A stretch of DNA of 64,000 nucleotides from an uncultured Syntrophus sp. (GTDB lineage: Bacteria; Desulfobacterota; Syntrophia; Syntrophales; UBA8958): positions 139,648-203,647 of the forward strand of contig CAZNDG010000001.1 of NCBI GenBank assembly GCA_964571695.1, in the 5' to 3' direction. The notes below the pieces were generated by a model. That model was not told where the DNA came from and did no database searches. It saw nothing but the letters and a program-made list of their open reading frames with translations. Within the stretch, counting starts at the first letter, position 1; each line of letters starts with the position of its first letter. Positions 1 through 64,000 of this stretch are shown one piece after another. The translations under genes and the position numbers were made by a program.

Positions 1-564
1 TTGACCCGGTCTCAGCGTCTTGCCGCCTTTCAACTTCAACGTAACCGACGCCGTAGCCTTTTTCTGCTGTTCGACAAAAAGCGATTCCTTGGGAAAGGCG
101 ATATGGACACGACTCTGCTGGACCTCATCCAGGCTGTTGATCGTTCGTGACAACTCCCCCTGCAAAGCCCGGCGAAAGTTCAATTGCTGTTCAAATTCCG
201 TTGCGCCCAGGGTCTTGTTGTCGAAAATTTCATAACCCACATTTCCGCCGCGCAAGGCTCCCGTGGCAGCCATCTCCATCCGCAGTTCCGGTACCTTGTC
301 CGCCGGGGCATAGATGACATCGCCTGAGGCGGATACCTTGTAGGAAACTTTTTTCTCCTGAAGCTTGCTTACAATGGCGGCGGCATCATCGTTGGACAAA
401 CCTGAAAACAGCACCTGATATTCCACCTGGTTGGCCAGGTAGGCCAGGCCCCCGATGAGCGCCATGGTCATCACTCCGGCGCCGGCAATCATCATTTTTC
501 TGGCCGGACTCAAAACATTGAAGCTGCCCGCCAAACCGGAAATAAATTGCATAAGCTGGTTCAT
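1..564 (-). CDS. fliF: Flagellar M-ring protein FliF, N-terminal 188 codons (gene continues past window start)
   Basis: Not in the ORF track because it runs off the edge. My translation of the minus strand from the ATG at 562-564 gives MNQLMQFISGLAGSFNVLSPARKMMIAGAGVMTMALIGGLAYLANQVEYQVLFSGLSNDDAAAIVSKLQEKKVSYKV... This is an N-terminal TM helix followed by the FliF ring-domain start. It lies directly downstream of fliE, as in flgB-flgC-fliE-fliF operons. Confidence 0.85.
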   Translation of the reverse strand, partial: MNQLMQFISGLAGSFNVLSPARKMMIAGAGVMTMALIGGLAYLANQVEYQVLFSGLSNDDAAAIVSKLQEKKVSYKVSASGDVIYAPADKVPELRMEMAATGALRGGNVGYEIFDNKTLGATEFEQQLNFRRALQGELSRTINSLDEVQQSRVHIAFPKESLFVEQQKKATASVTLKLKGGKTLRPGQ

Positions 565-579
565 AATGCCCACCCTGTC

Positions 580-879
580 TTAAACGGTCATTCTCATGAT
601 TTCCTGATAGGCATCGAGGACTTTGTTACGAACCTGAAGCATCGTCCGGAAGGAAATATCCGCTTTCTCCATAGCTATTATTACCTCGTGAATACTGCCT
701 CGATTGTTGATCTGCATGTTTTTGACGGCCTCTTCGGCCTGATTCTGAAGTGCGTTCGCCTCCCTGATGGCCCCCTGGAGCGTTTCGGTAAAGGAACTGC
801 TTCCCGTTTGTCCGGATGTGCGATTCTTTCCTCCCAACGCAGCGGAGGAAATATTATCTGGAATGGTTAACGTCTTCAT
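580..879 (-). CDS. fliE: Flagellar hook-basal body complex protein FliE
   Basis: ORF track gives 580..921. I prefer the ATG at 877-879 (MKTLTIPDN...) because GGGAGGAG lies about 10 nt upstream. The tail ...LDAYQEIMRMTV is FliE-like, and the gene sits between flgC and fliF. Confidence 0.85.
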   Translation of the reverse strand: MKTLTIPDNISSAALGGKNRTSGQTGSSSFTETLQGAIREANALQNQAEEAVKNMQINNRGSIHEVIIAMEKADISFRTMLQVRNKVLDAYQEIMRMTV

Positions 880-934
880 TTTTTTCTTCTCCTCCCTACT
901 CTCTCCAATATTTATCCGCACGCAACGGTCGTCG

Positions 935-1360
935 TTACTTGCCTAATTCCAGTGATTTCAAAGCCATGTTCTTCGTGGCGTCGAAGGCCGTCACACAGGC
1001 GTCGAAAGACCTGGTGGACGAAATCATATCCGCCATTTCCATCACGACGTTTACATTGGGGAGGGTAACCATGCCCTTATCGTCGGCATCGGGGTGGGAT
1101 GGATCATAAACCGCCTTGCCCGGCCCCTGATCTTCAGCAACCGATTCTATCTTCACGGTCTTCAGTGCATTTTTCATGGCGCCGTCAAAAGGAGCTTCCA
1201 CGTCCCGAGATGAAAGCACCACTGATTTGCGCCGGTAAGGACCGCCTTCGGCGGTGCGGGTTGTGTTCGCATTGGCCAGATTGGCGGCGACGATATCCAA
1301 CCTTGCCCTCTGTGCGGCAAGTCCATCGCCGCATATCTTGAATGTATTAGATATATCCAT
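935..1360 (-). CDS. flgC: Flagellar basal-body rod protein FlgC
   Basis: 141 aa. MDISNTFKICGDGLAAQRARLDIVAANLANANTTRT... is the rod-protein N-terminal motif, and length and synteny fit FlgC. It starts 2 nt after the flgB stop. Confidence 0.93.
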   Translation of the reverse strand: MDISNTFKICGDGLAAQRARLDIVAANLANANTTRTAEGGPYRRKSVVLSSRDVEAPFDGAMKNALKTVKIESVAEDQGPGKAVYDPSHPDADDKGMVTLPNVNVVMEMADMISSTRSFDACVTAFDATKNMALKSLELGK

Positions 1361-1362
1361 AG

Positions 1363-1755
1363 TTATTTAGCCTCCTTCAGCACCGTGTTCAGTCCGCGAA
1401 ACTTTCTGGCCAGCATTTCGATCGTGGCGTTGTACATCAGGTGGTTCTCCGAAAGGGTGGCCATTTCCCGATCCAGAGAACCCTTGTCTTCCATTGTCTT
1501 CAACTCGAAATCTCCTCCGGCCCCGTCGCTCAGAGTCCCCCGGGAGGAAATATGCCCGTTCTGGGTCGTTTTCAGGCTTACCGGCGCCGCGGCGGCTGAT
1601 TTCCCATTCTTGTCGTTTTTCAGCACCAGATCGGAGGCCCGATACTCCGGCACGTCAAGATTGGCGATATTGGAGAGAAGAATCGAGTGACGTTTGGACC
1701 GGTAATTGAGCATGCCGGAAAGTACATCCACCGTCTTGTTGAATAGCGCCAGCAT
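1363..1755 (-). CDS. flgB: Flagellar basal-body rod protein FlgB
   Basis: 130 aa. ...HSILLSNIANLDVPEYRASDL... is a rod-protein N-terminus. It is the first gene of the operon, with SD AAGGAGGG upstream. Confidence 0.9.
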   Translation of the reverse strand: MLALFNKTVDVLSGMLNYRSKRHSILLSNIANLDVPEYRASDLVLKNDKNGKSAAAAPVSLKTTQNGHISSRGTLSDGAGGDFELKTMEDKGSLDREMATLSENHLMYNATIEMLARKFRGLNTVLKEAK

Positions 1756-1793
1756 CCGTCCCTACCCTCCTTTTCGTGTCCTGTCGTTTAAGA

Positions 1794-1809
1794 TGCAATC
1801 CACATACCA
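1794..1809 (-). promoter_or_regulatory. Sigma-54 (-24/-12) promoter upstream of flgB
   Basis: The minus strand reads TGGTATGTGGATTGCA (TGG-N8-TTGCA, GG/GC spacing as in the consensus TGGCAC-N5-TTGCW). The -12 GC lies about 40 nt upstream of the flgB ATG. Confidence 0.65.
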
Positions 1810-1831
1810 TATGATCCGTTACGCCGGCGGT

Positions 1832-3208
1832 TCATATATCCTCGAGATTATACTCATGGAGCTTGTTGCGCATGGTTCGGACACTGATGCCCAGGATTTG
1901 CGACGCCTTGGTCCTGTTCCCCTGTACCTTGTTCAAGGTTTCGATGATCAATGCCTTTTCCACCTCCCGAAGCGTCATGTTTTCCATCTGCGCCGGTGAA
2001 ATGGCGGCCGGAGCATCCTGTATCGCCGGTATGACCATAGGGAGTTCCGTTTCATCGAGGCCGAGATGCTCCGGTTCGATCGTGGTTTCGTCACATATCA
2101 ATACCGCCCTTTCCATGACGTTCTCCAATTCCCTGACATTTCCCGGCCATGTGTAGATGCCCATGAGCCGGAGAGCCGCCGGGGAGAGAGACAATCCTGT
2201 TTTTTCGGATGCAGCGCCGTATTTCTTGAGAAAATAGCCGGCCAAAATCGGTATGTCTTCTTTTCTATCTCTAAGCGGCGGGATCACGACCGGAATGACA
2301 TTGAGGCGAAAATAAAGATCCTGACGAAATTTTTTCATTTCGATTGCCTTTTTCAAATCTATATTTGTCGTGGCGATAACGCGAACATCCACGGGAACCG
2401 GCTGCTTCCCCCCGACACGGTCCACCTCGCCCTCCTGCAAGACCCGAAGGAGTTTAGCCTGCAGTTGAATATCCATTTCACTTATTTCATCCAAAAGCAG
2501 GGTGCCGCCGTCCGCCATCTCGAATTTACCGATTTTTCTCTGTATGGCGCCGGTGAACGCCCCTTTCTCATAGCCGAACATTTCACTTTCCAGGAGATTG
2601 TTGGGAATGGCCGCGCAGTTGATCGCCACGAAGGGTTTATGTTTCCTGCCGCTGTTTAGATAGATGTATCTGGCCATAAGTTCCTTGCCGGTTCCGCTTT
2701 CACCCTGGATCAGAACGCTGGATTTGCTTTTGGCGACATTTCTCAACATGGCCAGCATGGAGTGCATACGGTTGTTTTCCGTAATGATTTCCTTGATCGC
2801 CGTATGTCCACCCCTTTCGGAGCGGTGCTGTTCAAATTCCTGCTGCATCTGGTTGGCCAGGACATTTTTAACCGTGAACTCCAGATCGTCCAGGGAAAAG
2901 GGCTTCATGAGAAACTCCGCCGCCCCCTCCTTCATGGCCTCCACGGCGGTCTTTACGGTCCCGTAAGCGGTAATCAGGATTACGGGGGTCTGGGCCGAAA
3001 TCTTCTTTATCTGCCTCAGTACATCCATACCTCCCACCCTGGGCATGCGCATATCGGAGATCACCACGGAAAAGATTTCCTTCTGGAACATCTCCAGAGC
3101 CTCCTGTCCGTTTTCCGCCGCGGCCACTTCGTATCCGCAGGATTCGAGCGAATCCACCAGGGCCATCCTCATGGCGTCATCGTCATCGACAATAAGAACC
3201 CTTTTCAT
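1832..3208 (-). CDS. Sigma-54-dependent response regulator (NtrC family EBP; FlrC/FleR-like by context)
   Basis: 458 aa. It has a REC domain (VLIVDDDDAMR...ISDMRMP), an AAA+ sigma-54 activation domain (GESGTGKE Walker A, GAFTGA loop) and a C-terminal Fis-type HTH (ASQILGISVRTMRNKL). Confidence 0.92.
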   Translation of the reverse strand: MKRVLIVDDDDAMRMALVDSLESCGYEVAAAENGQEALEMFQKEIFSVVISDMRMPRVGGMDVLRQIKKISAQTPVILITAYGTVKTAVEAMKEGAAEFLMKPFSLDDLEFTVKNVLANQMQQEFEQHRSERGGHTAIKEIITENNRMHSMLAMLRNVAKSKSSVLIQGESGTGKELMARYIYLNSGRKHKPFVAINCAAIPNNLLESEMFGYEKGAFTGAIQRKIGKFEMADGGTLLLDEISEMDIQLQAKLLRVLQEGEVDRVGGKQPVPVDVRVIATTNIDLKKAIEMKKFRQDLYFRLNVIPVVIPPLRDRKEDIPILAGYFLKKYGAASEKTGLSLSPAALRLMGIYTWPGNVRELENVMERAVLICDETTIEPEHLGLDETELPMVIPAIQDAPAAISPAQMENMTLREVEKALIIETLNKVQGNRTKASQILGISVRTMRNKLHEYNLEDI

Positions 3209-3993
3209 CTATCCCCCTTTTTCGCGACCGTTTGAGCCGACCGAGCTCGTGTTTCCAATGATTGTAAGGGAAAGAAAATATCCAGATTTATCGCTCCCCC
3301 GCCTTCGGCGCCGAGGGTAAAAAATCCTCCATGCAGATCCATGATGCTCTGCAGAATCGCGAAGCCGAGGCCAAAGTTCTTCCGGCTGCTGGTCATGAGG
3401 ATGTCAAAGGGGGTGACTTGATCGTCCGTTCCTTTCTTCATCCAATCGGTTCGGGAAAATCTAATGACCAATGACCCGCAAGGTCCCTCAGGCAGATCAT
3501 CCGGCCGTCCGGACGCCATAATCTGAGTCTCGATATGGAGAGAACATCCCCTGGAAAGCGATTGCAGGGCGTGAAGGATCAGGTTTACGAAGAGATGCTT
3601 CAATATTTCCCGGTTGCCGGAAATCAGGGGCTCAGCGTCGGCATAGGCGATCTTGAAGTAAACCTCGCTGTTGTCGTCGCTTATTTCCTCATGCCCGACG
3701 ATCTCCCGCAGGAGATCGTGGATGTTGAATTCCTCACGGGATACCCGTGAGTTTCTCTTGGAGACCATGAATTCCGACATATACCGGTTGATGGTTTTGA
3801 CGGCCCCGAGGATCTGCTCCAGACGGCGGTGATCGGCATCCCGTCGGCAATCCTTGAGCATAAGCGAGGCAAACAGCTCTATGCTTCCCAATGGATTGCG
3901 AATCCGATGGGCCAGTTCCGTCGTCAATTCATGCGCGATTCTGGCCGTTTCTTCCCCAATGCCCTCTGCAATTCCGCTTCTATCCGCACCCAT
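3205..3993 (-). CDS. Cytoplasmic sensorless histidine kinase (DHp + HATPase only)
   Basis: 262 aa with no hydrophobic segment. The H-box is ELAHRIRNPLGSI, and the C-terminal ATPase G-boxes include ...FGLGFAILQSIMDLHGG. It overlaps the downstream EBP by 4 nt and the upstream TPR gene by 1 nt (TGATG). Confidence 0.8.
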   Translation of the reverse strand: MGADRSGIAEGIGEETARIAHELTTELAHRIRNPLGSIELFASLMLKDCRRDADHRRLEQILGAVKTINRYMSEFMVSKRNSRVSREEFNIHDLLREIVGHEEISDDNSEVYFKIAYADAEPLISGNREILKHLFVNLILHALQSLSRGCSLHIETQIMASGRPDDLPEGPCGSLVIRFSRTDWMKKGTDDQVTPFDILMTSSRKNFGLGFAILQSIMDLHGGFFTLGAEGGGAINLDIFFPLQSLETRARSAQTVAKKGDR

Positions 3994-6140
3994 CAGTATA
4001 AATCACCGTATCTTTCCGACCATCTTGATTCCTGGACGGCATAATCGCTCAGTTTCGTCCAGAAAGGATCCGTACTGCCATCCTTTATTTGCAGAAAACT
4101 CCTTTCCGCCGCCGCCGGCTCTTTTGATTCCATATGACGGCGTCCGATCTCGAAGAGCAACCAGCGACGCCGTATGCCGTCGGTCCCGGCCAGGGATTTC
4201 TCGATCATTTCCATCGACGCCCGATGTTTTCCATCTTGTTCGGCTCCCGTCTCCTGAAACTGAACTTCGGAATAGGCACTGCCGGGGGTTTGAACCATGG
4301 ACTCCATGATCTTGGCGATTTGGGATTGCCATTGGGCATCCACGGATATTGTCTTTGCGTAATTCAACACCCGCAGCGTTTCGTCATTCAGAGACATCCT
4401 GTGGAGTGAATCCGCAATCTTCAGGAGGGGGCCCGAGTCTTCCCGGTTAAAGGCAATGCGTCCGAAGGTTCGACAATAAAGGGAGGCAATCGCCACATAA
4501 TCTCCCTGAGCGTGTAGATCTTCGACCAATTTAATCACCGCGGTTTTCAGTTGTTGCTTGGCAGCCGTTGAATCCTTGCCGTCGGGATATTTATCCTGCA
4601 ACAGCAGGTAATTGGCAACGGTATCAAGGTATCGTCCTTTTTTGAATAAGGTCTCGGACTTGGCAAAACGGATCCTCTCATCCAGATCTTTTTCCGGTCG
4701 CTGGGACAGGAGCAGATCATAAGCGGCCAGAGGGTCTTCGTAATAACCCCCTACGGCAGGATAGACAGGTAAGCGGAGCCCGGGATTCTTGACCCCCAGG
4801 TTCGCTATCTTAAGAATGCTTTCCCGTGCCTCCGGGGAGGCGGCATACCTTTCCACAACCTCGTTGAATATCTTTATGGCGGTAGGAAATTGCTCCAATT
4901 GTTGAAAACAGGAACCAAGAAGATACAGCCCTTTGCCCGCCTTCTCGTCCTGGGGGTAGAGGCTCAAATAGGTGGAGACGATCCGGACCGCTTCGGCGTA
5001 TCTCCCCTTGCGATATGTTGCCTCAGCCATTAGATAAAGTGTTTCTTTAGGAATATCCGATATATCATTCTTTTCTGAAATGATATTTTCATAAAGCTTC
5101 ATGGCGTTGTCGAGATCATTCATCTGGACATAGGCATCCGCCAAATGCAGGGCAGCGGTTTTGCTGTGCACTCCCTGCCTATATTTATCCAAATAAAGCC
5201 TGTAATTCTCCGCTGCCTGCTCGTAGCGCTTCACCTCCCCATGCGCCTCCGCCAATTGGAACAGTGCTTCCTCGGCATGCGCGGATTCCGGATATTGCAA
5301 CAAGAGCTTCTTCAAGGCGTCAGCCGCCTCGTAGTAGAATTTCAGGGCCCTGTAACTTCTGGCCAGGTTCATATAAGCCAAATCGTTGCCTTCCCTTTGA
5401 TCTGGGTAATGCTGGATGATGTATTTATAGTGATCCACAGCGGAAAAGAGAAAGGGGTTGGCGCCGTTGCGACCGATGGACAGATAACAGTCCGCCACCC
5501 TGCGTATGGACTGTTCATAAGCTACCGGATCGGCGGGTATTTGACGCATGACCTGGCGGAACAGTTCGGCCGCGGCCGGGAAATCACCTGCTTCGTATTT
5601 CTTCATGGCCTCGGCAAACAGTGGATTGGAGCTTGACGCCGGAGAAGAATTCACGGTTGTGACGCCGGTAACAGTCCCTTTCTCCGCATTAGCCGCGGAC
5701 GCCTCTTTCTTGGGGATGCTTACGCCAACATTTTGACGTGCCTTTCTTTCATCACTAACTGTTTTTGCCCGTCTCTTTTCATCCCCGACCTTTTCCGTCG
5801 CTGCCGCGACCTCTTTCATGACGGCCTGCGGATAAGCCTGCCTTATCTTTCCCAGGGCCACGGCGGCATCCTTTTTATTCTTATGCCTCCCGATCCTGAT
5901 TGCATATGCCTTCCCGTCCTTCTGAACCCAGAAGCCTTTCACTTCACGCCTTTCCAAGTCCTTGATCATTTTCTGCACGTTGTCCGTTTCCGTGAGGAAG
6001 GCGATCTGAACGGTCCAAATCCTGGCCGGTGCGGAAACGGCCCTTCCAGGCATGGCCAGGGCCGGCAGACACACCGTCATGAAAGCCACAAAGATGTTGA
6101 TGAATATCGATGCTGTCGATTTGTTGATCATTCGTGACAA
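3993..6140 (-). CDS. Exported SPOR-like + multi-TPR repeat protein
   Basis: 715 aa. The N-terminal signal peptide is ...FVAFMTVCLPALAMPGRA. A SPOR-like segment reads WTVQIAFLTE...AYAIRIGRHKNKKDAAVALGKIRQAYP. Many TPR-like A/Y/L repeats follow (e.g. AEATYRKGRYAEAVRIVSTYLSLYP). Confidence 0.7.
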   Translation of the reverse strand: MSRMINKSTASIFINIFVAFMTVCLPALAMPGRAVSAPARIWTVQIAFLTETDNVQKMIKDLERREVKGFWVQKDGKAYAIRIGRHKNKKDAAVALGKIRQAYPQAVMKEVAAATEKVGDEKRRAKTVSDERKARQNVGVSIPKKEASAANAEKGTVTGVTTVNSSPASSSNPLFAEAMKKYEAGDFPAAAELFRQVMRQIPADPVAYEQSIRRVADCYLSIGRNGANPFLFSAVDHYKYIIQHYPDQREGNDLAYMNLARSYRALKFYYEAADALKKLLLQYPESAHAEEALFQLAEAHGEVKRYEQAAENYRLYLDKYRQGVHSKTAALHLADAYVQMNDLDNAMKLYENIISEKNDISDIPKETLYLMAEATYRKGRYAEAVRIVSTYLSLYPQDEKAGKGLYLLGSCFQQLEQFPTAIKIFNEVVERYAASPEARESILKIANLGVKNPGLRLPVYPAVGGYYEDPLAAYDLLLSQRPEKDLDERIRFAKSETLFKKGRYLDTVANYLLLQDKYPDGKDSTAAKQQLKTAVIKLVEDLHAQGDYVAIASLYCRTFGRIAFNREDSGPLLKIADSLHRMSLNDETLRVLNYAKTISVDAQWQSQIAKIMESMVQTPGSAYSEVQFQETGAEQDGKHRASMEMIEKSLAGTDGIRRRWLLFEIGRRHMESKEPAAAERSFLQIKDGSTDPFWTKLSDYAVQESRWSERYGDLY

Positions 6141-6188
6141 TCCCTGCTGTGACGGCTATGCAACCCTACATCCCTTCACGAGAGATTT

Positions 6189-6204
6189 TGCAATTAACAT
6201 ACCA
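6189..6204 (-). promoter_or_regulatory. Sigma-54 promoter upstream of the SPOR/TPR-HK-EBP operon
   Basis: The minus strand reads TGGTATGTTAATTGCA (TGG-N8-TTGCA). It lies about 50 nt upstream of the ATG at 6140. Confidence 0.6.
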
Positions 6205-6267
6205 CCATCATTCAAATATTCTTTTAAAGCGCCAATTCATGGGAAACCGTGTTCCGGACGGCATACA

Positions 6268-6283
6268 TGGCGTGTAGTTTGCA
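6268..6283 (+). promoter_or_regulatory. Sigma-54 promoter upstream of pilZ-motA-motB
   Basis: The plus strand reads TGGCGTGTAGTTTGCA (TGG-N8-TTGCA). It lies about 45 nt upstream of the ATG at 6328. Confidence 0.65.
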
Positions 6284-6327
6284 TCTGTATAGCTCATAAT
6301 TACATCCGGAAAGGGAAACCGGCACTT

Positions 6328-6873
6328 ATGGATCAACCTGGAGAGCCTTTTGTCAATCGTCGGGAATACTCCCGGGTCTATGCGTATATCCCCATCGGGT
6401 ACCGAATTATCCAGCCCGACGAGCACCATTCGTCCCTTCACGCCCGGATATCCGGAGATACCGCTATTTCGGACTTCAAACTGCTGCCGGAAATGGAAGA
6501 TTTCCAACTGGGCGAATGGTTCAAGATACTGAATAAAAAACTGGATATGATCATCAGACTGCTTACTGTTCAAAGCGAAGGGTTCCAGTTGTTGCCCTTC
6601 AAGGCGGTAAACATCAGCGGCAGCGGCATCAGTTTTTCTGTCCACGAATCCTTCCAGGCCGGTGATATCATTGAATTGAAGATGATCCTCGCCAGCGCCC
6701 AGTCTTTCCCCATCTACCTTTATGCCTACGGGGAAGTGAAGAAGGCGGAGAGGCAAACGAGCGGCAACGTTGTTTCCGCCAAATTCATCAACATGGATGA
6801 CGCCATCCGTGATGAGATCATCCGTTTCGTTTTCGAGCGGGAACGGGAGATCATCAGGGAAAAAAGGAAATAG
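6328..6873 (+). CDS. PilZ domain protein (putative c-di-GMP receptor, YcgR-like context)
   Basis: ORF track gives 6052..6873, but the 5' part overlaps the divergent gene, so I start at the ATG at 6328 (MDQPGEPF...). The PilZ motifs are RREYSR (RxxxR) and NISGSGISF (NxSxxG). Confidence 0.75.
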   Translation: MDQPGEPFVNRREYSRVYAYIPIGYRIIQPDEHHSSLHARISGDTAISDFKLLPEMEDFQLGEWFKILNKKLDMIIRLLTVQSEGFQLLPFKAVNISGSGISFSVHESFQAGDIIELKMILASAQSFPIYLYAYGEVKKAERQTSGNVVSAKFINMDDAIRDEIIRFVFEREREIIREKRK

Positions 6874-6890
6874 TCCCAAAGGTAATGTAA

Positions 6891-7748
6891 ATGCTGGTGA
6901 TTATCGGTTTCATAATCGTCATTGCCTCGGTCGTCGGCGGCTATCTGATGGAGCAAGGCAACCTCTCCGTTCTGTTCCAGCCCGCTGAATTGGTGATCAT
7001 CGGCGGGGCCGCCATCGGTTCCTTCATCATCGCCTCCCCGATGAAAACCGTCAAGTCGGTCATCCAAGGCATGCTGGGAGTGCTGCGCAGTAAAACCTAT
7101 GGCAAAGATGATTACCTCGAGGCCATGCTGCTCTTGAACGGCATCTTCTACAAGATCCGTCAGCAGGGCCTGGTAGCCATCGAATCCGACGTTGATGAAC
7201 CGGAAAAAAGCGCTCTTTTCAACCGCTTTCCCGGCATATTGAAAAACAACCGGGCCATGGGACTCATCACCGACACGTTGCGCATGGTCATGACTACCAC
7301 CATCGCTACCCATGAGTTGGAATCCCTTCTGGAAAGTGAAATTGACACCCATTTTGAAGAGATGATGACCCCTTCCAAGACCGTAACCTTCATTGCCGAC
7401 GGTCTGCCGGGCCTTGGTATCGTGGCCGCGGTTCTCGGGGTCGTGTTGACCATGGGAAAGATCGGCGCCCCGCCGGAAATCCTGGGCCACAGCATTGGCG
7501 CCGCCCTGGTGGGCACCTTTCTCGGGGTGCTGCTTTGCTATGGCTTCGTAGGTCCCATGGGGAGGCATATGGAACACTCCGTCCAGGAAGAGCTGCAATA
7601 TCTCAACGTCTTCAAAGTGGCGCTGGTGGCCTTTGTGGGCGGCGCCGCGCCGAAGGTAGCACTGGAATTCGGACGGCGGGTCATTCCCCACGACAGCAAA
7701 CCGTTGTTCAGCGAGGTGGAAAACATCCTCAGACAGGCAAAGAAATAG
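6891..7748 (+). CDS. motA: Flagellar motor stator protein MotA
   Basis: 285 aa. MLVIIGFIIVIASVVGGYLMEQGNLSVLFQPAELVIIGGAAIGSF... shows the four-TM MotA/TolQ/ExbB architecture. It is followed immediately by motB. Confidence 0.9.
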   Translation: MLVIIGFIIVIASVVGGYLMEQGNLSVLFQPAELVIIGGAAIGSFIIASPMKTVKSVIQGMLGVLRSKTYGKDDYLEAMLLLNGIFYKIRQQGLVAIESDVDEPEKSALFNRFPGILKNNRAMGLITDTLRMVMTTTIATHELESLLESEIDTHFEEMMTPSKTVTFIADGLPGLGIVAAVLGVVLTMGKIGAPPEILGHSIGAALVGTFLGVLLCYGFVGPMGRHMEHSVQEELQYLNVFKVALVAFVGGAAPKVALEFGRRVIPHDSKPLFSEVENILRQAKK

Positions 7749-8573
7749 ATGGAAGACCGCAATGTAATTATCAGGAAGGTAAAAAAGAGGAGGGTTCACG
7801 AGAGCCACGGCGGTTCCTGGAAGGTGGCCTATGCCGACTTCGTCACGGCCATGATGGCTTTCTTCCTCCTGTTGTGGCTGATCACCATGGTTTCACCGGA
7901 GAAAAGGCTTTCCGTATCCGAATATTTCAAGAATTTCAATATTATAAGGGAACAAACCGCGGGATCGAAAGGCCTCATGGACAAACAGCAAGCCTTGATC
8001 GGGGAACAGAAGGGGGCGATCAGAACCGGCATGCAGGAGCAGACCGGGAAATCGAAACAGGACATTGCCGGCAAGCTGAAGCACGCCGTCGATGAAAAGC
8101 TCCATAATTACAAGGATCAAATCTACATCGACATCGTCGATGGCGGCGTACGGATTCAGGTCGTGGATACGGAAGGGAGCACCATGTTCCCTCTCGGCAG
8201 TGCCGAACCGACGGACAAGGCAAAACAGATCATCGGCATCATTGCCGAAAACACAAGGGACCTGCCGAATAAAGTGGCGATTGAAGGCCATACCGATGCG
8301 GCGCCCTTCCGGGGCTCCCAGACCACCAACTGGGAACTGTCCACCTCCCGGGCTTCCGCCGCCCGGCGGGAAATGGAAAAGAACGGTACCGATCCGATGC
8401 GCATCGCCCGGGTGGTCGGTTATGCGGACCAGGAGCTTTACAATCGCGACAATCCGAGGGATCCGAAAAACCGCCGCATCAGTATCACCGTCATTACCAA
8501 TCCCGGCCAACCGTTGCCGCCGGGGGTGATAACTCCACAGGCGCCGGCGCCCGCCCCCTCATCCCGGCCATAG
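7749..8573 (+). CDS. motB: Flagellar motor stator protein MotB (OmpA-like C-terminal domain)
   Basis: 274 aa. ...GGSWKVAYADFVTAMMAFFLLLWL... is the plug/TM segment with the conserved Asp. The C-terminal OmpA-like peptidoglycan-binding region reads IEGHTDAAPF...NWELSTSRASAARREM. Confidence 0.9.
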   Translation: MEDRNVIIRKVKKRRVHESHGGSWKVAYADFVTAMMAFFLLLWLITMVSPEKRLSVSEYFKNFNIIREQTAGSKGLMDKQQALIGEQKGAIRTGMQEQTGKSKQDIAGKLKHAVDEKLHNYKDQIYIDIVDGGVRIQVVDTEGSTMFPLGSAEPTDKAKQIIGIIAENTRDLPNKVAIEGHTDAAPFRGSQTTNWELSTSRASAARREMEKNGTDPMRIARVVGYADQELYNRDNPRDPKNRRISITVITNPGQPLPPGVITPQAPAPAPSSRP

Positions 8574-8786
8574 GAAATCCATTATATGTGGTAAGGAATT
8601 ACCCCGAAGCGAGCGCAACATGGCAACTACCGTTTGATTGCTCATCTCGGAGCGAGCGGTGGGGGATAATTAGAAGAGAGAGGAGAAAAGGGTCGCGATC
8701 GTCCGCCGGTTACATGATCATGACTTAATATGTCCCTTTGCTTTTTTGCTTTTGATCGCGGTTTTTGCTGGTCTTCCTTCCCGTCC

Positions 8787-9254
8787 CTATTCCTTGCGGC
8801 TCAGGCAGACGTCCACTACGAACGACCCGGAATCCGTATCGAAGGGGATGATGATGCTCGGACCTCCCATGACGTGAAGGATGGAATGGTTCCGCCCCGA
8901 AACGACCGTCGGGATGGCGGCGGTGATGCTGTAACCGGAGGCTTCCATTTTTTTCCTGGCTACACCGGATACCATGTTGGTAAGCTCGCCGACCGCGTCC
9001 TTGATATCGCCGTTCATGTCGGTAATGGTTTCTCCCAGCATGTTTGCGACGATCTTCAGGATGGCCCCCTCACTGAAGCTCAGTGCCAGGGAACCCCGGG
9101 CGTCCCCCGTCAGGCCGATTATCCCGGAAATATCGCCCTTGGCGGCGTTGTCATTTTTCAGATAAGGCTTGCCCGGCAGCGGCTCCACGAAAGCCATCGT
9201 TTTGAGCACCTCCACCGTCGCCTCCAGGAAAGGGTTGATAAATGCTACGTTCAT
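8787..9254 (-). CDS. cheX: CheY-P phosphatase CheX
   Basis: 155 aa. MNVAFINPFLEATVEVLKTMAFVEP...GDISGIIGLTGDARGSLALSFSE... matches the CheX/CheC-family fold pattern. It is adjacent to cheY. Confidence 0.8.
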   Translation of the reverse strand: MNVAFINPFLEATVEVLKTMAFVEPLPGKPYLKNDNAAKGDISGIIGLTGDARGSLALSFSEGAILKIVANMLGETITDMNGDIKDAVGELTNMVSGVARKKMEASGYSITAAIPTVVSGRNHSILHVMGGPSIIIPFDTDSGSFVVDVCLSRKE

Positions 9255-9284
9255 TATTTTTACCTCGCGTCCTTATTGTATTCG

Positions 9285-9668
9285 TCAATCCGCTCCAAGT
9301 ATCTTTACGATCTTTTCATTCAACGTCTCGGCGGTAAAGGGTTTCACGATATAATTACTTACACCCGCCTTGACGGCCGCAATCACGTTTTCCTGCAACG
9401 CCTCCGCCGTCACCATGAGAAAAGGCGTCTTGGCCAGATCCGCATCGGCCCGCACCGCCTTGAGGAGCTCCAGGCCGGTCATGTTCGGCATATTCCAGTC
9501 CGCGATCACAAAGTCTATTTGCTGCGATTTTAGCACCCGCAAACCGATCGATCCATCCTCGGCCTCGACAATATTCTCGAATCCGATCTGTTTCAAAATG
9601 TTTCTGATCACCTTGCGCATGGTGGCAAAATCGTCGACAACCAGTATCTTGATATTCTTGTCCATCAA
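9285..9668 (-). CDS. cheY: Chemotaxis response regulator CheY
   Basis: 127 aa single REC domain. Motifs are [31 protein letters not shown] and NYIVKPF. Confidence 0.92.
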
Positions 9669-10153
9669 TCCTCCCGAGTAAATTGCTCATCGTTCATCAT
9701 CAAGACCGCCTCAAAATATCCACCGCCGTCCCCATCGAAAGCCACATAGACCACACCCTCTCCCGTACCGCCAGCCGCGGTGCCTGCCGCGGGCTCACCA
9801 TAAATAGGCAGGCCCATTTTGAAAAGGCGGTCGGGATTGTATTTCTGGAGAAAATCTCCACAAATCATGTTCAAACATTCCTTGAGGCAATCCTGTCGGA
9901 TCGGCTCCGTAACCTCTTCACGATCGAGATTCAGGGAATTGGCGATCATCTGTTGCGCCAGGCCTTCAGAAAAAAAAACGACTATATTGCCTGTTGCCGG
10001 TCCCGAAAAAGATATGTTCAAAACCCTTTCGCGCCGTTCCGGCAAATGTCTTTCTCTTCCTTCGAGGAAAACATAATACATCTTTTCAAAGACCTCATAG
10101 ACCGCGTTGTTGAATATCTTCCTTAGCTCCTGTATGTTCATCGCCCCCCCCAT
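9665..10153 (-). CDS. CheX/CheC-like domain protein (divergent)
   Basis: 162 aa. Layout resembles CheX-like proteins (N-terminal helix ...[13 protein letters not shown]..., then ...[28 protein letters not shown]...). It overlaps cheY by 4 nt. The assignment rests on pattern resemblance only. Confidence 0.45.
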
Positions 10154-10186
10154 AAATGTCTCGATCGCTTTTTCCCGCCACCCTGG

Positions 10187-11035
10187 CTAATTTACAATAT
10201 GGAGAAGTTCATTTGCCTGCTCCAACTCGTCAAAGAGGACCAACATGCTCTCCTCCAGATCGTTCTCCTTCAATCCGTATTTGTGCATCACTTCACTGAT
10301 GCCGCGGTGGGCCAGGCCATCCATGCCACCATCGATTCCCATCATGAGACAAAATTGATCGGCGATATAAACGAGACTGGGGATCATGGTATCGCCCGAA
10401 AGGATGCGATCGGGTCGGTGGTGATAGGCGATTGCATCATGAATCTCCGGAGGGAAATTCCAATACACCGCAACCCGCCCCCCCAACTCCGCATGATTGA
10501 TCCCGATGACGGCCTCTTCCGCCTCGAGAAATGAATATTTACCCGAATCCATAAGCTCGAAGATCTTTTGCGAAGACTCCTGGACATACTCGCCCATGAC
10601 CAGTTTTCCCACGTCATGGAGCAATGCCGCTGTGTACAATACCGTATCCTCCTTCCGGGCAATCCGGCGGCTGAGGATCTGCGACATCAGGGCAACCGCG
10701 ATGGAATGCTCCCAAAGTTCCCTGGTCTTCATACCGTATCCGGCTGAGCGTTTGGAAAAAATCCGGCTGACGCTGGCTGTCTGCAGCGCCCGGACAAGAT
10801 TCTTCTGCCCCAGGTAGATCACGGCGTCATGAATGGACCTTATCTTCTGGCGGACTCCGAAGTATGCGGAATTGCTAATTTTAAGAATATTTGCAGCGAT
10901 TCCCTGATCGTATTTGATCACGTTGACAACATCGTTGACGGCATAATCTTCATTCTTCAGCAGTTCCGAAACTTTATGTACCGTGGTGGGAAAAGCCGGC
11001 AATTGTTTGATGGACAGGAGTATCTTTTCTATCAT
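10187..11035 (-). CDS. HDOD domain protein
   Basis: 282 aa. ...LPAFPTTVHKVSELLKNEDYAVNDVVNVIKYDQGIAANILKISNSAYFG...AVIYLGQKNL...LLHDVGKLVM... is the typical HDOD pattern. Its ATG abuts the cheD stop. Confidence 0.8.
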   Translation of the reverse strand: MIEKILLSIKQLPAFPTTVHKVSELLKNEDYAVNDVVNVIKYDQGIAANILKISNSAYFGVRQKIRSIHDAVIYLGQKNLVRALQTASVSRIFSKRSAGYGMKTRELWEHSIAVALMSQILSRRIARKEDTVLYTAALLHDVGKLVMGEYVQESSQKIFELMDSGKYSFLEAEEAVIGINHAELGGRVAVYWNFPPEIHDAIAYHHRPDRILSGDTMIPSLVYIADQFCLMMGIDGGMDGLAHRGISEVMHKYGLKENDLEESMLVLFDELEQANELLHIVN

Positions 11036-11518
11036 TCAAAGCTCCTTCGCCATGCCGCCCGAGGTCCGGACAAAACATTTGCCGTCGGCAATTTGAAGAC
11101 GAACGGTGCGGTTGTAATTCTGGCCTGTATCTTCAGAATCGACCATCACATTGTTCTTCCAGAAGATCTTTCGGACGGCGGTGATATTCTTCTGACCGAT
11201 TCGAAAATAATCCCCATCATTCAGGATGCTGGCGCCTCCGGCGATCTTGACTATCATCCGCCTCTTTTCGGCCCCCAGGGCATAGCAGGATTTGAAAAGC
11301 AGCGGGATGCCCGTATCGGCGAACATGGCCGGACATTCGGACGCCTTCTTCTTATCGAGATTCGAGTCCGGCAGCATGAAGTGGAGCAATCCCCCAACCA
11401 TCGCCATCGGATCGAAAACAACAACGGCAATGCAAGAACCCAAGGCATAAGTCACAAGGACATCGCCGGGTTTTTTGCTGCAATTGAAGTCGGATATGCC
11501 GATAATAACATCGCCCAT
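11036..11518 (-). CDS. cheD: Chemoreceptor glutamine deamidase CheD (copy 1, intact)
   Basis: 160 aa. ...LVTYALGSCIAVVVFDPMAMVGGLLHFMLP...VKIAGGASIL...IGQKNITAVRKIF...DTGQNYNRTVRLQIADGKCFV shows the catalytic Cys/His context of CheD. Confidence 0.9.
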   Translation of the reverse strand: MGDVIIGISDFNCSKKPGDVLVTYALGSCIAVVVFDPMAMVGGLLHFMLPDSNLDKKKASECPAMFADTGIPLLFKSCYALGAEKRRMIVKIAGGASILNDGDYFRIGQKNITAVRKIFWKNNVMVDSEDTGQNYNRTVRLQIADGKCFVRTSGGMAKEL

Positions 11519-11553
11519 AGAGTTTATAGATTAAACTTTTATCGTTTTCAACA

Positions 11554-11569
11554 TGCAAATCGAGGACCA
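11554..11569 (-). promoter_or_regulatory. Sigma-54 promoter upstream of the cheD-HDOD-cheX-like-cheY-cheX unit
   Basis: The minus strand reads TGGTCCTCGATTTGCA (TGG-N8-TTGCA). It lies about 37 nt upstream of the cheD ATG at 11518. Confidence 0.6.
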
Positions 11570-11642
11570 CTTATCCGGCAAGGGAAGACATCCAAAATTA
11601 TATCCGAATTTTTTCTTTGGAATCTGTTCCGAAATGGAACTG

Positions 11643-13010
11643 TTATAGGCGTTTCAGTTTTTCTACGAGGGTCGTTCGTTTCAAGTTCAGCATCTTTGCG
11701 GCTTTGTTCTTGACGCCTCCACACTTTTCGAGGGCCTTGAGGATCAATTCCCTTTCATATGCGATCAGCATCTTGTTGAAATCAACCCCTTCTTCGGGAA
11801 GATCAACCTCACTTGTCGCCGGTTGCTCCCGCTTCTGCTTTCGAATCTTGCTGGGCAGATCATCTATTGTAACAACACCGTTTTCTTTCATAACCACCAG
11901 CATTTCAATGAGATTTTCCATCTCCCGCACGTTTCCCGGCCAGTGATAAGAGTTCAGGGCGCCCAAGGCTTCCTGATCGATGCGAATGACGTTCTTTTTC
12001 TTTTGCTGATTGAATTTCTTCAGGAAATGATTGGCCAGAATCGCCATATCCATTCCCCTTACCCGGAGGGGGGGTAAAAAGATCGGGATGACATTTATCC
12101 GGTAGTAAAGGTCCTCACGAAACCTTTTGGCCGTCACCAGTTCATCGAGATCCTGATTGGTGGCGGTGATGATCCTTACATCGGCAGTCATGGTTTTGAC
12201 GCCGCCGATTCTTTCGAACTGCTTTTCTTGAATCACCCGCAATAACTTTACCTGAAGCGCCGGAGACATGTCGCCGATCTCATCCAGGAATATGCTTCCT
12301 CCCTGGGCCAGTTCAAATCTTCCGATCCGCGTCCGAATGGCCCCGGTAAAGGCCCCCTTCTCATGCCCAAAAAGTTCGCTTTCCAGGAGTTCCTCGGGTA
12401 TGGCTCCGCAGTTCACGGCAACCAGCGGCCGGTATCGCCGATCACTGTTGAAATGTATCGCCTGAGCCACCAGTTCCTTTCCCGTGCCGCTTTCGCCATG
12501 GATCAGGACGGTGCTGTCCGTCTTGGCAACCTTTTCTATCTTCTCGAAGACTTTTTTCATCGAATCGCTGTAACCGATCATTTTACCAAAATCGAACTTG
12601 TCCTGCAGTCGGTCCTTAAGGTCGATGTTCTCTTCCTTAAGCCTGGCAAAAGACAAAGCCCGGGATACGGTAAGCCGGACCAGGTCGTCTTTTAGGGGTT
12701 TGGTAATATAATCGAAGGCCCCGATCTTCATGGCATCGACGGCCGTTTGAACGCTGCCGTATCCGGTCACGAGAATAATGAGCTGGTCGGCATTGAGCTC
12801 TTTGATTTGCCTCAATAACTCCAGGCCGTCCATATTAGGCATGCGGAGATCGGTGATGATGAGATCATAGCTGTCATGGCCAAAAGCATCCAACGCCTGC
12901 CGTCCATCCCCTACACCATGGGTCTCATAACCGCAGGATTCCAGCAGTTCCTGCAAATTCTGCAAATTCAGATCATCGTCTTCGGCAATTAAGATCTTGA
13001 AGGCCTTCAT
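11643..13010 (-). CDS. Sigma-54-dependent response regulator (NtrC family EBP)
   Basis: ORF track gives 11643..13052 (TTG). I prefer the ATG at 13008-13010 (MKAFKILIAEDDD...), but the start is uncertain. It has a REC domain, an AAA+ domain (GESGTGKE, GAFTGA) and a C-terminal HTH (AAKMLNLKRTTLVEKL). Confidence 0.9.
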   Translation of the reverse strand: MKAFKILIAEDDDLNLQNLQELLESCGYETHGVGDGRQALDAFGHDSYDLIITDLRMPNMDGLELLRQIKELNADQLIILVTGYGSVQTAVDAMKIGAFDYITKPLKDDLVRLTVSRALSFARLKEENIDLKDRLQDKFDFGKMIGYSDSMKKVFEKIEKVAKTDSTVLIHGESGTGKELVAQAIHFNSDRRYRPLVAVNCGAIPEELLESELFGHEKGAFTGAIRTRIGRFELAQGGSIFLDEIGDMSPALQVKLLRVIQEKQFERIGGVKTMTADVRIITATNQDLDELVTAKRFREDLYYRINVIPIFLPPLRVRGMDMAILANHFLKKFNQQKKKNVIRIDQEALGALNSYHWPGNVREMENLIEMLVVMKENGVVTIDDLPSKIRKQKREQPATSEVDLPEEGVDFNKMLIAYERELILKALEKCGGVKNKAAKMLNLKRTTLVEKLKRL

Positions 13011-13184
13011 GTTATGAACATCAAGCTCCACATTCGTTCCAAAAGCGAACAAAGATATTTTTCCGCGTCAATGAGATGACATACTTCGTCAACAATCACT
13101 CGATGTCAAGATATTTTTTCGTCGCGGAAACAAAAGTTTCCCCGGTAACGACTTGGTTTATTTAGAAAACGCCCTTACATTTCC

Positions 13185-13200
13185 TGGTCCGAATATTGCA
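13185..13200 (+). promoter_or_regulatory. Sigma-54 promoter upstream of the mcp-cheR-cheY-cheD-cheB-cheA-cheW-mcp operon
   Basis: The plus strand reads TGGTCCGAATATTGCA (TGG-N8-TTGCA). It lies about 108 nt upstream of the ATG at 13308 and is divergent from the EBP gene. Confidence 0.65.
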
Positions 13201-13307
13201 AACACTCTTTATCATATAAATAGACCGGCACCCCTGAGTCCTTTCCGGGCGAATGGGCATTGAAACGAAATATTATTATGATCATGATTCGAAAGGAGCC
13301 ACACAAA

Positions 13308-15188
13308 ATGAAAAAGGGTTTTTCACTAAATCAGAAAATGATGGCCGGCGGCATCCTTACGGTGTTGATACCGCTCCTGGTAATCGGTGGATTCGCGGCG
13401 GTCATGTCCTCCCGTTCGCTGAAGGAAATGTCTTACCAACAGTCGTCAAACGTCGCCAAGAGTCTTGCCGAGATGGTGGAACTCTCCATGATTGAAGAGA
13501 CAAAAATGGTAAAGGGTCTGACCGTTGACCCGGCGCTAAAGGATGCCGCCGCGGGAAGGACGGAGGCCGCCATAAGCAAACTCACATCGATGATAAAAAC
13601 GATCGGAAATGATTACGAGGTCCTTTTTGTCGCCGATACCACGGGCCTGATCCGTGCCGACGGCGTAGGCGGATCTTATCAGGGAATAAATATCGGCGAC
13701 CGGGACTATTTCATCAATGCCAAGGCCGGCAAGGCCAATGTGGGAACACCCATAAAATCGAAAAAGACGGGTAATCCCGTGGCGGTGGTCGCCGCCCCCA
13801 TCTTTGACAATTCCGGCACTTTCACAGGCATTGTCGCCGCCGCCCTCAAAATCGATTTTCTGATCGAAAGGATCACGGCCCTGAAAGTCGGCAAAACCGG
13901 TTATGCCTTTATGGCCGACAAGAACGGAACCGTAATCGCCCATCCCAACAAGGAATTCATCCTGGAACTAAATTTGAAAAACATTCAGGGGATGGAGAAC
14001 ATCTCGGCCCAGATGCTGGCCCAGAAAGCAGGGACGGAGGAATATGTCTTCAAGGGGGTAAAAAAGATTGCCGGATACTCCCCGGTGCCACTCACCGGCT
14101 GGACCGTCGCCATGACCCAGAACGAAGATGAATTCATGTCCACGGCTCATCTCATCCGCAACACCATCATCTTCATCGCCCTGGTTTTCCTGTCCCTGAC
14201 CATTCTCGTCGTGTACTTCTTCTCCCGGAGCATCTCCCGCCCCATCACCCGGGCCACCTATCAATTGACGGAAGCGGCGGCGCAGGTCTCCACGGGGTCC
14301 GACGAGGTATCAGCTTCCAGTCAGGCCTTGGCGGAGGGCGCCTCTGAACAGGCCTCGGCCCTTGAAGAGACATCCTCGTCCCTGGAGGAGATGTCGTCCA
14401 TGACCAAACAAAACGCCGGCAATGCCTCGGAGGCGGACGGTCTCATGAAACAGACCAACCTGGTGGTCAAAAAGGCCAATGATGCCATGAAGGATTTGAC
14501 CAATTCCATGCAGGATATTACCTCTGCCAGCGAGGAGACCTCCAAAATTATCAAGACCATCGATGAAATAGCATTCCAAACCAACCTCCTGGCCTTGAAT
14601 GCCGCCGTCGAAGCGGCACGGGCCGGAGAAGCGGGCGCGGGCTTCGCCGTCGTTGCCGAGGAGGTGCGCAACTTGGCGATGCGGGCCGCTGAAGCCGCCA
14701 AAAACACTTCCCAGCTCATCGAAGACACGGTAAGGAAGATCCGCGACGGGTCCGAAATCGTGGGCAAGACGAACGAGGCCTTTGCCGCCGTGGCGACCAA
14801 CGCCTCCAAGGTTGGCGAGCTGGTCGGCGAAATCTCCGCCGCCTCCAATGAACAGGCTCAGGGCATCGATCAGATAAACAGGGCGGTGGCCGAAATGGAC
14901 AAGGTCACCCAGCAGACGGCCGCTTCCGCGGAAGAGTCGGCATCCGCATCCGAAGAGATGAACGCCCAGGCCACCCAGATGAAGCAAATCTCCCTGGAAC
15001 TGCTCGATATTATCGGCGGTCAAGGAGCGGCTTACGACGACGGACTGAATCGCCCGAAGGTAAAAACGGATAAAAAGAAGGCGCTTGCCTGGTCGGCGGC
15101 ATTGAAGCCCGGCGGCAAAACAAAGGCCGTGTCGACCGGAAAATTGAAGAAGCTTCCGGAACCGAACGGTGATTTCAAGGATTTTTGA
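13308..15188 (+). CDS. Methyl-accepting chemotaxis protein with periplasmic dCache-like sensor
   Basis: ORF track starts at 13260. I start at 13308 ([10 protein letters not shown]...) because AAGGAG lies 8 nt upstream. The order is TM, a Cache-like region (...[19 protein letters not shown]...[17 protein letters not shown]...), TM, HAMP, then the MCP signalling domain ([38 protein letters not shown]). Confidence 0.9.
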
Positions 15189-15202
15189 TCAGCCGGTGAA
15201 GT

Positions 15203-16036
15203 ATGACCTATTCGGAACTACGTGATAAAGAGTTCGAGAAAATCAGCAAGCTGGTTTATGAACTCTGTGGGATCAACCTCCATGACGGCAAGAAGGAGCT
15301 CGTCAAGGCAAGGCTGGGGAAACGACTCCGGGAAGGGCAATTCAAGTCCTTTGCCGAATATTTCCGGTACGTCACCACGCCCGAAGGCAGCGATGAACTG
15401 ATCACGATGATCGATTCGCTCTCCACGAATTTAACCTACTTTTTTCGAGAGGATAAACACTTTCAAAGGCTGAAATCCATTCTGCCTCAAATCGTCCGGT
15501 CCGACAAGAGCCTTACGGCGCCCAGATTGAAGATCTGGTGCGCCGGATGCTCCACCGGAGAGGAGCCGTACTCCCTGGCGATAACCGTCAAAGAGTTACT
15601 GGGAAACGACATCGCCGGTGCAAAAATCATCGCCACGGACATCTCCACGCGGGTGCTAAAGACGGCACTCAGTGGCATCTATACGGAAGAAAAAATAAAA
15701 AAGATACCCAAAGACATCTTGCGCCGTCATTTCCAGTACGGCACCGGCACTTCCGCCGGCTTGTTCCGGGTAAAACAGGAACTTCGCCAACTTATCGATT
15801 TTCGGCGCTTCAACCTCATGGAACTGCCGCCGGCTGAATTTCGCTGCGACATTATCTTTTGCCGCAACGTAATGATCTATTTTGATAAAGCAACCCAAAA
15901 CAGCCTTGTCAACAGGTTTTTCGACTGCCTGAACAAGGGGGGTTATCTTTTCGTCGGCCATTCCGAAAGTCTGACGGGGCTGAAACATGACTTCACCTAT
16001 ATTGAACCGAGCATCTACAGAAAGACTAACAAATAG
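15203..16036 (+). CDS. cheR: Chemotaxis protein methyltransferase CheR
   Basis: 277 aa. ...TNLTYFFRE..HF... followed by IWCAGCSTGEEPYSLA (SAM-binding) and IFCRNVMIYFD. Confidence 0.92.
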   Translation: MTYSELRDKEFEKISKLVYELCGINLHDGKKELVKARLGKRLREGQFKSFAEYFRYVTTPEGSDELITMIDSLSTNLTYFFREDKHFQRLKSILPQIVRSDKSLTAPRLKIWCAGCSTGEEPYSLAITVKELLGNDIAGAKIIATDISTRVLKTALSGIYTEEKIKKIPKDILRRHFQYGTGTSAGLFRVKQELRQLIDFRRFNLMELPPAEFRCDIIFCRNVMIYFDKATQNSLVNRFFDCLNKGGYLFVGHSESLTGLKHDFTYIEPSIYRKTNK

Positions 16037-16111
16037 GATCGCCCCATGCCGGCGCCGGCGCCGGCCGCACCAGGAAAGAGCGTCACCATTTAAAAAAATG
16101 GAGAAGAATAA

Positions 16112-16546
16112 ATGTCCTGTAATGTTCTGATCGTTGACGATTCGCTTTCCATGAGATCAGTAATCCGCAAAATCATCACTCTTTCCAAATTCGACGTCGC
16201 CGCCTTTCATGAAGCGGCGAACGGAAGAGAAGCTCTGGACGCACTTGCATCGTCCTGGATCGACGTCGTCATTACGGACATCAATATGCCGGTAATGAAT
16301 GGCATCGAACTGATGCAGGAGCTTGGAAAAGACGATCTGTATCGAAACATTCCGGTTATCGTGGTTACCACCGAAGCCAACCGGGAGCGCATTGAAGAGG
16401 CGGCCCGTCTGGGTGCAAAGGGGTTTCTGAAGAAACCCTTTCTTCCCGAGGAACTCAAACATATCCTCCAATCCGCCCTCGGGCTTGAAAAATATGGAGA
16501 TTATCCGGAAAGGGATGAAATCGAAGGCGAAGATCTCGATTTCTAG
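16112..16546 (+). CDS. CheY-like single-domain response regulator
   Basis: 144 aa. REC motifs are VLIVDDSLSMR, VITDINMPVMNG, VIVVTTEA and FLKKPF, with an acidic C-terminal tail. Confidence 0.85.
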   Translation: MSCNVLIVDDSLSMRSVIRKIITLSKFDVAAFHEAANGREALDALASSWIDVVITDINMPVMNGIELMQELGKDDLYRNIPVIVVTTEANRERIEEAARLGAKGFLKKPFLPEELKHILQSALGLEKYGDYPERDEIEGEDLDF

Positions 16547-16557
16547 AAATCAGTCCT

Positions 16558-18106
<1,549 letters not shown>

Positions 18107-18108
18107 CA

Positions 18109-20316
18109 ATGGATTACGAAAAACTTTCAAGCCTTGTTGACCGTATGGCGTCCGATTTCCTTTTCCTCAGCACCCGTGAGCTCGATATTCCATCCGCAGG
18201 CGGCTTCCTGAACACATTGGAAGGCATAACCGAAGCGGCCACCCAGATCCAACTGGCACCGGTTCTGAGGGTGGGAGTCGCCATGAATCACCTCCTGGAA
18301 CAGATCATTATGGACAGTGTCGGTGACAAGGCCGGCGGCTTTGAACTTTTTGAAAGAGGTATATCGTTGTTGCAGGAAATCGTGCGTGATTACCAGCACA
18401 AGGAGGGCTATGAGAACGATGGGTGCATCGATATCTACCTCAAGTCCATCAGCGGCCTTACGGGTTTTCAGGAAGGGCGGGAAGCCATAGAGAAATCGGA
18501 CAGCGCGGAGGAAGGGCAAACACTGACAACGGCGGCCGCCTCCCTCCAGGAGCAAGATGAAGGTCTCCTCAGGGATTTCATCACCGAGTCACTCGAATAC
18601 ATAGAACAGATCGAGGTTAATATTCTCAATCTGGAGCAAAATCCGGAAGACAAGGAATTTATCAATGCCATCTTCCGTCCCTTTCATTCCATAAAAGGGG
18701 TGGCCAGTTTCTTGAATCTCGATACGATCCGAGACCTCTCCCACTCCCTGGAAAACCTCCTCGACAAAGCCCGTAACGGCGAACTCCGCGTCTCACCGCC
18801 GATTATTGACGTCATCCTGGACGGCGCCGATGCCCTGAAGTCATTGATAGGACAGGTCAGAAACGAACTGGATGGAAAGGCGATCGCCGGAGAAGCTGAC
18901 GATTTGACCGATTTGCTGAACCGCATCCATAAACTCGATCAAGGTGAGGAGATAATACCAGTCGCCAAGCTGGTGGGCGAAATTCTCCTGGAAGATGGGA
19001 TGATCACCAAAGACGCCCTAAATGAAGGCTTGAAGGTCTCTGCGGAAAAGCCGGGCAAAAAAATCGGCGAGACGCTCATCACTGAGGGGCTGGCCACGCC
19101 CAAACAAGTAACCCGGGCACTGAGAAAGCAGGCGGAGCAAATAACCGATACAACCACGATACGAGTGGACATCCGCAAGCTCGATGATATGATCGACATG
19201 GTTGGAGAACTGGTCATCAGCCAGTCGATGATCGAGCAGGATATCAGCAACCAGTTGACCACGGACAGGAATCTCATGAGGAATATCGCCCAGCTATTCC
19301 GTATCACCTCCGGTCTGCAGCGGGCGACGACAAGTCTGCGGATGATTCCCATCAAACAGGCATTTCAACGCATGTCCCGCCTGATTCGCGACCTCGCCAA
19401 AGACAGCGGTAAGCTTATAGCCGTCGAGTTGGTCGGAGAGGATACTGAAATCGACCGGAACATGGTGGATGAAATCTACACGCCCCTCGTTCACCTTGTC
19501 CGCAATGCCGTGGATCACGGCTTGGAAGTACCCGCGGAACGTCTGGCGGCGGGCAAGGAGGAAAAGGGGCAGATCAAACTCAAGGCCTATCATCGGGGCG
19601 GCAATATCGTCATCGAAATCTCGGACGACGGACGCGGTTTAAATCGGGAAAAGATTTTGTTTAAAGCACTGAGCAACAACCTGATCCAGGATGGAGAGGT
19701 GCTCTCCGACCAGGAAATATACCGGATGATCCTCCTGCCCGGACTCTCCACGGCTGACAAAATCACCGACGTTTCCGGACGAGGGGTGGGAATGGATGTC
19801 GTCAAGCAGGCCGTCGACAAGTTGCGCGGCAAGATTGAGATCTCCTCCTCCCTGGGCGTTGGTACCACCTTTACCACAAGCTTCCCCCTTACCATGGCCA
19901 TTATCGACGGCATGATTGTAAAAGTGGGACGCCAACGCTACATCCTGCCCACGACGGCTATCCGACAAGCCCTCCGGCCAACCAGAGAATCCTGTTCCAA
20001 TGTGGTGGGAAGAGGCGAGATGATCAATGTCATGGGTCATCTCCTGCCTCTGATGCGACTCGGCGAATTGTTCAATGTCGAGACAACTCCAAAGGAACCA
20101 TGGGAATCCATAATCGTGGTTATGGAAGGAGACGGCCGTGCCAAAGGACTGATGGTCGATGAAATATTGGGCAAAGCCGAAGTCGTCATAAAAAGTCTGG
20201 GCGACGGCATCAAGAATATCAAGGGGATTGCCGGAGGAGCGATTCTCGGGGACGGGCAAATTGGGTTGATCATAGACACGGAAGGATTGTTTACCTTGAG
20301 CGAATCGATGTCCTGA
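18109..20316 (+). CDS. cheA: Chemotaxis histidine kinase CheA
   Basis: 735 aa. The Hpt domain carries FRPFHSIKGVASFL. The dimerisation and HATPase domains carry HLVRNAVDHGLE, DDGRGL and GRGVGMDVV. A C-terminal CheW-like domain follows. Confidence 0.95.
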   Translation: MDYEKLSSLVDRMASDFLFLSTRELDIPSAGGFLNTLEGITEAATQIQLAPVLRVGVAMNHLLEQIIMDSVGDKAGGFELFERGISLLQEIVRDYQHKEGYENDGCIDIYLKSISGLTGFQEGREAIEKSDSAEEGQTLTTAAASLQEQDEGLLRDFITESLEYIEQIEVNILNLEQNPEDKEFINAIFRPFHSIKGVASFLNLDTIRDLSHSLENLLDKARNGELRVSPPIIDVILDGADALKSLIGQVRNELDGKAIAGEADDLTDLLNRIHKLDQGEEIIPVAKLVGEILLEDGMITKDALNEGLKVSAEKPGKKIGETLITEGLATPKQVTRALRKQAEQITDTTTIRVDIRKLDDMIDMVGELVISQSMIEQDISNQLTTDRNLMRNIAQLFRITSGLQRATTSLRMIPIKQAFQRMSRLIRDLAKDSGKLIAVELVGEDTEIDRNMVDEIYTPLVHLVRNAVDHGLEVPAERLAAGKEEKGQIKLKAYHRGGNIVIEISDDGRGLNREKILFKALSNNLIQDGEVLSDQEIYRMILLPGLSTADKITDVSGRGVGMDVVKQAVDKLRGKIEISSSLGVGTTFTTSFPLTMAIIDGMIVKVGRQRYILPTTAIRQALRPTRESCSNVVGRGEMINVMGHLLPLMRLGELFNVETTPKEPWESIIVVMEGDGRAKGLMVDEILGKAEVVIKSLGDGIKNIKGIAGGAILGDGQIGLIIDTEGLFTLSESMS

Positions 20317-20392
20317 CGCCCTGCCGGCGTACTTCCCCATAGGATTATCCATTCGCTCATCGATATAAATATGAATGCAAAGGAGAATGGAC

Positions 20393-20908
20393 ATGACGGA
20401 CGACACAATCAAGACGTTAGATGAAAAAATCAAGCACAGCAAAGACCGGGAAGGGAAATACCTCACCTTCGTCCTGGCGGGAGAAGAATACGGCATCGGC
20501 ATCCTGAAGGTAAGAGAAATTATCGGTATGATGACCATAACCACGGTCCCCCAAACTCCATTATATGTCAAAGGCGTAATCAATCTGCGCGGCAAGGTTA
20601 TACCCGTAATGGATTTGAGGCTGAAGTTCAACATGCAAGCCATGGAATACACGGAGAGAACCTGCATTATCGTGGTGGAAATAACGGGTCCGATGCGGAA
20701 GATTCCCATGGGCATCGTCGTGGATTCCGTTTCCGAGGTACTCAACATCAAGGCTTCGGATATCGAGGAGACCCCCAATTTTGGCAACAAACTCGAGACG
20801 GACTACATCCTCGGCATGGCTAAAACCGGCGGCGGGGTAAAGATACTCCTGGACATCGATAAAGTTCTGAACAACGAAGAATTGACGGCGCTGGAAAAGG
20901 CCGCCTGA
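20393..20908 (+). CDS. cheW: Chemotaxis coupling protein CheW
   Basis: ORF track gives 20375. I prefer the ATG at 20393 (MTDDTIK...) with AAGGAGA 7 nt upstream. ...YLTFVLAGEEYGIGILKVREIIG...VINLRGKVIPVMDLR... is the CheW pattern. Confidence 0.9.
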   Translation: MTDDTIKTLDEKIKHSKDREGKYLTFVLAGEEYGIGILKVREIIGMMTITTVPQTPLYVKGVINLRGKVIPVMDLRLKFNMQAMEYTERTCIIVVEITGPMRKIPMGIVVDSVSEVLNIKASDIEETPNFGNKLETDYILGMAKTGGGVKILLDIDKVLNNEELTALEKAA

Positions 20909-20944
20909 GAATAATTTAATTCTATAAAAAGGGGGAATGGATAA

Positions 20945-22156
20945 ATGACACTCAATCAGAAATTGTTTCTCGGCAGCAGCGCAAGCGCGGTACTGATACT
21001 TTTTGGCGGCATCATGGGTTATCTGAGCACCGGCGAGTATCTGACCAATTTAATCAGCAAAGGCACAACAATGACATTGCTGGCGACGGGAACGGCTTTA
21101 GGCGCCATTCTTGCGTTTGGAATCGGCTTCATGATCTCACGATCCATCAGCGGCGCGATCAAAGGAACGGTTGACGGCCTTTCCGACAGTACGGCCCAGG
21201 TTTCCTCCGCTTCATCTCAGGTTGCTTCAGCCAGCCAGAGTCTCGCGGAAGGCGCCTCCGTCGCCGCCTCGGCGATTGAGGAAACGTCTTCATCCCTCGA
21301 GGAAATGTCATCCATGACGAAGAAAGCAATGGATAATTCAAGTTTGATGACAAAGACGGGGGACATAACTTTCGCACTTATGAAAAGCTCTCACAAGTCG
21401 CTCCGGGAAACAGACACCTGCATGAAGCGCATCGGCGAATCCGGCGCCGAAGCGGCAAAAATCATCAAAACGAGTGACGAGATAGCTTTTCAGATCAACC
21501 TTCTGGCCTTGAACGCCGCCGTCGAGGCCGCCCGGGCCGGTGAGGCGGGGGCGGGTTTTGCCGTCGTTGCCGAAGAAGTACGCAATCTCGCCATGCGCTC
21601 GGCGGAAGCGGCCAGAAACACCGAATCGATCATCGGAGAGATGTCTCGGGAGATCAAGGAAGGGATGAACCTCGTCGCAAAAACCCTGGAAGAGTTTTAC
21701 AAAATGGGCGACGAGGGCAAGAAAACCAACACCCTCATCAAAGAGATAGATTCCGCCATGCAGGAACAGGCCCAGGGCATAGAACAAATCAATCGGGCCA
21801 TTGCCGAAATGGATAAAATAACCCAGCAGTCGGCAGCCAATGCCGAGGAAACGGCCAGCGCCGCCGAGGAACTATCCGCCCAGGCCGCCCAGATGGAATC
21901 CCTTGTAACCGAGATCTATTCCGTAATAGGCGGAGGGGCAAGAGGTGATGGCTTCTCGCATTCATATCGGATCACGGGTCAGGCAATCACTAATTCCGAG
22001 GCAAGCCTTGCGCCGGCCGGAAGAGGCGGCAAAAAGTCGCTCCCCTATCCGGGCGGAAAGGAAGGGGCATACGGTGTTGCCGGACATGCAAGGAGCACCG
22101 TTGTTCGACCGGATCAGATCATTCCTCTGGAAGAGGAAGAAGCGAAATCTTTTTGA
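20945..22156 (+). CDS. Methyl-accepting chemotaxis protein, membrane-hairpin type without periplasmic sensor
   Basis: 403 aa. Two closely spaced N-terminal TM segments are followed directly by the signalling domain ([38 protein letters not shown]). Confidence 0.85.
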
Positions 22157-22221
22157 ATTGTTAGGCTCGCGGACATATTATTCTTCACGAGCCGTTTCTT
22201 AAAATCTGTAATGGCGGCGAC

Positions 22222-23217
22222 ATGAAAATTCCAGTGGATGAACTGGAGATAGGCATGTTTGTGGAGATCCCTGTCTCCTGGCATGAACATCCCTTTCTCA
22301 GGAACAACTTCCTGATTACCTCGGAAGCGGAGATCAACAAGATAATCGACAGCGGAATCGGACATGTAAAGGTAGATTTCGGTCGCAGCAGATTGCGGGC
22401 GGGTGGTCGGAAGTCGTTATCGGGACCGGTGAAAGACCCGGGCGAAGACAATGGAAAAGATGTCGTCCCTCCCGAGCTGATAAGCAGCATTCACGATAAG
22501 ACCCTCGCCTCTGAGAAAAAGGCAAATCTGGTCATCGAACACTCCATGGTCATGATGCAGAATCTTTTAAATAAACCTTCAACTTATCGAATCAATGAAG
22601 CAAAGAAGGGAATTTCCGAAATAGTCAATCTCATCCTTCAAGATGATTACACCACTTATTATCTGATCAACATCAACTCACACGATTTTTACACTTATAC
22701 CCATTCGGTAAACGTAGGGATCCTGGGGGTGACCCTGGCGAAGTCATTCTTCAAAAATTCCTCGGATCATGACATCCATGCCCTGGGGGTCGGTTTTTTC
22801 CTTCATGATCTCGGAAAAGTGAAAATCAACCAGGAAATCATCAACAAACCGGCAAAGCTCACGGAAGAGGAAATGAGGGAAATACGACGTCACCCCGCCG
22901 ACGGCTATAAAATACTTCTGGAAACGAGGCAATTGACCACGGAATCGAGATTGATCGTCTTGCAGCATCACGAGCGTTATGACGGTTCCGGATACCCCCG
23001 GGGCCTAAGAAAAGACGAGATACACATTTACGCACGGTTGTGCTCCTTAGCGGACGTGTACGACGCCCTGACATCCGACCGGCCTTACAAGAAAAGACTT
23101 GAACCTTTCGAGGCTCTGAAGCTTATGAGGGAAGAAATGCTCTTTCATTTTCAAGCCGAACTATTTGAAAAATTCGTCCTGATGTTCAGAGCGCCGAACC
23201 ATGGTTGTCAAAACTGA
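22222..23217 (+). CDS. HD-GYP domain protein (putative c-di-GMP phosphodiesterase) with DUF3391-like N-terminus
   Basis: 331 aa. The N-terminus MKIPVDELEIGMFVEIPVSWHEHPF... is followed by FFLHDLGK, EEMREIRRHP and HHERYDGSGYPRGL. Confidence 0.85.
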   Translation: MKIPVDELEIGMFVEIPVSWHEHPFLRNNFLITSEAEINKIIDSGIGHVKVDFGRSRLRAGGRKSLSGPVKDPGEDNGKDVVPPELISSIHDKTLASEKKANLVIEHSMVMMQNLLNKPSTYRINEAKKGISEIVNLILQDDYTTYYLININSHDFYTYTHSVNVGILGVTLAKSFFKNSSDHDIHALGVGFFLHDLGKVKINQEIINKPAKLTEEEMREIRRHPADGYKILLETRQLTTESRLIVLQHHERYDGSGYPRGLRKDEIHIYARLCSLADVYDALTSDRPYKKRLEPFEALKLMREEMLFHFQAELFEKFVLMFRAPNHGCQN

Positions 23218-23938
23218 ATTTTTTCTTGAGATCGGCAAGAAAAATCCGGATCGCCGCTTCGTTGTTATTCTGAACACCCTGACCAGGAACGCCGCGGAAC
23301 TTCAGTCCCAGACGCGCCAGGTTCTGATCCTCATGGATCATTCGCAACTCCGATTCCGTGTCGATCAATTGCGAGACGTCCGGCAGCCGGAATTGCAATT
23401 GCATCACCATTCCGATCTTCCATTCCGGAATTTCGCTATTCTCCGACAGGACAATTTCAAAGCTGCAGCCGCCGCTGCTCAGATCGGTAAGTTTTCCCTC
23501 CCCGATTGTCGTTTCCTCACCAGGGCCGGCAATCTTCAAGACCCCCGGCAGCAGGCAGGCGAAGCGCTCCTCCCTGCGGAGATTCATGCTCTCCACCGCC
23601 TCGGGATAGGCAAAGATAGCCAGGCGGATAGATTCCCTGATCAGACCGATAAGAGTGGAACGGAAGCCATAGATATTCCCTCCGTGGACATAACGGATGA
23701 TGACGTGGTTCTTCATGTAAAGCTTATTCCCGATGTCGGGGATAAGGGGCAACTTGACCAGCAGGTATTGACCAAACTCCATCCCGACAAAAAGACCCCG
23801 GCAGGCGCCCGCTCCCTCCAGGGCAACATGAACGTAAGCCCCGATAGCCAACCCCGGACACAACGGCAGAAGATTCTCCATTTTTCCCTTTTTGTCCTTA
23901 TTTCTCATCTCGATGTACTCCCCCGGCAGTTGATGCAA
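23186..23938 (-). CDS. PilZ domain protein (C-terminal PilZ, N-terminal YcgR-N-like region)
   Basis: 250 aa. The PilZ motifs are LRREER (RxxxR) and DLSSGGCSF (DxSxxG). Its 3' end overlaps the convergent HD-GYP gene by 32 nt. Confidence 0.65.
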   Translation of the reverse strand: MHQLPGEYIEMRNKDKKGKMENLLPLCPGLAIGAYVHVALEGAGACRGLFVGMEFGQYLLVKLPLIPDIGNKLYMKNHVIIRYVHGGNIYGFRSTLIGLIRESIRLAIFAYPEAVESMNLRREERFACLLPGVLKIAGPGEETTIGEGKLTDLSSGGCSFEIVLSENSEIPEWKIGMVMQLQFRLPDVSQLIDTESELRMIHEDQNLARLGLKFRGVPGQGVQNNNEAAIRIFLADLKKKFSFDNHGSAL

Positions 23939-24129
23939 AACGGTACGATAAAGGAGCGTTGGCTGTCAAGTCGGAACATAATGGCTGTCGGATGATTGAC
24001 GAAAGCGACATAATATCGACGCCGGGATCGACAGTCATAATTTCGTTTACAACCACGGGAGAAACGTATAAGGAAAGTTGGGCGAGAAAAATATTCATGC
24101 ATGGCGGAAATATTGAAATATATTGAAAA

Positions 24130-24999
24130 ATGGATGACCGACAAGCCGATTTGATCCTGGGTAATATCGAAGAAATAGTTTTCGCCCATCTTAACCGCTT
24201 CATCGATCCGGAAGTCATCGCCGTACTCGACAACCCCGATGCCAACCACAACGACATCGAATGTCTCAAATCGAGATTGGCGCCGGAGATCACCGGGCGC
24301 CTCTTCGCCATGGCAAATGCGGCATACTCGGGAAAGCTTCGGTCCGGGGCACTGACTCATTTTTACGATGCCGTCATGAGATTGGGGGTTGAGCATACGA
24401 AACTTTTCATCCTTTTCTTTTCCCTGCCCCATAACTCCGACGACAGGGAAACCACGCTTCTTGCCGCCAAGAGTTTCGCCCGCTACGTCGTTGCCGGAAC
24501 CATCTTCGCCCGGGAATTTCGTCTCAATCAGCAGGAGCGAATGGAAGTCGAACTCGGGGCCTTACTATATGAAGTAGGCAAGATGCTCCTCATGAGCTTC
24601 CGGCAGACTTTTCCCCATTTGTATGCCGATTACGCCATTGACGACAAATTTATCGACACTTATCACCGGCGACTGGGGATTTCATTCTGCGACAACTTCA
24701 ATCTTCCGGGGTATCTGAAGAAAATAATGGAAACGCCTTTCTTTGCCCTGGAAGCGGAGCTCATTTCCATAAGCGGCATGGTCATGCTGACTCATTATCT
24801 GGTGGAGGCTATTTTCTCCGCCTCCGGAGACCGATTTACTATTCAATCCCCTATGCCCGACACCCGCGATGTGCTGACCCACAGCACCGGTGCGGTCATT
24901 TGCGAGCTTTTTCAATCTGTCGGCCTGTCGAAATTTATTGTCATTCACTCTGTTTTGACTGACGCCCAGATGCGGAACCAGTTAAAGGCCCCATCTTGA
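24130..24999 (+). CDS. HDOD-like domain protein (divergent)
   Basis: 289 aa. ...LAPEITGRLFAMANAAYSG...FYDAVMRLGVEHTKLF...LGALLYEVGKMLL... resembles the HDOD pattern but is degenerate. Confidence 0.5.
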   Translation: MDDRQADLILGNIEEIVFAHLNRFIDPEVIAVLDNPDANHNDIECLKSRLAPEITGRLFAMANAAYSGKLRSGALTHFYDAVMRLGVEHTKLFILFFSLPHNSDDRETTLLAAKSFARYVVAGTIFAREFRLNQQERMEVELGALLYEVGKMLLMSFRQTFPHLYADYAIDDKFIDTYHRRLGISFCDNFNLPGYLKKIMETPFFALEAELISISGMVMLTHYLVEAIFSASGDRFTIQSPMPDTRDVLTHSTGAVICELFQSVGLSKFIVIHSVLTDAQMRNQLKAPS

Positions 25000-25299
25000 T
25001 TGGCGTCGGCAACCCGGCAATAACTAAATAATCGAGGTTCGCTATGATTTTCTTCCAGATACGGCATGAATATTGATAGCAATTAATCAAGGTGAATTTC
25101 TAAAAGTCACGAACAAGACGTCGAATTAAAAACGCTCCCGAGTCAAGGCGCAAGAATCCCAGGGAAGGAGACGTACTGTTGCGCACTTGACAGTAACGAA
25201 TGGTAAAGCGCTCTCGCCCCATATGAACTTCTTTACGATGCCGCCAATCAATGGCGAGACGTTTTTTAAAAATCCGGCAAAGCCGATTAGTGTTTACCA

Positions 25300-25695
25300 A
25301 TGACGAAAAAAATACTTGTCGTTGACGACGAACGACCCATGCGGGAGATGATGGAGAATATCCTCGGTGATATGGACTGTGAGGTGTTTTTGGCCGACGG
25401 AGCTGCTGAGGCCCTCTCGCAGGTAAATATTAATGATTTTACGGTTATTTTCCTTGATTTAAAACTTTTTGGAATGAATGGAATCGATTTGTGCAGGGCC
25501 ATCCGCAAGCTTAAACCCCTGACGATCCTCTATGCCATGACCGGCTGGGCTGGTTTGTTTGAAATCGAAGAATGTCGGGAAGCGGGATTCGACGATTTTT
25601 TTACCAAACCGATAAAGGTGGATATCCTTGTGCAAGCAGTCGAAGATGCGTTCGAAAAGCATCAACGCTGGACTGGCAAGGCCATTTCAATTTAA
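25300..25695 (+). CDS. Single-domain response regulator (REC)
   Basis: 131 aa. REC motifs are ILVVDDERPMR, VIFLDLKLFGMNG, LYAMTGW and FFTKPI. Confidence 0.85.
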   Translation: MTKKILVVDDERPMREMMENILGDMDCEVFLADGAAEALSQVNINDFTVIFLDLKLFGMNGIDLCRAIRKLKPLTILYAMTGWAGLFEIEECREAGFDDFFTKPIKVDILVQAVEDAFEKHQRWTGKAISI

Positions 25696-25702
25696 GGCAG
25701 CC

Positions 25703-26617
25703 ATGGATGTCAAATATATAAATCCATTTATTGCCGGGACCGTGGAGGTATTGAAGACCATGGCCTTCGTGAATCCTATTGCCGGGAAGCCCTACGTAAA
25801 AAAGAGCGATGATGCCCACGGAGATGTTTCCGGCATCATCGGGATCACCGGAGACGCCATCGGTTCCCTGGCCATCAGTTTCAGTAATGCCTGCATATGC
25901 CATATTGCCGGCAACATGCTCGGTGAAACCATTGACGAACTAACACGGGACGTGCTGGATGCCGTAGGCGAGATCACCAACATGATCTCCGGCGTAGCCC
26001 GAACGAAGATGGAAAAGGAAGGCATGTCCGTATATGCGGCAATTCCTTCGGTGGTGTATGGCGGCGATCACACCATCAACCACATCCTGAAGAATCCAAG
26101 CATCGTCATCCCCTTTTCCACCGCCCGGGGCTCCTTTGTCATCGATGTCTGCATCAGAAAAACCAAGTTGATGGAAAAGGCATCCAACGCTTACGGAGTG
26201 CGAAACATCAAAACGCTAACGGAAGATCCCGGCGCCAATCGGCCCAAGGCCACTGGTGGAGTGGCAAATCCTACCCCCTCAACGATTGAAAATGGATACT
26301 CTTCCGAAATGGATGCCAAGACGTCGAAAACACCAGATAGGCTCCAAACGGACGCCGACAGGGGGCAACATTTGAAGAACCGGCTTGCGGAGCTTATCGT
26401 CGCCCGCGATGCCATGCGTCGGCAGCTCACGGAAAAGCCCTTTCTGGAGAAGGCCAAGCGACAATTATACAAGAAGAACATCCCCCTGTTCGATGCCAAG
26501 ATCAAACGCGTCAAGCTGGACATAGCCGCCCTGGAGATGCTTGAAAAGATGACCCCGGATGAGCTTGAAAACCCTAAAGTCATAAGCCATTTTCAGCATT
26601 ATGAAAAAAAGAAATAA
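25703..26617 (+). CDS. CheX-domain protein with ~150-aa C-terminal charged/coiled-coil-like extension
   Basis: ORF track gives 25628, which overlaps the REC gene, so I start at the ATG at 25703. MDVKYINPFIAGTVEVLKTMAFVNP...GDVSGIIGITGDAIGSLAISFSN... is near-parallel to cheX at 8787..9254. After about residue 155 there is a K/E/R/L-rich tail (...DRGQHLKNRLAELIVARDAMRRQLTEKPFLEKAKRQLYKK...). Confidence 0.7.
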   Translation: MDVKYINPFIAGTVEVLKTMAFVNPIAGKPYVKKSDDAHGDVSGIIGITGDAIGSLAISFSNACICHIAGNMLGETIDELTRDVLDAVGEITNMISGVARTKMEKEGMSVYAAIPSVVYGGDHTINHILKNPSIVIPFSTARGSFVIDVCIRKTKLMEKASNAYGVRNIKTLTEDPGANRPKATGGVANPTPSTIENGYSSEMDAKTSKTPDRLQTDADRGQHLKNRLAELIVARDAMRRQLTEKPFLEKAKRQLYKKNIPLFDAKIKRVKLDIAALEMLEKMTPDELENPKVISHFQHYEKKK

Positions 26618-26957
26618 TCATTGGTCCATGAAAAGAGATTTCTTGTTTTTGCTTTTGGTTGCCTGTCAGATACTTATCGCTCCGGGTTTTACCGCTGCCC
26701 TAACTCCCGAACAGGTCATGTCTCTCAAGAAGGCCGGTGTTTCCGATGAGACGATCCAATTGATGATCCGTCAGGAAATAGCGGCCAAAGAGGGCACGGA
26801 CGATTTGGGCGTCAAAGAGATCAGGGACAAGGATGGACAGGTGATAACTGTATATTCACCCGGGCCTTCTTCAAAGACAGCGAGAGAAACGGAGAGAGAA
26901 AACGTCGAAAAGGCCTGGAACATGTTGCAGCATATAATCATAGACGGTAGGAAATAG
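26601..26957 (+). CDS. Small exported hypothetical protein
   Basis: 118 aa. The signal-peptide-like N-terminus is MKKRNNHWSMKRDFLFLLLVACQILIAPGFTAA. I recognise no motif. The start (26601 or 26628) is uncertain, and the first codons overlap the upstream gene. Confidence 0.45.
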   Translation: MKKRNNHWSMKRDFLFLLLVACQILIAPGFTAALTPEQVMSLKKAGVSDETIQLMIRQEIAAKEGTDDLGVKEIRDKDGQVITVYSPGPSSKTARETERENVEKAWNMLQHIIIDGRK

Positions 26958-26964
26958 CGCCTAT

Positions 26965-27846
26965 ATGCATAGGGAAACGAGCCAGCCAAATAATATCCCC
27001 AAGGAAATCAAATCCTATCTCGAAGGGATGCCCAGCCTTTCTACCACCATGAGTAAGGTGCTGGCTATATGCAATAATCCCTTGGCCTCGGCAAACGACC
27101 TAAACCGCATCATCGCTCTCGATCCGGTACTGACCGGCAAAGTGCTCAGATTGATAAATTCCGCTTATTACTCCTATGGCGAACCCATTTCGTCCCTGAC
27201 GCGGGCGATAATCATTCTCGGAATGAACACGGTAAAAAACCTTGCTCTATGTTCGGCCGTTATGGACAATCTTTGCCGGCACGAGAAGATGTCTGCTAAA
27301 ATCATGAATGATTTCTGGATGCACAGCCTGTCCACCGGAGTGACAGCCAAAATTCTCGCGATCCAAAAGGGCGTCCCTCCCACCGAGCGGGAAGAATACT
27401 TCGTCGCCGGGCTTCTACATGATCTCGGTAAAATTCCGCTGATGTCCCTGTACATGGACCAGTACCGCAATCTCCTATATGCCCATGAAGACAACGGTCG
27501 ATATTTAATCCATGAAAGGGAGGAGGCAACATTCGGCATGGGGCATTGTCACATTGGAACTCTCATTGCGGAAAAATGGCGCTTGAGCACACAAATAACG
27601 GTCGCCATGCGGGATCACCATATGAGCGCTCCGGCCCGGAATAACGCTGATTTCTTCCCATCCATTGTCGCGGCGGCAAACATGATTTCTCACTGCCTGT
27701 ACCCACAAACGTCCGCATTCGTACCGAAAGACATCATCGATTCCTATATCGAACTCGCGGGGATCGATGTGGAAGCAATCCCGGCAATGGCCGGACTCGT
27801 GGACCAGGAGCTGGAAAAGGCAAAGATTTTTCTGGAGTTGACTTAG
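26965..27846 (+). CDS. HDOD domain protein
   Basis: 293 aa. ...MPSLSTTMSKVLAICNNPLASANDLNRIIALDPVLTGKVLRLINSAYY...AIIILGMNTVKNL...GLLHDLGKIPL... is the HDOD pattern. Confidence 0.8.
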   Translation: MHRETSQPNNIPKEIKSYLEGMPSLSTTMSKVLAICNNPLASANDLNRIIALDPVLTGKVLRLINSAYYSYGEPISSLTRAIIILGMNTVKNLALCSAVMDNLCRHEKMSAKIMNDFWMHSLSTGVTAKILAIQKGVPPTEREEYFVAGLLHDLGKIPLMSLYMDQYRNLLYAHEDNGRYLIHEREEATFGMGHCHIGTLIAEKWRLSTQITVAMRDHHMSAPARNNADFFPSIVAAANMISHCLYPQTSAFVPKDIIDSYIELAGIDVEAIPAMAGLVDQELEKAKIFLELT

Positions 27847-27852
27847 AAGCTT

Positions 27853-28770
27853 ATGAAAGTGACATTCTGGGGGGTACGAGGCTCAATCCCCTGCCCCGGC
27901 CACAAAACCGTGAAATACGGTGGCAACACACCTTGCCTGGAATTACAACTGACTGATGTAAAAAGGATCATCATCATTGACGCCGGATCGGGGATACGCG
28001 AACTCGGCAATAGTTTAATGGCAAGAAATATCCCATGGAATTCCACCGAACTCGATATTTTCCTGAGCCACACCCATTGGGATCACATTCAAGGATTGCC
28101 TTTTTTTACCCCCATTTATCTACCATGCGCTCATCTGCGCATTTACGGTCCCATAACATTCGAAGAACGCTCGCTCAAGGAAGTATTGGGAACAGTGCTG
28201 AGCTATCGTTATTTCCCGGTTCGCCAGGAAGAATTGTCTTCCCATATCTCCTATCACGATATCAAGGAAGGCTCTTTTGACCTGGGGGACGGTCTGCATC
28301 TCCGAACGAGATACCTGAATCATCCGGTGCTTTGCATGGGATACCGTTTCGAATACGGGGGAAAGGTTCTGTGCACCGCATACGACACGGAGCCGTTCCG
28401 GAACATTTTTTGTACCGACCCCGGCGACCCCGGCTATGATGAGCAAATACACCGGGAGGGCGACCAGGCGGCACAGGAAGCAAATCAAAACCTGGAATCA
28501 TTTTACCGGGATGCCGATCTTCTCATCTACGATTCCCAATACACCCGCGCTGAATATGATCATGGCAAAATCGGATGGGGACATTCACCCTACGAGTATG
28601 CCATCGATACGGCAATCAGTTCCGGGGTCAAACAGTTGGCGCTTTTCCACCATGATCCCATGAGAACCGATGATCAGCTCGATCAAATGTCTCTGGATAT
28701 CGATCATTATCGTGCTGAAAATGACCTCCATGTTTTTTTTGCCCGGGAAGGAACCTCCATCGACATCTAA
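27853..28770 (+). CDS. MBL-fold metallo-hydrolase
   Basis: 305 aa. MKVTFWGVRGSIP...IIIDAGSG...FLSHTHWDHIQGLPFF...GWGHS...LFHHDP carries the HxHxDH metal motif. The substrate is unknown. Confidence 0.75.
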   Translation: MKVTFWGVRGSIPCPGHKTVKYGGNTPCLELQLTDVKRIIIIDAGSGIRELGNSLMARNIPWNSTELDIFLSHTHWDHIQGLPFFTPIYLPCAHLRIYGPITFEERSLKEVLGTVLSYRYFPVRQEELSSHISYHDIKEGSFDLGDGLHLRTRYLNHPVLCMGYRFEYGGKVLCTAYDTEPFRNIFCTDPGDPGYDEQIHREGDQAAQEANQNLESFYRDADLLIYDSQYTRAEYDHGKIGWGHSPYEYAIDTAISSGVKQLALFHHDPMRTDDQLDQMSLDIDHYRAENDLHVFFAREGTSIDI

Positions 28771-28781
28771 TCATCCTCTCA

Positions 28782-28975
28782 GAATCATTTCATAATACGA
28801 GAGATTTGCATAACTGCGGAAAAATGGTTCGCAAGCGGCGAATCAAATCTTTTTCGCCGTTGCGTGATTGAACTTAACGCTCGGTAATGAATAAGGTTTA
28901 TACGTTACCCATTCAGAGGCGAAAAAGATTTCTGAGCCGCGGCGAAGCCATTTTTCAATGGTCTCAATACTTCTA
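28782..28975. repeat. ~190-bp long-hairpin repeat element, copy A (partner at 60609..60794)
   Basis: By hand alignment it shares long identical blocks with copy B: AAAATGGTTCGCAAGC, GCGAATCAAAT, GATTTCTGAGCCGCGGC and AAGCCATTTTTCAA. Its arms are mutually complementary; for example AAATCTTTTTCGCC pairs with GGCGAAAAAGATTT and GAAAAATGG with CCATTTTTC. It starts 12-45 nt after the MBL gene stop. Confidence 0.7.
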
Positions 28976-29049
28976 TTTATCAGATTAAAGCGCTCTTGAA
29001 ATATATCCGATATATGTGTTGAAGAAACATGTATATCGGGAGGCTTATC

Positions 29050-30831
29050 ATGATGGAAAGACACAGAGCGTCCGCTTCCGAACTGGTAAAGGCAATGGGG
29101 CTCACTCCGGTAGATCGCAGTGTGAATTATCGAACCAACGTCCCCTGGAAAAGCAATGCCGCCTATGACCAGCTTAAAGCCTATTTTCACTACCGCGATC
29201 TGCTGTCCGCCGTGGGAAGCAACCCGATGATCTACGGTCCCCTGGCATATGCGGCAAACTGGCAGAAGGAACTGCTCGACATCTTCGTTACCGGACCGAT
29301 GAAAAACAATGTTAAAAATGCCGTCAGAAAAGGCACAAATTTAGACATCTACAGCGAGGGCAACGCCCGGGTATATGCCCGCTATGGAGAACTTCTTTAC
29401 GAATTGACCGATCGCTTTATTACCGACGGCCGTTTCGACAGGCAGAGGGCCTTTGCCGCAGCCACCACATCCCGGGGGCAAAAGATGCTCCGGGGATATA
29501 TCGGTCGTTTTCAGGACCTTGAATATGATTACAACGTGACGGGACTCTCGAGGCTGAAGGCGATGAAGGAGCTCCTCAAATCCCTGTTGATCACCATTAC
29601 GGAATCTCCCATCGGCGACGATGTTCTGCCCTTCAGTCCGATTCAGAACAACATCGATTCGCCCCAGACATTCCTGGCTTATCTTGAGGAAAGCCGCAGG
29701 CGACTGGAGAACCTGCATCGGATGAAAGCCTTCGACATCAAGGCGTTTTCTGAAGCGGCCACAGGTGGAAAAATCGGTTGCTGCCCCCATGAAACTGTTG
29801 CGGGCAGTAATCTGCACAGCGTTTCTTTACGCCGTTACCTGACTCCCCCGGGAGTAAAAAAAAACGGCCGCATTCTCTATTTGGCCACCCCACTCATCAA
29901 TAAGCCGGAACTTTTTGATCTCGCCAAAGACAAGTCGGTCGTAGAAGGTCTCCTGTATATGGGATATGACATCTACCTGGTTGATTACGGCGATCCGGGC
30001 GCCAGGGAGAGCGGTCTCGGCCTCGATTTTTATGGGGGAACCGTTCATGAAACATATCTCGATATGATCTCCGCAATGAACCCCGGCCGGGAGATATGCG
30101 CGATGGGATACTGTATGGGCGGTACGTTGCTTTTACCCTATCTGGCCAGAAGAGCGGAAGAAAGACTGATCAGCGGTCGGGCCATGGACATCAGGAAGAT
30201 CGTGCTGATGGCCTGCCCGGTCCGATTCGATGACGGAGCCAGCGGACAGGGTCCCATGCGCTCGTTCATCAGAAAACGCTACGACCCCCTGGTTATGGAA
30301 AACCTCTTCGGAGACGTCAACGTACCCCCCCAGGTTATCCAGGCGGGCATGAACGAGATCCAGCCGGGAATTCACTATACCGTCCCAATAGGTTTCTATG
30401 GCCGGGCCTCATACCCCGGGGCCGTCGAAGATGCCGCGCCATTCCTGTATTGGCTGACCCATGGAACGAAATTCCCTGCCCGCGCCCATCGTGAATGGCT
30501 GGCACATATCTTCCTTGACAACCGGATTGCTGAAGAACGATATTGCCTGCCATCTTCAAATCCCGCCCTGAACGGCAAAGCCGTGAACATGGGAAGCCTG
30601 AGGGAGGCGGGGGTCTGCATCTTCGACTACCGAGGATCCCGGGACCCCATCGCCCCTCCGGGGTCGTGTGTGGCCAGTCAAAAATGGGGACTCAGGGAGG
30701 GAGGCAACCTCTCCATATCCACAAACGGATTGAATCGCACGATCGAGAAAAACATCGGGCATATCTTTGTCGTCAGCAAAAAATTGCTCGGCGAATTCCT
30801 CGCCGCCGCATCCCGTTTCCTGGAAGGATAG
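29050..30831 (+). CDS. PhaC-like alpha/beta hydrolase (class III PHA-synthase-like core) with ~270-aa N-terminal extension
   Basis: ORF track gives 29029. I prefer the ATG at 29050 (MMERH...) with GGGAGG 7 nt upstream. The core reads ...LRRYLTPP...ILYLATPLINKPELFDL...YDIYLVDYGDPG...MGYCMGGTLLL (a GxCxGG lipase-box variant typical of PhaC) ...GHIFVV. I recognise no motif in the N-terminal ~270 aa. Confidence 0.7.
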   Translation: MMERHRASASELVKAMGLTPVDRSVNYRTNVPWKSNAAYDQLKAYFHYRDLLSAVGSNPMIYGPLAYAANWQKELLDIFVTGPMKNNVKNAVRKGTNLDIYSEGNARVYARYGELLYELTDRFITDGRFDRQRAFAAATTSRGQKMLRGYIGRFQDLEYDYNVTGLSRLKAMKELLKSLLITITESPIGDDVLPFSPIQNNIDSPQTFLAYLEESRRRLENLHRMKAFDIKAFSEAATGGKIGCCPHETVAGSNLHSVSLRRYLTPPGVKKNGRILYLATPLINKPELFDLAKDKSVVEGLLYMGYDIYLVDYGDPGARESGLGLDFYGGTVHETYLDMISAMNPGREICAMGYCMGGTLLLPYLARRAEERLISGRAMDIRKIVLMACPVRFDDGASGQGPMRSFIRKRYDPLVMENLFGDVNVPPQVIQAGMNEIQPGIHYTVPIGFYGRASYPGAVEDAAPFLYWLTHGTKFPARAHREWLAHIFLDNRIAEERYCLPSSNPALNGKAVNMGSLREAGVCIFDYRGSRDPIAPPGSCVASQKWGLREGGNLSISTNGLNRTIEKNIGHIFVVSKKLLGEFLAAASRFLEG

Positions 30832-30911
30832 AGCACATCGGCGATGAGTTCATCCTCAACGGCCGGAATGGTTTTAATTGTCTACTTATCTCAAGTTTGG
30901 ATTCGTCTTCA

Positions 30912-32603
30912 TTACAAAATGTGCAGATCTTGATCTGCAACGGGACTATCCAAAACGCCGCGGATCTCTCTGGACAATTCGTCAAGCTTGAATGGTTTGG
31001 AAAGAAAGCCGTTGCATCCCCTGGCCATGATCTTCTGGATTTCATTGTTGACGCTGTAGCCGGTCGCCAGGATGATCCTGACTTTGGGATTGATTTCCTT
31101 CAGCAGGGTAAAGGCTTTACCCCCACCCATGCCCGGCATGATCATATCGAGGATGATCAGATCGATCTCATCATGCTTTTCTTTATATACCGCAATCGCT
31201 TCCTGACCACAACCAGCGGCGAATATCCGGTAGCCAAGGATTTCCAGCATCTCTTTCAGAACGGATATGATCTGCCTTTCATCATCTACGATCAGGATGC
31301 CTTCCCGACCTGAGAGAGCACCCTCCGTTTCCCGGCGCATTTTCTCCTCCGGCGGCGAATCCACCGCCGGCAAATAAATAAAGAACGTCGTTCCTTTACC
31401 GTGGATGCTGTTTACCCTGATATGTCCTCCATGACTTCTTATTATTCCATATGCCGATGCCAGCCCCAATCCCGTGCCCCGGCCAATCTTCTTAGTGGTG
31501 AAAAAAGGATCGAAGATGCGCGGCAGAATCATTGGATCTATCCCCATACCCGTGTCGGAAAGTGAAATCCGAACAAAAGGCCCCGGATTGATACCCATGG
31601 AATTGAGTTCATCACCATGGAGGTAAATGTTTCTTGTCTCCAAATGGACCTCCCCCTCTTCCGGCATGGCCTGCCAGGCATTTATGAACAGGTTGAGAAA
31701 CACCTGTTCGATCTGATGGGGGTCAATTCTTACCGTCCAGAGAGAGGGACATAAATCGAAATGAAGCAGCACATCCTTTTTCGCCCGGTGAAACATTTTG
31801 GCCTTTTCAGCAAGAAAGGCATTCAGGTTTGTAGGTCTGGTCTCATGGGGACCAACGCGGGCAAATCCCAGCAGTTGTTTGGTAAGAGTGGCCCCGCTTT
31901 CGATCTGCGCTTCGATGCACTTGAGCTTTTCATACATGTGATGATTCTTTTTCAGATCGTGAAGCAGAAGCGACACATATCCCTGTATCCCCATGAGGAT
32001 ATTGTTGAAGTCGTGGGCGATGCCTCCGGCGAGGGTGCCGATGGCTTCCATTTTTTGCGACTGCAGCAGGTGCGCCTGCAGATCGGCCCTTTCTTTCTCG
32101 ATCAGCTTCTTTTCCGTTATATCGCGGCTGACGATAAAAAACCGGTTATGCTCTCTTTTGGCATCGCCAACCGGATAAACGGTATGTTCATACATCCCGT
32201 CGTTTCCTGACATCTCGAGACGTATTGACCGGCCGCTTTCCGCAGCCTTTGTCAATCCGTGTCTCCATAAGCGCGCCGAATCTTCCGGAAGGACGGAAAA
32301 AATATTGGCGCCGATTATTTCTGAGATGTCATGTGCCAGGGCACAGGAAAACGATTTGTTCGCCTGGAGGATGAATCCCCGGGCATCGATTAGCGAGGCG
32401 CCATGATCCGTGGCGTCGATTTGTTCCTGGACGGATGAAAAAACATCTTGGCGGCAAACATCGTGCCATACGGCATATTTGTTGCTAACCATGTTTTGTA
32501 TTGATTCAGAATCGAGCGCCGAATCAGGAGAAAGTTCTGCTCCATGAGGCTGGGATTGAGGATTCATTATATCGCTCCGGATTTTTTGTAGAGCTCTTTT
32601 CAC
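30912..32603 (-). CDS. Hybrid sensor histidine kinase (PAS - HisKA - HATPase - REC)
   Basis: 563 aa. A PAS-like N-region is followed by the H-box AGGIAHDFNNILMGIQGY, an ATPase domain (DTGMGI...GTGLGLASAYGII) and a C-terminal REC domain (ILIVDDE...LILDMIMPGMGG...FLSKPF). Confidence 0.9.
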   Translation of the reverse strand: MKRALQKIRSDIMNPQSQPHGAELSPDSALDSESIQNMVSNKYAVWHDVCRQDVFSSVQEQIDATDHGASLIDARGFILQANKSFSCALAHDISEIIGANIFSVLPEDSARLWRHGLTKAAESGRSIRLEMSGNDGMYEHTVYPVGDAKREHNRFFIVSRDITEKKLIEKERADLQAHLLQSQKMEAIGTLAGGIAHDFNNILMGIQGYVSLLLHDLKKNHHMYEKLKCIEAQIESGATLTKQLLGFARVGPHETRPTNLNAFLAEKAKMFHRAKKDVLLHFDLCPSLWTVRIDPHQIEQVFLNLFINAWQAMPEEGEVHLETRNIYLHGDELNSMGINPGPFVRISLSDTGMGIDPMILPRIFDPFFTTKKIGRGTGLGLASAYGIIRSHGGHIRVNSIHGKGTTFFIYLPAVDSPPEEKMRRETEGALSGREGILIVDDERQIISVLKEMLEILGYRIFAAGCGQEAIAVYKEKHDEIDLIILDMIMPGMGGGKAFTLLKEINPKVRIILATGYSVNNEIQKIMARGCNGFLSKPFKLDELSREIRGVLDSPVADQDLHIL

Positions 32604-32721
32604 AAAACTTTTTAAAGATCATCGGCATTCAAGCCGATAACCTTTAGAGAAAAGTGGAAGAATTAACAATGGCCAAAATCAGTGCTAAAAGAAAGACTGT
32701 CCCCCAATAGATGGAAAAAAC

Positions 32722-34380
32722 ATGAAGGAACCAGAGGAAGATAAAGCCTTGCGATGGAAGAGGAGAAGAGTTCTCCTCGTGGACGATTTCCGTAACTTTA
32801 TCATCACCATGCGTAACATGCTCACCTCCATGGGCATTGTAAGCATCGATGATGCCCTGAACGGTGAAGAGGCTGTCAATCGCATCATGACCCGCCGTTA
32901 TGACATCGTCCTGTGCGATTATAACCTCGGTAACGGAAAGGATGGGCAGCAGGTGCTGGAAGAGGTTAAATACCGGCAGTTGCTTCATCCCCTGGCGATC
33001 TTTATGATGGTGACGGCGGAGAATTCTCTGGAAATGATCATGGGAGCGGCGGAATTTCAGCCCGATGAATATCTCATCAAACCCTTCACCAAACAGATTC
33101 TGGAAAAAAAGATCCGAATGCTGATCGATAAAAAAGAAAGCATCAGAATCATAGAACAAAGAATCGAGGCCATGGAGTACGAAGATGCCCTCACGATATG
33201 TAATGATTTGATATCAGGGCACCCGAAGCATCTTGCCGAGTTGCTTAAAATTAAGGGCGATCTTCTGATTAAGATGGAATCTTACGATGACGCCGAGGCC
33301 TTTTTCGATCAAGTATCCGCGTTGGGGAAATTTCCCTGGGCCATGCTCGGCATAGGAAAAATAAGGTATATACAGGGAAGATACAGTGAGGCCGCACAGA
33401 TATATTTGGAACTTATCCAAATGAACGACAAAGTGATGTCGGCCTATGATGAATTGGCAAAGACATGGGGAAAAATGGGCGACTTCGCGAAGGCTCAAGA
33501 CACGCTGATTAAAGGTGTGGCGATTTCACCGAAAGCCGTGAGGAGGCAGCGGGAACTCGGAGAAATCGCTTACCGTAACCAGGACCTCATAACGGCGGAG
33601 CTGGCTTACAAGAAAGCGGTAAAGCAGGGTAGGTTCTCCTGTTACAAGAGCCCATCCGACTACACTGGTCTGGCCAAGGTTCTCACTGAAAAGGCTGCTC
33701 CGGAAGAAAGCCTGAAGGTCCTCCGGGATGCCACGGCGGAGTTCTCTCACGACTCGACGGCAGCAGTCCAGATTGCGGTCGCCAAAAGTCTTGTCTTCAT
33801 GAAAATGGATCAACCCGATAAAGCCAAAGAAGAAATCGACAGGGCCATGAAGATCATAAATAAGGACCCGCGGGTTATCAACACAACTTCCGGGATCGAC
33901 CTGGCACGAACACTGCTGCACCAGGGCAACGAAGATCTTGGGCGGGAATTTGTGCGACGCATCATTCAGAGCAACCATGAAGACCAGGAGATTCTCGATC
34001 ATATCAAGGAAATGTACAAGGATCTCAAGCGGGAAGACGAAGGGGAAAGGTTACTGGAAACCGCCGTTGACGAGGTGGTCCAGATGAACAACCAGGGTGT
34101 GCGCATGGTACAGGAAGGAAACCTGGAAACCGCCATCCGGTATTTTGAAAAAACTACGGAAACCCTTCCGGAAAACAAGATCATCAATGCCAATGCCGCC
34201 TATGCCTTTATGTTGTATTTAAAGGATAATGGGCCCGAACCGGATAAAATTGCCAAGGTACGCACATATCTGTCACGGGTTCATCGCATCGACCCTGATT
34301 ATACGGATCTACCCAAACTGGTGGCCATATACAGACAAATAACACAGGTGAAACTCCCATGGATGAAAACCATCGATTAG
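32722..34380 (+). CDS. Response regulator with REC + TPR-repeat output
   Basis: 552 aa. The REC motifs are VLLVDDFRNF, VLCDYNLGNGKDG, MVTAEN and YLIKPF. A long TPR-like repeat region follows (...YSEAAQIYLELIQMNDKVMSAYDELAKTWGKMGDFAKAQ...). Confidence 0.8.
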   Translation: MKEPEEDKALRWKRRRVLLVDDFRNFIITMRNMLTSMGIVSIDDALNGEEAVNRIMTRRYDIVLCDYNLGNGKDGQQVLEEVKYRQLLHPLAIFMMVTAENSLEMIMGAAEFQPDEYLIKPFTKQILEKKIRMLIDKKESIRIIEQRIEAMEYEDALTICNDLISGHPKHLAELLKIKGDLLIKMESYDDAEAFFDQVSALGKFPWAMLGIGKIRYIQGRYSEAAQIYLELIQMNDKVMSAYDELAKTWGKMGDFAKAQDTLIKGVAISPKAVRRQRELGEIAYRNQDLITAELAYKKAVKQGRFSCYKSPSDYTGLAKVLTEKAAPEESLKVLRDATAEFSHDSTAAVQIAVAKSLVFMKMDQPDKAKEEIDRAMKIINKDPRVINTTSGIDLARTLLHQGNEDLGREFVRRIIQSNHEDQEILDHIKEMYKDLKREDEGERLLETAVDEVVQMNNQGVRMVQEGNLETAIRYFEKTTETLPENKIINANAAYAFMLYLKDNGPEPDKIAKVRTYLSRVHRIDPDYTDLPKLVAIYRQITQVKLPWMKTID

Positions 34381-35057
34381 ATTTCTCAGACGTCATTGCC
34401 GCTACGATGCATGACACTAAAAATACCATCGGCATGATCTTCAACACCCTGGAAGAAATGACCGCCCGGTGTCGCCGGCAGGGATGCAGCCACCATGAAG
34501 AGCTCTTCCTGCTCCAATACGAGATAAAGCGTCTCAACAACAGTCTAATTCGCCTTCTCGCTCTTTACAAGTCCCAGAAAACCCCCATGACCGTCAACAT
34601 GAACCTTCATTCCGTCCGGGATTGCCTGGAAGAGGTTATGGATCAGAATGAGCCCATACTGGCCTCCCGGGGTATCGTTGTGGATCTCGATTGCCCCGAC
34701 GATCTCTTCTGGGCCTTCGATAAAGGGCTTATTGTCGGTATTCTGGATAATGTCCTGAACAACGCGTACCGATATACGAAAGACCGGCTGATAATCAGAG
34801 GGGAAAAAGATAGCGATTATCTGATTTTACACATCGAAGACAACGGTTCTGGTTATCCGCCCGCCTTCCTGATGGATGGAAGCGACCGGGAAGGGCTGGA
34901 GACGACAGTGTCCTTCCTCACCGGAAATACCGGACTCGGATTGTATTTCTCCAAATTGGCGGCCAGGTCCCACGAACGGAACCATCTCAATGGATATATA
35001 CAGGTTGCCAACGGCAGTAGTATCGGCGGCGGCATCTTTTCACTTTATCTGCCATGA
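34359..35057 (+). CDS. Cytoplasmic sensorless histidine kinase-like protein
   Basis: 232 aa with no TM. The H-box-like segment is AATMHDTKNTIGMI. The HATPase motifs are NNAYRYT, EDNGSGYP and GNTGLGLYFSKLAA. Its start overlaps the REC-TPR gene end by 22 nt. Confidence 0.7.
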   Translation: MDENHRLDFSDVIAATMHDTKNTIGMIFNTLEEMTARCRRQGCSHHEELFLLQYEIKRLNNSLIRLLALYKSQKTPMTVNMNLHSVRDCLEEVMDQNEPILASRGIVVDLDCPDDLFWAFDKGLIVGILDNVLNNAYRYTKDRLIIRGEKDSDYLILHIEDNGSGYPPAFLMDGSDREGLETTVSFLTGNTGLGLYFSKLAARSHERNHLNGYIQVANGSSIGGGIFSLYLP

Positions 35058-35420
35058 ACAAGCGATCAGGTGGTCCCGGCGTCATTCTGTTCCTGTTTAA
35101 AAATGATTCGGGCCATTTTTCAGGCCGGATCATTCATGGATGCCGCAAGAAGGAACGTCGATAAGAAAACGTACCGAAACAAAGGCATTCTTTTGTTTGT
35201 CATGGCCCAATTCTTGACGTGATGACGACTAATTGACATAGATGAGTCCGGAAATCGGATCTTCATCATGAATCAGCGGAGGCTATTCATGTTTAGCAAT
35301 CATTCCCCATCTTCCCGCCTCCGCCATGATCATAAGGAGGGGTGGTCATGCCTTCATTACAAGAACCGGTCGGCATCACTACCTTCTCAACAGCGGCTCC
35401 TGAGGTCCCGATAAGAGCAA

Positions 35421-36992
35421 ATGAGCGAAAAGAATCGACAGGATAAGAATAAGGACAAACCGGCGCTGATGGCCAGTCGGCAACCGCGAATACTGTGCGT
35501 CGATGACGAGCGGTCAAGCCATGTTTACCTGGAGGCGATTCTGGCGCCGCAGGGATATGAACTGATTGACGCCTACAGTGGGGAAGAAGCGCTGCAGACC
35601 ATGCAGGACGAAAGGATCGACTTGGTGCTTCTGGACATCATGATGCCCGACATGGACGGCTACGAAGTCTGCCGCCGCATCAAGAGTGAAGAGCGCTTCG
35701 TTCACATTCCCGTCGTCATGCTCTCGGGTTTGCACTCAAAGGAGGCTCGGATCAAAAGCATCGAAGCCGGGGCGGAAGATTTCCTACAAAAGATGCAGAA
35801 CCAAGAGGAGGTTTCCGCGCGGGTCAGGATGCTGCTCCATGTCAAATCACTCAATGAACGGCTGATAAATTCATTTAACAATATAGCAAACCTAACCTCC
35901 TTCGGCGAGAATATAATCAGACATTTCGACCCCTTGCGCTTCGATTTCATGGAAAATATCGACAGCATCGTCCGGCAGATAATCAGAAGGACAGCCGACA
36001 TGATCGACAAGCCGCTGCTGATAATTGTGGGTATAAAAATGGGTGATACACCTTGGCAGTGGCATCATTATGAATATGTCTTCACCGAGTTGATCAGGAT
36101 GTCTGTCCCCTTCTACATAGATACCGACATGGCGATCCTTCCGGACCGGAAGTTGCCCAAGATGATCCACTTCAACGAACATGATTATCCCAAGCCACCA
36201 ATCCATGACGAGTTGAAGAAGCTTCAGACGATCAATGTCCATATTGGCAACGCCGTATGCTATCTCAGCGGGGAGTTGTGCATCTTTGCCGTCAATTATG
36301 GCCGGGCGGTTACCCAGTACGATGCCGCGGTACTGGAAAACATGGTCGTGCAGAGCCAGTTTCTCCGGTCCCTGGCTGCTCAGATCCAGGAGGTCGAAGA
36401 TGCTTTCAATTATGCTGTACGCGCTCTGGCCAGGGCAGCGGAAGCTAACGATGAAGATCAGGGAAAACATATTTTGCGGGTAGGCGAATATTGCGCCGTC
36501 CTGGCGGAACGATTGGGACTGGGCAAAGAATTCACCGCCGCCATAAAGATCCAGGCCACACTTCACGATGTAGGAAAGATCTTCACGCCCCCCGATATTT
36601 TACGCAAACCGGGCAAGCTTACCAGCGAGGAATGGATCGAAATAAAGAAGCATCCCGTTTACGGGGCTAAGATCATCGGCGACCACCCCCGTTTGGTGAT
36701 GGCCCAGAGCATCGCCCTCAATCATCACGAGCGATGGGACGGCAGTGGCTATCCCCGGGGGCTCAAGGGCCCGGCGATACCAATTGAGGCCCGGATAGCA
36801 AATCTCGCCGATCAATACGATGCCCTGCGCAACGCCAGGGGGCATAAACCCGCCCATGATCACAGCACCGTTTGCCGGATACTCAACCAGGGAGACGGGA
36901 GAACACTTCCCCAACATTTTGATCCCCAGGTCTTGAAGGCCTTCCGGGAGGCTGATTTTCTCTTTGCTAACATTTACAAGGAGATAATTTAG
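35421..36992 (+). CDS. Response regulator REC - unassigned (GAF-like?) middle region - HD-GYP domain
   Basis: 523 aa. The REC motifs are ILCVDDERSS, LLDIMMPDMDG and VMLSG. About 200 aa I cannot assign follow. The HD-GYP domain carries TLHDVGK, EEWIEIKKHP and HHERWDGSGYPRGL. The alternative start at 35469 (MASRQPRILCVDDE) may be the true one. Confidence 0.85.
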   Translation: MSEKNRQDKNKDKPALMASRQPRILCVDDERSSHVYLEAILAPQGYELIDAYSGEEALQTMQDERIDLVLLDIMMPDMDGYEVCRRIKSEERFVHIPVVMLSGLHSKEARIKSIEAGAEDFLQKMQNQEEVSARVRMLLHVKSLNERLINSFNNIANLTSFGENIIRHFDPLRFDFMENIDSIVRQIIRRTADMIDKPLLIIVGIKMGDTPWQWHHYEYVFTELIRMSVPFYIDTDMAILPDRKLPKMIHFNEHDYPKPPIHDELKKLQTINVHIGNAVCYLSGELCIFAVNYGRAVTQYDAAVLENMVVQSQFLRSLAAQIQEVEDAFNYAVRALARAAEANDEDQGKHILRVGEYCAVLAERLGLGKEFTAAIKIQATLHDVGKIFTPPDILRKPGKLTSEEWIEIKKHPVYGAKIIGDHPRLVMAQSIALNHHERWDGSGYPRGLKGPAIPIEARIANLADQYDALRNARGHKPAHDHSTVCRILNQGDGRTLPQHFDPQVLKAFREADFLFANIYKEII

Positions 36993-37138
36993 TTGCGATC
37001 GCATAGAAATCATTGTAACCATACATCAGCAACACAAATTGACTACCACCGGACAAATCATCATCTACTGCAATAAGTGTTAATGCAAAGGGAAACTTCG
37101 GCGGCAGGCAAGGTTGTTGACACAATTAACGGGGTGAT

Positions 37139-37594
37139 ATGACGATGCCGAAGATTTTTTATTGGGAAGATTTCCGGCCGGGGGACCGAATCGAGTCTCC
37201 CGGGATTACCGTTACGGAAGGCGCCATCATCGATTTTGCCCAGCGTTTCGATTCCCAGCCGTTTCATATGGACCGGGAGGCCGCAAAGGAGTCCATTTAC
37301 GGCGGCATAATCGCCAGCGGCATCCATACCGTGGCGCTTACCTGGCGCCTGCTCCTCTCGACCGGCGTCCTGACCGCCAACCTGGGTTCGCCGGGTTTCG
37401 ACGAGCTGCGGTGGCTGCGTCCCGTCCGTCCCGGCGACACCCTTCGGGCCGTCGCCGAAGTTATTGATGTGCGCCCCTCCACCCATCGTCCCGATCGCGG
37501 CACGGTGCGTCTCCGTTTGGCCACCATGAATCAGCATGGCGAAACAGTTCAGACCGTTCTGTGCAACCAATTGATCGCCAGACGCCGGGAATAG
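37139..37594 (+). CDS. MaoC-like (R)-specific enoyl-CoA hydratase/dehydratase (hotdog fold)
   Basis: 151 aa. ...FAQRFDSQPFHMDREAAKESIYGGIIASGIHT... is the MaoC dehydratase motif context. Confidence 0.8.
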   Translation: MTMPKIFYWEDFRPGDRIESPGITVTEGAIIDFAQRFDSQPFHMDREAAKESIYGGIIASGIHTVALTWRLLLSTGVLTANLGSPGFDELRWLRPVRPGDTLRAVAEVIDVRPSTHRPDRGTVRLRLATMNQHGETVQTVLCNQLIARRRE

Positions 37595-37669
37595 CGCAAT
37601 CCTGCCAATCAACCCTGTTCCTTGGGGTCCGCGCCGCTTGTCCATGCTTTATATTCTCGCTGAATCTCG

Positions 37670-37698
37670 TTGACAGCGGGAGGAAAACCCATATATAT
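37670..37698 (+). promoter_or_regulatory. Candidate sigma-70-type promoter for the lipoprotein/autotransporter unit
   Basis: TTGACA (37670-37675), a 17-18 nt spacer, then ATATAT/TATATG (37693-37699). Hairpin CCGTCA-GAA-TGACGG lies downstream in the leader. This is pattern match only. Confidence 0.35.
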
Positions 37699-37778
37699 GA
37701 TCCCGACATTTCCGGCGACCCCCGGTTTGCCGTCAGAATGACGGGAACATCCAACAGTTTTCAAATGCAAAAGGAGGA

Positions 37779-38348
37779 ATGAAAATGATTGCCCATAGAC
37801 ATGTATCAATATCACTGCTAACGTTTTTCGCCCTCATCGCATCTTTAATCGCCGGTTGCGCCGGCATGGACAAGGCCACCACGGGAGCGGCGGCGGGGGC
37901 CGGGATCGGCGCCCTGGCGGGACAGCTCATCGGCCACAATACCGCCGGCACCCTGATCGGGGCGGGCGTCGGGGCGGGTCTGGGCTACATCATCGGCAAC
38001 GAAATGGACAAAAGCGAAACATCCAAGCGCCAGACCATAACGGCGGATGAAACGAAGCCCCTGGCCGACACCACCTGGCAGATCGTCAAGGTCACCCCAA
38101 AACCAAAGCACAAGGATCCTTACACGTCCCGGGTTTCCCACTTTCAACCGAACGGCACCGTCATCTCCACGCTCATGAAACCCGACGGCAAGGTGGAAAC
38201 CACCAGGGAACGTTACCGTATCGTCGGCGCCACCCTGATCATCAATCATGACAATTATGTGGTGAACGCCCGCTTCCAGATCAACGGGAACCAGATGATC
38301 CTGGATACGGGAGAATACAGTATGGTCCTGCAACGTCTCGATTCTTAG
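37779..38348 (+). CDS. Lipoprotein with glycine-zipper segment
   Basis: 189 aa. The lipobox is LIASLIAGC. The glycine zipper is GAAAGAGIGALAGQLIGHNTAGTLIGAGVGAGLGYIIG. I do not recognise the C-terminal beta-rich domain. Confidence 0.6.
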   Translation: MKMIAHRHVSISLLTFFALIASLIAGCAGMDKATTGAAAGAGIGALAGQLIGHNTAGTLIGAGVGAGLGYIIGNEMDKSETSKRQTITADETKPLADTTWQIVKVTPKPKHKDPYTSRVSHFQPNGTVISTLMKPDGKVETTRERYRIVGATLIINHDNYVVNARFQINGNQMILDTGEYSMVLQRLDS

Positions 38349-38438
38349 GAGGCTCCTGATGATCATCAAGGCAGAAAGCAAAAACCATTACGCGCAAGGA
38401 AGTTTTGCATTCGTTCCAAACGACTGACGAGCAAGACT

Positions 38439-41400
38439 ATGACGAAAAGCCTCCGGGTTATCGCCGCGGTGTTGCCCATCCTGTCGATATGGATCTGCCT
38501 TGTCATCGCAGCTCCGTGCCTTGCCCCACCCCTCCATGCCCAGGGGGCTTACTTCAGCCCCACGGAAAAGAACGATCCTTACTTCTTTCCCCTGACCAGC
38601 GGCGGTAATGGCTACCCCGGCCAGTGGCACCTCTGGAACAAGGCCCCCCTCGGCGATGTCAACAAGGGACAAAGCGCCGGTCTGGAAAAGGCATGGAACA
38701 TTGAAGGCACTTCCGGTTACACGGGGCGGGGCGTCGTCATCGGGATCGTCGATGACGGTGTGGAGGGGACCCACGAGGACCTGAAGGATAACTATCGTGC
38801 CGATTTGAGCAAGATCTTCAGCCAGGACGACTCCCTCGCCGCCCGGGTTCAGGGGCCCGTAGATGGCGGCGACAATCACGGCACCGCCGTGGCCGGCGTC
38901 GCCGCCGCCCGGGGAGGAAACGGCATCGGCGGCACGGGCGCCGCCCCCTTTGCCTCTATTGCCGGACTCCGCGTCCGTCTGGGGAAAGGTTTACCCGGCG
39001 ACCCGTCTGGCACTGTTCAGGACTCCTACGACGCATATCTATGGAAGTCCGGTCTCAACAACGCCACCCTGGCCATCGAGGCTGCCCCGGAGATCCACAT
39101 CAAAAACCACAGCTATGGCCCTGAAGAACCCTTTGAGATCGGCGAGGGGAGTGAACGGATCAAGGATATCCTCAAGGCGACGTCGGAAAATGCCGTTGTT
39201 CATGTTTTTTCCGCTGGGAATGCCCGGAACCGGGATAAAGATACAAAAAAGGTCAGTTGCGAGGACGCCAACAAGGATTTCACCATCACATCTCCGTATG
39301 TCATGGCCGTCGCCGCACTGGGAAGCGACGGAACCTATTCCTATTACAGCAGCTACGGGGCCAACGTCTTTGTCACCGCCCCGTCGAGTTCCTATGCCAA
39401 CTATCTCGGCATCACGACGACGGACCGGACGGGTGCGGATTACGGCTACAACAAGTATGACGCCGTGAAGAATCCCGACGGCGACTCCCGGGACGCCTTC
39501 CCCAATACGAACTACACCAGCACCTTTGGCGGCACCTCCTCTTCCGCGCCCCTCGTCTCGGGCATCATGGCCCTGGGCAAGGAGGCCAATCCCCTGATGA
39601 CGATCCGCATGGCCAAGCACGCCCTTTCCCTCCCTACGGTAACGGACAAGGTAGATGCCGACAATGCCGAATGGGTATTGAACAACCAATCTAAAGGGGG
39701 CGATGGTGTCCAGCGGAACTTCAACCCCAACTACGGCTTCGGCCTCATCCAGGCCGACAAGTTCGTCAATAAGATTGCCGAGGTGGCCTATGTCACCAAG
39801 GAACGAATTGTGGACATCAACGCCACGAAGGTGAATCAGGCCATCCCCGACAACGATCCCGCCGGCCGTTCCGTGACCTTCGCCATCAATCCCGCCCTGC
39901 CCATCGAAAGCATCGAGGTGGGCTTGCAGTTTTCCCATGATCGGCGCGGGGACCTCCGGGCTTATCTGATCTCTCCCGATGGGACGGAAAACCGCCTCTT
40001 CAACGACACGAGCGTCACCATCGCCAACAAGGACCATCAGGACAATGAAAACGTTACGGAGTTTGATTGGACCTTCCTCACCAACGCCTTCTGGGGAGAG
40101 CAGCAAAGCGGGGCCTGGACCCTGAAGCTGGTCGATGTTACGGAGAAAAACACCGGCACCTGGCTCCAGTACGGCCTCCGTTTTCATCTCGGGAAGATGG
40201 AACTTCAGAAGGACGGGGCTGTCGATTTCGGGGCCAACAATATCGAGGCGGAATCTCTGACGATGACCAAATATGACAACGCCAGCTACAAGATCAACAA
40301 CGGCTATACCTTTACCGTCCGTGACGGCCTCACCCTCAAGAAGGGCGCCATCGAGGTCAACGGCACCTTCAATCTCGGGGGGGCTTACGATTCCGTCATC
40401 GACGGGAAGCTGACCGGCGCGACAGCCGGGGTATTTTACAAATCCGGAGTGGGTACCCTGACCGTCAATGGCGACGCCTCCTCCTTCTCCGGCACCACGG
40501 ACATCGGCGCCGGCCGCCTCAAGATGGGCGCCGGAGGCGTCCTGGGGGGAAACGTCGAGATCCGCGGCGGCGGCACGCTCAGCGGCACGGGCAAGGTGAG
40601 TACGGTCTTCGCCAATAAGGGCATGGTGGAACCGGGCAACTCCATCGGCACCCTGACGGTAACCGGGAACTACACCCAGAATGCCGCCGGCGGGCTCACC
40701 ATCGAAGTGGCCTCGACGACAAGCAACGACATCCTCGCCGTCGGCGGCGTGGCGGAACTCGACGGCCTGCTGAAGACCGTCTGGCAGGGCAGCGGCGTGC
40801 CCAAACCCAACACCCGGTTTGCCAGTTTCCTTACCGCGGGAAAGGTTATCGGCGGTTTTGCCCGCTTGTCGACCTACATCAGCCCCACCTTGAAATTCAC
40901 TCCTCTGTACACCGACGACGCCAAGGAGGTTTACCTGCTCACGGAGCGCGATTACGCCAACTCCTCGCTCCAGTCCTCCCTGAATCCCAATCAGCGGGCG
41001 GTCAGCAACATGCTCAGCCCCCTGGCCAACAGCGCCTCGGGAGACCTGGATGCGGTCCTGAGCAAGATCGACGCCCTGACCTCCGACCCCCAGGTGGCCG
41101 CCGCCTTCGACGCCCTCAGCCCCATCGGCGGTGCCGCCCATACCACCATGTCGAGCCGGGCCGCCGTCTTTCAGGCGGGCAACGCCACCGGCCGCCTCGA
41201 TGATTTGCGCGCCGGGATGCAGGGGTTCAGTTTTTCCGGCCTGGAGATCATCGATGCGGATATTTACCGCCGTCATGACCGCCGTCCCGTCGTCCTGGCC
41301 GCCAACGGCGACGATCTTCGGGGCATGCTCGCCGCGACGGCGGATCCGAACTGGGGCCTCTTCGCCAAGGGGAGCATGATCCTGGGGGACCAGAAGGACA

Positions 41401-42179
41401 CCCCGGACCAGAAGGGCTATGATTTCCGGAACAACGGCATCACGCTGGGCATGGACTACCGCTTCGCCCCCCGGGCGGTGGCCGGGGTGCTCTTCGGCTA
41501 TAACTACGCCAAATCATCCGTCAACGACGCCGGCAGCACCGTAAAGATGGAAGGATATTCTGCCGGACTTTACGGATCTCTTTTCGGTGACGCCCTGTAC
41601 GGCGACGCCCAGGTAGGCTGCGGCTGGAACCGTTACGACAACAACCGCCGGATCGTCTTCCCCGGCCTGGACCGGACCGCGACTTCCAGCCCGTCCGGCG
41701 ACCAGTTCTCCGCCTACGGCGGTACCGGCTATGATTTCAAGCGGGGGAACTGGACCCTGGGGCCGACCCTCTCACTCCAATACATTCGCCTCAGCGTCGG
41801 CGATTATACGGAAACCGGCGCCGGCTCCCTGAACCTACATGTGGACCGCAAATCCGTGGAATCGCTCCTGGGCAGCGCCGGAGGACGAATCGCCTGGCGG
41901 TGGGAGGGGGAAGGGATCAAGCTTTTCCCCCGCCTCTGGGCGGCGTGGCGTCATGAATTCGCCGCTGCCGATCAGTCCACCCTTGCCTCCCTGGCCCAGA
42001 CCGGATCGGCCTTCACCGTGACCGCTCCTGGGCTGGAAAGCAACTACCTCGCCGCCGGGGCGGGCATATCTCTGCAATGGCGGGCGTTGGCCACGTTCTT
42101 TCTGAACTACGACGTCCAGTTCGGGCAGCACGAATTCTGGGCCCAGGGCGTCAACGCCGGGGTAAGACTTGCTTTTTGA
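38439..42179 (+). CDS. Subtilisin-family (S8) serine protease with kexin-type P-domain, beta-helical passenger repeats and C-terminal autotransporter beta-barrel
   Basis: 1246 aa with a signal peptide. The S8 triad contexts are GIVDDGV, DNHGTAVAGVAAA and GGTSSSAPLVSGIMAL. The P-domain-like segment is ...LQFSHDRRGDLRAYLISPDGTE.... Autotransporter-associated repeats follow (GTLTVNGDASSFSGTTDIGAGRLKMG...). The C-terminal barrel ends ...GVNAGVRLAF. Confidence 0.85.
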   Translation: MTKSLRVIAAVLPILSIWICLVIAAPCLAPPLHAQGAYFSPTEKNDPYFFPLTSGGNGYPGQWHLWNKAPLGDVNKGQSAGLEKAWNIEGTSGYTGRGVVIGIVDDGVEGTHEDLKDNYRADLSKIFSQDDSLAARVQGPVDGGDNHGTAVAGVAAARGGNGIGGTGAAPFASIAGLRVRLGKGLPGDPSGTVQDSYDAYLWKSGLNNATLAIEAAPEIHIKNHSYGPEEPFEIGEGSERIKDILKATSENAVVHVFSAGNARNRDKDTKKVSCEDANKDFTITSPYVMAVAALGSDGTYSYYSSYGANVFVTAPSSSYANYLGITTTDRTGADYGYNKYDAVKNPDGDSRDAFPNTNYTSTFGGTSSSAPLVSGIMALGKEANPLMTIRMAKHALSLPTVTDKVDADNAEWVLNNQSKGGDGVQRNFNPNYGFGLIQADKFVNKIAEVAYVTKERIVDINATKVNQAIPDNDPAGRSVTFAINPALPIESIEVGLQFSHDRRGDLRAYLISPDGTENRLFNDTSVTIANKDHQDNENVTEFDWTFLTNAFWGEQQSGAWTLKLVDVTEKNTGTWLQYGLRFHLGKMELQKDGAVDFGANNIEAESLTMTKYDNASYKINNGYTFTVRDGLTLKKGAIEVNGTFNLGGAYDSVIDGKLTGATAGVFYKSGVGTLTVNGDASSFSGTTDIGAGRLKMGAGGVLGGNVEIRGGGTLSGTGKVSTVFANKGMVEPGNSIGTLTVTGNYTQNAAGGLTIEVASTTSNDILAVGGVAELDGLLKTVWQGSGVPKPNTRFASFLTAGKVIGGFARLSTYISPTLKFTPLYTDDAKEVYLLTERDYANSSLQSSLNPNQRAVSNMLSPLANSASGDLDAVLSKIDALTSDPQVAAAFDALSPIGGAAHTTMSSRAAVFQAGNATGRLDDLRAGMQGFSFSGLEIIDADIYRRHDRRPVVLAANGDDLRGMLAATADPNWGLFAKGSMILGDQKDTPDQKGYDFRNNGITLGMDYRFAPRAVAGVLFGYNYAKSSVNDAGSTVKMEGYSAGLYGSLFGDALYGDAQVGCGWNRYDNNRRIVFPGLDRTATSSPSGDQFSAYGGTGYDFKRGNWTLGPTLSLQYIRLSVGDYTETGAGSLNLHVDRKSVESLLGSAGGRIAWRWEGEGIKLFPRLWAAWRHEFAAADQSTLASLAQTGSAFTVTAPGLESNYLAAGAGISLQWRALATFFLNYDVQFGQHEFWAQGVNAGVRLAF

Positions 42180-42350
42180 ACCTTTGTTCAGCGTACGACG
42201 GCCGGGCTCCGGTTGCGGCCAAGGATGGAGATTCAGGCATTCAAGGCATTTCACGCCACCCTCAGTCAATGCCTTTATCGGATAACCCTATAAGCAAAGC
42301 CGCTTCGAGCGGCGGCCCATCTTCTTACCCCGGGACGGCGATCTTTGGGG

Positions 42351-43274
42351 TCAGAAATTCACGTTTTCCATGCCTTTGAGATTAAGGATCCGCCGGGCCT
42401 CGTCGGGGGTAGCGGGTTCGATGCCCAGTTCCCGGGCGATGCGTACGACCTTCTCCACCTGCTCCGCATTGCTCTTAGCCAGCACTCCTTTGGCGATGTA
42501 GAGATTGTCCTCCAGCCCCACCCGGACATTTCCTCCCATGAGCAGCGACTGGGTGCACATGGGAAACTGCTGGCGGCCGGCGGCGCAAACGGAAAACTCG
42601 AATTCGCCGATGAGCCGGCGGGCGTAATCGATGAGAAAAATCAGGTTTTCCGGAGAGGATGAGATGCCGCCCAGGATCCCCAGGACAAACTGGAGAAACA
42701 AGGGCTTGCGGACGTGACCACGGGACATCATGAAGGCGATATTGTTGATCATCCCGGCATCATAGGCCTCCAGTTCCGGCTTCGTTCCCTGTTCGTCGAA
42801 TACCTGCAGAAACTGACGGATCGATTTGAAGGTATTGGGAAAGATGAAATCTTCCGTCATCTCCAGATAGGCCCGCTCCCAGTCGAACTTGTATTCGTTG
42901 TATTTATCCAACTTGTGAAACGTGGCGAAGTTGATGGAGCCGGCATTGAGGGTCGCCAGTTCCGGCTTGAAGATCCGGACGGGCCGGACGCGCTGCTCCA
43001 CCGTCATTCCGATGCCGCCGCCGGTGGAGATGCAGACGATGGCCCGGCAGCGGTTCTTGATCTTCGCCATGACTTCCTCGATGAGGGTTACGTCGGGCGA
43101 CGGCCGCCCCGTTTCCGGGTTCCGGACATGGATATGGCATATCGCCGCACCGGCCTCGCAGGCCCGCACCGATTCATCGACGATCTGCTGGGGGGTGATG
43201 GGCAGATGGGGTGACATGGCCGGGGTGTGGACGCCGCCGGTAATGGCGGCGGTAACAATCGCTTTTCCTTCCAT
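42351..43274 (-). CDS. BKACE family enzyme (3-keto-5-aminohexanoate cleavage enzyme-like, DUF849)
   Basis: 307 aa. MEGKAIVTAAITGGVHTPAMSPHLPITPQQIVDESVRACEAGAAICHIHVRNPETGRPS... is the characteristic BKACE N-terminal TIM-barrel pattern. Confidence 0.8.
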   Translation of the reverse strand: MEGKAIVTAAITGGVHTPAMSPHLPITPQQIVDESVRACEAGAAICHIHVRNPETGRPSPDVTLIEEVMAKIKNRCRAIVCISTGGGIGMTVEQRVRPVRIFKPELATLNAGSINFATFHKLDKYNEYKFDWERAYLEMTEDFIFPNTFKSIRQFLQVFDEQGTKPELEAYDAGMINNIAFMMSRGHVRKPLFLQFVLGILGGISSSPENLIFLIDYARRLIGEFEFSVCAAGRQQFPMCTQSLLMGGNVRVGLEDNLYIAKGVLAKSNAEQVEKVVRIARELGIEPATPDEARRILNLKGMENVNF

Positions 43275-43369
43275 TGATTAGAACTCCTTAAAATATTACT
43301 CTCGTCGGCATCCGCTTCGGATCCGATTATTTTCCTGCTCGCCCCGGCCGTTCCCGGGATAAACCACCG

Positions 43370-44377
43370 TCATGGCAGCCGGCCCTCCCGGCGCAATTTT
43401 TCCGTCGCCTGCCGGACGGCCGGCATGGCCGCCGCCGCCGCCTTTTCCCCTTCGAGAATCGCCTCATGGCGGCGGGAAAGATCGGTGCCGGCGATGGACC
43501 CCACATTGGGTCTGATCACCACATCCGCCCCGCGAAGATGGCTCACGGCGATCCGATTGTACATGATGTCGATGGACTTGAGAATGGTGTCGATGGTCCC
43601 CTGAGGGGCCGTCGTGCTTACCCCGCCGGAGATATCGACGGCGATGACCAGATCGGCGCCATAGCGCCGGGCTGTTTCCACGGCCACGGGGGCCACCACC
43701 CCGCCATCGACATAGACGGAGCCTCCGAAACGCGGCGGCTGAAAAACCCCGGGGACCGAACAACTGGCCCGGACTGCCATCCCGGCGTTACCCTGACCGA
43801 AGACCATCTCCTCTCCCGTCTGGATATTCGTCGCCACCGCATGAAAGGGAATGCGGAACCTTTCGATGGGGGTGTTCCGCACGGCATTGTTGACATATCT
43901 CTGCAGTTTCTCGCCTTTCACGAAGCCGTTGTCCGGAATGGTGAGATCGGCGATATCGTCTTTGTCCAGGGACATGGCCAGTCCCTGGAGCTGGTAGGGA
44001 TTGTATCCATATGCATACAGGGCGCCAACAAAACTCCCGGCGCTGGTGCCCACGACCATGTGAATGGGGATGGTATTCGCCTCCAGGACCTTCAGAACGC
44101 CGATATGGGCGAAACCCTTGGCCGCCCCGGCTCCCAGCACTACCGCCACCCGGGCCGGTGCCGTCGGGGTCGGCGAAGCTTTCGGCATACAGCCGGCAAC
44201 AAGGAGGGTCAGGCACAAAAGGATCGCCGCCGGCCCAGCCGCCGCCCATAACCGCTGCTTATGTCTTTTCACACCCCCCGGATCGATTTCCCCGCTGCGG
44301 TTGGCGGGACGGTTCCGCGACTGAGGTGGACTTAAAAAAGGCAGACAGCTCATCTTTATCTCTATTTTCCCTTTCAA
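43370..44377 (-). CDS. Patatin-like phospholipase, probable lipoprotein
   Basis: 335 aa with a TTG start (start uncertain). The lipobox is LLVAGC. The patatin motifs are LGAGAAKGFAHIGVL (glycine-rich), GTSAGS (GxSxG) and VDGGV (Asp). Confidence 0.85.
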   Translation of the reverse strand: MKGKIEIKMSCLPFLSPPQSRNRPANRSGEIDPGGVKRHKQRLWAAAGPAAILLCLTLLVAGCMPKASPTPTAPARVAVVLGAGAAKGFAHIGVLKVLEANTIPIHMVVGTSAGSFVGALYAYGYNPYQLQGLAMSLDKDDIADLTIPDNGFVKGEKLQRYVNNAVRNTPIERFRIPFHAVATNIQTGEEMVFGQGNAGMAVRASCSVPGVFQPPRFGGSVYVDGGVVAPVAVETARRYGADLVIAVDISGGVSTTAPQGTIDTILKSIDIMYNRIAVSHLRGADVVIRPNVGSIAGTDLSRRHEAILEGEKAAAAAMPAVRQATEKLRREGRLP

Positions 44378-44429
44378 CTTTAAACATCTCCTGTCATTTC
44401 CTGTCCTTACATTATTCCAGCCGCCGTTC

Positions 44430-47400
44430 TCAATTTTCGGCCATCGAGGTGACCGCCCCCTTTCTCCTCGTCATCCAAATGTTCAACTTGTCGATATAAA
44501 CGTAGAAAACAGGGGTGATATACATGGTGAGGAACTGGGAGAAGAAGAGACCCCCGACCACGGACACCCCCAGGGGTTGCCGGGACTCCCCGCCGGCCCC
44601 GAGTCCCAGGGCAATGGGCAGGGTGCCGAAAAGGGCCGCCATGGTGGTCATCATGATGGGACGGAAACGGACGAGGCAGGCCTCGTGAATTGCCGCTTCC
44701 GCGGTCTTTTTCTCGTTCCGCTCCGCGTCCAGGGCGAAATCGATCATCATGATCCCGTTCTTCTTGACCAGACCCACGAGCAGGATAATGCCCACGAAGG
44801 CATAGAGGTCCAGTTCCATCCCGAAGATCCGCAGGGCCGCCAGGGCCCCGAAACCCGCCAGGGGCAGCGCGGAAAGGATGGTAATGGGATGGAGATAGCT
44901 CTCGTAGAGGATCCCCAGCACCATATAGATGACGGCTATGGTAACGAAAAGCAGAAACCCGAGTTTGGCGAACGACGTCTCGAAGGCCTGTGCCGCGCCC
45001 TCGAAACTCCCGGATATGGACGCCGGCAGGTGCTGCTCCGCGAGCTTTCGGATCTGTTCCGTCGCCGGTCCGATGGAATGGCCCGGCAGGAGGTTGAAGG
45101 AAATCGTCGCCGCCGGACGCTGCCCCTGGTGGTTCACCGCCAGAGGACCCAGGGTCTTCTGGACCGTCGCCACCGTGTTCAGAGGCACGAGTTGGCCGGT
45201 GCGGGATTTGATGAAGAGGAGATCCAGGGTATCCGGATAGGCCATGAACTCCTCCTCCAGTTCGAGGATGACGTCGTACTGGGTGGTGGCGGCGTAGATG
45301 GTGCTGACCTTGCCCCCGGCAAAGGCGTAACTCAGGGCGTTTTCTATCTGCTGGGCCGTCAGCCCCAGGGTGGAGGCCTTGTCGCGATCGATGTGGATCG
45401 CCATCTTCAGGCTCCGGAAGCTCAAGTCGCTGCTCACGTCCGTCAGTCCCGGCAGGGCCCGGACCCGTTGCTCGAAGTCCTTGCCGTACCGGTAGAGGTT
45501 GGCGAGATCCTCGCTCTTCAAGGTATAGTTGTACATGGCATTGGTTTCCTTGCCGCCGATCTCGATGGGCGGTGGATTCATGGGAAAGACGAAGAGACCG
45601 GGAATAATGTTAACCTTGGGACGGAGCTCGTTGATGATCTGATCGACGGATCGCCGGCGTTTCTTGCTCTCCACGCACCGGGCGAAGATGAACCCCTTGT
45701 TGTTGTTGGGAACGGCGGCGACGGACACGATCCCGTCCACGTCGGGATCGTCGATGATGATCTTGTTCAGGACGTTCTGGTGGGCCGACATATCGGCATA
45801 AGAAATCGTGTCGGCGGCCATGGTGAAACAGATGAAAAAATTCCGGTCCTCGCTGGGGATGAAGCCGCCGGGGGAGATCTGATAGAGCCACACCGTTCCA
45901 GCCATGATGAAAGCCGTGAAAATCAAGGCCTTTAGGCGGTGCCGCAATACCTGGCAAAGGCTCCGGTCGTAAAAGGCGAGCATGGCGTTGAAGATCCGCT
46001 CGGTGGTTTCATAGAGCCGCCCCGGCTTCCTCTCTCCGGGATTCTTCAAGAAAATGGCGGCCATCATGGGGGTGAGGGTCAGGGAGACGAATCCGGAGAT
46101 GAGAATGGCCGCCGCGATGCTCACGGAAAACTCCCGGAGGAGCCTTCCCACGATGCCGCCCATGAAGAGTACCGGGATGAATACCACAACCAGGGAGATC
46201 GTCATGGAAAGGATCGTGAAGCCGATCTCCTTTGAGCCGAGGAGCGAAGCGGTCCGGGCGTCTTCTCCCTGCTCCATGCGGCGGATGATATTCTCCAGCA
46301 TGACGATGGCGTCATCGACAACGAAACCCACGGACAGAACCAGGGCCATTAGAGACAGGTTGTTGAGGCTGTAGCCGCAAAGGTACATCACCGCAAAGGT
46401 GGCGACCAGTGACAGGGGGACGGCGATGCTGGGGATGATCGTGGGCCGGAGGGACCGCAGGAACAGGAAGATGACGATCACTACGAGGCAGATAGTCAAA
46501 AGGAGGGTGTATTGAACATCCTTGATGGAGTCCTTGATGAAATCCGTCTGATCAAAGATGAGGCGGACCTCCGTACCCCTGGGAATCTCCTCCCCGAGTT
46601 TCGGCATGATCTCCTTGACCTTCGCCGCCACTTCCACAGCGTTGGCTCCAGGCTGTTTCCGGACGGCGAATACGACGGTGCGCTGGGAGATCTCGTCGTT
46701 GGCGTACCAAACAGTCACCCGCTTGTTGTCCACGCTGTCCACTCCCCGGCCCACATCACGGATCCGGACGGGATATCCCTTTTCATAGGCCACGATGAGG
46801 GGATCATAGGCCGTGGCCGTCTTCAGTTGTCCCTGAGGGTCGAGGGTGTAGGACTGATACGGCCCGTCGAGACTACCACCGGGTATGTTGACATTGGCAT
46901 TGGCCAGGGCGCCGGCAATCTCGTTTATCCCGATCCCCTTGTTGGCAAGCCGGTGGGGATTGACCTGAACGCGAACGGCATATTTTTTCCCGTATTTAAT
47001 TACCTCGGAAACACCCTTGATGGTGGAAAGGTTCGGGGCAATGACCGAATCCACATATTCATAGGTCGTCGTATCCTTTATGGTCTCCCCCACCATGGCA
47101 TAGAACATGATGGGCCATTCCGCGGGATTTACCTTCTGGTATGTAGGGGGAGCCGGCATGGTGGGGAGGATCCCCATAGCCGCGGAGATCATGGAGTTCA
47201 CATCCTGGGCCGCTGCATCGATGTTTCGGTCCAATGAAAATTGCATGGTGATGGAGGTCGAACCCTGGGTACTCGTGGAGGTCATGGATTCGAGTCCCTG
47301 AATGGTGGAGAATTTCTTCTCCAGGGGAGTGGCCACCGTGGCAGCCATGATCTCCGGACTGGCTCCGGGCAGTGCCGCAGATACCTGGATAGTGGGATAA

Positions 47401-47522
47401 TCCATCTGGGGCAGGTCGTTGACAGGAAGGTTACGATAACCGATGATCCCAAAAAACAGGATGCCGATCATCACCAAGCTGGTCATGATGGGACGGCGGA
47501 TCCAGAGGGCGGAGATGTTCAC
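44430..47522 (-). CDS. RND efflux transporter permease (AcrB/MdtB family)
   Basis: 1030 aa. MNISALWIRRPIMTSLVMIGILFFGIIGYRNLPVNDLPQMDYPTIQV... The length and twelve-TM layout are typical of HAE1-type RND pumps. Confidence 0.95.
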   Translation of the reverse strand: MNISALWIRRPIMTSLVMIGILFFGIIGYRNLPVNDLPQMDYPTIQVSAALPGASPEIMAATVATPLEKKFSTIQGLESMTSTSTQGSTSITMQFSLDRNIDAAAQDVNSMISAAMGILPTMPAPPTYQKVNPAEWPIMFYAMVGETIKDTTTYEYVDSVIAPNLSTIKGVSEVIKYGKKYAVRVQVNPHRLANKGIGINEIAGALANANVNIPGGSLDGPYQSYTLDPQGQLKTATAYDPLIVAYEKGYPVRIRDVGRGVDSVDNKRVTVWYANDEISQRTVVFAVRKQPGANAVEVAAKVKEIMPKLGEEIPRGTEVRLIFDQTDFIKDSIKDVQYTLLLTICLVVIVIFLFLRSLRPTIIPSIAVPLSLVATFAVMYLCGYSLNNLSLMALVLSVGFVVDDAIVMLENIIRRMEQGEDARTASLLGSKEIGFTILSMTISLVVVFIPVLFMGGIVGRLLREFSVSIAAAILISGFVSLTLTPMMAAIFLKNPGERKPGRLYETTERIFNAMLAFYDRSLCQVLRHRLKALIFTAFIMAGTVWLYQISPGGFIPSEDRNFFICFTMAADTISYADMSAHQNVLNKIIIDDPDVDGIVSVAAVPNNNKGFIFARCVESKKRRRSVDQIINELRPKVNIIPGLFVFPMNPPPIEIGGKETNAMYNYTLKSEDLANLYRYGKDFEQRVRALPGLTDVSSDLSFRSLKMAIHIDRDKASTLGLTAQQIENALSYAFAGGKVSTIYAATTQYDVILELEEEFMAYPDTLDLLFIKSRTGQLVPLNTVATVQKTLGPLAVNHQGQRPAATISFNLLPGHSIGPATEQIRKLAEQHLPASISGSFEGAAQAFETSFAKLGFLLFVTIAVIYMVLGILYESYLHPITILSALPLAGFGALAALRIFGMELDLYAFVGIILLVGLVKKNGIMMIDFALDAERNEKKTAEAAIHEACLVRFRPIMMTTMAALFGTLPIALGLGAGGESRQPLGVSVVGGLFFSQFLTMYITPVFYVYIDKLNIWMTRRKGAVTSMAEN

Positions 47523-48754
47523 TTGCCTTCCCCTCCGGCGTTACCCTTGACATTGCCGCTTCCCGGCCCAACACCTAAGCTGTCCTTGATCTCCACTTTA
47601 CCGTTCGGTCGCACTTTGAGATGTCCGTCCGTCACCACAGTTTCCCCGCCCTGGAGTCCCTTGGCGATCACCGCCTCCTCTCCGGTGCTTCTCTCCATGA
47701 CCACGGGGGCAACCTCGGCCGTCATATCCGGTTTGATTACGAAGACAAATTGCCCCTGGTCTCCGTTCTGGACGGCGCGAAGAGGCGCGACGACGGCTCC
47801 GGATTGGATCGTGAGACGGAGGGATACGTTGACGAACTGACCTGGCCAGAGGGATCGGTCGTTATTGGCGAATTCCGCCTTCAATTTGATCATCCCCGTT
47901 GCCTGGTCGATGGCGTTGTCCACAAAGACGAGTTTCCCGTTGGTGATTTCCATGGGAAAGTCCTTACCGGGGATAACCCTTACGGAGACCGTTCCCGCCG
48001 CAAGATATTTTCTGATCGCGGCAAGCTGTTTTTCCGGTACGGAGAAACGGATATAGGCGGGACTGATCTGGTTGAGGGTGGTCAGAGAGGTGTCATTGGC
48101 CCGAACGATAGAGCCGAGATTGACACCGTAGGCACCGGTCCGCCCGGCAAAAGGTGCTTTGACGGAACAGTAGGATAGATTCAGCCGCGCGTCTTCCACC
48201 TCGGCACGGTCGGCCTTAACGTTCGCGTTGTATGCGGCGGCGTCGGTCAGGTACTTGTCCGCCTCCGATTTCGATACCGCCCCTTTGGTCAAAAGAAAGG
48301 CATAGCGTTTCGCCTCCTCTTCGTTGAACTGTGATTGGGCGATGCTTTTGGCCAACCGGGCCTCGACCTGATGAAGCTTTTCCCGGAAAGGGGCCGGATC
48401 GATTGTGAAGAGCAGTTGTCCCGTCCGGACATCCTCTCCTTCCCGGAAATGGGTCCTGAGAAGCTGCCCGGTCACCCGAGAATAGACATTAATGGATTTA
48501 TAGGCCTCCACGGTGCCGATGGCGGCAATCTCCAGGGGCATATCCTTCTTGACGACCTTGGCGGCCAGGACGGTGGCGGGAGGGAAAACGGGCGGCGGTG
48601 TCTCTTTGCCGCAGCCGCCGGTGATCAGCGACGCCGCAGCCACTAAGGAAAGAAGCAATGATCCGCTGATCAAACACCGTAACCACGATCGCCACGAACC
48701 ATTCCGGCGCCGCCGGCCGCCATGCCCCGTTGCCAATATGATCTTGTCGAACAT
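47519..48754 (-). CDS. RND efflux periplasmic adaptor (membrane fusion protein), lipoprotein
   Basis: 411 aa. The lipobox is LITGGC. It has the HlyD/AcrA-like hairpin and barrel pattern. It overlaps the permease gene by 4 nt. Confidence 0.9.
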   Translation of the reverse strand: MFDKIILATGHGGRRRRNGSWRSWLRCLISGSLLLSLVAAASLITGGCGKETPPPVFPPATVLAAKVVKKDMPLEIAAIGTVEAYKSINVYSRVTGQLLRTHFREGEDVRTGQLLFTIDPAPFREKLHQVEARLAKSIAQSQFNEEEAKRYAFLLTKGAVSKSEADKYLTDAAAYNANVKADRAEVEDARLNLSYCSVKAPFAGRTGAYGVNLGSIVRANDTSLTTLNQISPAYIRFSVPEKQLAAIRKYLAAGTVSVRVIPGKDFPMEITNGKLVFVDNAIDQATGMIKLKAEFANNDRSLWPGQFVNVSLRLTIQSGAVVAPLRAVQNGDQGQFVFVIKPDMTAEVAPVVMERSTGEEAVIAKGLQGGETVVTDGHLKVRPNGKVEIKDSLGVGPGSGNVKGNAGGEGK

Positions 48755-48775
48755 AAGATATTTGACCGTCCTTCC

Positions 48776-50077
48776 CTATCGCCCCCCCATGGCCTTTTCC
48801 AGGTTGGCCTTGGAGGTTACGTAATTGTAGTAGGCGTTTACCCGCGTCTGTTTTGCCTGGCTGAAGTTGACCGTGGCGGTGGTAACCTCCACCGAGGTAG
48901 CCAGACCCGACTGATAACGGAGATTGACCAATTCCAGATTTTCCGTCGCCTGCCGTACTAACAGTTGGGCGTTGGTTATCGATTCTTCGGCCTTTTTCAT
49001 ATTGAGGAGCGCCGTCTGCACCTCTTGGCGGATCTGTAGTTTGATGGCGGCGATCTTCGCCTCGGTTACCTTGAGATTCGCCAGGGCCTTCTGCACGGAC
49101 TGCTGGGTGGCAAAACCAGCAAAGAGATTCCAGGTAACCCCCACCCCTACGTTCCAACCCTGGGCCAGAGGGGTCCGGCTGCCGGCAAACTCATAACCGG
49201 CGTTGGCGTCCAGAGACGGGAAATAATCCTTCTTGGCCAGGGATACGGATCTTTCCGCCGCCTTCTTTTGCAGCATGAGAGACTGGAGATCCTGGCGGTT
49301 TCCATATGCCCGCTCCAGGGCTTCCTGTTCCGCGATCCGCAGTTTGTCGAGGGTATGGAGTTCCCTGATGGTGTAATTGGCCGGACCGTCATATCCCATG
49401 GCCTTGTTCAGGGAAACCCAGGCCTTGCTGAGTTCGTTTTCCCCGTCGATGAGCTTTAGCTCGGCACCGCTGAGATATACTTCGGCATTTGTCACATCGT
49501 ACTTAGGCTTCTTGCCGGCCGTAAAGAACAATTTTGCCTGTTCCAACTGCTTTCGGTATTGCTCCCGTACTTCCACTTCAATATCCCGGGACAGTTTCGC
49601 CTTCAGGACATCGTAATAGGCGTTTTTGACGGTATTTACCACCGCGGTGATCCTGTTTTCCATGTCCATCCGGGAAGAATCGACGTTGAGACGGGCCACG
49701 GCGACGTTATCCTCCCGCTTCCCGAAGTCGTAGATCTTCTGGGTAAGGGTCAGATTGGTGTCGCCGTATTTATATCCATAGAGATTGTTGATGGGGGGAT
49801 AGGGGTCGTCGGTCTTCTTGGCCAGGTTATAGCTGTTGAAAACTGATTTGGCATCTAACTGGGGATAGTATCCTGACAGGGCCTTGCCCAGATCCGCTTC
49901 ATTGGCCCTGGTCATGTACAAATACTGAATTATTTCCGGCTGGTTATGGACGGCAATCTCTATGCAGCGTTCCAGTGTCAACTCCTCGCCGTCCCGGATG
50001 AGGGGCATCTCCGCCGCTACGACGGTGCCTGCCCATAGGCCGATCCCGATAGACAAGATGGTGACGAACCGAATCAT
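48776..50077 (-). CDS. TolC-family outer membrane efflux protein
   Basis: 433 aa with a signal peptide and two tandem OEP repeats (...LTLERCIEIAVHNQPEI...; ...AERSVSLAKKDYFPSLDA...). Confidence 0.9.
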   Translation of the reverse strand: MIRFVTILSIGIGLWAGTVVAAEMPLIRDGEELTLERCIEIAVHNQPEIIQYLYMTRANEADLGKALSGYYPQLDAKSVFNSYNLAKKTDDPYPPINNLYGYKYGDTNLTLTQKIYDFGKREDNVAVARLNVDSSRMDMENRITAVVNTVKNAYYDVLKAKLSRDIEVEVREQYRKQLEQAKLFFTAGKKPKYDVTNAEVYLSGAELKLIDGENELSKAWVSLNKAMGYDGPANYTIRELHTLDKLRIAEQEALERAYGNRQDLQSLMLQKKAAERSVSLAKKDYFPSLDANAGYEFAGSRTPLAQGWNVGVGVTWNLFAGFATQQSVQKALANLKVTEAKIAAIKLQIRQEVQTALLNMKKAEESITNAQLLVRQATENLELVNLRYQSGLATSVEVTTATVNFSQAKQTRVNAYYNYVTSKANLEKAMGGR

Positions 50078-50180
50078 ATCCCACGCCTCGCTTACAAAGC
50101 AGTCATGCCTATCATATGGGGCGTTCCCTTGTCAAAGAAATGCAGCTTCAGTCGCCATCCGTAACGTCCCGGCCGTTTGA

Positions 50181-51743
50181 TCAGTTCAGACCCCGGCAGG
50201 GAATGGCGTCGGGCAAACGTTCATGATCCGGCAGCGGCGCGGTAATTGAAAAACGCTCGTTCCCGTCCGGAGCAACCGCCGGAAAACCGAGATTTCGTTC
50301 GATCACAGCGGCCATTCTCCCGGTGTTCTCCCCTTCGCCATGGATCACGAATACCTGTTTCGTCTTGGGGAAACGGGACAGCCAAGTGAGAATCCGGCAG
50401 GCGTCGGCATGGTTGGAAAAGAAGTCGAATCTCTTCACCCGCATCCGTATTTCCGTCTCCACCCCCGGTTGCGGCGCCCCGTTCCCCGGAAGATGGAAAG
50501 GGGGAATGGCCACCCGCCGCCTCCCGGTCAGCAGCGCCTCCCCCAGGCTTCCCGGGGCCTGCCAGCCCACGATGGCCAGAAGGTTCCTGGGGTCGCCTCC
50601 CATCCTCTTCAGGTGGCGCGGGGCGTTGCCGTGATCGAGCATGCCGCTGGAGGTTACATAGATCGCGGCCTGGCGCTGTTCATGGGTCAGGAGGGCGGCG
50701 GCGCCGTTCAGCTTTTGCAATCCGGGAAATTGGAAAGGATCCCGACCGGCGTCGAATTCCCGCTGCGCCTCCGGATGGAGATAATTCCGGTGCCGGCGGT
50801 AGGCCTCGGTTATCTTGCCGCCCAGAGAACTGTCAGCATATACCGGGGTGGCGGCGGGGAGCAAACCCCGGCGCTGCCAGCGCCCGATGGTGAACAGGAC
50901 CTTCTGGGTTCGGTCCATGCTGAAGGCGGGAATCAGGACGCTCCCTCCGGCCGCAAGGGTCTCCCTTATCTCCCGGACAAATAGCTCCTCCTGGCCTTCC
51001 GTATCCCGCCGGCTGGTCCCATACGTGGCCTCGACGACAATGAAATCAGCTTCAGTAATCATTTCCGGCTCTTTGAGAAGGGGGATGCCCCCATTCCCCA
51101 TGTCGCCGGTAAAGACAATCTTACGCATTTTGCACCCGGAACCCGTCCAGACCTCGACCATCGCCGAACCGAGGATATGCCCCGCATCCCGGAGACGGAT
51201 GGCGATATCCCCGGTAAGCTGGCGCCGGCGGCCATAGGGAATAGATTCATAGTTTCTCAACATCGTCTCTACGTCCCCAGGGCCGTACAGCGGCGCCCCG
51301 CCGCCGGACTCATAGGTCAACCCGGCCTTCAGGGTAAGCCCGGCCAGGGTTTTCGTGGCCGCCGTACCGACAACCCGGCCCCGGAAACCCTGCCGGTAAA
51401 GTAAAGGTATGCGCCCGGCATGATCAGCGTGGGCATGGGTCAGCAGGACATAGTCGATCGCGGCGGGATCAAAGGGCGGCTTGGTGCTTACCCCGGCCTT
51501 ACCCCGTTCCATGGAAAGACCGTAGTCAATGAGTATTTTTGATTTTCCCGTCTCCAGAAGGATGGCGCTGCCGCCCACGGTGCGGGCCGCGCCGAGAAAC
51601 TTCAGGGTAACGTCCTCCGCGGCCCGGGCCGGGAGGACGGAAATCGTCATGAGGAGCAGGAATAACGGTAAAAACCATGCCCGCAACGATCGTGTTGCGG
51701 CGCGGCGGTACCGCGACGGCAGGACAATTGATTTCCAAAACAT
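50181..51743 (-). CDS. Beta-CASP family MBL-fold hydrolase with N-terminal signal peptide/anchor
   Basis: 520 aa. The N-terminus is ...RAWFLPLFLLLMTISVLPARAAEDV (AxA cleavage-like). The MBL motif is LLTHAHADHAGRIP. The beta-CASP/RMMBL-like C-half reads ...YVTSSGML...FSNHADACRILTWL...VFVIHGE. Confidence 0.75.
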   Translation of the reverse strand: MFWKSIVLPSRYRRAATRSLRAWFLPLFLLLMTISVLPARAAEDVTLKFLGAARTVGGSAILLETGKSKILIDYGLSMERGKAGVSTKPPFDPAAIDYVLLTHAHADHAGRIPLLYRQGFRGRVVGTAATKTLAGLTLKAGLTYESGGGAPLYGPGDVETMLRNYESIPYGRRRQLTGDIAIRLRDAGHILGSAMVEVWTGSGCKMRKIVFTGDMGNGGIPLLKEPEMITEADFIVVEATYGTSRRDTEGQEELFVREIRETLAAGGSVLIPAFSMDRTQKVLFTIGRWQRRGLLPAATPVYADSSLGGKITEAYRRHRNYLHPEAQREFDAGRDPFQFPGLQKLNGAAALLTHEQRQAAIYVTSSGMLDHGNAPRHLKRMGGDPRNLLAIVGWQAPGSLGEALLTGRRRVAIPPFHLPGNGAPQPGVETEIRMRVKRFDFFSNHADACRILTWLSRFPKTKQVFVIHGEGENTGRMAAVIERNLGFPAVAPDGNERFSITAPLPDHERLPDAIPCRGLN

Positions 51744-51890
51744 GGCTTATTAAATCACAGCCACCTTCTCAATGCAACCGTCCCTTCACCCACACCATCC
51801 GCCCCACGGCATGGGTGTATCGGAATTGGTTTTTCATGTCTTCCTCGTGGGTTAGAATATAAATCCACACGGGGACATCCTTCTTTTTTA

Positions 51891-51919
51891 TTGCATTACG
51901 CGGCAAATGCCGTTATATC
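51891..51919 (+). promoter_or_regulatory. Candidate sigma-70-type promoter for sdaA
   Basis: TTGCAT (51891-51896), a 17-nt spacer, then TATATC (51914-51919), about 65 nt upstream of the ATG at 51986. This is pattern match only. Confidence 0.35.
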
Positions 51920-51985
51920 GTAGCAACTTTCAGATGTCATACTCAGGACAGAGGCGTTGCATTCCTATAGAAAGAGAAGGCTCTT

Positions 51986-53338
51986 ATGGCGGCTATTACC
52001 ACATCGGTTTTCGAGCTCCTGAAGATCGGCCCCGGTCCGTCGAGTTCCCACACCATGGGTCCCATGAAGGCGGGACGGGATTTTCATCTCCAGATGAAGT
52101 CTCTGGACCCCGGGGAACTGGCCGTCGCAAACCGGTTGGAGGTGAATCTCTACGGCTCCCTGTCTGCTACCGGCAAGGGTCACGGCACCGACCGCGCCGT
52201 GCTGGCGGGCCTCATGGGCCATGATCCCGAAGACTGCCCTCCGGATATCCTCGATGCCGTCCACCTCGATACCCGCACCCCGCTGACTCTGGAAATCGGG
52301 ACGCAGCGCCTCACCTTCCGGGCCGCCGACATGGTCTTCAACAACAACGGCGATTTTCCCTTCAGCAACACCATGATCATCCGCCTGCACGGACCCCGGG
52401 GCGTCATCATGGAAAAGGAATATTACTCCGTAGGCGGCGGCTTCATCCAGTGGCGGGGATGGGAGGAATCACCCCGAGGTGTGCCCAGGTATCCCTATGA
52501 AAACGCTACCCAATTGACGAAACTCCTCAAAAGGCGCCGGCTGGATCTCTCCGAAATCATGATGGCCAACGAACGGGCCATAACCGGTCATTCGGAAAAG
52601 GAAATCAACGACGGGCTGGATCTGGTCATCGCCGCCATGGAAGGCGCCGTGCAGCGGGGTCTGACGACCGAGGGCTATCTGCCGGGACCGATCCGCCTTC
52701 ACCGCAAGGCCCCCCTCTTCTTTCAGCGCGCCCGGGGGATGTCCCAGAACGCGGAGCGTCTCCTTGTTTATCTTTGCGCCTATGCCTTTGCCGCCGCTGA
52801 AGAGAACGCCGCCGGGCACCGGGTGGTCACCGCCCCTACCTGCGGCTCCGCCGGGGTGATCCCCGCCCTTATCGTTCTCCTGCGGCGCCACGGGAGGATT
52901 CCCTTGGAAAAGGTGCGCCGGGCGCTTCTGGCCTCCGCCGCCGTGGGTTTCATCGCCAAGCACAACGCCAGCATCTCCGGCGCCGAGGTGGGTTGCCAGG
53001 GAGAAATCGGCGTCGCCGCCAGCATGGGCGCCGCCCTCGTTTCCCTGGCCAACGACACCGGCGCCCGGATCGCCGAAAACGCCGCCGAAACCGCCCTGGA
53101 ACACCATCTGGGGATGACCTGCGATCCCGTCCAGGGTTATGTGCAGATCCCCTGCATCGAACGGAACGCCATGGGGGCCGTCAAAGCCTACACATCATAT
53201 CTCATCGCCCGGGAGGGAGTGCCGGAATGGCATCTCGTCAGCCTGGACAAGGCAATTGCGGCCATGAACATGACGGGACGCGACATGCCCTTCCAGTACC
53301 GGGAGACCTCCCTGGGGGGGTTGGCCCGCTGCTGCTGA
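51986..53338 (+). CDS. sdaA: L-serine ammonia-lyase (iron-sulfur-dependent, single chain)
   Basis: 450 aa. MAAITTSVFELLKIGPGPSSSHTMGPM... is the hallmark N-terminus, and the C-half carries the Cys ligand contexts. Confidence 0.9.
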   Translation: MAAITTSVFELLKIGPGPSSSHTMGPMKAGRDFHLQMKSLDPGELAVANRLEVNLYGSLSATGKGHGTDRAVLAGLMGHDPEDCPPDILDAVHLDTRTPLTLEIGTQRLTFRAADMVFNNNGDFPFSNTMIIRLHGPRGVIMEKEYYSVGGGFIQWRGWEESPRGVPRYPYENATQLTKLLKRRRLDLSEIMMANERAITGHSEKEINDGLDLVIAAMEGAVQRGLTTEGYLPGPIRLHRKAPLFFQRARGMSQNAERLLVYLCAYAFAAAEENAAGHRVVTAPTCGSAGVIPALIVLLRRHGRIPLEKVRRALLASAAVGFIAKHNASISGAEVGCQGEIGVAASMGAALVSLANDTGARIAENAAETALEHHLGMTCDPVQGYVQIPCIERNAMGAVKAYTSYLIAREGVPEWHLVSLDKAIAAMNMTGRDMPFQYRETSLGGLARCC

Positions 53339-53444
53339 GTTGGACTAGGCCATTGCAGCCACAAACTTGAGGGGACGCGACATGCCCTTCCAGTGCCGGG
53401 AGGCATCGCAGTTAATCCTGGCCCGAGGGCGAGGAAAGGAACAG
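53251..53444 (+). repeat. Degenerate 97-bp tandem duplication of the sdaA 3' end
   Basis: Unit 1 (53251-53347) covers the last ~28 sdaA codons, the stop and 9 nt beyond. Unit 2 (53348-53444) aligns at a constant offset of 97 nt. The two share an exact 23-nt core, GGGACGCGACATGCCCTTCCAGT (53275-53297 and 53372-53394). Translations compare as AIAAMNMTGRDMPFQYRETSLGGLARCC and AIAATNLRGRDMPFQCREASQLILARGRG. Confidence 0.65.
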
Positions 53445-53446
53445 CA

Positions 53447-54040
53447 ATGGCAAAAAACCTTCCTGCCCCGCGGATCAGCAACGCCCGCCTTATCATTATC
53501 GGCGGCCTCATCGGCGCCGCACTACTGTCGATCGGCTTCTTCATTTCCGCCGTTCCCGGCGGGGCCGATCAGCACCAGATCGGGCATAAGGCCCCGCCCT
53601 TCCAAGTGAGCTCTGGAGACGACCAGACTTTGACGGCGGAAGATCTAACCGGAAAAATCACGTTGCTTTTTTATGAAAGCCGGGAGGCGGCTGAAAAGAA
53701 TCGTTCCCTCAAGAATCTCCTCAACGCCTTTTACCGGCAACAAGCGCCGGAGTTGCGGCAAAACATCCGTCGGGTAGCCGTAATCAACTGCACCGCCGCG
53801 GTATGGCCGCTGCAAGGGATATGGAAGCGGGAACTCCGGAAAAATTCGCGCCGGGAGGGGTTGACCATATATGGCGACTGGGAAGGACGGATGCTTTCCG
53901 CCTACGGCATGAAAGGAGACGATTCAAATCTTTTGATTATCGACAAAAAAGAAGTCATCCGCTTCTTCCGCTCCGGCGCCATCCCTCCGGCCGCAATCAA
54001 AGAAATCCAGGAGATCCTGTACGCCATCGGCAGAGAATGA
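53447..54040 (+). CDS. Membrane-anchored thioredoxin-fold (redoxin/YtfJ-like) protein, no CxxC
   Basis: ORF track gives 53393. I start at the ATG at 53447 (MAKNLPAPRISNARLIIIGGLIGAALL...), which lies after the duplication. It has an N-terminal TM, then ...LTGKITLLFYESREAAEKN...VAVINC..., a redoxin-like spacing. This is a weak assignment. Confidence 0.45.
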   Translation: MAKNLPAPRISNARLIIIGGLIGAALLSIGFFISAVPGGADQHQIGHKAPPFQVSSGDDQTLTAEDLTGKITLLFYESREAAEKNRSLKNLLNAFYRQQAPELRQNIRRVAVINCTAAVWPLQGIWKRELRKNSRREGLTIYGDWEGRMLSAYGMKGDDSNLLIIDKKEVIRFFRSGAIPPAAIKEIQEILYAIGRE

Positions 54041-54086
54041 GGCCGCCGCTCTTCTCGTTCCGAACGGCCGGACAGGTTACAGGATT

Positions 54087-54386
54087 CTAAGGGAAAATGA
54101 TCGCTATCCCCGGATCACCATCCTTGACCCGGCAGGGAAGTTTCTCCTCGAATTCCTCCTGCGAAGCCAACATCTTCATCTTCCAGGGACCGAGGTGCGC
54201 CGTCTCGCGGCCGTTTTCCCTCTTCAGTGCGATCTCGGCGTAAGCGCCGACGCCGTTGCACTGGCAGTAACAGGTCAGATAGGGCCAGACGATCCGGACC
54301 CGGAGGCGATAACAATCCTCGCAAAACCCCATCATCGCCGCCAGATCCGGGCAAACCAAAGAAAATTTCTCATCCCCGGCCGGCAT
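54087..54386 (-). CDS. Small cysteine-rich hypothetical protein
   Basis: 99 aa with 7 Cys (CPD...CEDC...CYCQC...). A strong SD, GGAGGAG, lies 5 nt upstream of the ATG. I recognise no family. Confidence 0.45.
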   Translation of the reverse strand: MPAGDEKFSLVCPDLAAMMGFCEDCYRLRVRIVWPYLTCYCQCNGVGAYAEIALKRENGRETAHLGPWKMKMLASQEEFEEKLPCRVKDGDPGIAIIFP

Positions 54387-54555
54387 CTTCTCCTCCGGTA
54401 ATCGCGACCGTCAAATCGCTAATCACTTCCTTTGGTTTTTTCAGACGCCGCGCTCATTGGTTTCAATGATTTGTCAGTCGGAATTATCATATTTATCATG
54501 GTCTCATCAGCCCGGGCACTCATTGTTTTTGCTACTTGGCAAAACAAGGCGATCA

Positions 54556-54870
54556 TCATTCTTTTCGCTGTTTCATCAAGATATAAGCCCCCACCACAAT
54601 GAGCGCTACAGGAAGCAGATACTTGCCGAGGGCGTAAACCTGGACGCCGAATATCTCCGTAAGGAGGAAAATGACGCCTACGACAAGGATGATCCAACCG
54701 CCCAGATCCTTGACGTGCTGGATCAAGGTGCCCACAGCGATGACGATGAGCAGTACCGGCCAGCTCGCATTGAAGGACCAGATGCCCGTCTTGCCCAGGA
54801 TGATGAGGACGCCCAGGGTAATGAGAATCAGACCGCCGGTTATGGCGTGCATTGTCCCTTTTCTTTCCAT
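54556..54870 (-). CDS. Small integral membrane protein (3-4 TM)
   Basis: ORF track starts at 55011, inside the SPFH gene. I start at the ATG at 54868-54870 (MERKGTMHAITGGLILITLGVLIILGK...) with GAGGGGA upstream. The protein is highly hydrophobic. Confidence 0.55.
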   Translation of the reverse strand: MERKGTMHAITGGLILITLGVLIILGKTGIWSFNASWPVLLIVIAVGTLIQHVKDLGGWIILVVGVIFLLTEIFGVQVYALGKYLLPVALIVVGAYILMKQRKE

Positions 54871-54928
54871 TGTCCATCCCCTCATGCGTCCGGTCGTAAA
54901 CCTGCTGGTTGCCGGTTTTATTGAAGGA

Positions 54929-55678
54929 TCATTTATTGCCCTTCCCCAGGAAATGGCTGAACATATCGATGGGGATGGGGAACACCGTGGTGGAGTTGTT
55001 CTCCGAGGCAATCTGGTTCAGGGTCTGCAGATAGCGCAACTGCAGGGTAATGGGCTCCCGCGCCATAACCGATGCCGCCTCCATGAGCTTTTCCGCCGCC
55101 TGAAATTCGCCTTCCGCCGCAATGACCTTGGCCCGCCGTTCCCGTTCCGCCTCGGCCTGTTTTGCCATGGCCCGCTTCATCTCTTCCGGCAGATCGATAT
55201 GCTTCACCTCCACCAGGGTCACCTTGATTCCCCAAGGATCGGTGCTCCGGTCCAGGATCTCCTGAAGATGGAGGTTGATCTTCTCCCGCTCCGACAGGAT
55301 CTCGTCCAACTCTACCTGGCCGCAGACGCTCCGGAGGGTGGTCTGGGCAAGCTGTGACGTGGCATAGAGGAAGTTCTCCACCTCCGTTACCGCCGAATTG
55401 GCGTCCATAACCCGGAAATAGACCACGGCGTTGACCTTGATAGAAACATTATCCCGGGTGATGACATCCTGGGCGGGGACATCCATGGTGATGATCCGCA
55501 TATCCACCTTTACCATCTTGTCGATAACCGGGATGAGGATTATCAGACCGGGGCCTTTCATGTCGATGATCCTTCCCAGCCGGAAGATGACGGCCCGTTC
55601 GTACTCGTTCATGATCCTGATGGCCGAGGCCAAAAACATGATGATGAGAAAAACGATGATGGTAATCGTGTATGTCAT
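54929..55678 (-). CDS. SPFH/band-7 (stomatin-like, slipin) protein
   Basis: 249 aa. It has an N-terminal TM, then ...[17 protein letters not shown]...[25 protein letters not shown]... and the A/E-rich coiled tail [20 protein letters not shown]. Confidence 0.9.
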
Positions 55679-55695
55679 GTTGCTTCCCTCCTTAT

Positions 55696-57009
55696 TTATC
55701 TTTCCTTGGTTGCCGCCACCTTTATTTGCAAACCCTCGACCTTGACCACGGTGACCCTCGTCCCATGTTTAAGTGGCTCGTCGCTGTAGGCCGCCCAGTA
55801 TTCCCCTTTGACCATGACCTTGCCCTCGCCGTCGATGTCGGTTACCGCCTTGCCTGTCGCGCCGATCATCCCTTCCTTGCCCGTAAGCTTTTTCCGGACC
55901 TGGGCCTTGACCACCAGATAGATCACCCCGGCAAAGAAGAGGGAAATAATGGTCAAAGTCGGGATCATCACCCCCAGAGACACCCGCAGGGCCGGGTCCG
56001 GGGAGTCGAAAAGCATCAGAGAACCCACGGCGAGGGAGATGATTCCCCCGACGGTCAGTATCCCGTGACTGACCACCTTGATCTCGGCTATGAACAGCAC
56101 GATCCCGAACAGGATGAGCAGGACCGCGGCGTAATTCACCGGCAGGGTCTGCATGGCGAAAAACGCGAGGATCAGGGATATTCCTCCCACCACGCCGGGG
56201 AGGATGGCCCCGGGGTGGGAGAATTCGAAGTAGAGTCCCGCCAGCCCGAGCAGAAACAGGATATAGGCGATATTGGGATCGCTCAGGGTGGTAAGGATCC
56301 GTTGCCGGTGCCCCATCTTTTTCTCCATCAGGGTCGCTCCCGCCGTCTTCAAGACTCTTTTTTTGTCGCCTACGAGCACCTGCCTTCCCTCCGCCTGGGC
56401 AAGGAGATGGCGAATATCCGTGGCGACATAATCGATGACGTTGTTTTTCAGAGCCTCTTCAGCGGTGATGGACTCGCTTTTGCGTACCGCCTTTTCCACC
56501 CACTCCTCGTTTTTTCCCCGGATCTTGGCGATACTGCGGACATAGGCGGCGGCGTCATTGGCCACCTTTTCCATCATGGTCTTGTCGCCCGTTCCCCCGC
56601 CCAGACCTACGGGGTGGGCGGCGCCGATGTTCGTTCCCGGGGTCATGGCCGCCACGTGGGCCGCCACGGTGATGATAACACCGGCGGAGGCGGCGCGGGC
56701 GCCGGAGGGATATACATAGACCAGAACCGGCACCGGGGCGTTGAGGATTCCCTTGGCAATATCCCGCATGGAAAGATCGAGCCCCCCCGGGGTATCGAGG
56801 AGAATGATCAGGCCTTCCGCCCCTTCCTTGCCGGCGGAGGCAATATGCTGGAGGATGAATTCCGCCACCGGGGGCGTGATGGGACCGCTTACGGTAATCT
56901 GGTGAAAGGTGGGGGTCCGCTCCACGGCCGGGACATCCATACCGGAAACAAGCAGGAGCAGGAGCAGCGTCACCGTCAAACCGGCGCGTAAATAGCGTTT
57001 CTGAAACAT
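55696..57009 (-). CDS. NfeD-family membrane-bound serine protease (ClpP-class) with C-terminal OB domain
   Basis: 437 aa. It has a signal peptide, a ClpP-like domain (...[14 protein letters not shown]...[10 protein letters not shown]...), multiple TM segments and the C-terminal NfeD OB segment ...[20 protein letters not shown]. It is paired with the SPFH gene, as is typical. Confidence 0.85.
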
Positions 57010-57010
57010 T

Positions 57011-57871
57011 TCAACCTCCTTCGCCGTTCCCGGCTTCGAGGAGCCGCATAATCTGCTGGACGTCCTCCCACACCTGGCGCTTCTGGGCGGGATTCCTCAA
57101 GAGATAGGCCGGGTGATAGGTCGGCATCAGGGGAATGTCGTGATAGCTATGCCAGCGCCCCCGGAGGGTGGAGACGGGAGCTCCGGTCTTCAGGAGCGTC
57201 TGGGCGGCTATGGTCCCCAGGGCGCAGATCGCCCGGGGCCTGATGGCCTCTAATTGCCGGACCAGAAACGGCTCGCAGGCGGCGATCTCCGCGGGGGCGG
57301 GATTGCGGTTTCCCGGCGGCCGGCATTTGAGGATATTGCAGATGTAAACCTCCGGACGCTTCATCTTCATGGCCTCGATAATCCTCGTAAGGAGTTGACC
57401 CGCCCGGCCGACGAACGGCCTCCCCTGGGCGTCTTCATCGGCCCCGGGAGCCTCGCCGACAAATACCAGCGCCGCCTGGGGGTTCCCCTCTCCGAAGACG
57501 ATGTTCCTTCTCCCGAGATGAATCCGGCACCGCCGGCAGTCTCCCAATTCCCCGCGCAACTGTTCCAGATCCAGGGGAACAGCCGGTGGCTCCAAGGGGT
57601 TCGGAATCCGCTCTGGTTCCGTAGCTCCCATTATCACCGGGCGGGGTGCCCCAGCCGCGGGTTGCGGCGCCATCTCCAAAGGGTCGACCGGTGGCGATGC
57701 CGCCGAAAAAAATGCTTCGGACGCGGGGAGCGATGCCTGATCGATCGCCATTACGCCGTCTCCACCCGCACGGAATGAGATTGTATTCCGGCCGGCGGTC
57801 GCTTCCGCCTCGATATGGGCCCGCAGCGCCCCGATCAACAGGAGGAGTTCCTCTTTACCTTGAGCCGGCAT
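57011..57871 (-). CDS. udg: Uracil-DNA glycosylase, family 4, with ~100-aa N-terminal extension
   Basis: 286 aa. ...[50 protein letters not shown]... carries the family-4 GEAPG motif and Fe-S Cys residues. Confidence 0.85.
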
Positions 57872-59054
57872 CTATGAGCCCCTTGACCCGGTCCAGAATC
57901 CTGGCCGCGATGTCGAGTTTGTCCATGAGGGGGACTGTTTCGACCCCTCCCTGGAGATCGAGAATCTTGATGATGTTGGTGTCTGATTGGAAACCCGCCC
58001 CGGACTGGTGAAGATCGTTGGCCACGATCAGATCCATATTTTTGGCAAAGAGTTTGGCCTTCGCGTTGGCCAGGAGATCTTCGGATTCCATGGCAAACCC
58101 CACGACCACGCGTTTTTCTTTTTTCGCGCCGATTTCGGCGATGATATCAGGATTTCTTTCCAGAACGATGGTCAAGGGACCCCGCTTTTTCTTTATCTTA
58201 TTCCCGGCGCGCGAGGCCGGACGATAATCCGCCACGGCCGCCGCCTTGATGACCACTGTGGCGGCTTCGAGGCGGCTCATGACGGCGTCGCGCATCTCCA
58301 AGGCGCTCTCCACGGAAACGAAATCGACCCCATAGGGGACGGGCAAGGCCGTGGGACCGCTGACAAGGATCACCTCCGCCCCGCGTCGCCGGGCCATGTT
58401 CGCCAGGGCGTAGCCCATCTTTCCCGATGAGTAGTTGGTAATGAATCGGACGGGATCGAATGGCTCCCGGGTGGGCCCGGCGGTGACGAGAATCTTTTCC
58501 CCGGCCAGATCCTTATCCGTCCAGGCCGACTCGATAGCCTCGACAATCGTCTCCAGTTCGGCCAGCCTTCCGATCCCGGCGGTCTTGCACGCCAGTTCGC
58601 CGCAGCCCGGCGACACGATATTGACACCCCTTTTCTGCAGAATCCCGATATTTTTCTGTACCGCCGGATGGGTGTACATGTTGTCGTTCATGGCCGGGCA
58701 GACGACCACCGGCGCCCGGGCGGCCAGGAGGACCGTGGAAAGCAAATCGTCGGCGATACCCGCCGCCATCTTCCCGATGATATTGGCGGTGGCCGGCGCC
58801 ACGACGATCACATCCCCGTAGGCCGCCAAAGAGATATGGTTCAGATCGTAATGTTCCTGGGAAAAAAGATCGCTGAAAACAGGATGGCCCGTAAGGGTCT
58901 GAAAGGTCAGGGGCGTGATGAATTCCTTGGCATGTTCCGTCATCACCACCATGACGGCAATATCTTTTTTCGCCAGCAATCTTACCAGTTCGGCCGCCTT
59001 GTACGCGGCGATACCGCCGGTGACGCCGAGAACCGCCTTTTTTCCTGCCGCCAT
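57855..59054 (-). CDS. coaBC: Bifunctional phosphopantothenoylcysteine decarboxylase/phosphopantothenate-cysteine ligase
   Basis: 399 aa. ...VLGVTGGIAAYKAAELVRLL...PAMNDNMY...ITAGPTREPFDPVRFITNYSSGKMG... It overlaps udg by 17 nt. Confidence 0.95.
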   Translation of the reverse strand: MAAGKKAVLGVTGGIAAYKAAELVRLLAKKDIAVMVVMTEHAKEFITPLTFQTLTGHPVFSDLFSQEHYDLNHISLAAYGDVIVVAPATANIIGKMAAGIADDLLSTVLLAARAPVVVCPAMNDNMYTHPAVQKNIGILQKRGVNIVSPGCGELACKTAGIGRLAELETIVEAIESAWTDKDLAGEKILVTAGPTREPFDPVRFITNYSSGKMGYALANMARRRGAEVILVSGPTALPVPYGVDFVSVESALEMRDAVMSRLEAATVVIKAAAVADYRPASRAGNKIKKKRGPLTIVLERNPDIIAEIGAKKEKRVVVGFAMESEDLLANAKAKLFAKNMDLIVANDLHQSGAGFQSDTNIIKILDLQGGVETVPLMDKLDIAARILDRVKGLIDAGSR

Positions 59055-59251
59055 CTTTTCCGCCCCCTCCCGATTGGCCGCTATTTTACGGCGACTATAG
59101 CAATAATGACCGCCAAGATCAAGGTAAGGAATACATCCTTTACGCTTTATCTATGACTTGCAAAAGCCGGAGAAAATAACTATAGATCGGAAAGTGTTTT
59201 TCCGCGTTTCCACATCGCCGACAATAAAATAATTCTATTTACAGGAAGGCC

Positions 59252-60580
59252 ATGAAGACCTACAAGATCTATTTTTTCACCGGAGCGGTTATCATCATCA
59301 GTGCCCTCGCCTGGTGGTTCTTCGCCACCATCGGTGAATTCGGCGCCCCCCGTATTGAATTGATGCAGGACCTTCGCGGCATCGGCCCGCGCACGGTTTT
59401 GGAAATCACCTTTTCCGATACCGGCAGCGGCCTCCGGGAAACTGCCGTTACCCTCACCCAGGATAACCAGCCCCGGGTGCTTTCGAAACTGGAATTCTCC
59501 GGTCCCAAGACAAAACGCCACGTCGTTTCGATCCCCATCGATCCCCAGGCGCTCAGGCTCCATGACGGCCCGGCCACCCTGACCTTAACGGCGACGGATC
59601 ATGCCCTGTGGAAGAATTCCACCGCCGTCAACCGCCTGGTGAATGTCGACGTCATCCCACCGCAGATCTTTTTGCTCACCCCGGTGACGCACATCAATCC
59701 CGGCGGCACCGGGATGGTGCTCTTCCGCATCTCCAAGACTGTACCGGTAGCGGGGATCCGGGTAAATGACTTAAACTTCCCGGCCTATCCCGCAACGATC
59801 AACAATAAACCCTGCCTGATTGCCTATTTTGCCCTGCCCGTCTCCGCGGCATCCCAGGTAACGGCCATAAAGCTGTACGCCCGCGATGAGGGGGGAAACG
59901 AAGCATGGCAGAACCTGCCCCATCTCCTCCTCAAGAAGAAATTCCGGAGCGATCGGATGAACACCTCCGATTCTTTCCTGCAGCAAAAGATGCCCGAATT
60001 CGTCGCCCAGAATCCCGCCCTGGCGGGAAAATCCCTTCTTGATGCATTTATCCATGTCAACGGCGTCTTGCGGGGAGAGAATTTTCGGACCATCCAATCC
60101 GTATGCGCAAAATCCGTCCCCCGGCAGCTCTGGGAAGGGACATTTCTCCGGATGAAGGACGCGGCCCCCATGGCCCAGTTCGGAGATCACCGCATCTACT
60201 ATCATGGCGACAAACCCATCGGAGAAAGCACGCACCTGGGAGTGGATCTGGCCTCCACGGCCAACGCCCCCATCGAAGCCGCCAACAGCGGCATAATTTC
60301 CTATACCGGTTATTTGGGCATCTACGGCAACATGGTCATGATCGACCACGGGCTGGGGCTCTTCAGCCTGTATGCCCACTTGTCGAGCATCGAAGTGAAA
60401 ACCGGGCAGGAGGTAAAAAAAGGGGCGGTACTGGGGAGAAGCGGCCTCACCGGTTTGGCCGGCGGTGATCATTTGCATTTTTCCATCCTGGTGGGGGGGC
60501 AATTCGTGAATCCTACGGAGTGGTGGGACCCTCACTGGATCCAGGACAACATCACCAAGAAGATGGACGTCTCTTTTTAA
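59252..60580 (+). CDS. M23 family metallopeptidase (membrane-anchored)
   Basis: 442 aa with an N-terminal TM. The C-terminal LytM motifs are HLGVDLAS (HxxxD) and GDHLHFSI (HxH). Confidence 0.85.
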   Translation: MKTYKIYFFTGAVIIISALAWWFFATIGEFGAPRIELMQDLRGIGPRTVLEITFSDTGSGLRETAVTLTQDNQPRVLSKLEFSGPKTKRHVVSIPIDPQALRLHDGPATLTLTATDHALWKNSTAVNRLVNVDVIPPQIFLLTPVTHINPGGTGMVLFRISKTVPVAGIRVNDLNFPAYPATINNKPCLIAYFALPVSAASQVTAIKLYARDEGGNEAWQNLPHLLLKKKFRSDRMNTSDSFLQQKMPEFVAQNPALAGKSLLDAFIHVNGVLRGENFRTIQSVCAKSVPRQLWEGTFLRMKDAAPMAQFGDHRIYYHGDKPIGESTHLGVDLASTANAPIEAANSGIISYTGYLGIYGNMVMIDHGLGLFSLYAHLSSIEVKTGQEVKKGAVLGRSGLTGLAGGDHLHFSILVGGQFVNPTEWWDPHWIQDNITKKMDVSF

Positions 60581-60608
60581 ACACGGGGCTGCGATCGGTC
60601 ACGGTGAG

Positions 60609-60794
60609 TAAATCATCACGACGAGAGCTTCACTGCGGGAAAATGGTTCGCAAGCAGCGAATCAAATGTTTTTCGACCATTTCGGAGTTGAGCTTAACAC
60701 CCGGTATTGGATAAGATTTATACGTCACCCATTGAGAAGCGAAAAGATTTCTGAGCCGCGGCAAAGCCATTTTTCAAAGGCCTAACGACTTCTT
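60609..60794. repeat. ~190-bp long-hairpin repeat element, copy B (partner at 28782..28975)
   Basis: It has the same orientation and the same relative position as copy A, starting about 30 nt after the stop of a plus-strand gene. See copy A for the shared blocks. Confidence 0.7.
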
Positions 60795-60796
60795 GA

Positions 60797-60821
60797 AGGA
60801 GGATTTTCCTTCTCCTTTTTT
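60797..60821 (+). terminator. Weak intrinsic-terminator-like hairpin + T6
   Basis: AGGAGG-ATTTT-CCTTCT forms a 6-bp stem including one G-U pair, followed by TTTTTT (60816-60821). It lies immediately after repeat copy B. Confidence 0.35.
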
Positions 60822-60947
60822 GGGTTTGGTCAGCGGGGAAGGGGTTAAGGCTTGGTTTGGTATTGAAGGGGGAGAGGACCGCGAGATTTATGCGAGAGTG
60901 CATATAATCTTCATTGTCCGAAGAGCGCCGCTATCTCCCCAGGTCCT

Positions 60948-61805
60948 TCAGCTTTTCCCGATGTCCCGGTGGTTGGCATGGATATTGTAACCCTTGTCGG
61001 AGAAATATGCGGCCAGTTCGTTGGCCATGGCGACGGAACGATGTTTTCCCCCGGTACAGCCGAGGGCGATATGGAGCTGTACCTTGCCTTCCTTTTCATA
61101 CAGAGGCAATAGAAAAGACATGAGGGCAAATAGCTTTTCAATAAACCGCCGTCCCTCATCGGAGGCCAGGATGTAATCCCGCACCGCCGGATGATGTCCG
61201 TCGTGTTTTTTCAAGGAATCCACAAAATACGGATTGGGGAGAAAGCGAACGTCCAGGACGATGTCCGCATCCACGGGGATACCATAGCGGTATCCGAAGG
61301 ATGTCACGTGAACGATCAGCCGCTTTTCCGACCCGGGTGACAGGAAGATCCTCTGCACGGTGTCTTTCAACTGATGGACGTTGGAGGACGTGCTGTCGAT
61401 GATCTTATCAGCCATCAGCTTCAGCGGCGCCAGTTTTTGCCGCTCCAGCGCGATGCCCTCCATAATCGACCCCTTCACTGCCAGCGGATGACTACGCCGC
61501 GTTTCACTGAACCGATGCAGCAAGGCCTCGTCCCCGGCATCCAGAAACAGGATCTCAATGACATAGCCCTGCTCCCGGAGGCGTTTGAAGATCCGGGGGT
61601 ATTTTTCCAGGAAGCCCTGTTCCCGCAAATCCATGACCATGGCCACCTTGGAGATCATTTTGGAAGGATCGGACTGGATATTCAAGAATTTCGGCAGCAG
61701 GACGATCGGCAGATTATCCACGCAAAAAAAACCGAGATCCTCCAAAGCCCGCAGAGCGGTACTCTTGCCGGAACCAGACATCCCGGTGATCACCACAATC
61801 TGCAT
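60948..61805 (-). CDS. rapZ: RNase adapter protein RapZ (P-loop NTPase)
   Basis: ORF track starts at 61880, inside hprK. I start at the ATG at 61803-61805 ([33 protein letters not shown]...). The C-terminus reads ...[13 protein letters not shown].... Confidence 0.9.
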
Positions 61806-61806
61806 C

Positions 61807-62274
61807 TCATCCCTCCTTGCTGCCCTCCCGGCATCGGAGTCGCCGGATGATCCTCGGCACGGTGTTTCGAACGTCGTCATCGACCATAACGGACAAAAAA
61901 ACGACCCTCAAATCCATGGACTTCCAGATTTCACCTACGGTTATATATTTTTCCGTCGTATTTTCATTTTTTTTGATCAGTTCCACAATAAAATTGATCC
62001 GGCACTCCGGAATGGTGTGAAATGACGGAAACATCCGGGTGACGGCGAAGATGCCTTTCGACGGCAACCAGGCAAGTCCGCGTATCCTCTCATGGGCTTT
62101 GCCCAGGGGACGGCGGTCGTCGCCAATGCTTAGTTCCACAAGATCGTCGGCCACCCATACGCCTCCCCTGCGGACTATTTCCAGGGCACAGGTCGTCTTC
62201 CCGGCACCGCTATCTCCCACCAGCAGAACTCCCCGTCCCATCCATTGGATAAGGCAACCGTGAATATTCTTCAT
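61807..62274 (-). CDS. hprK: Short HPr kinase/phosphorylase (C-terminal catalytic domain only)
   Basis: 155 aa. ...[34 protein letters not shown]... is the Walker A of HprK. The N-terminal domain of Firmicutes-type HprK is absent. Confidence 0.8.
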
Positions 62275-62373
62275 GGTTCTATCCGCTTCCCAGGGTTATT
62301 CACTGCTGTAAGGGCAGATCCCGACGAAAGCAAACCGCTTTTTCCGAAGATGGGCAACTACGATACAGACCGA

Positions 62374-62844
62374 TCAGCAGGATTCATCCTTGTTGATGAT
62401 AACCTGCATGATCTCGTCCCTGGACCGGGCGGCAAGGAGATCGTTGCGAAAAGCACCATCTTTCAGCATTTTAGACAGTTTGGCTAACATTTTCAGGTGC
62501 TGACCCGCCGCGTTTTCCGGCGCGAGAAGGAGAAAGAACAGATGGACGGGCCGACCGTCCATGGCATTGAAATCGAGACCTTCCTGGCTGATTCCGAAGG
62601 AGATGGTCAATTCATCTATGGTGGCGAGTTTCCCATGGGGGATGGCGATGCCGTCACCGATTCCGGTACTCCCCAGTTTTTCTCTCCCCAAAAGGACATT
62701 CACCGTTGCCTCGGCGTCATAACCCGGCCTGCCGGTCAGGATGACGGCGGCCAGTTCCTCCAGGACATCACGTTTGTTCCGGGACGACAATTGCTCGATT
62801 ATGAAGTCCTTTTTCAGTATTTCCGCAATCTTCATCTGCATCAT
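62374..62844 (-). CDS. ptsN: PTS IIA-Ntr (nitrogen regulatory EIIA)
   Basis: The ORF track start at 62985 overlaps hpf. The likely start is one of the Met codons at 62844, 62841 or 62835 (..MMQMKIAEILKKDFII...). The phospho-His context is GIGDGIAIPHGK. Confidence 0.85.
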   Translation of the reverse strand: MMQMKIAEILKKDFIIEQLSSRNKRDVLEELAAVILTGRPGYDAEATVNVLLGREKLGSTGIGDGIAIPHGKLATIDELTISFGISQEGLDFNAMDGRPVHLFFLLLAPENAAGQHLKMLAKLSKMLKDGAFRNDLLAARSRDEIMQVIINKDESC

Positions 62845-62851
62845 CTCAAGT

Positions 62852-63391
62852 TTAGCTGTTGGTCTCGACCAGAACGTAATTGCCGTCGTCCCGCCGATAT
62901 ATGACGGCAACATTTTCCGTCGCGGTATCACGGAAGATGATAAAGAGGTTTTTCGATGCCTCCAGTTCCATAATCGCATCGTCATGGGACATGGGGTTCA
63001 AGATTGCCTTACGGGTCTCCACGAATCGGGGCTCATGGATGTCTTCCAGTCCCGCTTCCGGGACACTTTCAAATATGCTCTCCCCGGCCTTGACGCCGGC
63101 GCCCTTGTGAATTCGCATCTTTTCGCGATGCTTCTTCAACTGCCGCTCGATTTTCTCCACCGCCTCGTCAATGGCCAGCGCCATCTCTTTTGACTCTTCC
63201 CTGGCATTTACAATCATACCGTTGTCCGTGAGATTGATTTCCGCCACATTCCGGAATTTTTCCACCGAGAGCACCACCCTTACATCCACCGGACGATCGA
63301 GGTATTTTTTCAGCTTGCCGAGTTTCTCTTCCACATAATTCTTGAACCACTCTTCCCCGTCTGTATTTCTGAAGGTCACAGAGATCTTCAT
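62852..63391 (-). CDS. hpf: Ribosome hibernation promoting factor (long form)
   Basis: 179 aa. MKISVTFRNTDGEEWFKNYVEEKLGKLKKYLDRPVDVRVVLSVEKF... plus a C-terminal dimerisation domain. It lies directly downstream of rpoN. Confidence 0.9.
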   Translation of the reverse strand: MKISVTFRNTDGEEWFKNYVEEKLGKLKKYLDRPVDVRVVLSVEKFRNVAEINLTDNGMIVNAREESKEMALAIDEAVEKIERQLKKHREKMRIHKGAGVKAGESIFESVPEAGLEDIHEPRFVETRKAILNPMSHDDAIMELEASKNLFIIFRDTATENVAVIYRRDDGNYVLVETNS

Positions 63392-63470
63392 TCTTTCCTC
63401 CCGTTGTTTTACTTGTAAAAAGGTTTTGTGCTATATTGGTGTCGCCGGAAAAAGTCAACCCTTTTTTGTT

Positions 63471-64000
63471 TCAGAAGAACTTCTTGCGCCGCGAAGATGG
63501 CAGGATATTCATCATTTCCCTATACTTCGCCACTGTCCGCCGGGCGATTCTGATTCCCGACGCCTTCAGCAGTGCAACGATTTCGTTGTCGCTCAGCGGT
63601 TTCTTGGGATTTTCATCACTGATCAGCTTGCGAATTTCTTCCTTGACGCTTTTGGAGGCGATGTTTTCCCCGTTGCCCCTGGACAGCCCACTGCTGAAGA
63701 AATATTTCAGCTCAAAAAGACCGGCGGGTGTCTGCATATATTTATTCGTCACCACCCTGCTGATCGTCGATTCGTGCATCTCCACATCCATGGCGATGTC
63801 CCTGAGAACAAGTGGTTTGAGATAATTGATCCCCTTTTCGAAAAAATTTCGCTGATGGTTGACGATGCTTTCCGCCACCTTGTAAATTGTTTTTTGACGT
63901 TGCTGGATGCTCTTGATCAACCAGGTCGCCGACTGGACCCGTTCCTTGATATACCGCTTTCCGGTATCGGCATCCCGGCCGCCGTCCATTCCCGCCATGA
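63471..64000 (-). CDS. rpoN: RNA polymerase sigma-54 factor, C-terminal part (gene continues past window end)
   Basis: ...LKPLVLRDIAMDVEMHESTISRVVTNKYMQTPAGLFELKYFF... is the HTH, and ...IARRTVAKYRE... is the RpoN box. Confidence 0.95.
   Translation of the reverse strand, partial: MAGMDGGRDADTGKRYIKERVQSATWLIKSIQQRQKTIYKVAESIVNHQRNFFEKGINYLKPLVLRDIAMDVEMHESTISRVVTNKYMQTPAGLFELKYFFSSGLSRGNGENIASKSVKEEIRKLISDENPKKPLSDNEIVALLKASGIRIARRTVAKYREMMNILPSSRRKKFF

Follow-up and report, generated by a model that had tools for sequence, protein, structure and literature searches.

In bacterial chemotaxis, CheD has been described as part of a CheC-CheD-CheY-P module in Bacillus subtilis and Thermotoga maritima (Rosario and Ordal, 1996; Chao et al., 2006; both cited in PMC2577667). 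The 'group alpha' che clusters of Geobacter contain a stand-alone HD-domain gene, for which a role in chemotaxis-like signalling was proposed (Tran et al., 2008, PMC2577667). In that account the cluster is reported to be confined to Geobacteraceae, and the protein is neither named HDOD nor linked to CheD. HDOD proteins themselves have been tied genetically to motility in Pseudomonas, Xanthomonas and Campylobacter, and GsmR of Xanthomonas affects flagellar genes. SadB of Pseudomonas, which combines a YbaK-like with an HDOD domain, is a protein-protein adaptor affecting motility and surface behaviour, and in the HDOD protein of Geobacter sulfurreducens (PDB 3HC1) two iron ions are bound by five histidines and one aspartate (PMC12075610). 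HDOD is among the commonest bacterial signalling domains that lack a mechanism, and more than 36,000 clusters at 50% identity were returned in one search for relatives of the protein described here. In agreement with a preliminary description of the locus, a role with CheD, CheX or CheY has not been assigned to HDOD in the searched literature, none of which links the domain with CheD or CheX.

The cheD-HDOD unit and its surroundings

The locus is contained in a 64-kb window, the whole stretch of DNA that was analysed, from an uncultured Syntrophus species. Positions 8787-11518 encode, on the minus strand, cheD, an HDOD gene (HDOD1), a CheX-family gene, cheY and cheX as assigned by Pfam, and the same gene set is found in independent gene calls of public contigs with an identical HDOD protein. 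The cheD gene (11036-11518; PF03975, E 2.4e-30, and NCBIfam) codes for a predicted receptor glutamine deamidase and HDOD1 (10187-11035) for a stand-alone protein of 282 residues that matches PF08668 with an E of 4.9e-58 and the HD model PF01966 with an E of 2.5e-12. They are followed by a type-1 CheX (9665-10153; PF13690, E 8e-12), previously termed 'CheX-like', with one D-x3-E-x2-N site, by an E. coli-like type-2 CheY (9285-9668; REC, E 4e-28; D12, D13, D57, T87 and K109), which scores 178.5 bits against the NCBIfam model of E. coli-type CheY with its cut-off of 189, and by a type-2 CheX of the CheY-P phosphatase family (8787-9254; PF13690, E 2e-26; motif DAVGELTN). The tight packing that had been claimed for these five genes, with gaps of 0-33 nt or 4-nt overlaps, is borne out by Pfam and by the ORF coordinates, which place 0 nt between cheD and HDOD1, 33 nt between HDOD1 and the CheX-like gene, a 4-nt overlap between the latter and cheY and 30 nt between cheY and cheX. 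Inside the unit, no internal promoters or terminators above chance were found. The two genes cheD and HDOD1 are in the same frame. Since the cheD stop codon directly abuts the HDOD1 start codon, CheD and HDOD1 are probably made together.

A sigma-54-type -24/-12 box had been proposed to drive the unit. This element (11554-11569, minus strand; TGGTCCTCGATTTGCA), located 35 nt 5' of the cheD ATG, shows the GG-N10-GC spacing of sigma-54 and two mismatches relative to TGGCAC. As the looser motif TGG-N9-TTGC[AT] occurs eight times in the window, the match of the box alone is weak. In the orthologous loci L001, L002 and L003, however, cheD is likewise preceded by a TGGYCY-N5-TTTGCA box, and the flanks around this conserved box have diverged in L001 and L003. 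The gene immediately 5' of cheD (11643-13052, minus strand) codes for a sigma-54-dependent response regulator with REC, AAA+ sigma-54 interaction and HTH_8 domains (Pfam), and such a gene also adjoins the cluster in L001-L009, L014 and L023. In its spacing, its conservation and the adjacent activator gene the box has the properties of a predicted sigma-54 promoter, as initially proposed.

Convergent with the unit is a plus-strand block (6052-8573) assigned by Pfam to a PilZ protein (ORF 6052-6873, the real start being probably further in), motA (6891-7748) and motB (7749-8573), an arrangement that recurs in L001-L008, L014 and L023. A divergent core chemotaxis operon (13260-22156, plus strand) contains, by Pfam, genes for an MCP (13260-15188), CheR (15203-16036), a type-1 CheY (16112-16546), CheB (17075-18106), CheA (18109-20316), CheW (20375-20908) and a second MCP (20945-22156), and in addition a frameshifted cheD paralogue (16558-17072). 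HD-GYP-like and PilZ genes are present in the window.

Two further genes in the window had been called HDOD, and a profile check agrees, with PF08668 E-values of 8e-52 for HDOD2 and 2.8e-9 for HDOD3. HDOD2 (26965-27846) is part of a second cassette (25300-28770, plus strand) together with a REC gene (25300-25695; Pfam), a long CheX gene (25628 or 25703 to 26617; PF13690) that is 61% identical to the cheX at 8787-9254, a small ORF (26601-26957) and an MBL-fold gene (27853-28770) that follows HDOD2. In HDOD3 (24130-24999, plus strand), which is classed as a degenerate copy, Y-E replaces the H-D dyad. The recurrence of HDOD with REC and CheX within the window had been taken as a sign of their cooperation; the genes are real, but their recurrence carries little weight. 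With 26% identity to HDOD1, HDOD2 is placed in another subfamily, whose conserved neighbour is the MBL-fold gene (56 of 65 loci), and REC and CheX are located upstream in 5 of 35 of its loci.

Linkage of HDOD1 relatives to CheD

The gene neighbourhood was surveyed for the 80 best-scoring relatives of HDOD1, which stand for this group and not for the HDOD family as a whole, in a scan for related loci built on a 17-sequence HDOD alignment. The enrichment expected from the preliminary description is found for the HDOD1 subfamily, where che genes surround most relatives in many phyla. The choice of CheX and CheY as key partners is not borne out in this form, as the invariant neighbour is CheD: its gene is located immediately upstream on the same strand in 54 of the 75 relatives with upstream sequence (30-90% identity), and 41 of these 54 share one identical tight junction, a 4-nt overlap by ORF coordinates. 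In 35 of 76 loci the gene that directly follows HDOD codes for CheY, and 36 of 68 loci have CheX no more than 1.5 kb away, the commonest order being cheA-cheW-cheR-cheD-HDOD-cheY-cheX-cheB. When both flanks are available (64 loci), CheD, CheY and CheX occur together in 29 and CheD only in 10, and none has CheY or CheX beside HDOD without CheD. One whole clade with the order cheA-cheW-cheR-cheD-HDOD-cheB is devoid of CheY and CheX, and several isolated cheD-HDOD pairs were seen, thus illustrating that the pair persists without either protein. As a control, the HDOD2 subfamily was examined in 87 loci totalling 0.60 Mb, in which no CheD, CheR or CheB genes occur; for CheD, this compares to 63 genes in 0.99 Mb of HDOD1 loci (Fisher p 5e-26, uncorrected for shared ancestry).

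By record title, the lineages include Syntrophales, Desulfobacterales, Desulfobulbaceae, Syntrophorhabdus, Planctomycetota, Cloacimonadota, Ignavibacteriaceae, Nitrospirales, Hydrogenedentales, Neomarinimicrobiota, Krumholzibacteriia and Baltobacteraceae, and the identity of the neighbours was confirmed by Pfam for loci from Ignavibacteriaceae, Nitrospirales, Planctomycetaceae and Cloacimonadota. Genes for MotAB, FlgK, FapA and a flagellin-family protein (presumably FlgL) in the vicinity, a flagellar context to which PilZ can be added, suggest an F-type system in the scheme of chemosensory classes by Wuichet and Zhulin (F1-F17, ACF, Tfp). Other recurrent gene families in the clusters are lineage-specific ones only. 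Fusions of CheD and HDOD were not found, the long HDOD relatives being HDOD-HDOD, DUF4388-HDOD and zinc-ribbon-HDOD proteins and the 120 closest CheDs all single-domain.

It is conceivable that the HDOD gene is inherited passively in the operon and takes no part in chemotaxis. Such a view could draw on the 21 of 75 relatives, including a Syntrophomonas/Desulfosporosinus clade, that have no che genes nearby, and on the relatedness of the sequences by descent, whose counts are hence not independent. We regard it as highly improbable and already disfavoured, since adjacency, orientation and tight junction survive across Planctomycetota, Cloacimonadota, Ignavibacteriaceae and Thermodesulfobacteriota and the linkage also survives several rearrangements of the remaining cluster. 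The metal ligands are nevertheless retained in the unlinked relatives, which indicates that the HDOD fold also works outside chemotaxis. Judged by gene order, the link between HDOD and chemotaxis is real and old, and its anchor is CheD and not CheX or CheY; a physical partner and a member of a shared pathway would fit this order alike, and it cannot tell one from the other.

Candidate partners and the putative metal site of HDOD1

The CheD and CheX components of these clusters look functional. CheD of the unit contains T23, C29 and H46, which we take, by the T. maritima enzyme, to be its catalytic triad, and among 56 HDOD-linked CheDs the Thr and the Cys are each kept in 50 and the His in 53. 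Proteins of the CheC/CheX/FliY family share the motif D/S-x3-E-x2-N, which is found in one copy in CheX and in two in CheC. This active-site motif is present in all 41 type-1 CheX sequences, and a single site is contained in 59 of 61 CheX-family matches, the two exceptions being 153 and 484 residues long; a two-site CheC-type protein of about 200 residues was not encountered among the 61. Both CheY types share the invariant residues D12, D13, D57 and K109 in an alignment, and in 28 of 39 loci the CheY downstream of HDOD carries a conserved acidic tail with D-F at its end. The cheY-cheX linkage originally emphasized stands in one part only: the 'CheX-like' gene is the usual partner, being orthologous to the CheX found after HDOD-CheY in most relatives, whereas the type-2 cheY-cheX pair (8787-9668) is a separate module adjoining motAB. 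The usual CheY of the subfamily is the type-1 protein, here encoded in the divergent operon. The ancestral single operon has probably been split in this genome, which left cheD, HDOD1 and cheX1 with cheY2-cheX2 behind the putative sigma-54 promoter, beside motAB and the PilZ gene, and relocated cheR, cheY1, cheB and cheA to the divergent operon. Exploratory mirror-tree partial correlations of p-distances, a weak signal without a significance test, amount to 0.45 for HDOD and CheX1, 0.31-0.39 for HDOD and CheD and 0.10-0.18 for HDOD and CheY1, with CheX1 slightly above CheD.

These properties bear on the question of whether HDOD1 could be half of a split response regulator, as output partner of type-1 CheY that would be bound by CheY1-P and relay its signal to a target besides or instead of the flagellar switch. 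Fusions of REC and HDOD are established (GsmR, DVU0330, MmoQ in the PDB and a REC-HDOD gene in locus L061), and the frequent position of CheY immediately after HDOD as well as the conserved acidic tail of its own would be in line with this role. It appears rather unlikely in light of the clade that retains cheD-HDOD without CheY in the cluster, of the window itself, where CheY1 is relocated to the other operon and cheD and HDOD are still joined, and of the partial correlation with CheY1, which falls below those of the two other candidates. We instead favour HDOD1 as an accessory subunit dedicated to a flagellar-type chemotaxis pathway in its CheD/CheX/CheY branch, an assignment from sequence that in our view has about an even chance of being correct. 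HDOD1 would bind CheD, and probably also type-1 CheX, and act in the branch responsible for receptor modification and for termination of the CheY-P signal, in a place similar to that of CheC beside CheD in Bacillus and Thermotoga. CheC binds CheD through a receptor-mimic motif, and none of this kind was seen in HDOD1 upon inspection by eye.

HDOD1 covers positions 1-196 of the 196 positions of the PF08668 profile, and its AlphaFold2 model (pLDDT 88, pTM 0.90) shows an all-helical HD-related fold as in solved HDOD structures. The top matches in the PDB are 3HC1, 3M1T, SadB (9QZK), 3MEM, 3I7A, MmoQ and Cj0248, with 3HC1 being closest in structure (TM 0.76) and also the best match in sequence (E 1e-33). 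Residues H110, H140-D141, H181 and H205-H206 align with the metal ligands of 3HC1 and are conserved to 97-100%; HDOD1 keeps the full putative di-metal site. The notion that HDOD is a domain without catalytic potential is ill-fitting for a subfamily that retains every di-iron ligand of 3HC1. A Gly-rich loop of HDOD1 (MGIDGGMDGLAHR, residues 231-243) follows the pattern MGIGxGxDGLxxR, which the CheD-linked members conserve and which has decayed in relatives without this linkage.

With such a site, HDOD1 might be an active di-metal phosphohydrolase acting on a small signalling molecule, either a dinucleotide, cyclic or linear, or some other phosphoester, and thereby couple chemotaxis to the control of the motor by second messengers, for example via the neighbouring PilZ proteins. 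This would agree with the fully conserved H...HD...H...HH ligand set, with matches above cut-offs to the HD (Pfam) and HDIG (NCBIfam) models and with the PilZ and HD-GYP-like genes in the window. Foldseek detects a weak similarity to PgpH, HD-GYP and PhnZ/TmpB (E 0.01-0.2, TM 0.2-0.4) ranking after the HDOD structures, and the HDOD domain of DVU0330, in which the HD residues are kept, is weakly active on bis-pNPP (PMC4114195). We nevertheless consider an enzyme unlikely, as DVU0330 was inactive on c-di-GMP and other substrates tried, GsmR was inactive (PMC4114195) and SadB did not bind c-di-GMP in Biacore experiments (PMC12075610). Moreover, HDOD1 has no GYP, and an enzymatic role would leave the specific joining to cheD unexplained. 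By sequence the protein does not belong to the HD-GYP c-di-GMP phosphodiesterases: in place of their motif HHExxDGxGYP it reads HHRPDRILSGD, the HD_5 model does not match it, and 4MCW resembles it weakly (E 0.17).

The putative di-iron centre could also sense oxygen, nitric oxide or redox, mostly in anaerobes, and feed this information into adaptation, via CheD, or into signal termination. The di-iron site of 3HC1, the closest structural match, with its conserved ligands, the largely anaerobic lineages of the hosts as judged by record title and the lack of an own receptor gene in most clusters, for which the receptor model is weak, are compatible with a sensor. Its probability appears low, as the argument is inferential throughout, no gas- or redox-specific feature was identified and the unlinked relatives retain the same site. 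In an accessory subunit bound to CheD, the metal centre could confer hydrolytic activity or make the interaction respond to metal or to the redox state. A farther-reaching proposal, which we hold as tentative and on balance doubtful, is that a chemotaxis system widespread in bacterial phyla includes a di-iron HDOD protein as a so far unrecognised standard component, which would form a complex with CheD (and CheX), replacing CheC and tuning receptor modification or CheY-P lifetime, possibly by iron or redox. If true, this di-iron HDOD-CheD complex would give metal-binding HDOD proteins their first mechanistic role and add a new branch of adaptation to bacterial chemotaxis. The cheD-joined subfamily offers a defined pathway with candidate partners, namely CheD, a CheX and a CheY with a distinctive tail, and a conserved metal site as mutational target. 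It would also equip the chemotaxis pathway of many little-studied phyla with an extra component that is missing from the Escherichia and Bacillus models.

Relation to described systems

As in the CheC-CheD module, CheD is encoded beside a putative accessory protein and accompanied by a member of the CheC/CheX/FliY family of CheY-P phosphatases. Unlike in this module, where cheC comes before cheD, cheD here precedes and is joined to an HD-fold HDOD gene, and the phosphatases have one site each, as CheX proteins. In Borrelia burgdorferi, CheD reportedly acts with a CheX phosphatase in a system without CheC (Moon, Hobbs and Motaleb, 2016), and we know of no HDOD protein there.

The REC-HDOD regulators GsmR of Xanthomonas, DVU0330 of Desulfovibrio and MmoQ contain the same domain under the control of a receiver, whereas HDOD1 is a separate protein with CheD as its constant neighbour, and it retains all ligands in contrast to GsmR, where the conserved His are absent. 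SadB, which has lost most of the metal ligands and contains an extra N-terminal domain, acts on AmrZ proteolysis and not in a che operon. 3HC1 has the same five His and one Asp as HDOD1, but the GY...ELW and DGL motifs found in the CheD-linked group are absent from it. The group alpha clusters of Geobacter, from which no loci are contained among the 80 kept relatives, are alike by description in combining cheA, cheW, cheR and cheB with a stand-alone HD-domain gene and no receptor gene, and unlike what was reported for these clusters, the cluster type described here is present in many phyla.

The HDOD1 gene unit and its surroundings

The gene list and spacing of the minus-strand unit at 8787-11518 are borne out by Pfam searches and ORF coordinates, which define five minus-strand genes in the order cheD (11036-11518), HDOD1 (10187-11035), a more weakly matching CheX-family gene termed CheX-like (9665-10153), cheY (9285-9668) and cheX (8787-9254). 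According to the ORF coordinates, the start codon of HDOD1 abuts the stop codon of cheD (0 nt), HDOD1 and CheX-like are 33 nt apart, CheX-like overlaps cheY by 4 nt, and 30 nt separate cheY from cheX. HDOD1 matches the full-length HDOD family and also the general HD model, and a protein identical to it is found in 76 blocks of a public assembly collection, where independent gene calls give the same neighbours. Scans of the unit for internal promoter or terminator signals found none above chance. The sigma-54-type box at 11554-11569, which reads TGGTCCTCGATTTGCA on the coding strand and is followed 35 nt further on by the ATG of cheD, is unremarkable as a bare match, its loose motif occurring eight times in the window. 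Its credibility derives instead from its conservation, since the same box precedes cheD in three orthologous loci, in two of which (L001 and L003) the intergenic flanks have diverged. A sigma-54 enhancer-binding response regulator is encoded just upstream (Pfam).

As assigned by Pfam, the unit is convergent with genes for PilZ, MotA and MotB (6052-8573) and divergent from a complete core operon (13260-22156) encoding an MCP, CheR, a second CheY, a CheD paralogue, CheB, CheA, CheW and a further MCP. The cheD paralogue (16558-17072, +), with cheY1 on one side and cheB on the other, is broken into two reading frames at a nine-A run (16815-16823), and locus L014 has an intact orthologue of 51-58% identity (8850-9359); the break could be a sequencing error in the homopolymer, mark a pseudogene or make expression depend on slippage. 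Beyond the core operon follow an HD-GYP-like gene, a YcgR-like PilZ gene, the degenerate HDOD3 and a cassette (from 25300 to 28770, +; Pfam) composed of REC, a long CheX, a small ORF, HDOD2 and an MBL-fold gene. At 22222-23938, the HD-GYP-like gene (HD_5 and DUF3391, +) ends within the 3' end of the convergent YcgR-like gene (PilZNR-PilZ, -), and with the PilZ gene at 6052-6873 both contribute to a region rich in c-di-GMP-related motility genes. The G+C content is 0.55-0.63 at about 38000-58000 of the window compared to about 0.50 in the chemotaxis region.

CheD as the constant neighbour of HDOD1-type genes

The linkage of HDOD to chemotaxis genes proposed in the preliminary description is real, as found in a census of HDOD1 relatives, but it is anchored by CheD and not by CheX or CheY. 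For this census, an alignment of HDOD1 and 16 relatives served as query in a scan of one genome per species, of which the best 80 loci (30-90% identity) were analysed with neighbour profile models seeded with the window's own proteins, a sample of the calls being verified against Pfam; the counts concern related sequences and are phylogenetically non-independent. The maps are strikingly uniform, with cheA, cheW, cheR, cheD, HDOD, cheY, cheX, cheB as the commonest order. In 54 of the 75 loci whose upstream sequence extends for 500 nt or more, cheD directly precedes HDOD on the same strand, where fewer than 0.1 in 75 would be expected by chance for a genome of a few thousand genes with some three copies of cheD (our own estimate), and 41 of the 54 share one identical tight junction with a 4-nt overlap in ORF coordinates. 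A small CheY directly follows HDOD in 35/76 loci and CheX is found within 1.5 kb downstream in 36/68. Among the 64 loci with both flanks, CheD, CheY and CheX are all present at HDOD in 29, CheD is the sole one of the three in ten, 17 contain no che gene around HDOD and none contains CheY or CheX beside HDOD without CheD. One clade (L039, L044, L057, L060, L063) shows the order cheA, cheW, cheR, cheD, HDOD, cheB with CheY and CheX absent, and the cheD-HDOD pair stands alone in L070, L074, L031 and L061. The constant gene neighbour in this subfamily is CheD. As control, genes for CheD, CheR and CheB were absent from all 87 loci of the HDOD2 subfamily.

The record titles of cheD-HDOD loci name Syntrophales, Desulfobacterales, Desulfobulbaceae, Syntrophorhabdus, Planctomycetota, Cloacimonadota, Ignavibacteriaceae, Nitrospirales, Hydrogenedentales, Neomarinimicrobiota, Krumholzibacteriia and Baltobacteraceae. 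In a neighbour-joining tree, the linked HDOD genes form one large group with a few nested lineages that departed from the cluster, and a Syntrophomonas/Desulfosporosinus clade is never linked to it. The adjacency of cheD and HDOD persists in different phyla and despite several rearrangements of the other genes in the cluster. In the Nitrospirales locus L073, the ORF upstream of HDOD (6333-7949) encodes 538 aa with a CheD domain at residues 426-529, and a Pfam search of its first 400 residues gave no match; either the ORF has been drawn too long, or this CheD carries a large N-terminal region of no known family.

BLAST comparisons distinguish two CheY/CheX modules, the first of which comes after HDOD in most relatives. 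In the window, the type-1 CheX corresponds to the CheX-like gene (9665-10153) and the type-1 CheY to the REC gene at 16112-16546 in the divergent operon, whose product shares 53% identity with the CheY next to HDOD in L005 and L014. The type-2 module comprises the E. coli-like cheY and cheX (8787-9668), which in Smithella-type loci form the cluster's far end, beside motB. The Smithella arrangement reads cheR, cheD, HDOD, cheY1, cheX1, cheB, cheA, cheY2, cheX2, followed by motB, motA and PilZ. Since the type-1 CheY sits elsewhere and the type-2 pair at the motB end, the window looks like a derived version of this order, from which cheR, cheY1, cheB and cheA were relocated with cheD and HDOD still joined.

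HDOD2 (26965-27846, +), which in the window likewise stands with REC and CheX, shares a mere 26% identity with HDOD1. Among 80 loci of the HDOD2 subfamily from metagenomes, an MBL-fold gene directly follows HDOD2 in 56 of 65 cases, and six annotated contexts agree with this pattern. REC and a long CheX are located upstream in 5/35 loci (L089, L090, L092, L094, L138), including two relatives at only 44-47% identity. Because the MBL-fold gene is the usual neighbour, the link between HDOD2 and CheX is a minority arrangement, beyond chance for so rare a gene, yet not defining. In the window's pair of REC and long CheX (25300-26617, +), the long CheX contains a CheX domain 61% identical to cheX (8787-9254) and then an extension of about 150 residues. 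The pair of HDOD2 and MBL-fold gene (26965-28770, +; L083, L085-L088, L089-L168) is also conserved in genomes of Planctomycetota and Desulfobacterales, and the MBL protein shows weak, below-cut-off matches to RNase Z and a cyclic-nucleotide phosphodiesterase family. In HDOD3 (24130-24999, +), which has the YcgR-like PilZ gene on one side and the REC/CheX cassette on the other, LLYEVGK replaces the family motif LLHDxGK and the H-D dyad is thus lost.

HDOD1 as a putative subunit of a chemotaxis branch

Judged by their sequences, the CheD, CheX and CheY partners look functional. The CheD triad (Thr23, Cys29, His46, assigned after the T. maritima enzyme) is intact in 50-53 of 56 HDOD-linked CheD sequences, the CheX motif is present in 41/41 type-1 CheX sequences and the phospho-acceptor residues are retained in both CheY types. 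Among 61 CheX-family matches there is no two-site protein of the CheC type (about 200 aa), 59 containing a single site and the exceptions measuring 153 and 484 aa. Exploratory mirror-tree partial correlations with HDOD, to which we give little weight, were 0.45 for CheX1, 0.31-0.39 for CheD and low for CheY1 and CheB. The HDOD1 gene is conserved in a chemotaxis operon that has flagellar genes nearby; in che-HDOD clusters these comprise motAB and PilZ, FlgK with a flagellin-family gene (presumably FlgL) and FapA. According to Pfam, the gene for FapA (flagellar assembly protein A, PF03961) resides within cheD-HDOD clusters of Ignavibacteriaceae and Planctomycetaceae, and sequence clustering detects homologues in loci of Planctomycetota, Neomarinimicrobiota and Hydrogenedentales as well (L049 4281-5747; L022 5926-7500; also L036, L051, L076). 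In one Desulfobacterales group, FlgK and the presumed FlgL come after the cluster.

The preliminary description suggested that HDOD acts with CheY-P or its phosphatases; the tie to chemotaxis stands and the partner is refocused from CheX/CheY to CheD. HDOD1 would serve the CheD/CheX/CheY branch as one of its subunits, with binding to CheD as its most probable mode. It is possible but unlikely that HDOD1 provides the output of a split REC-HDOD regulator under CheY1-P. The CheY proteins that usually come after HDOD (window 16112-16546, +; L004-L075) carry an acidic tail at the C terminus whose last two residues are D-F, L-F or A-F, and which in the window CheY1 reads ...EGEDLDF. This tail, possibly a docking peptide, is found in 28/39 loci compared to 2/24 other small receiver proteins of the same loci, in a distribution that follows clades.

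The subunit proposed here probably contains a metal centre. The closest solved relative of HDOD1 is 3HC1 from Geobacter (E 1e-33), where two iron ions are held by five His and one Asp (structural comparison, PMC12075610). These ligands align with H110, H140, D141, H181, H205 and H206 of HDOD1. Conservation of the six residues is 97-100% among 59 relatives with che genes nearby (linked) and 19 without them (unlinked), and it is unbiased only for H110, H181, H205 and H206 because H140 and D141 belonged to the search pattern. The di-metal site is predicted to be intact, and it would either endow HDOD1 with an activity or serve as a conditional switch. A role as redox or gas sensor appears very improbable. 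The AlphaFold2 model, a confident one (pLDDT 88, pTM 0.90), also finds its top PDB match in 3HC1 (TM 0.76), followed by other HDOD structures and then weakly by PgpH, PhnZ/TmpB and HD-GYP, with the GYP motif absent from the HDOD1 sequence. We consider it quite unlikely that HDOD1 is a small-molecule phosphohydrolase joining chemotaxis to PilZ-type control; catalysis assays of other HDOD proteins were negative or weak (PMC4114195), and the HDOD protein SadB has an adaptor role (PMC12075610). The subunit reading, the split regulator, the phosphohydrolase and the sensor are mutually compatible. Linked and unlinked relatives are set apart by one feature only, the Gly-rich loop MGIGxGxDGLxxR at residues 231-244.

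Relation to known systems

Our literature search found no paper naming HDOD together with CheX and none tying it to CheD, and in recent screens HDOD figures as a domain of unknown function with an effect on swimming. The interest of the finding is moderately high because the question of HDOD function becomes one of specific experiments. A stand-alone HD-domain gene with a suggested role in signalling was described in the 'group alpha' che clusters of Geobacter, which were reported to be unique to Geobacteraceae (Tran et al. 2008, PMC2577667). Compared by gene content alone, this cluster fits the cheD-HDOD clusters described here, and if the Geobacter gene is the same, the new aspects concern the breadth across phyla, the HDOD identity with a complete predicted di-iron site and the junction with CheD. 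In Bacillus and Thermotoga it is CheC that is found beside CheD, and we propose that HDOD1 would occupy a like position.
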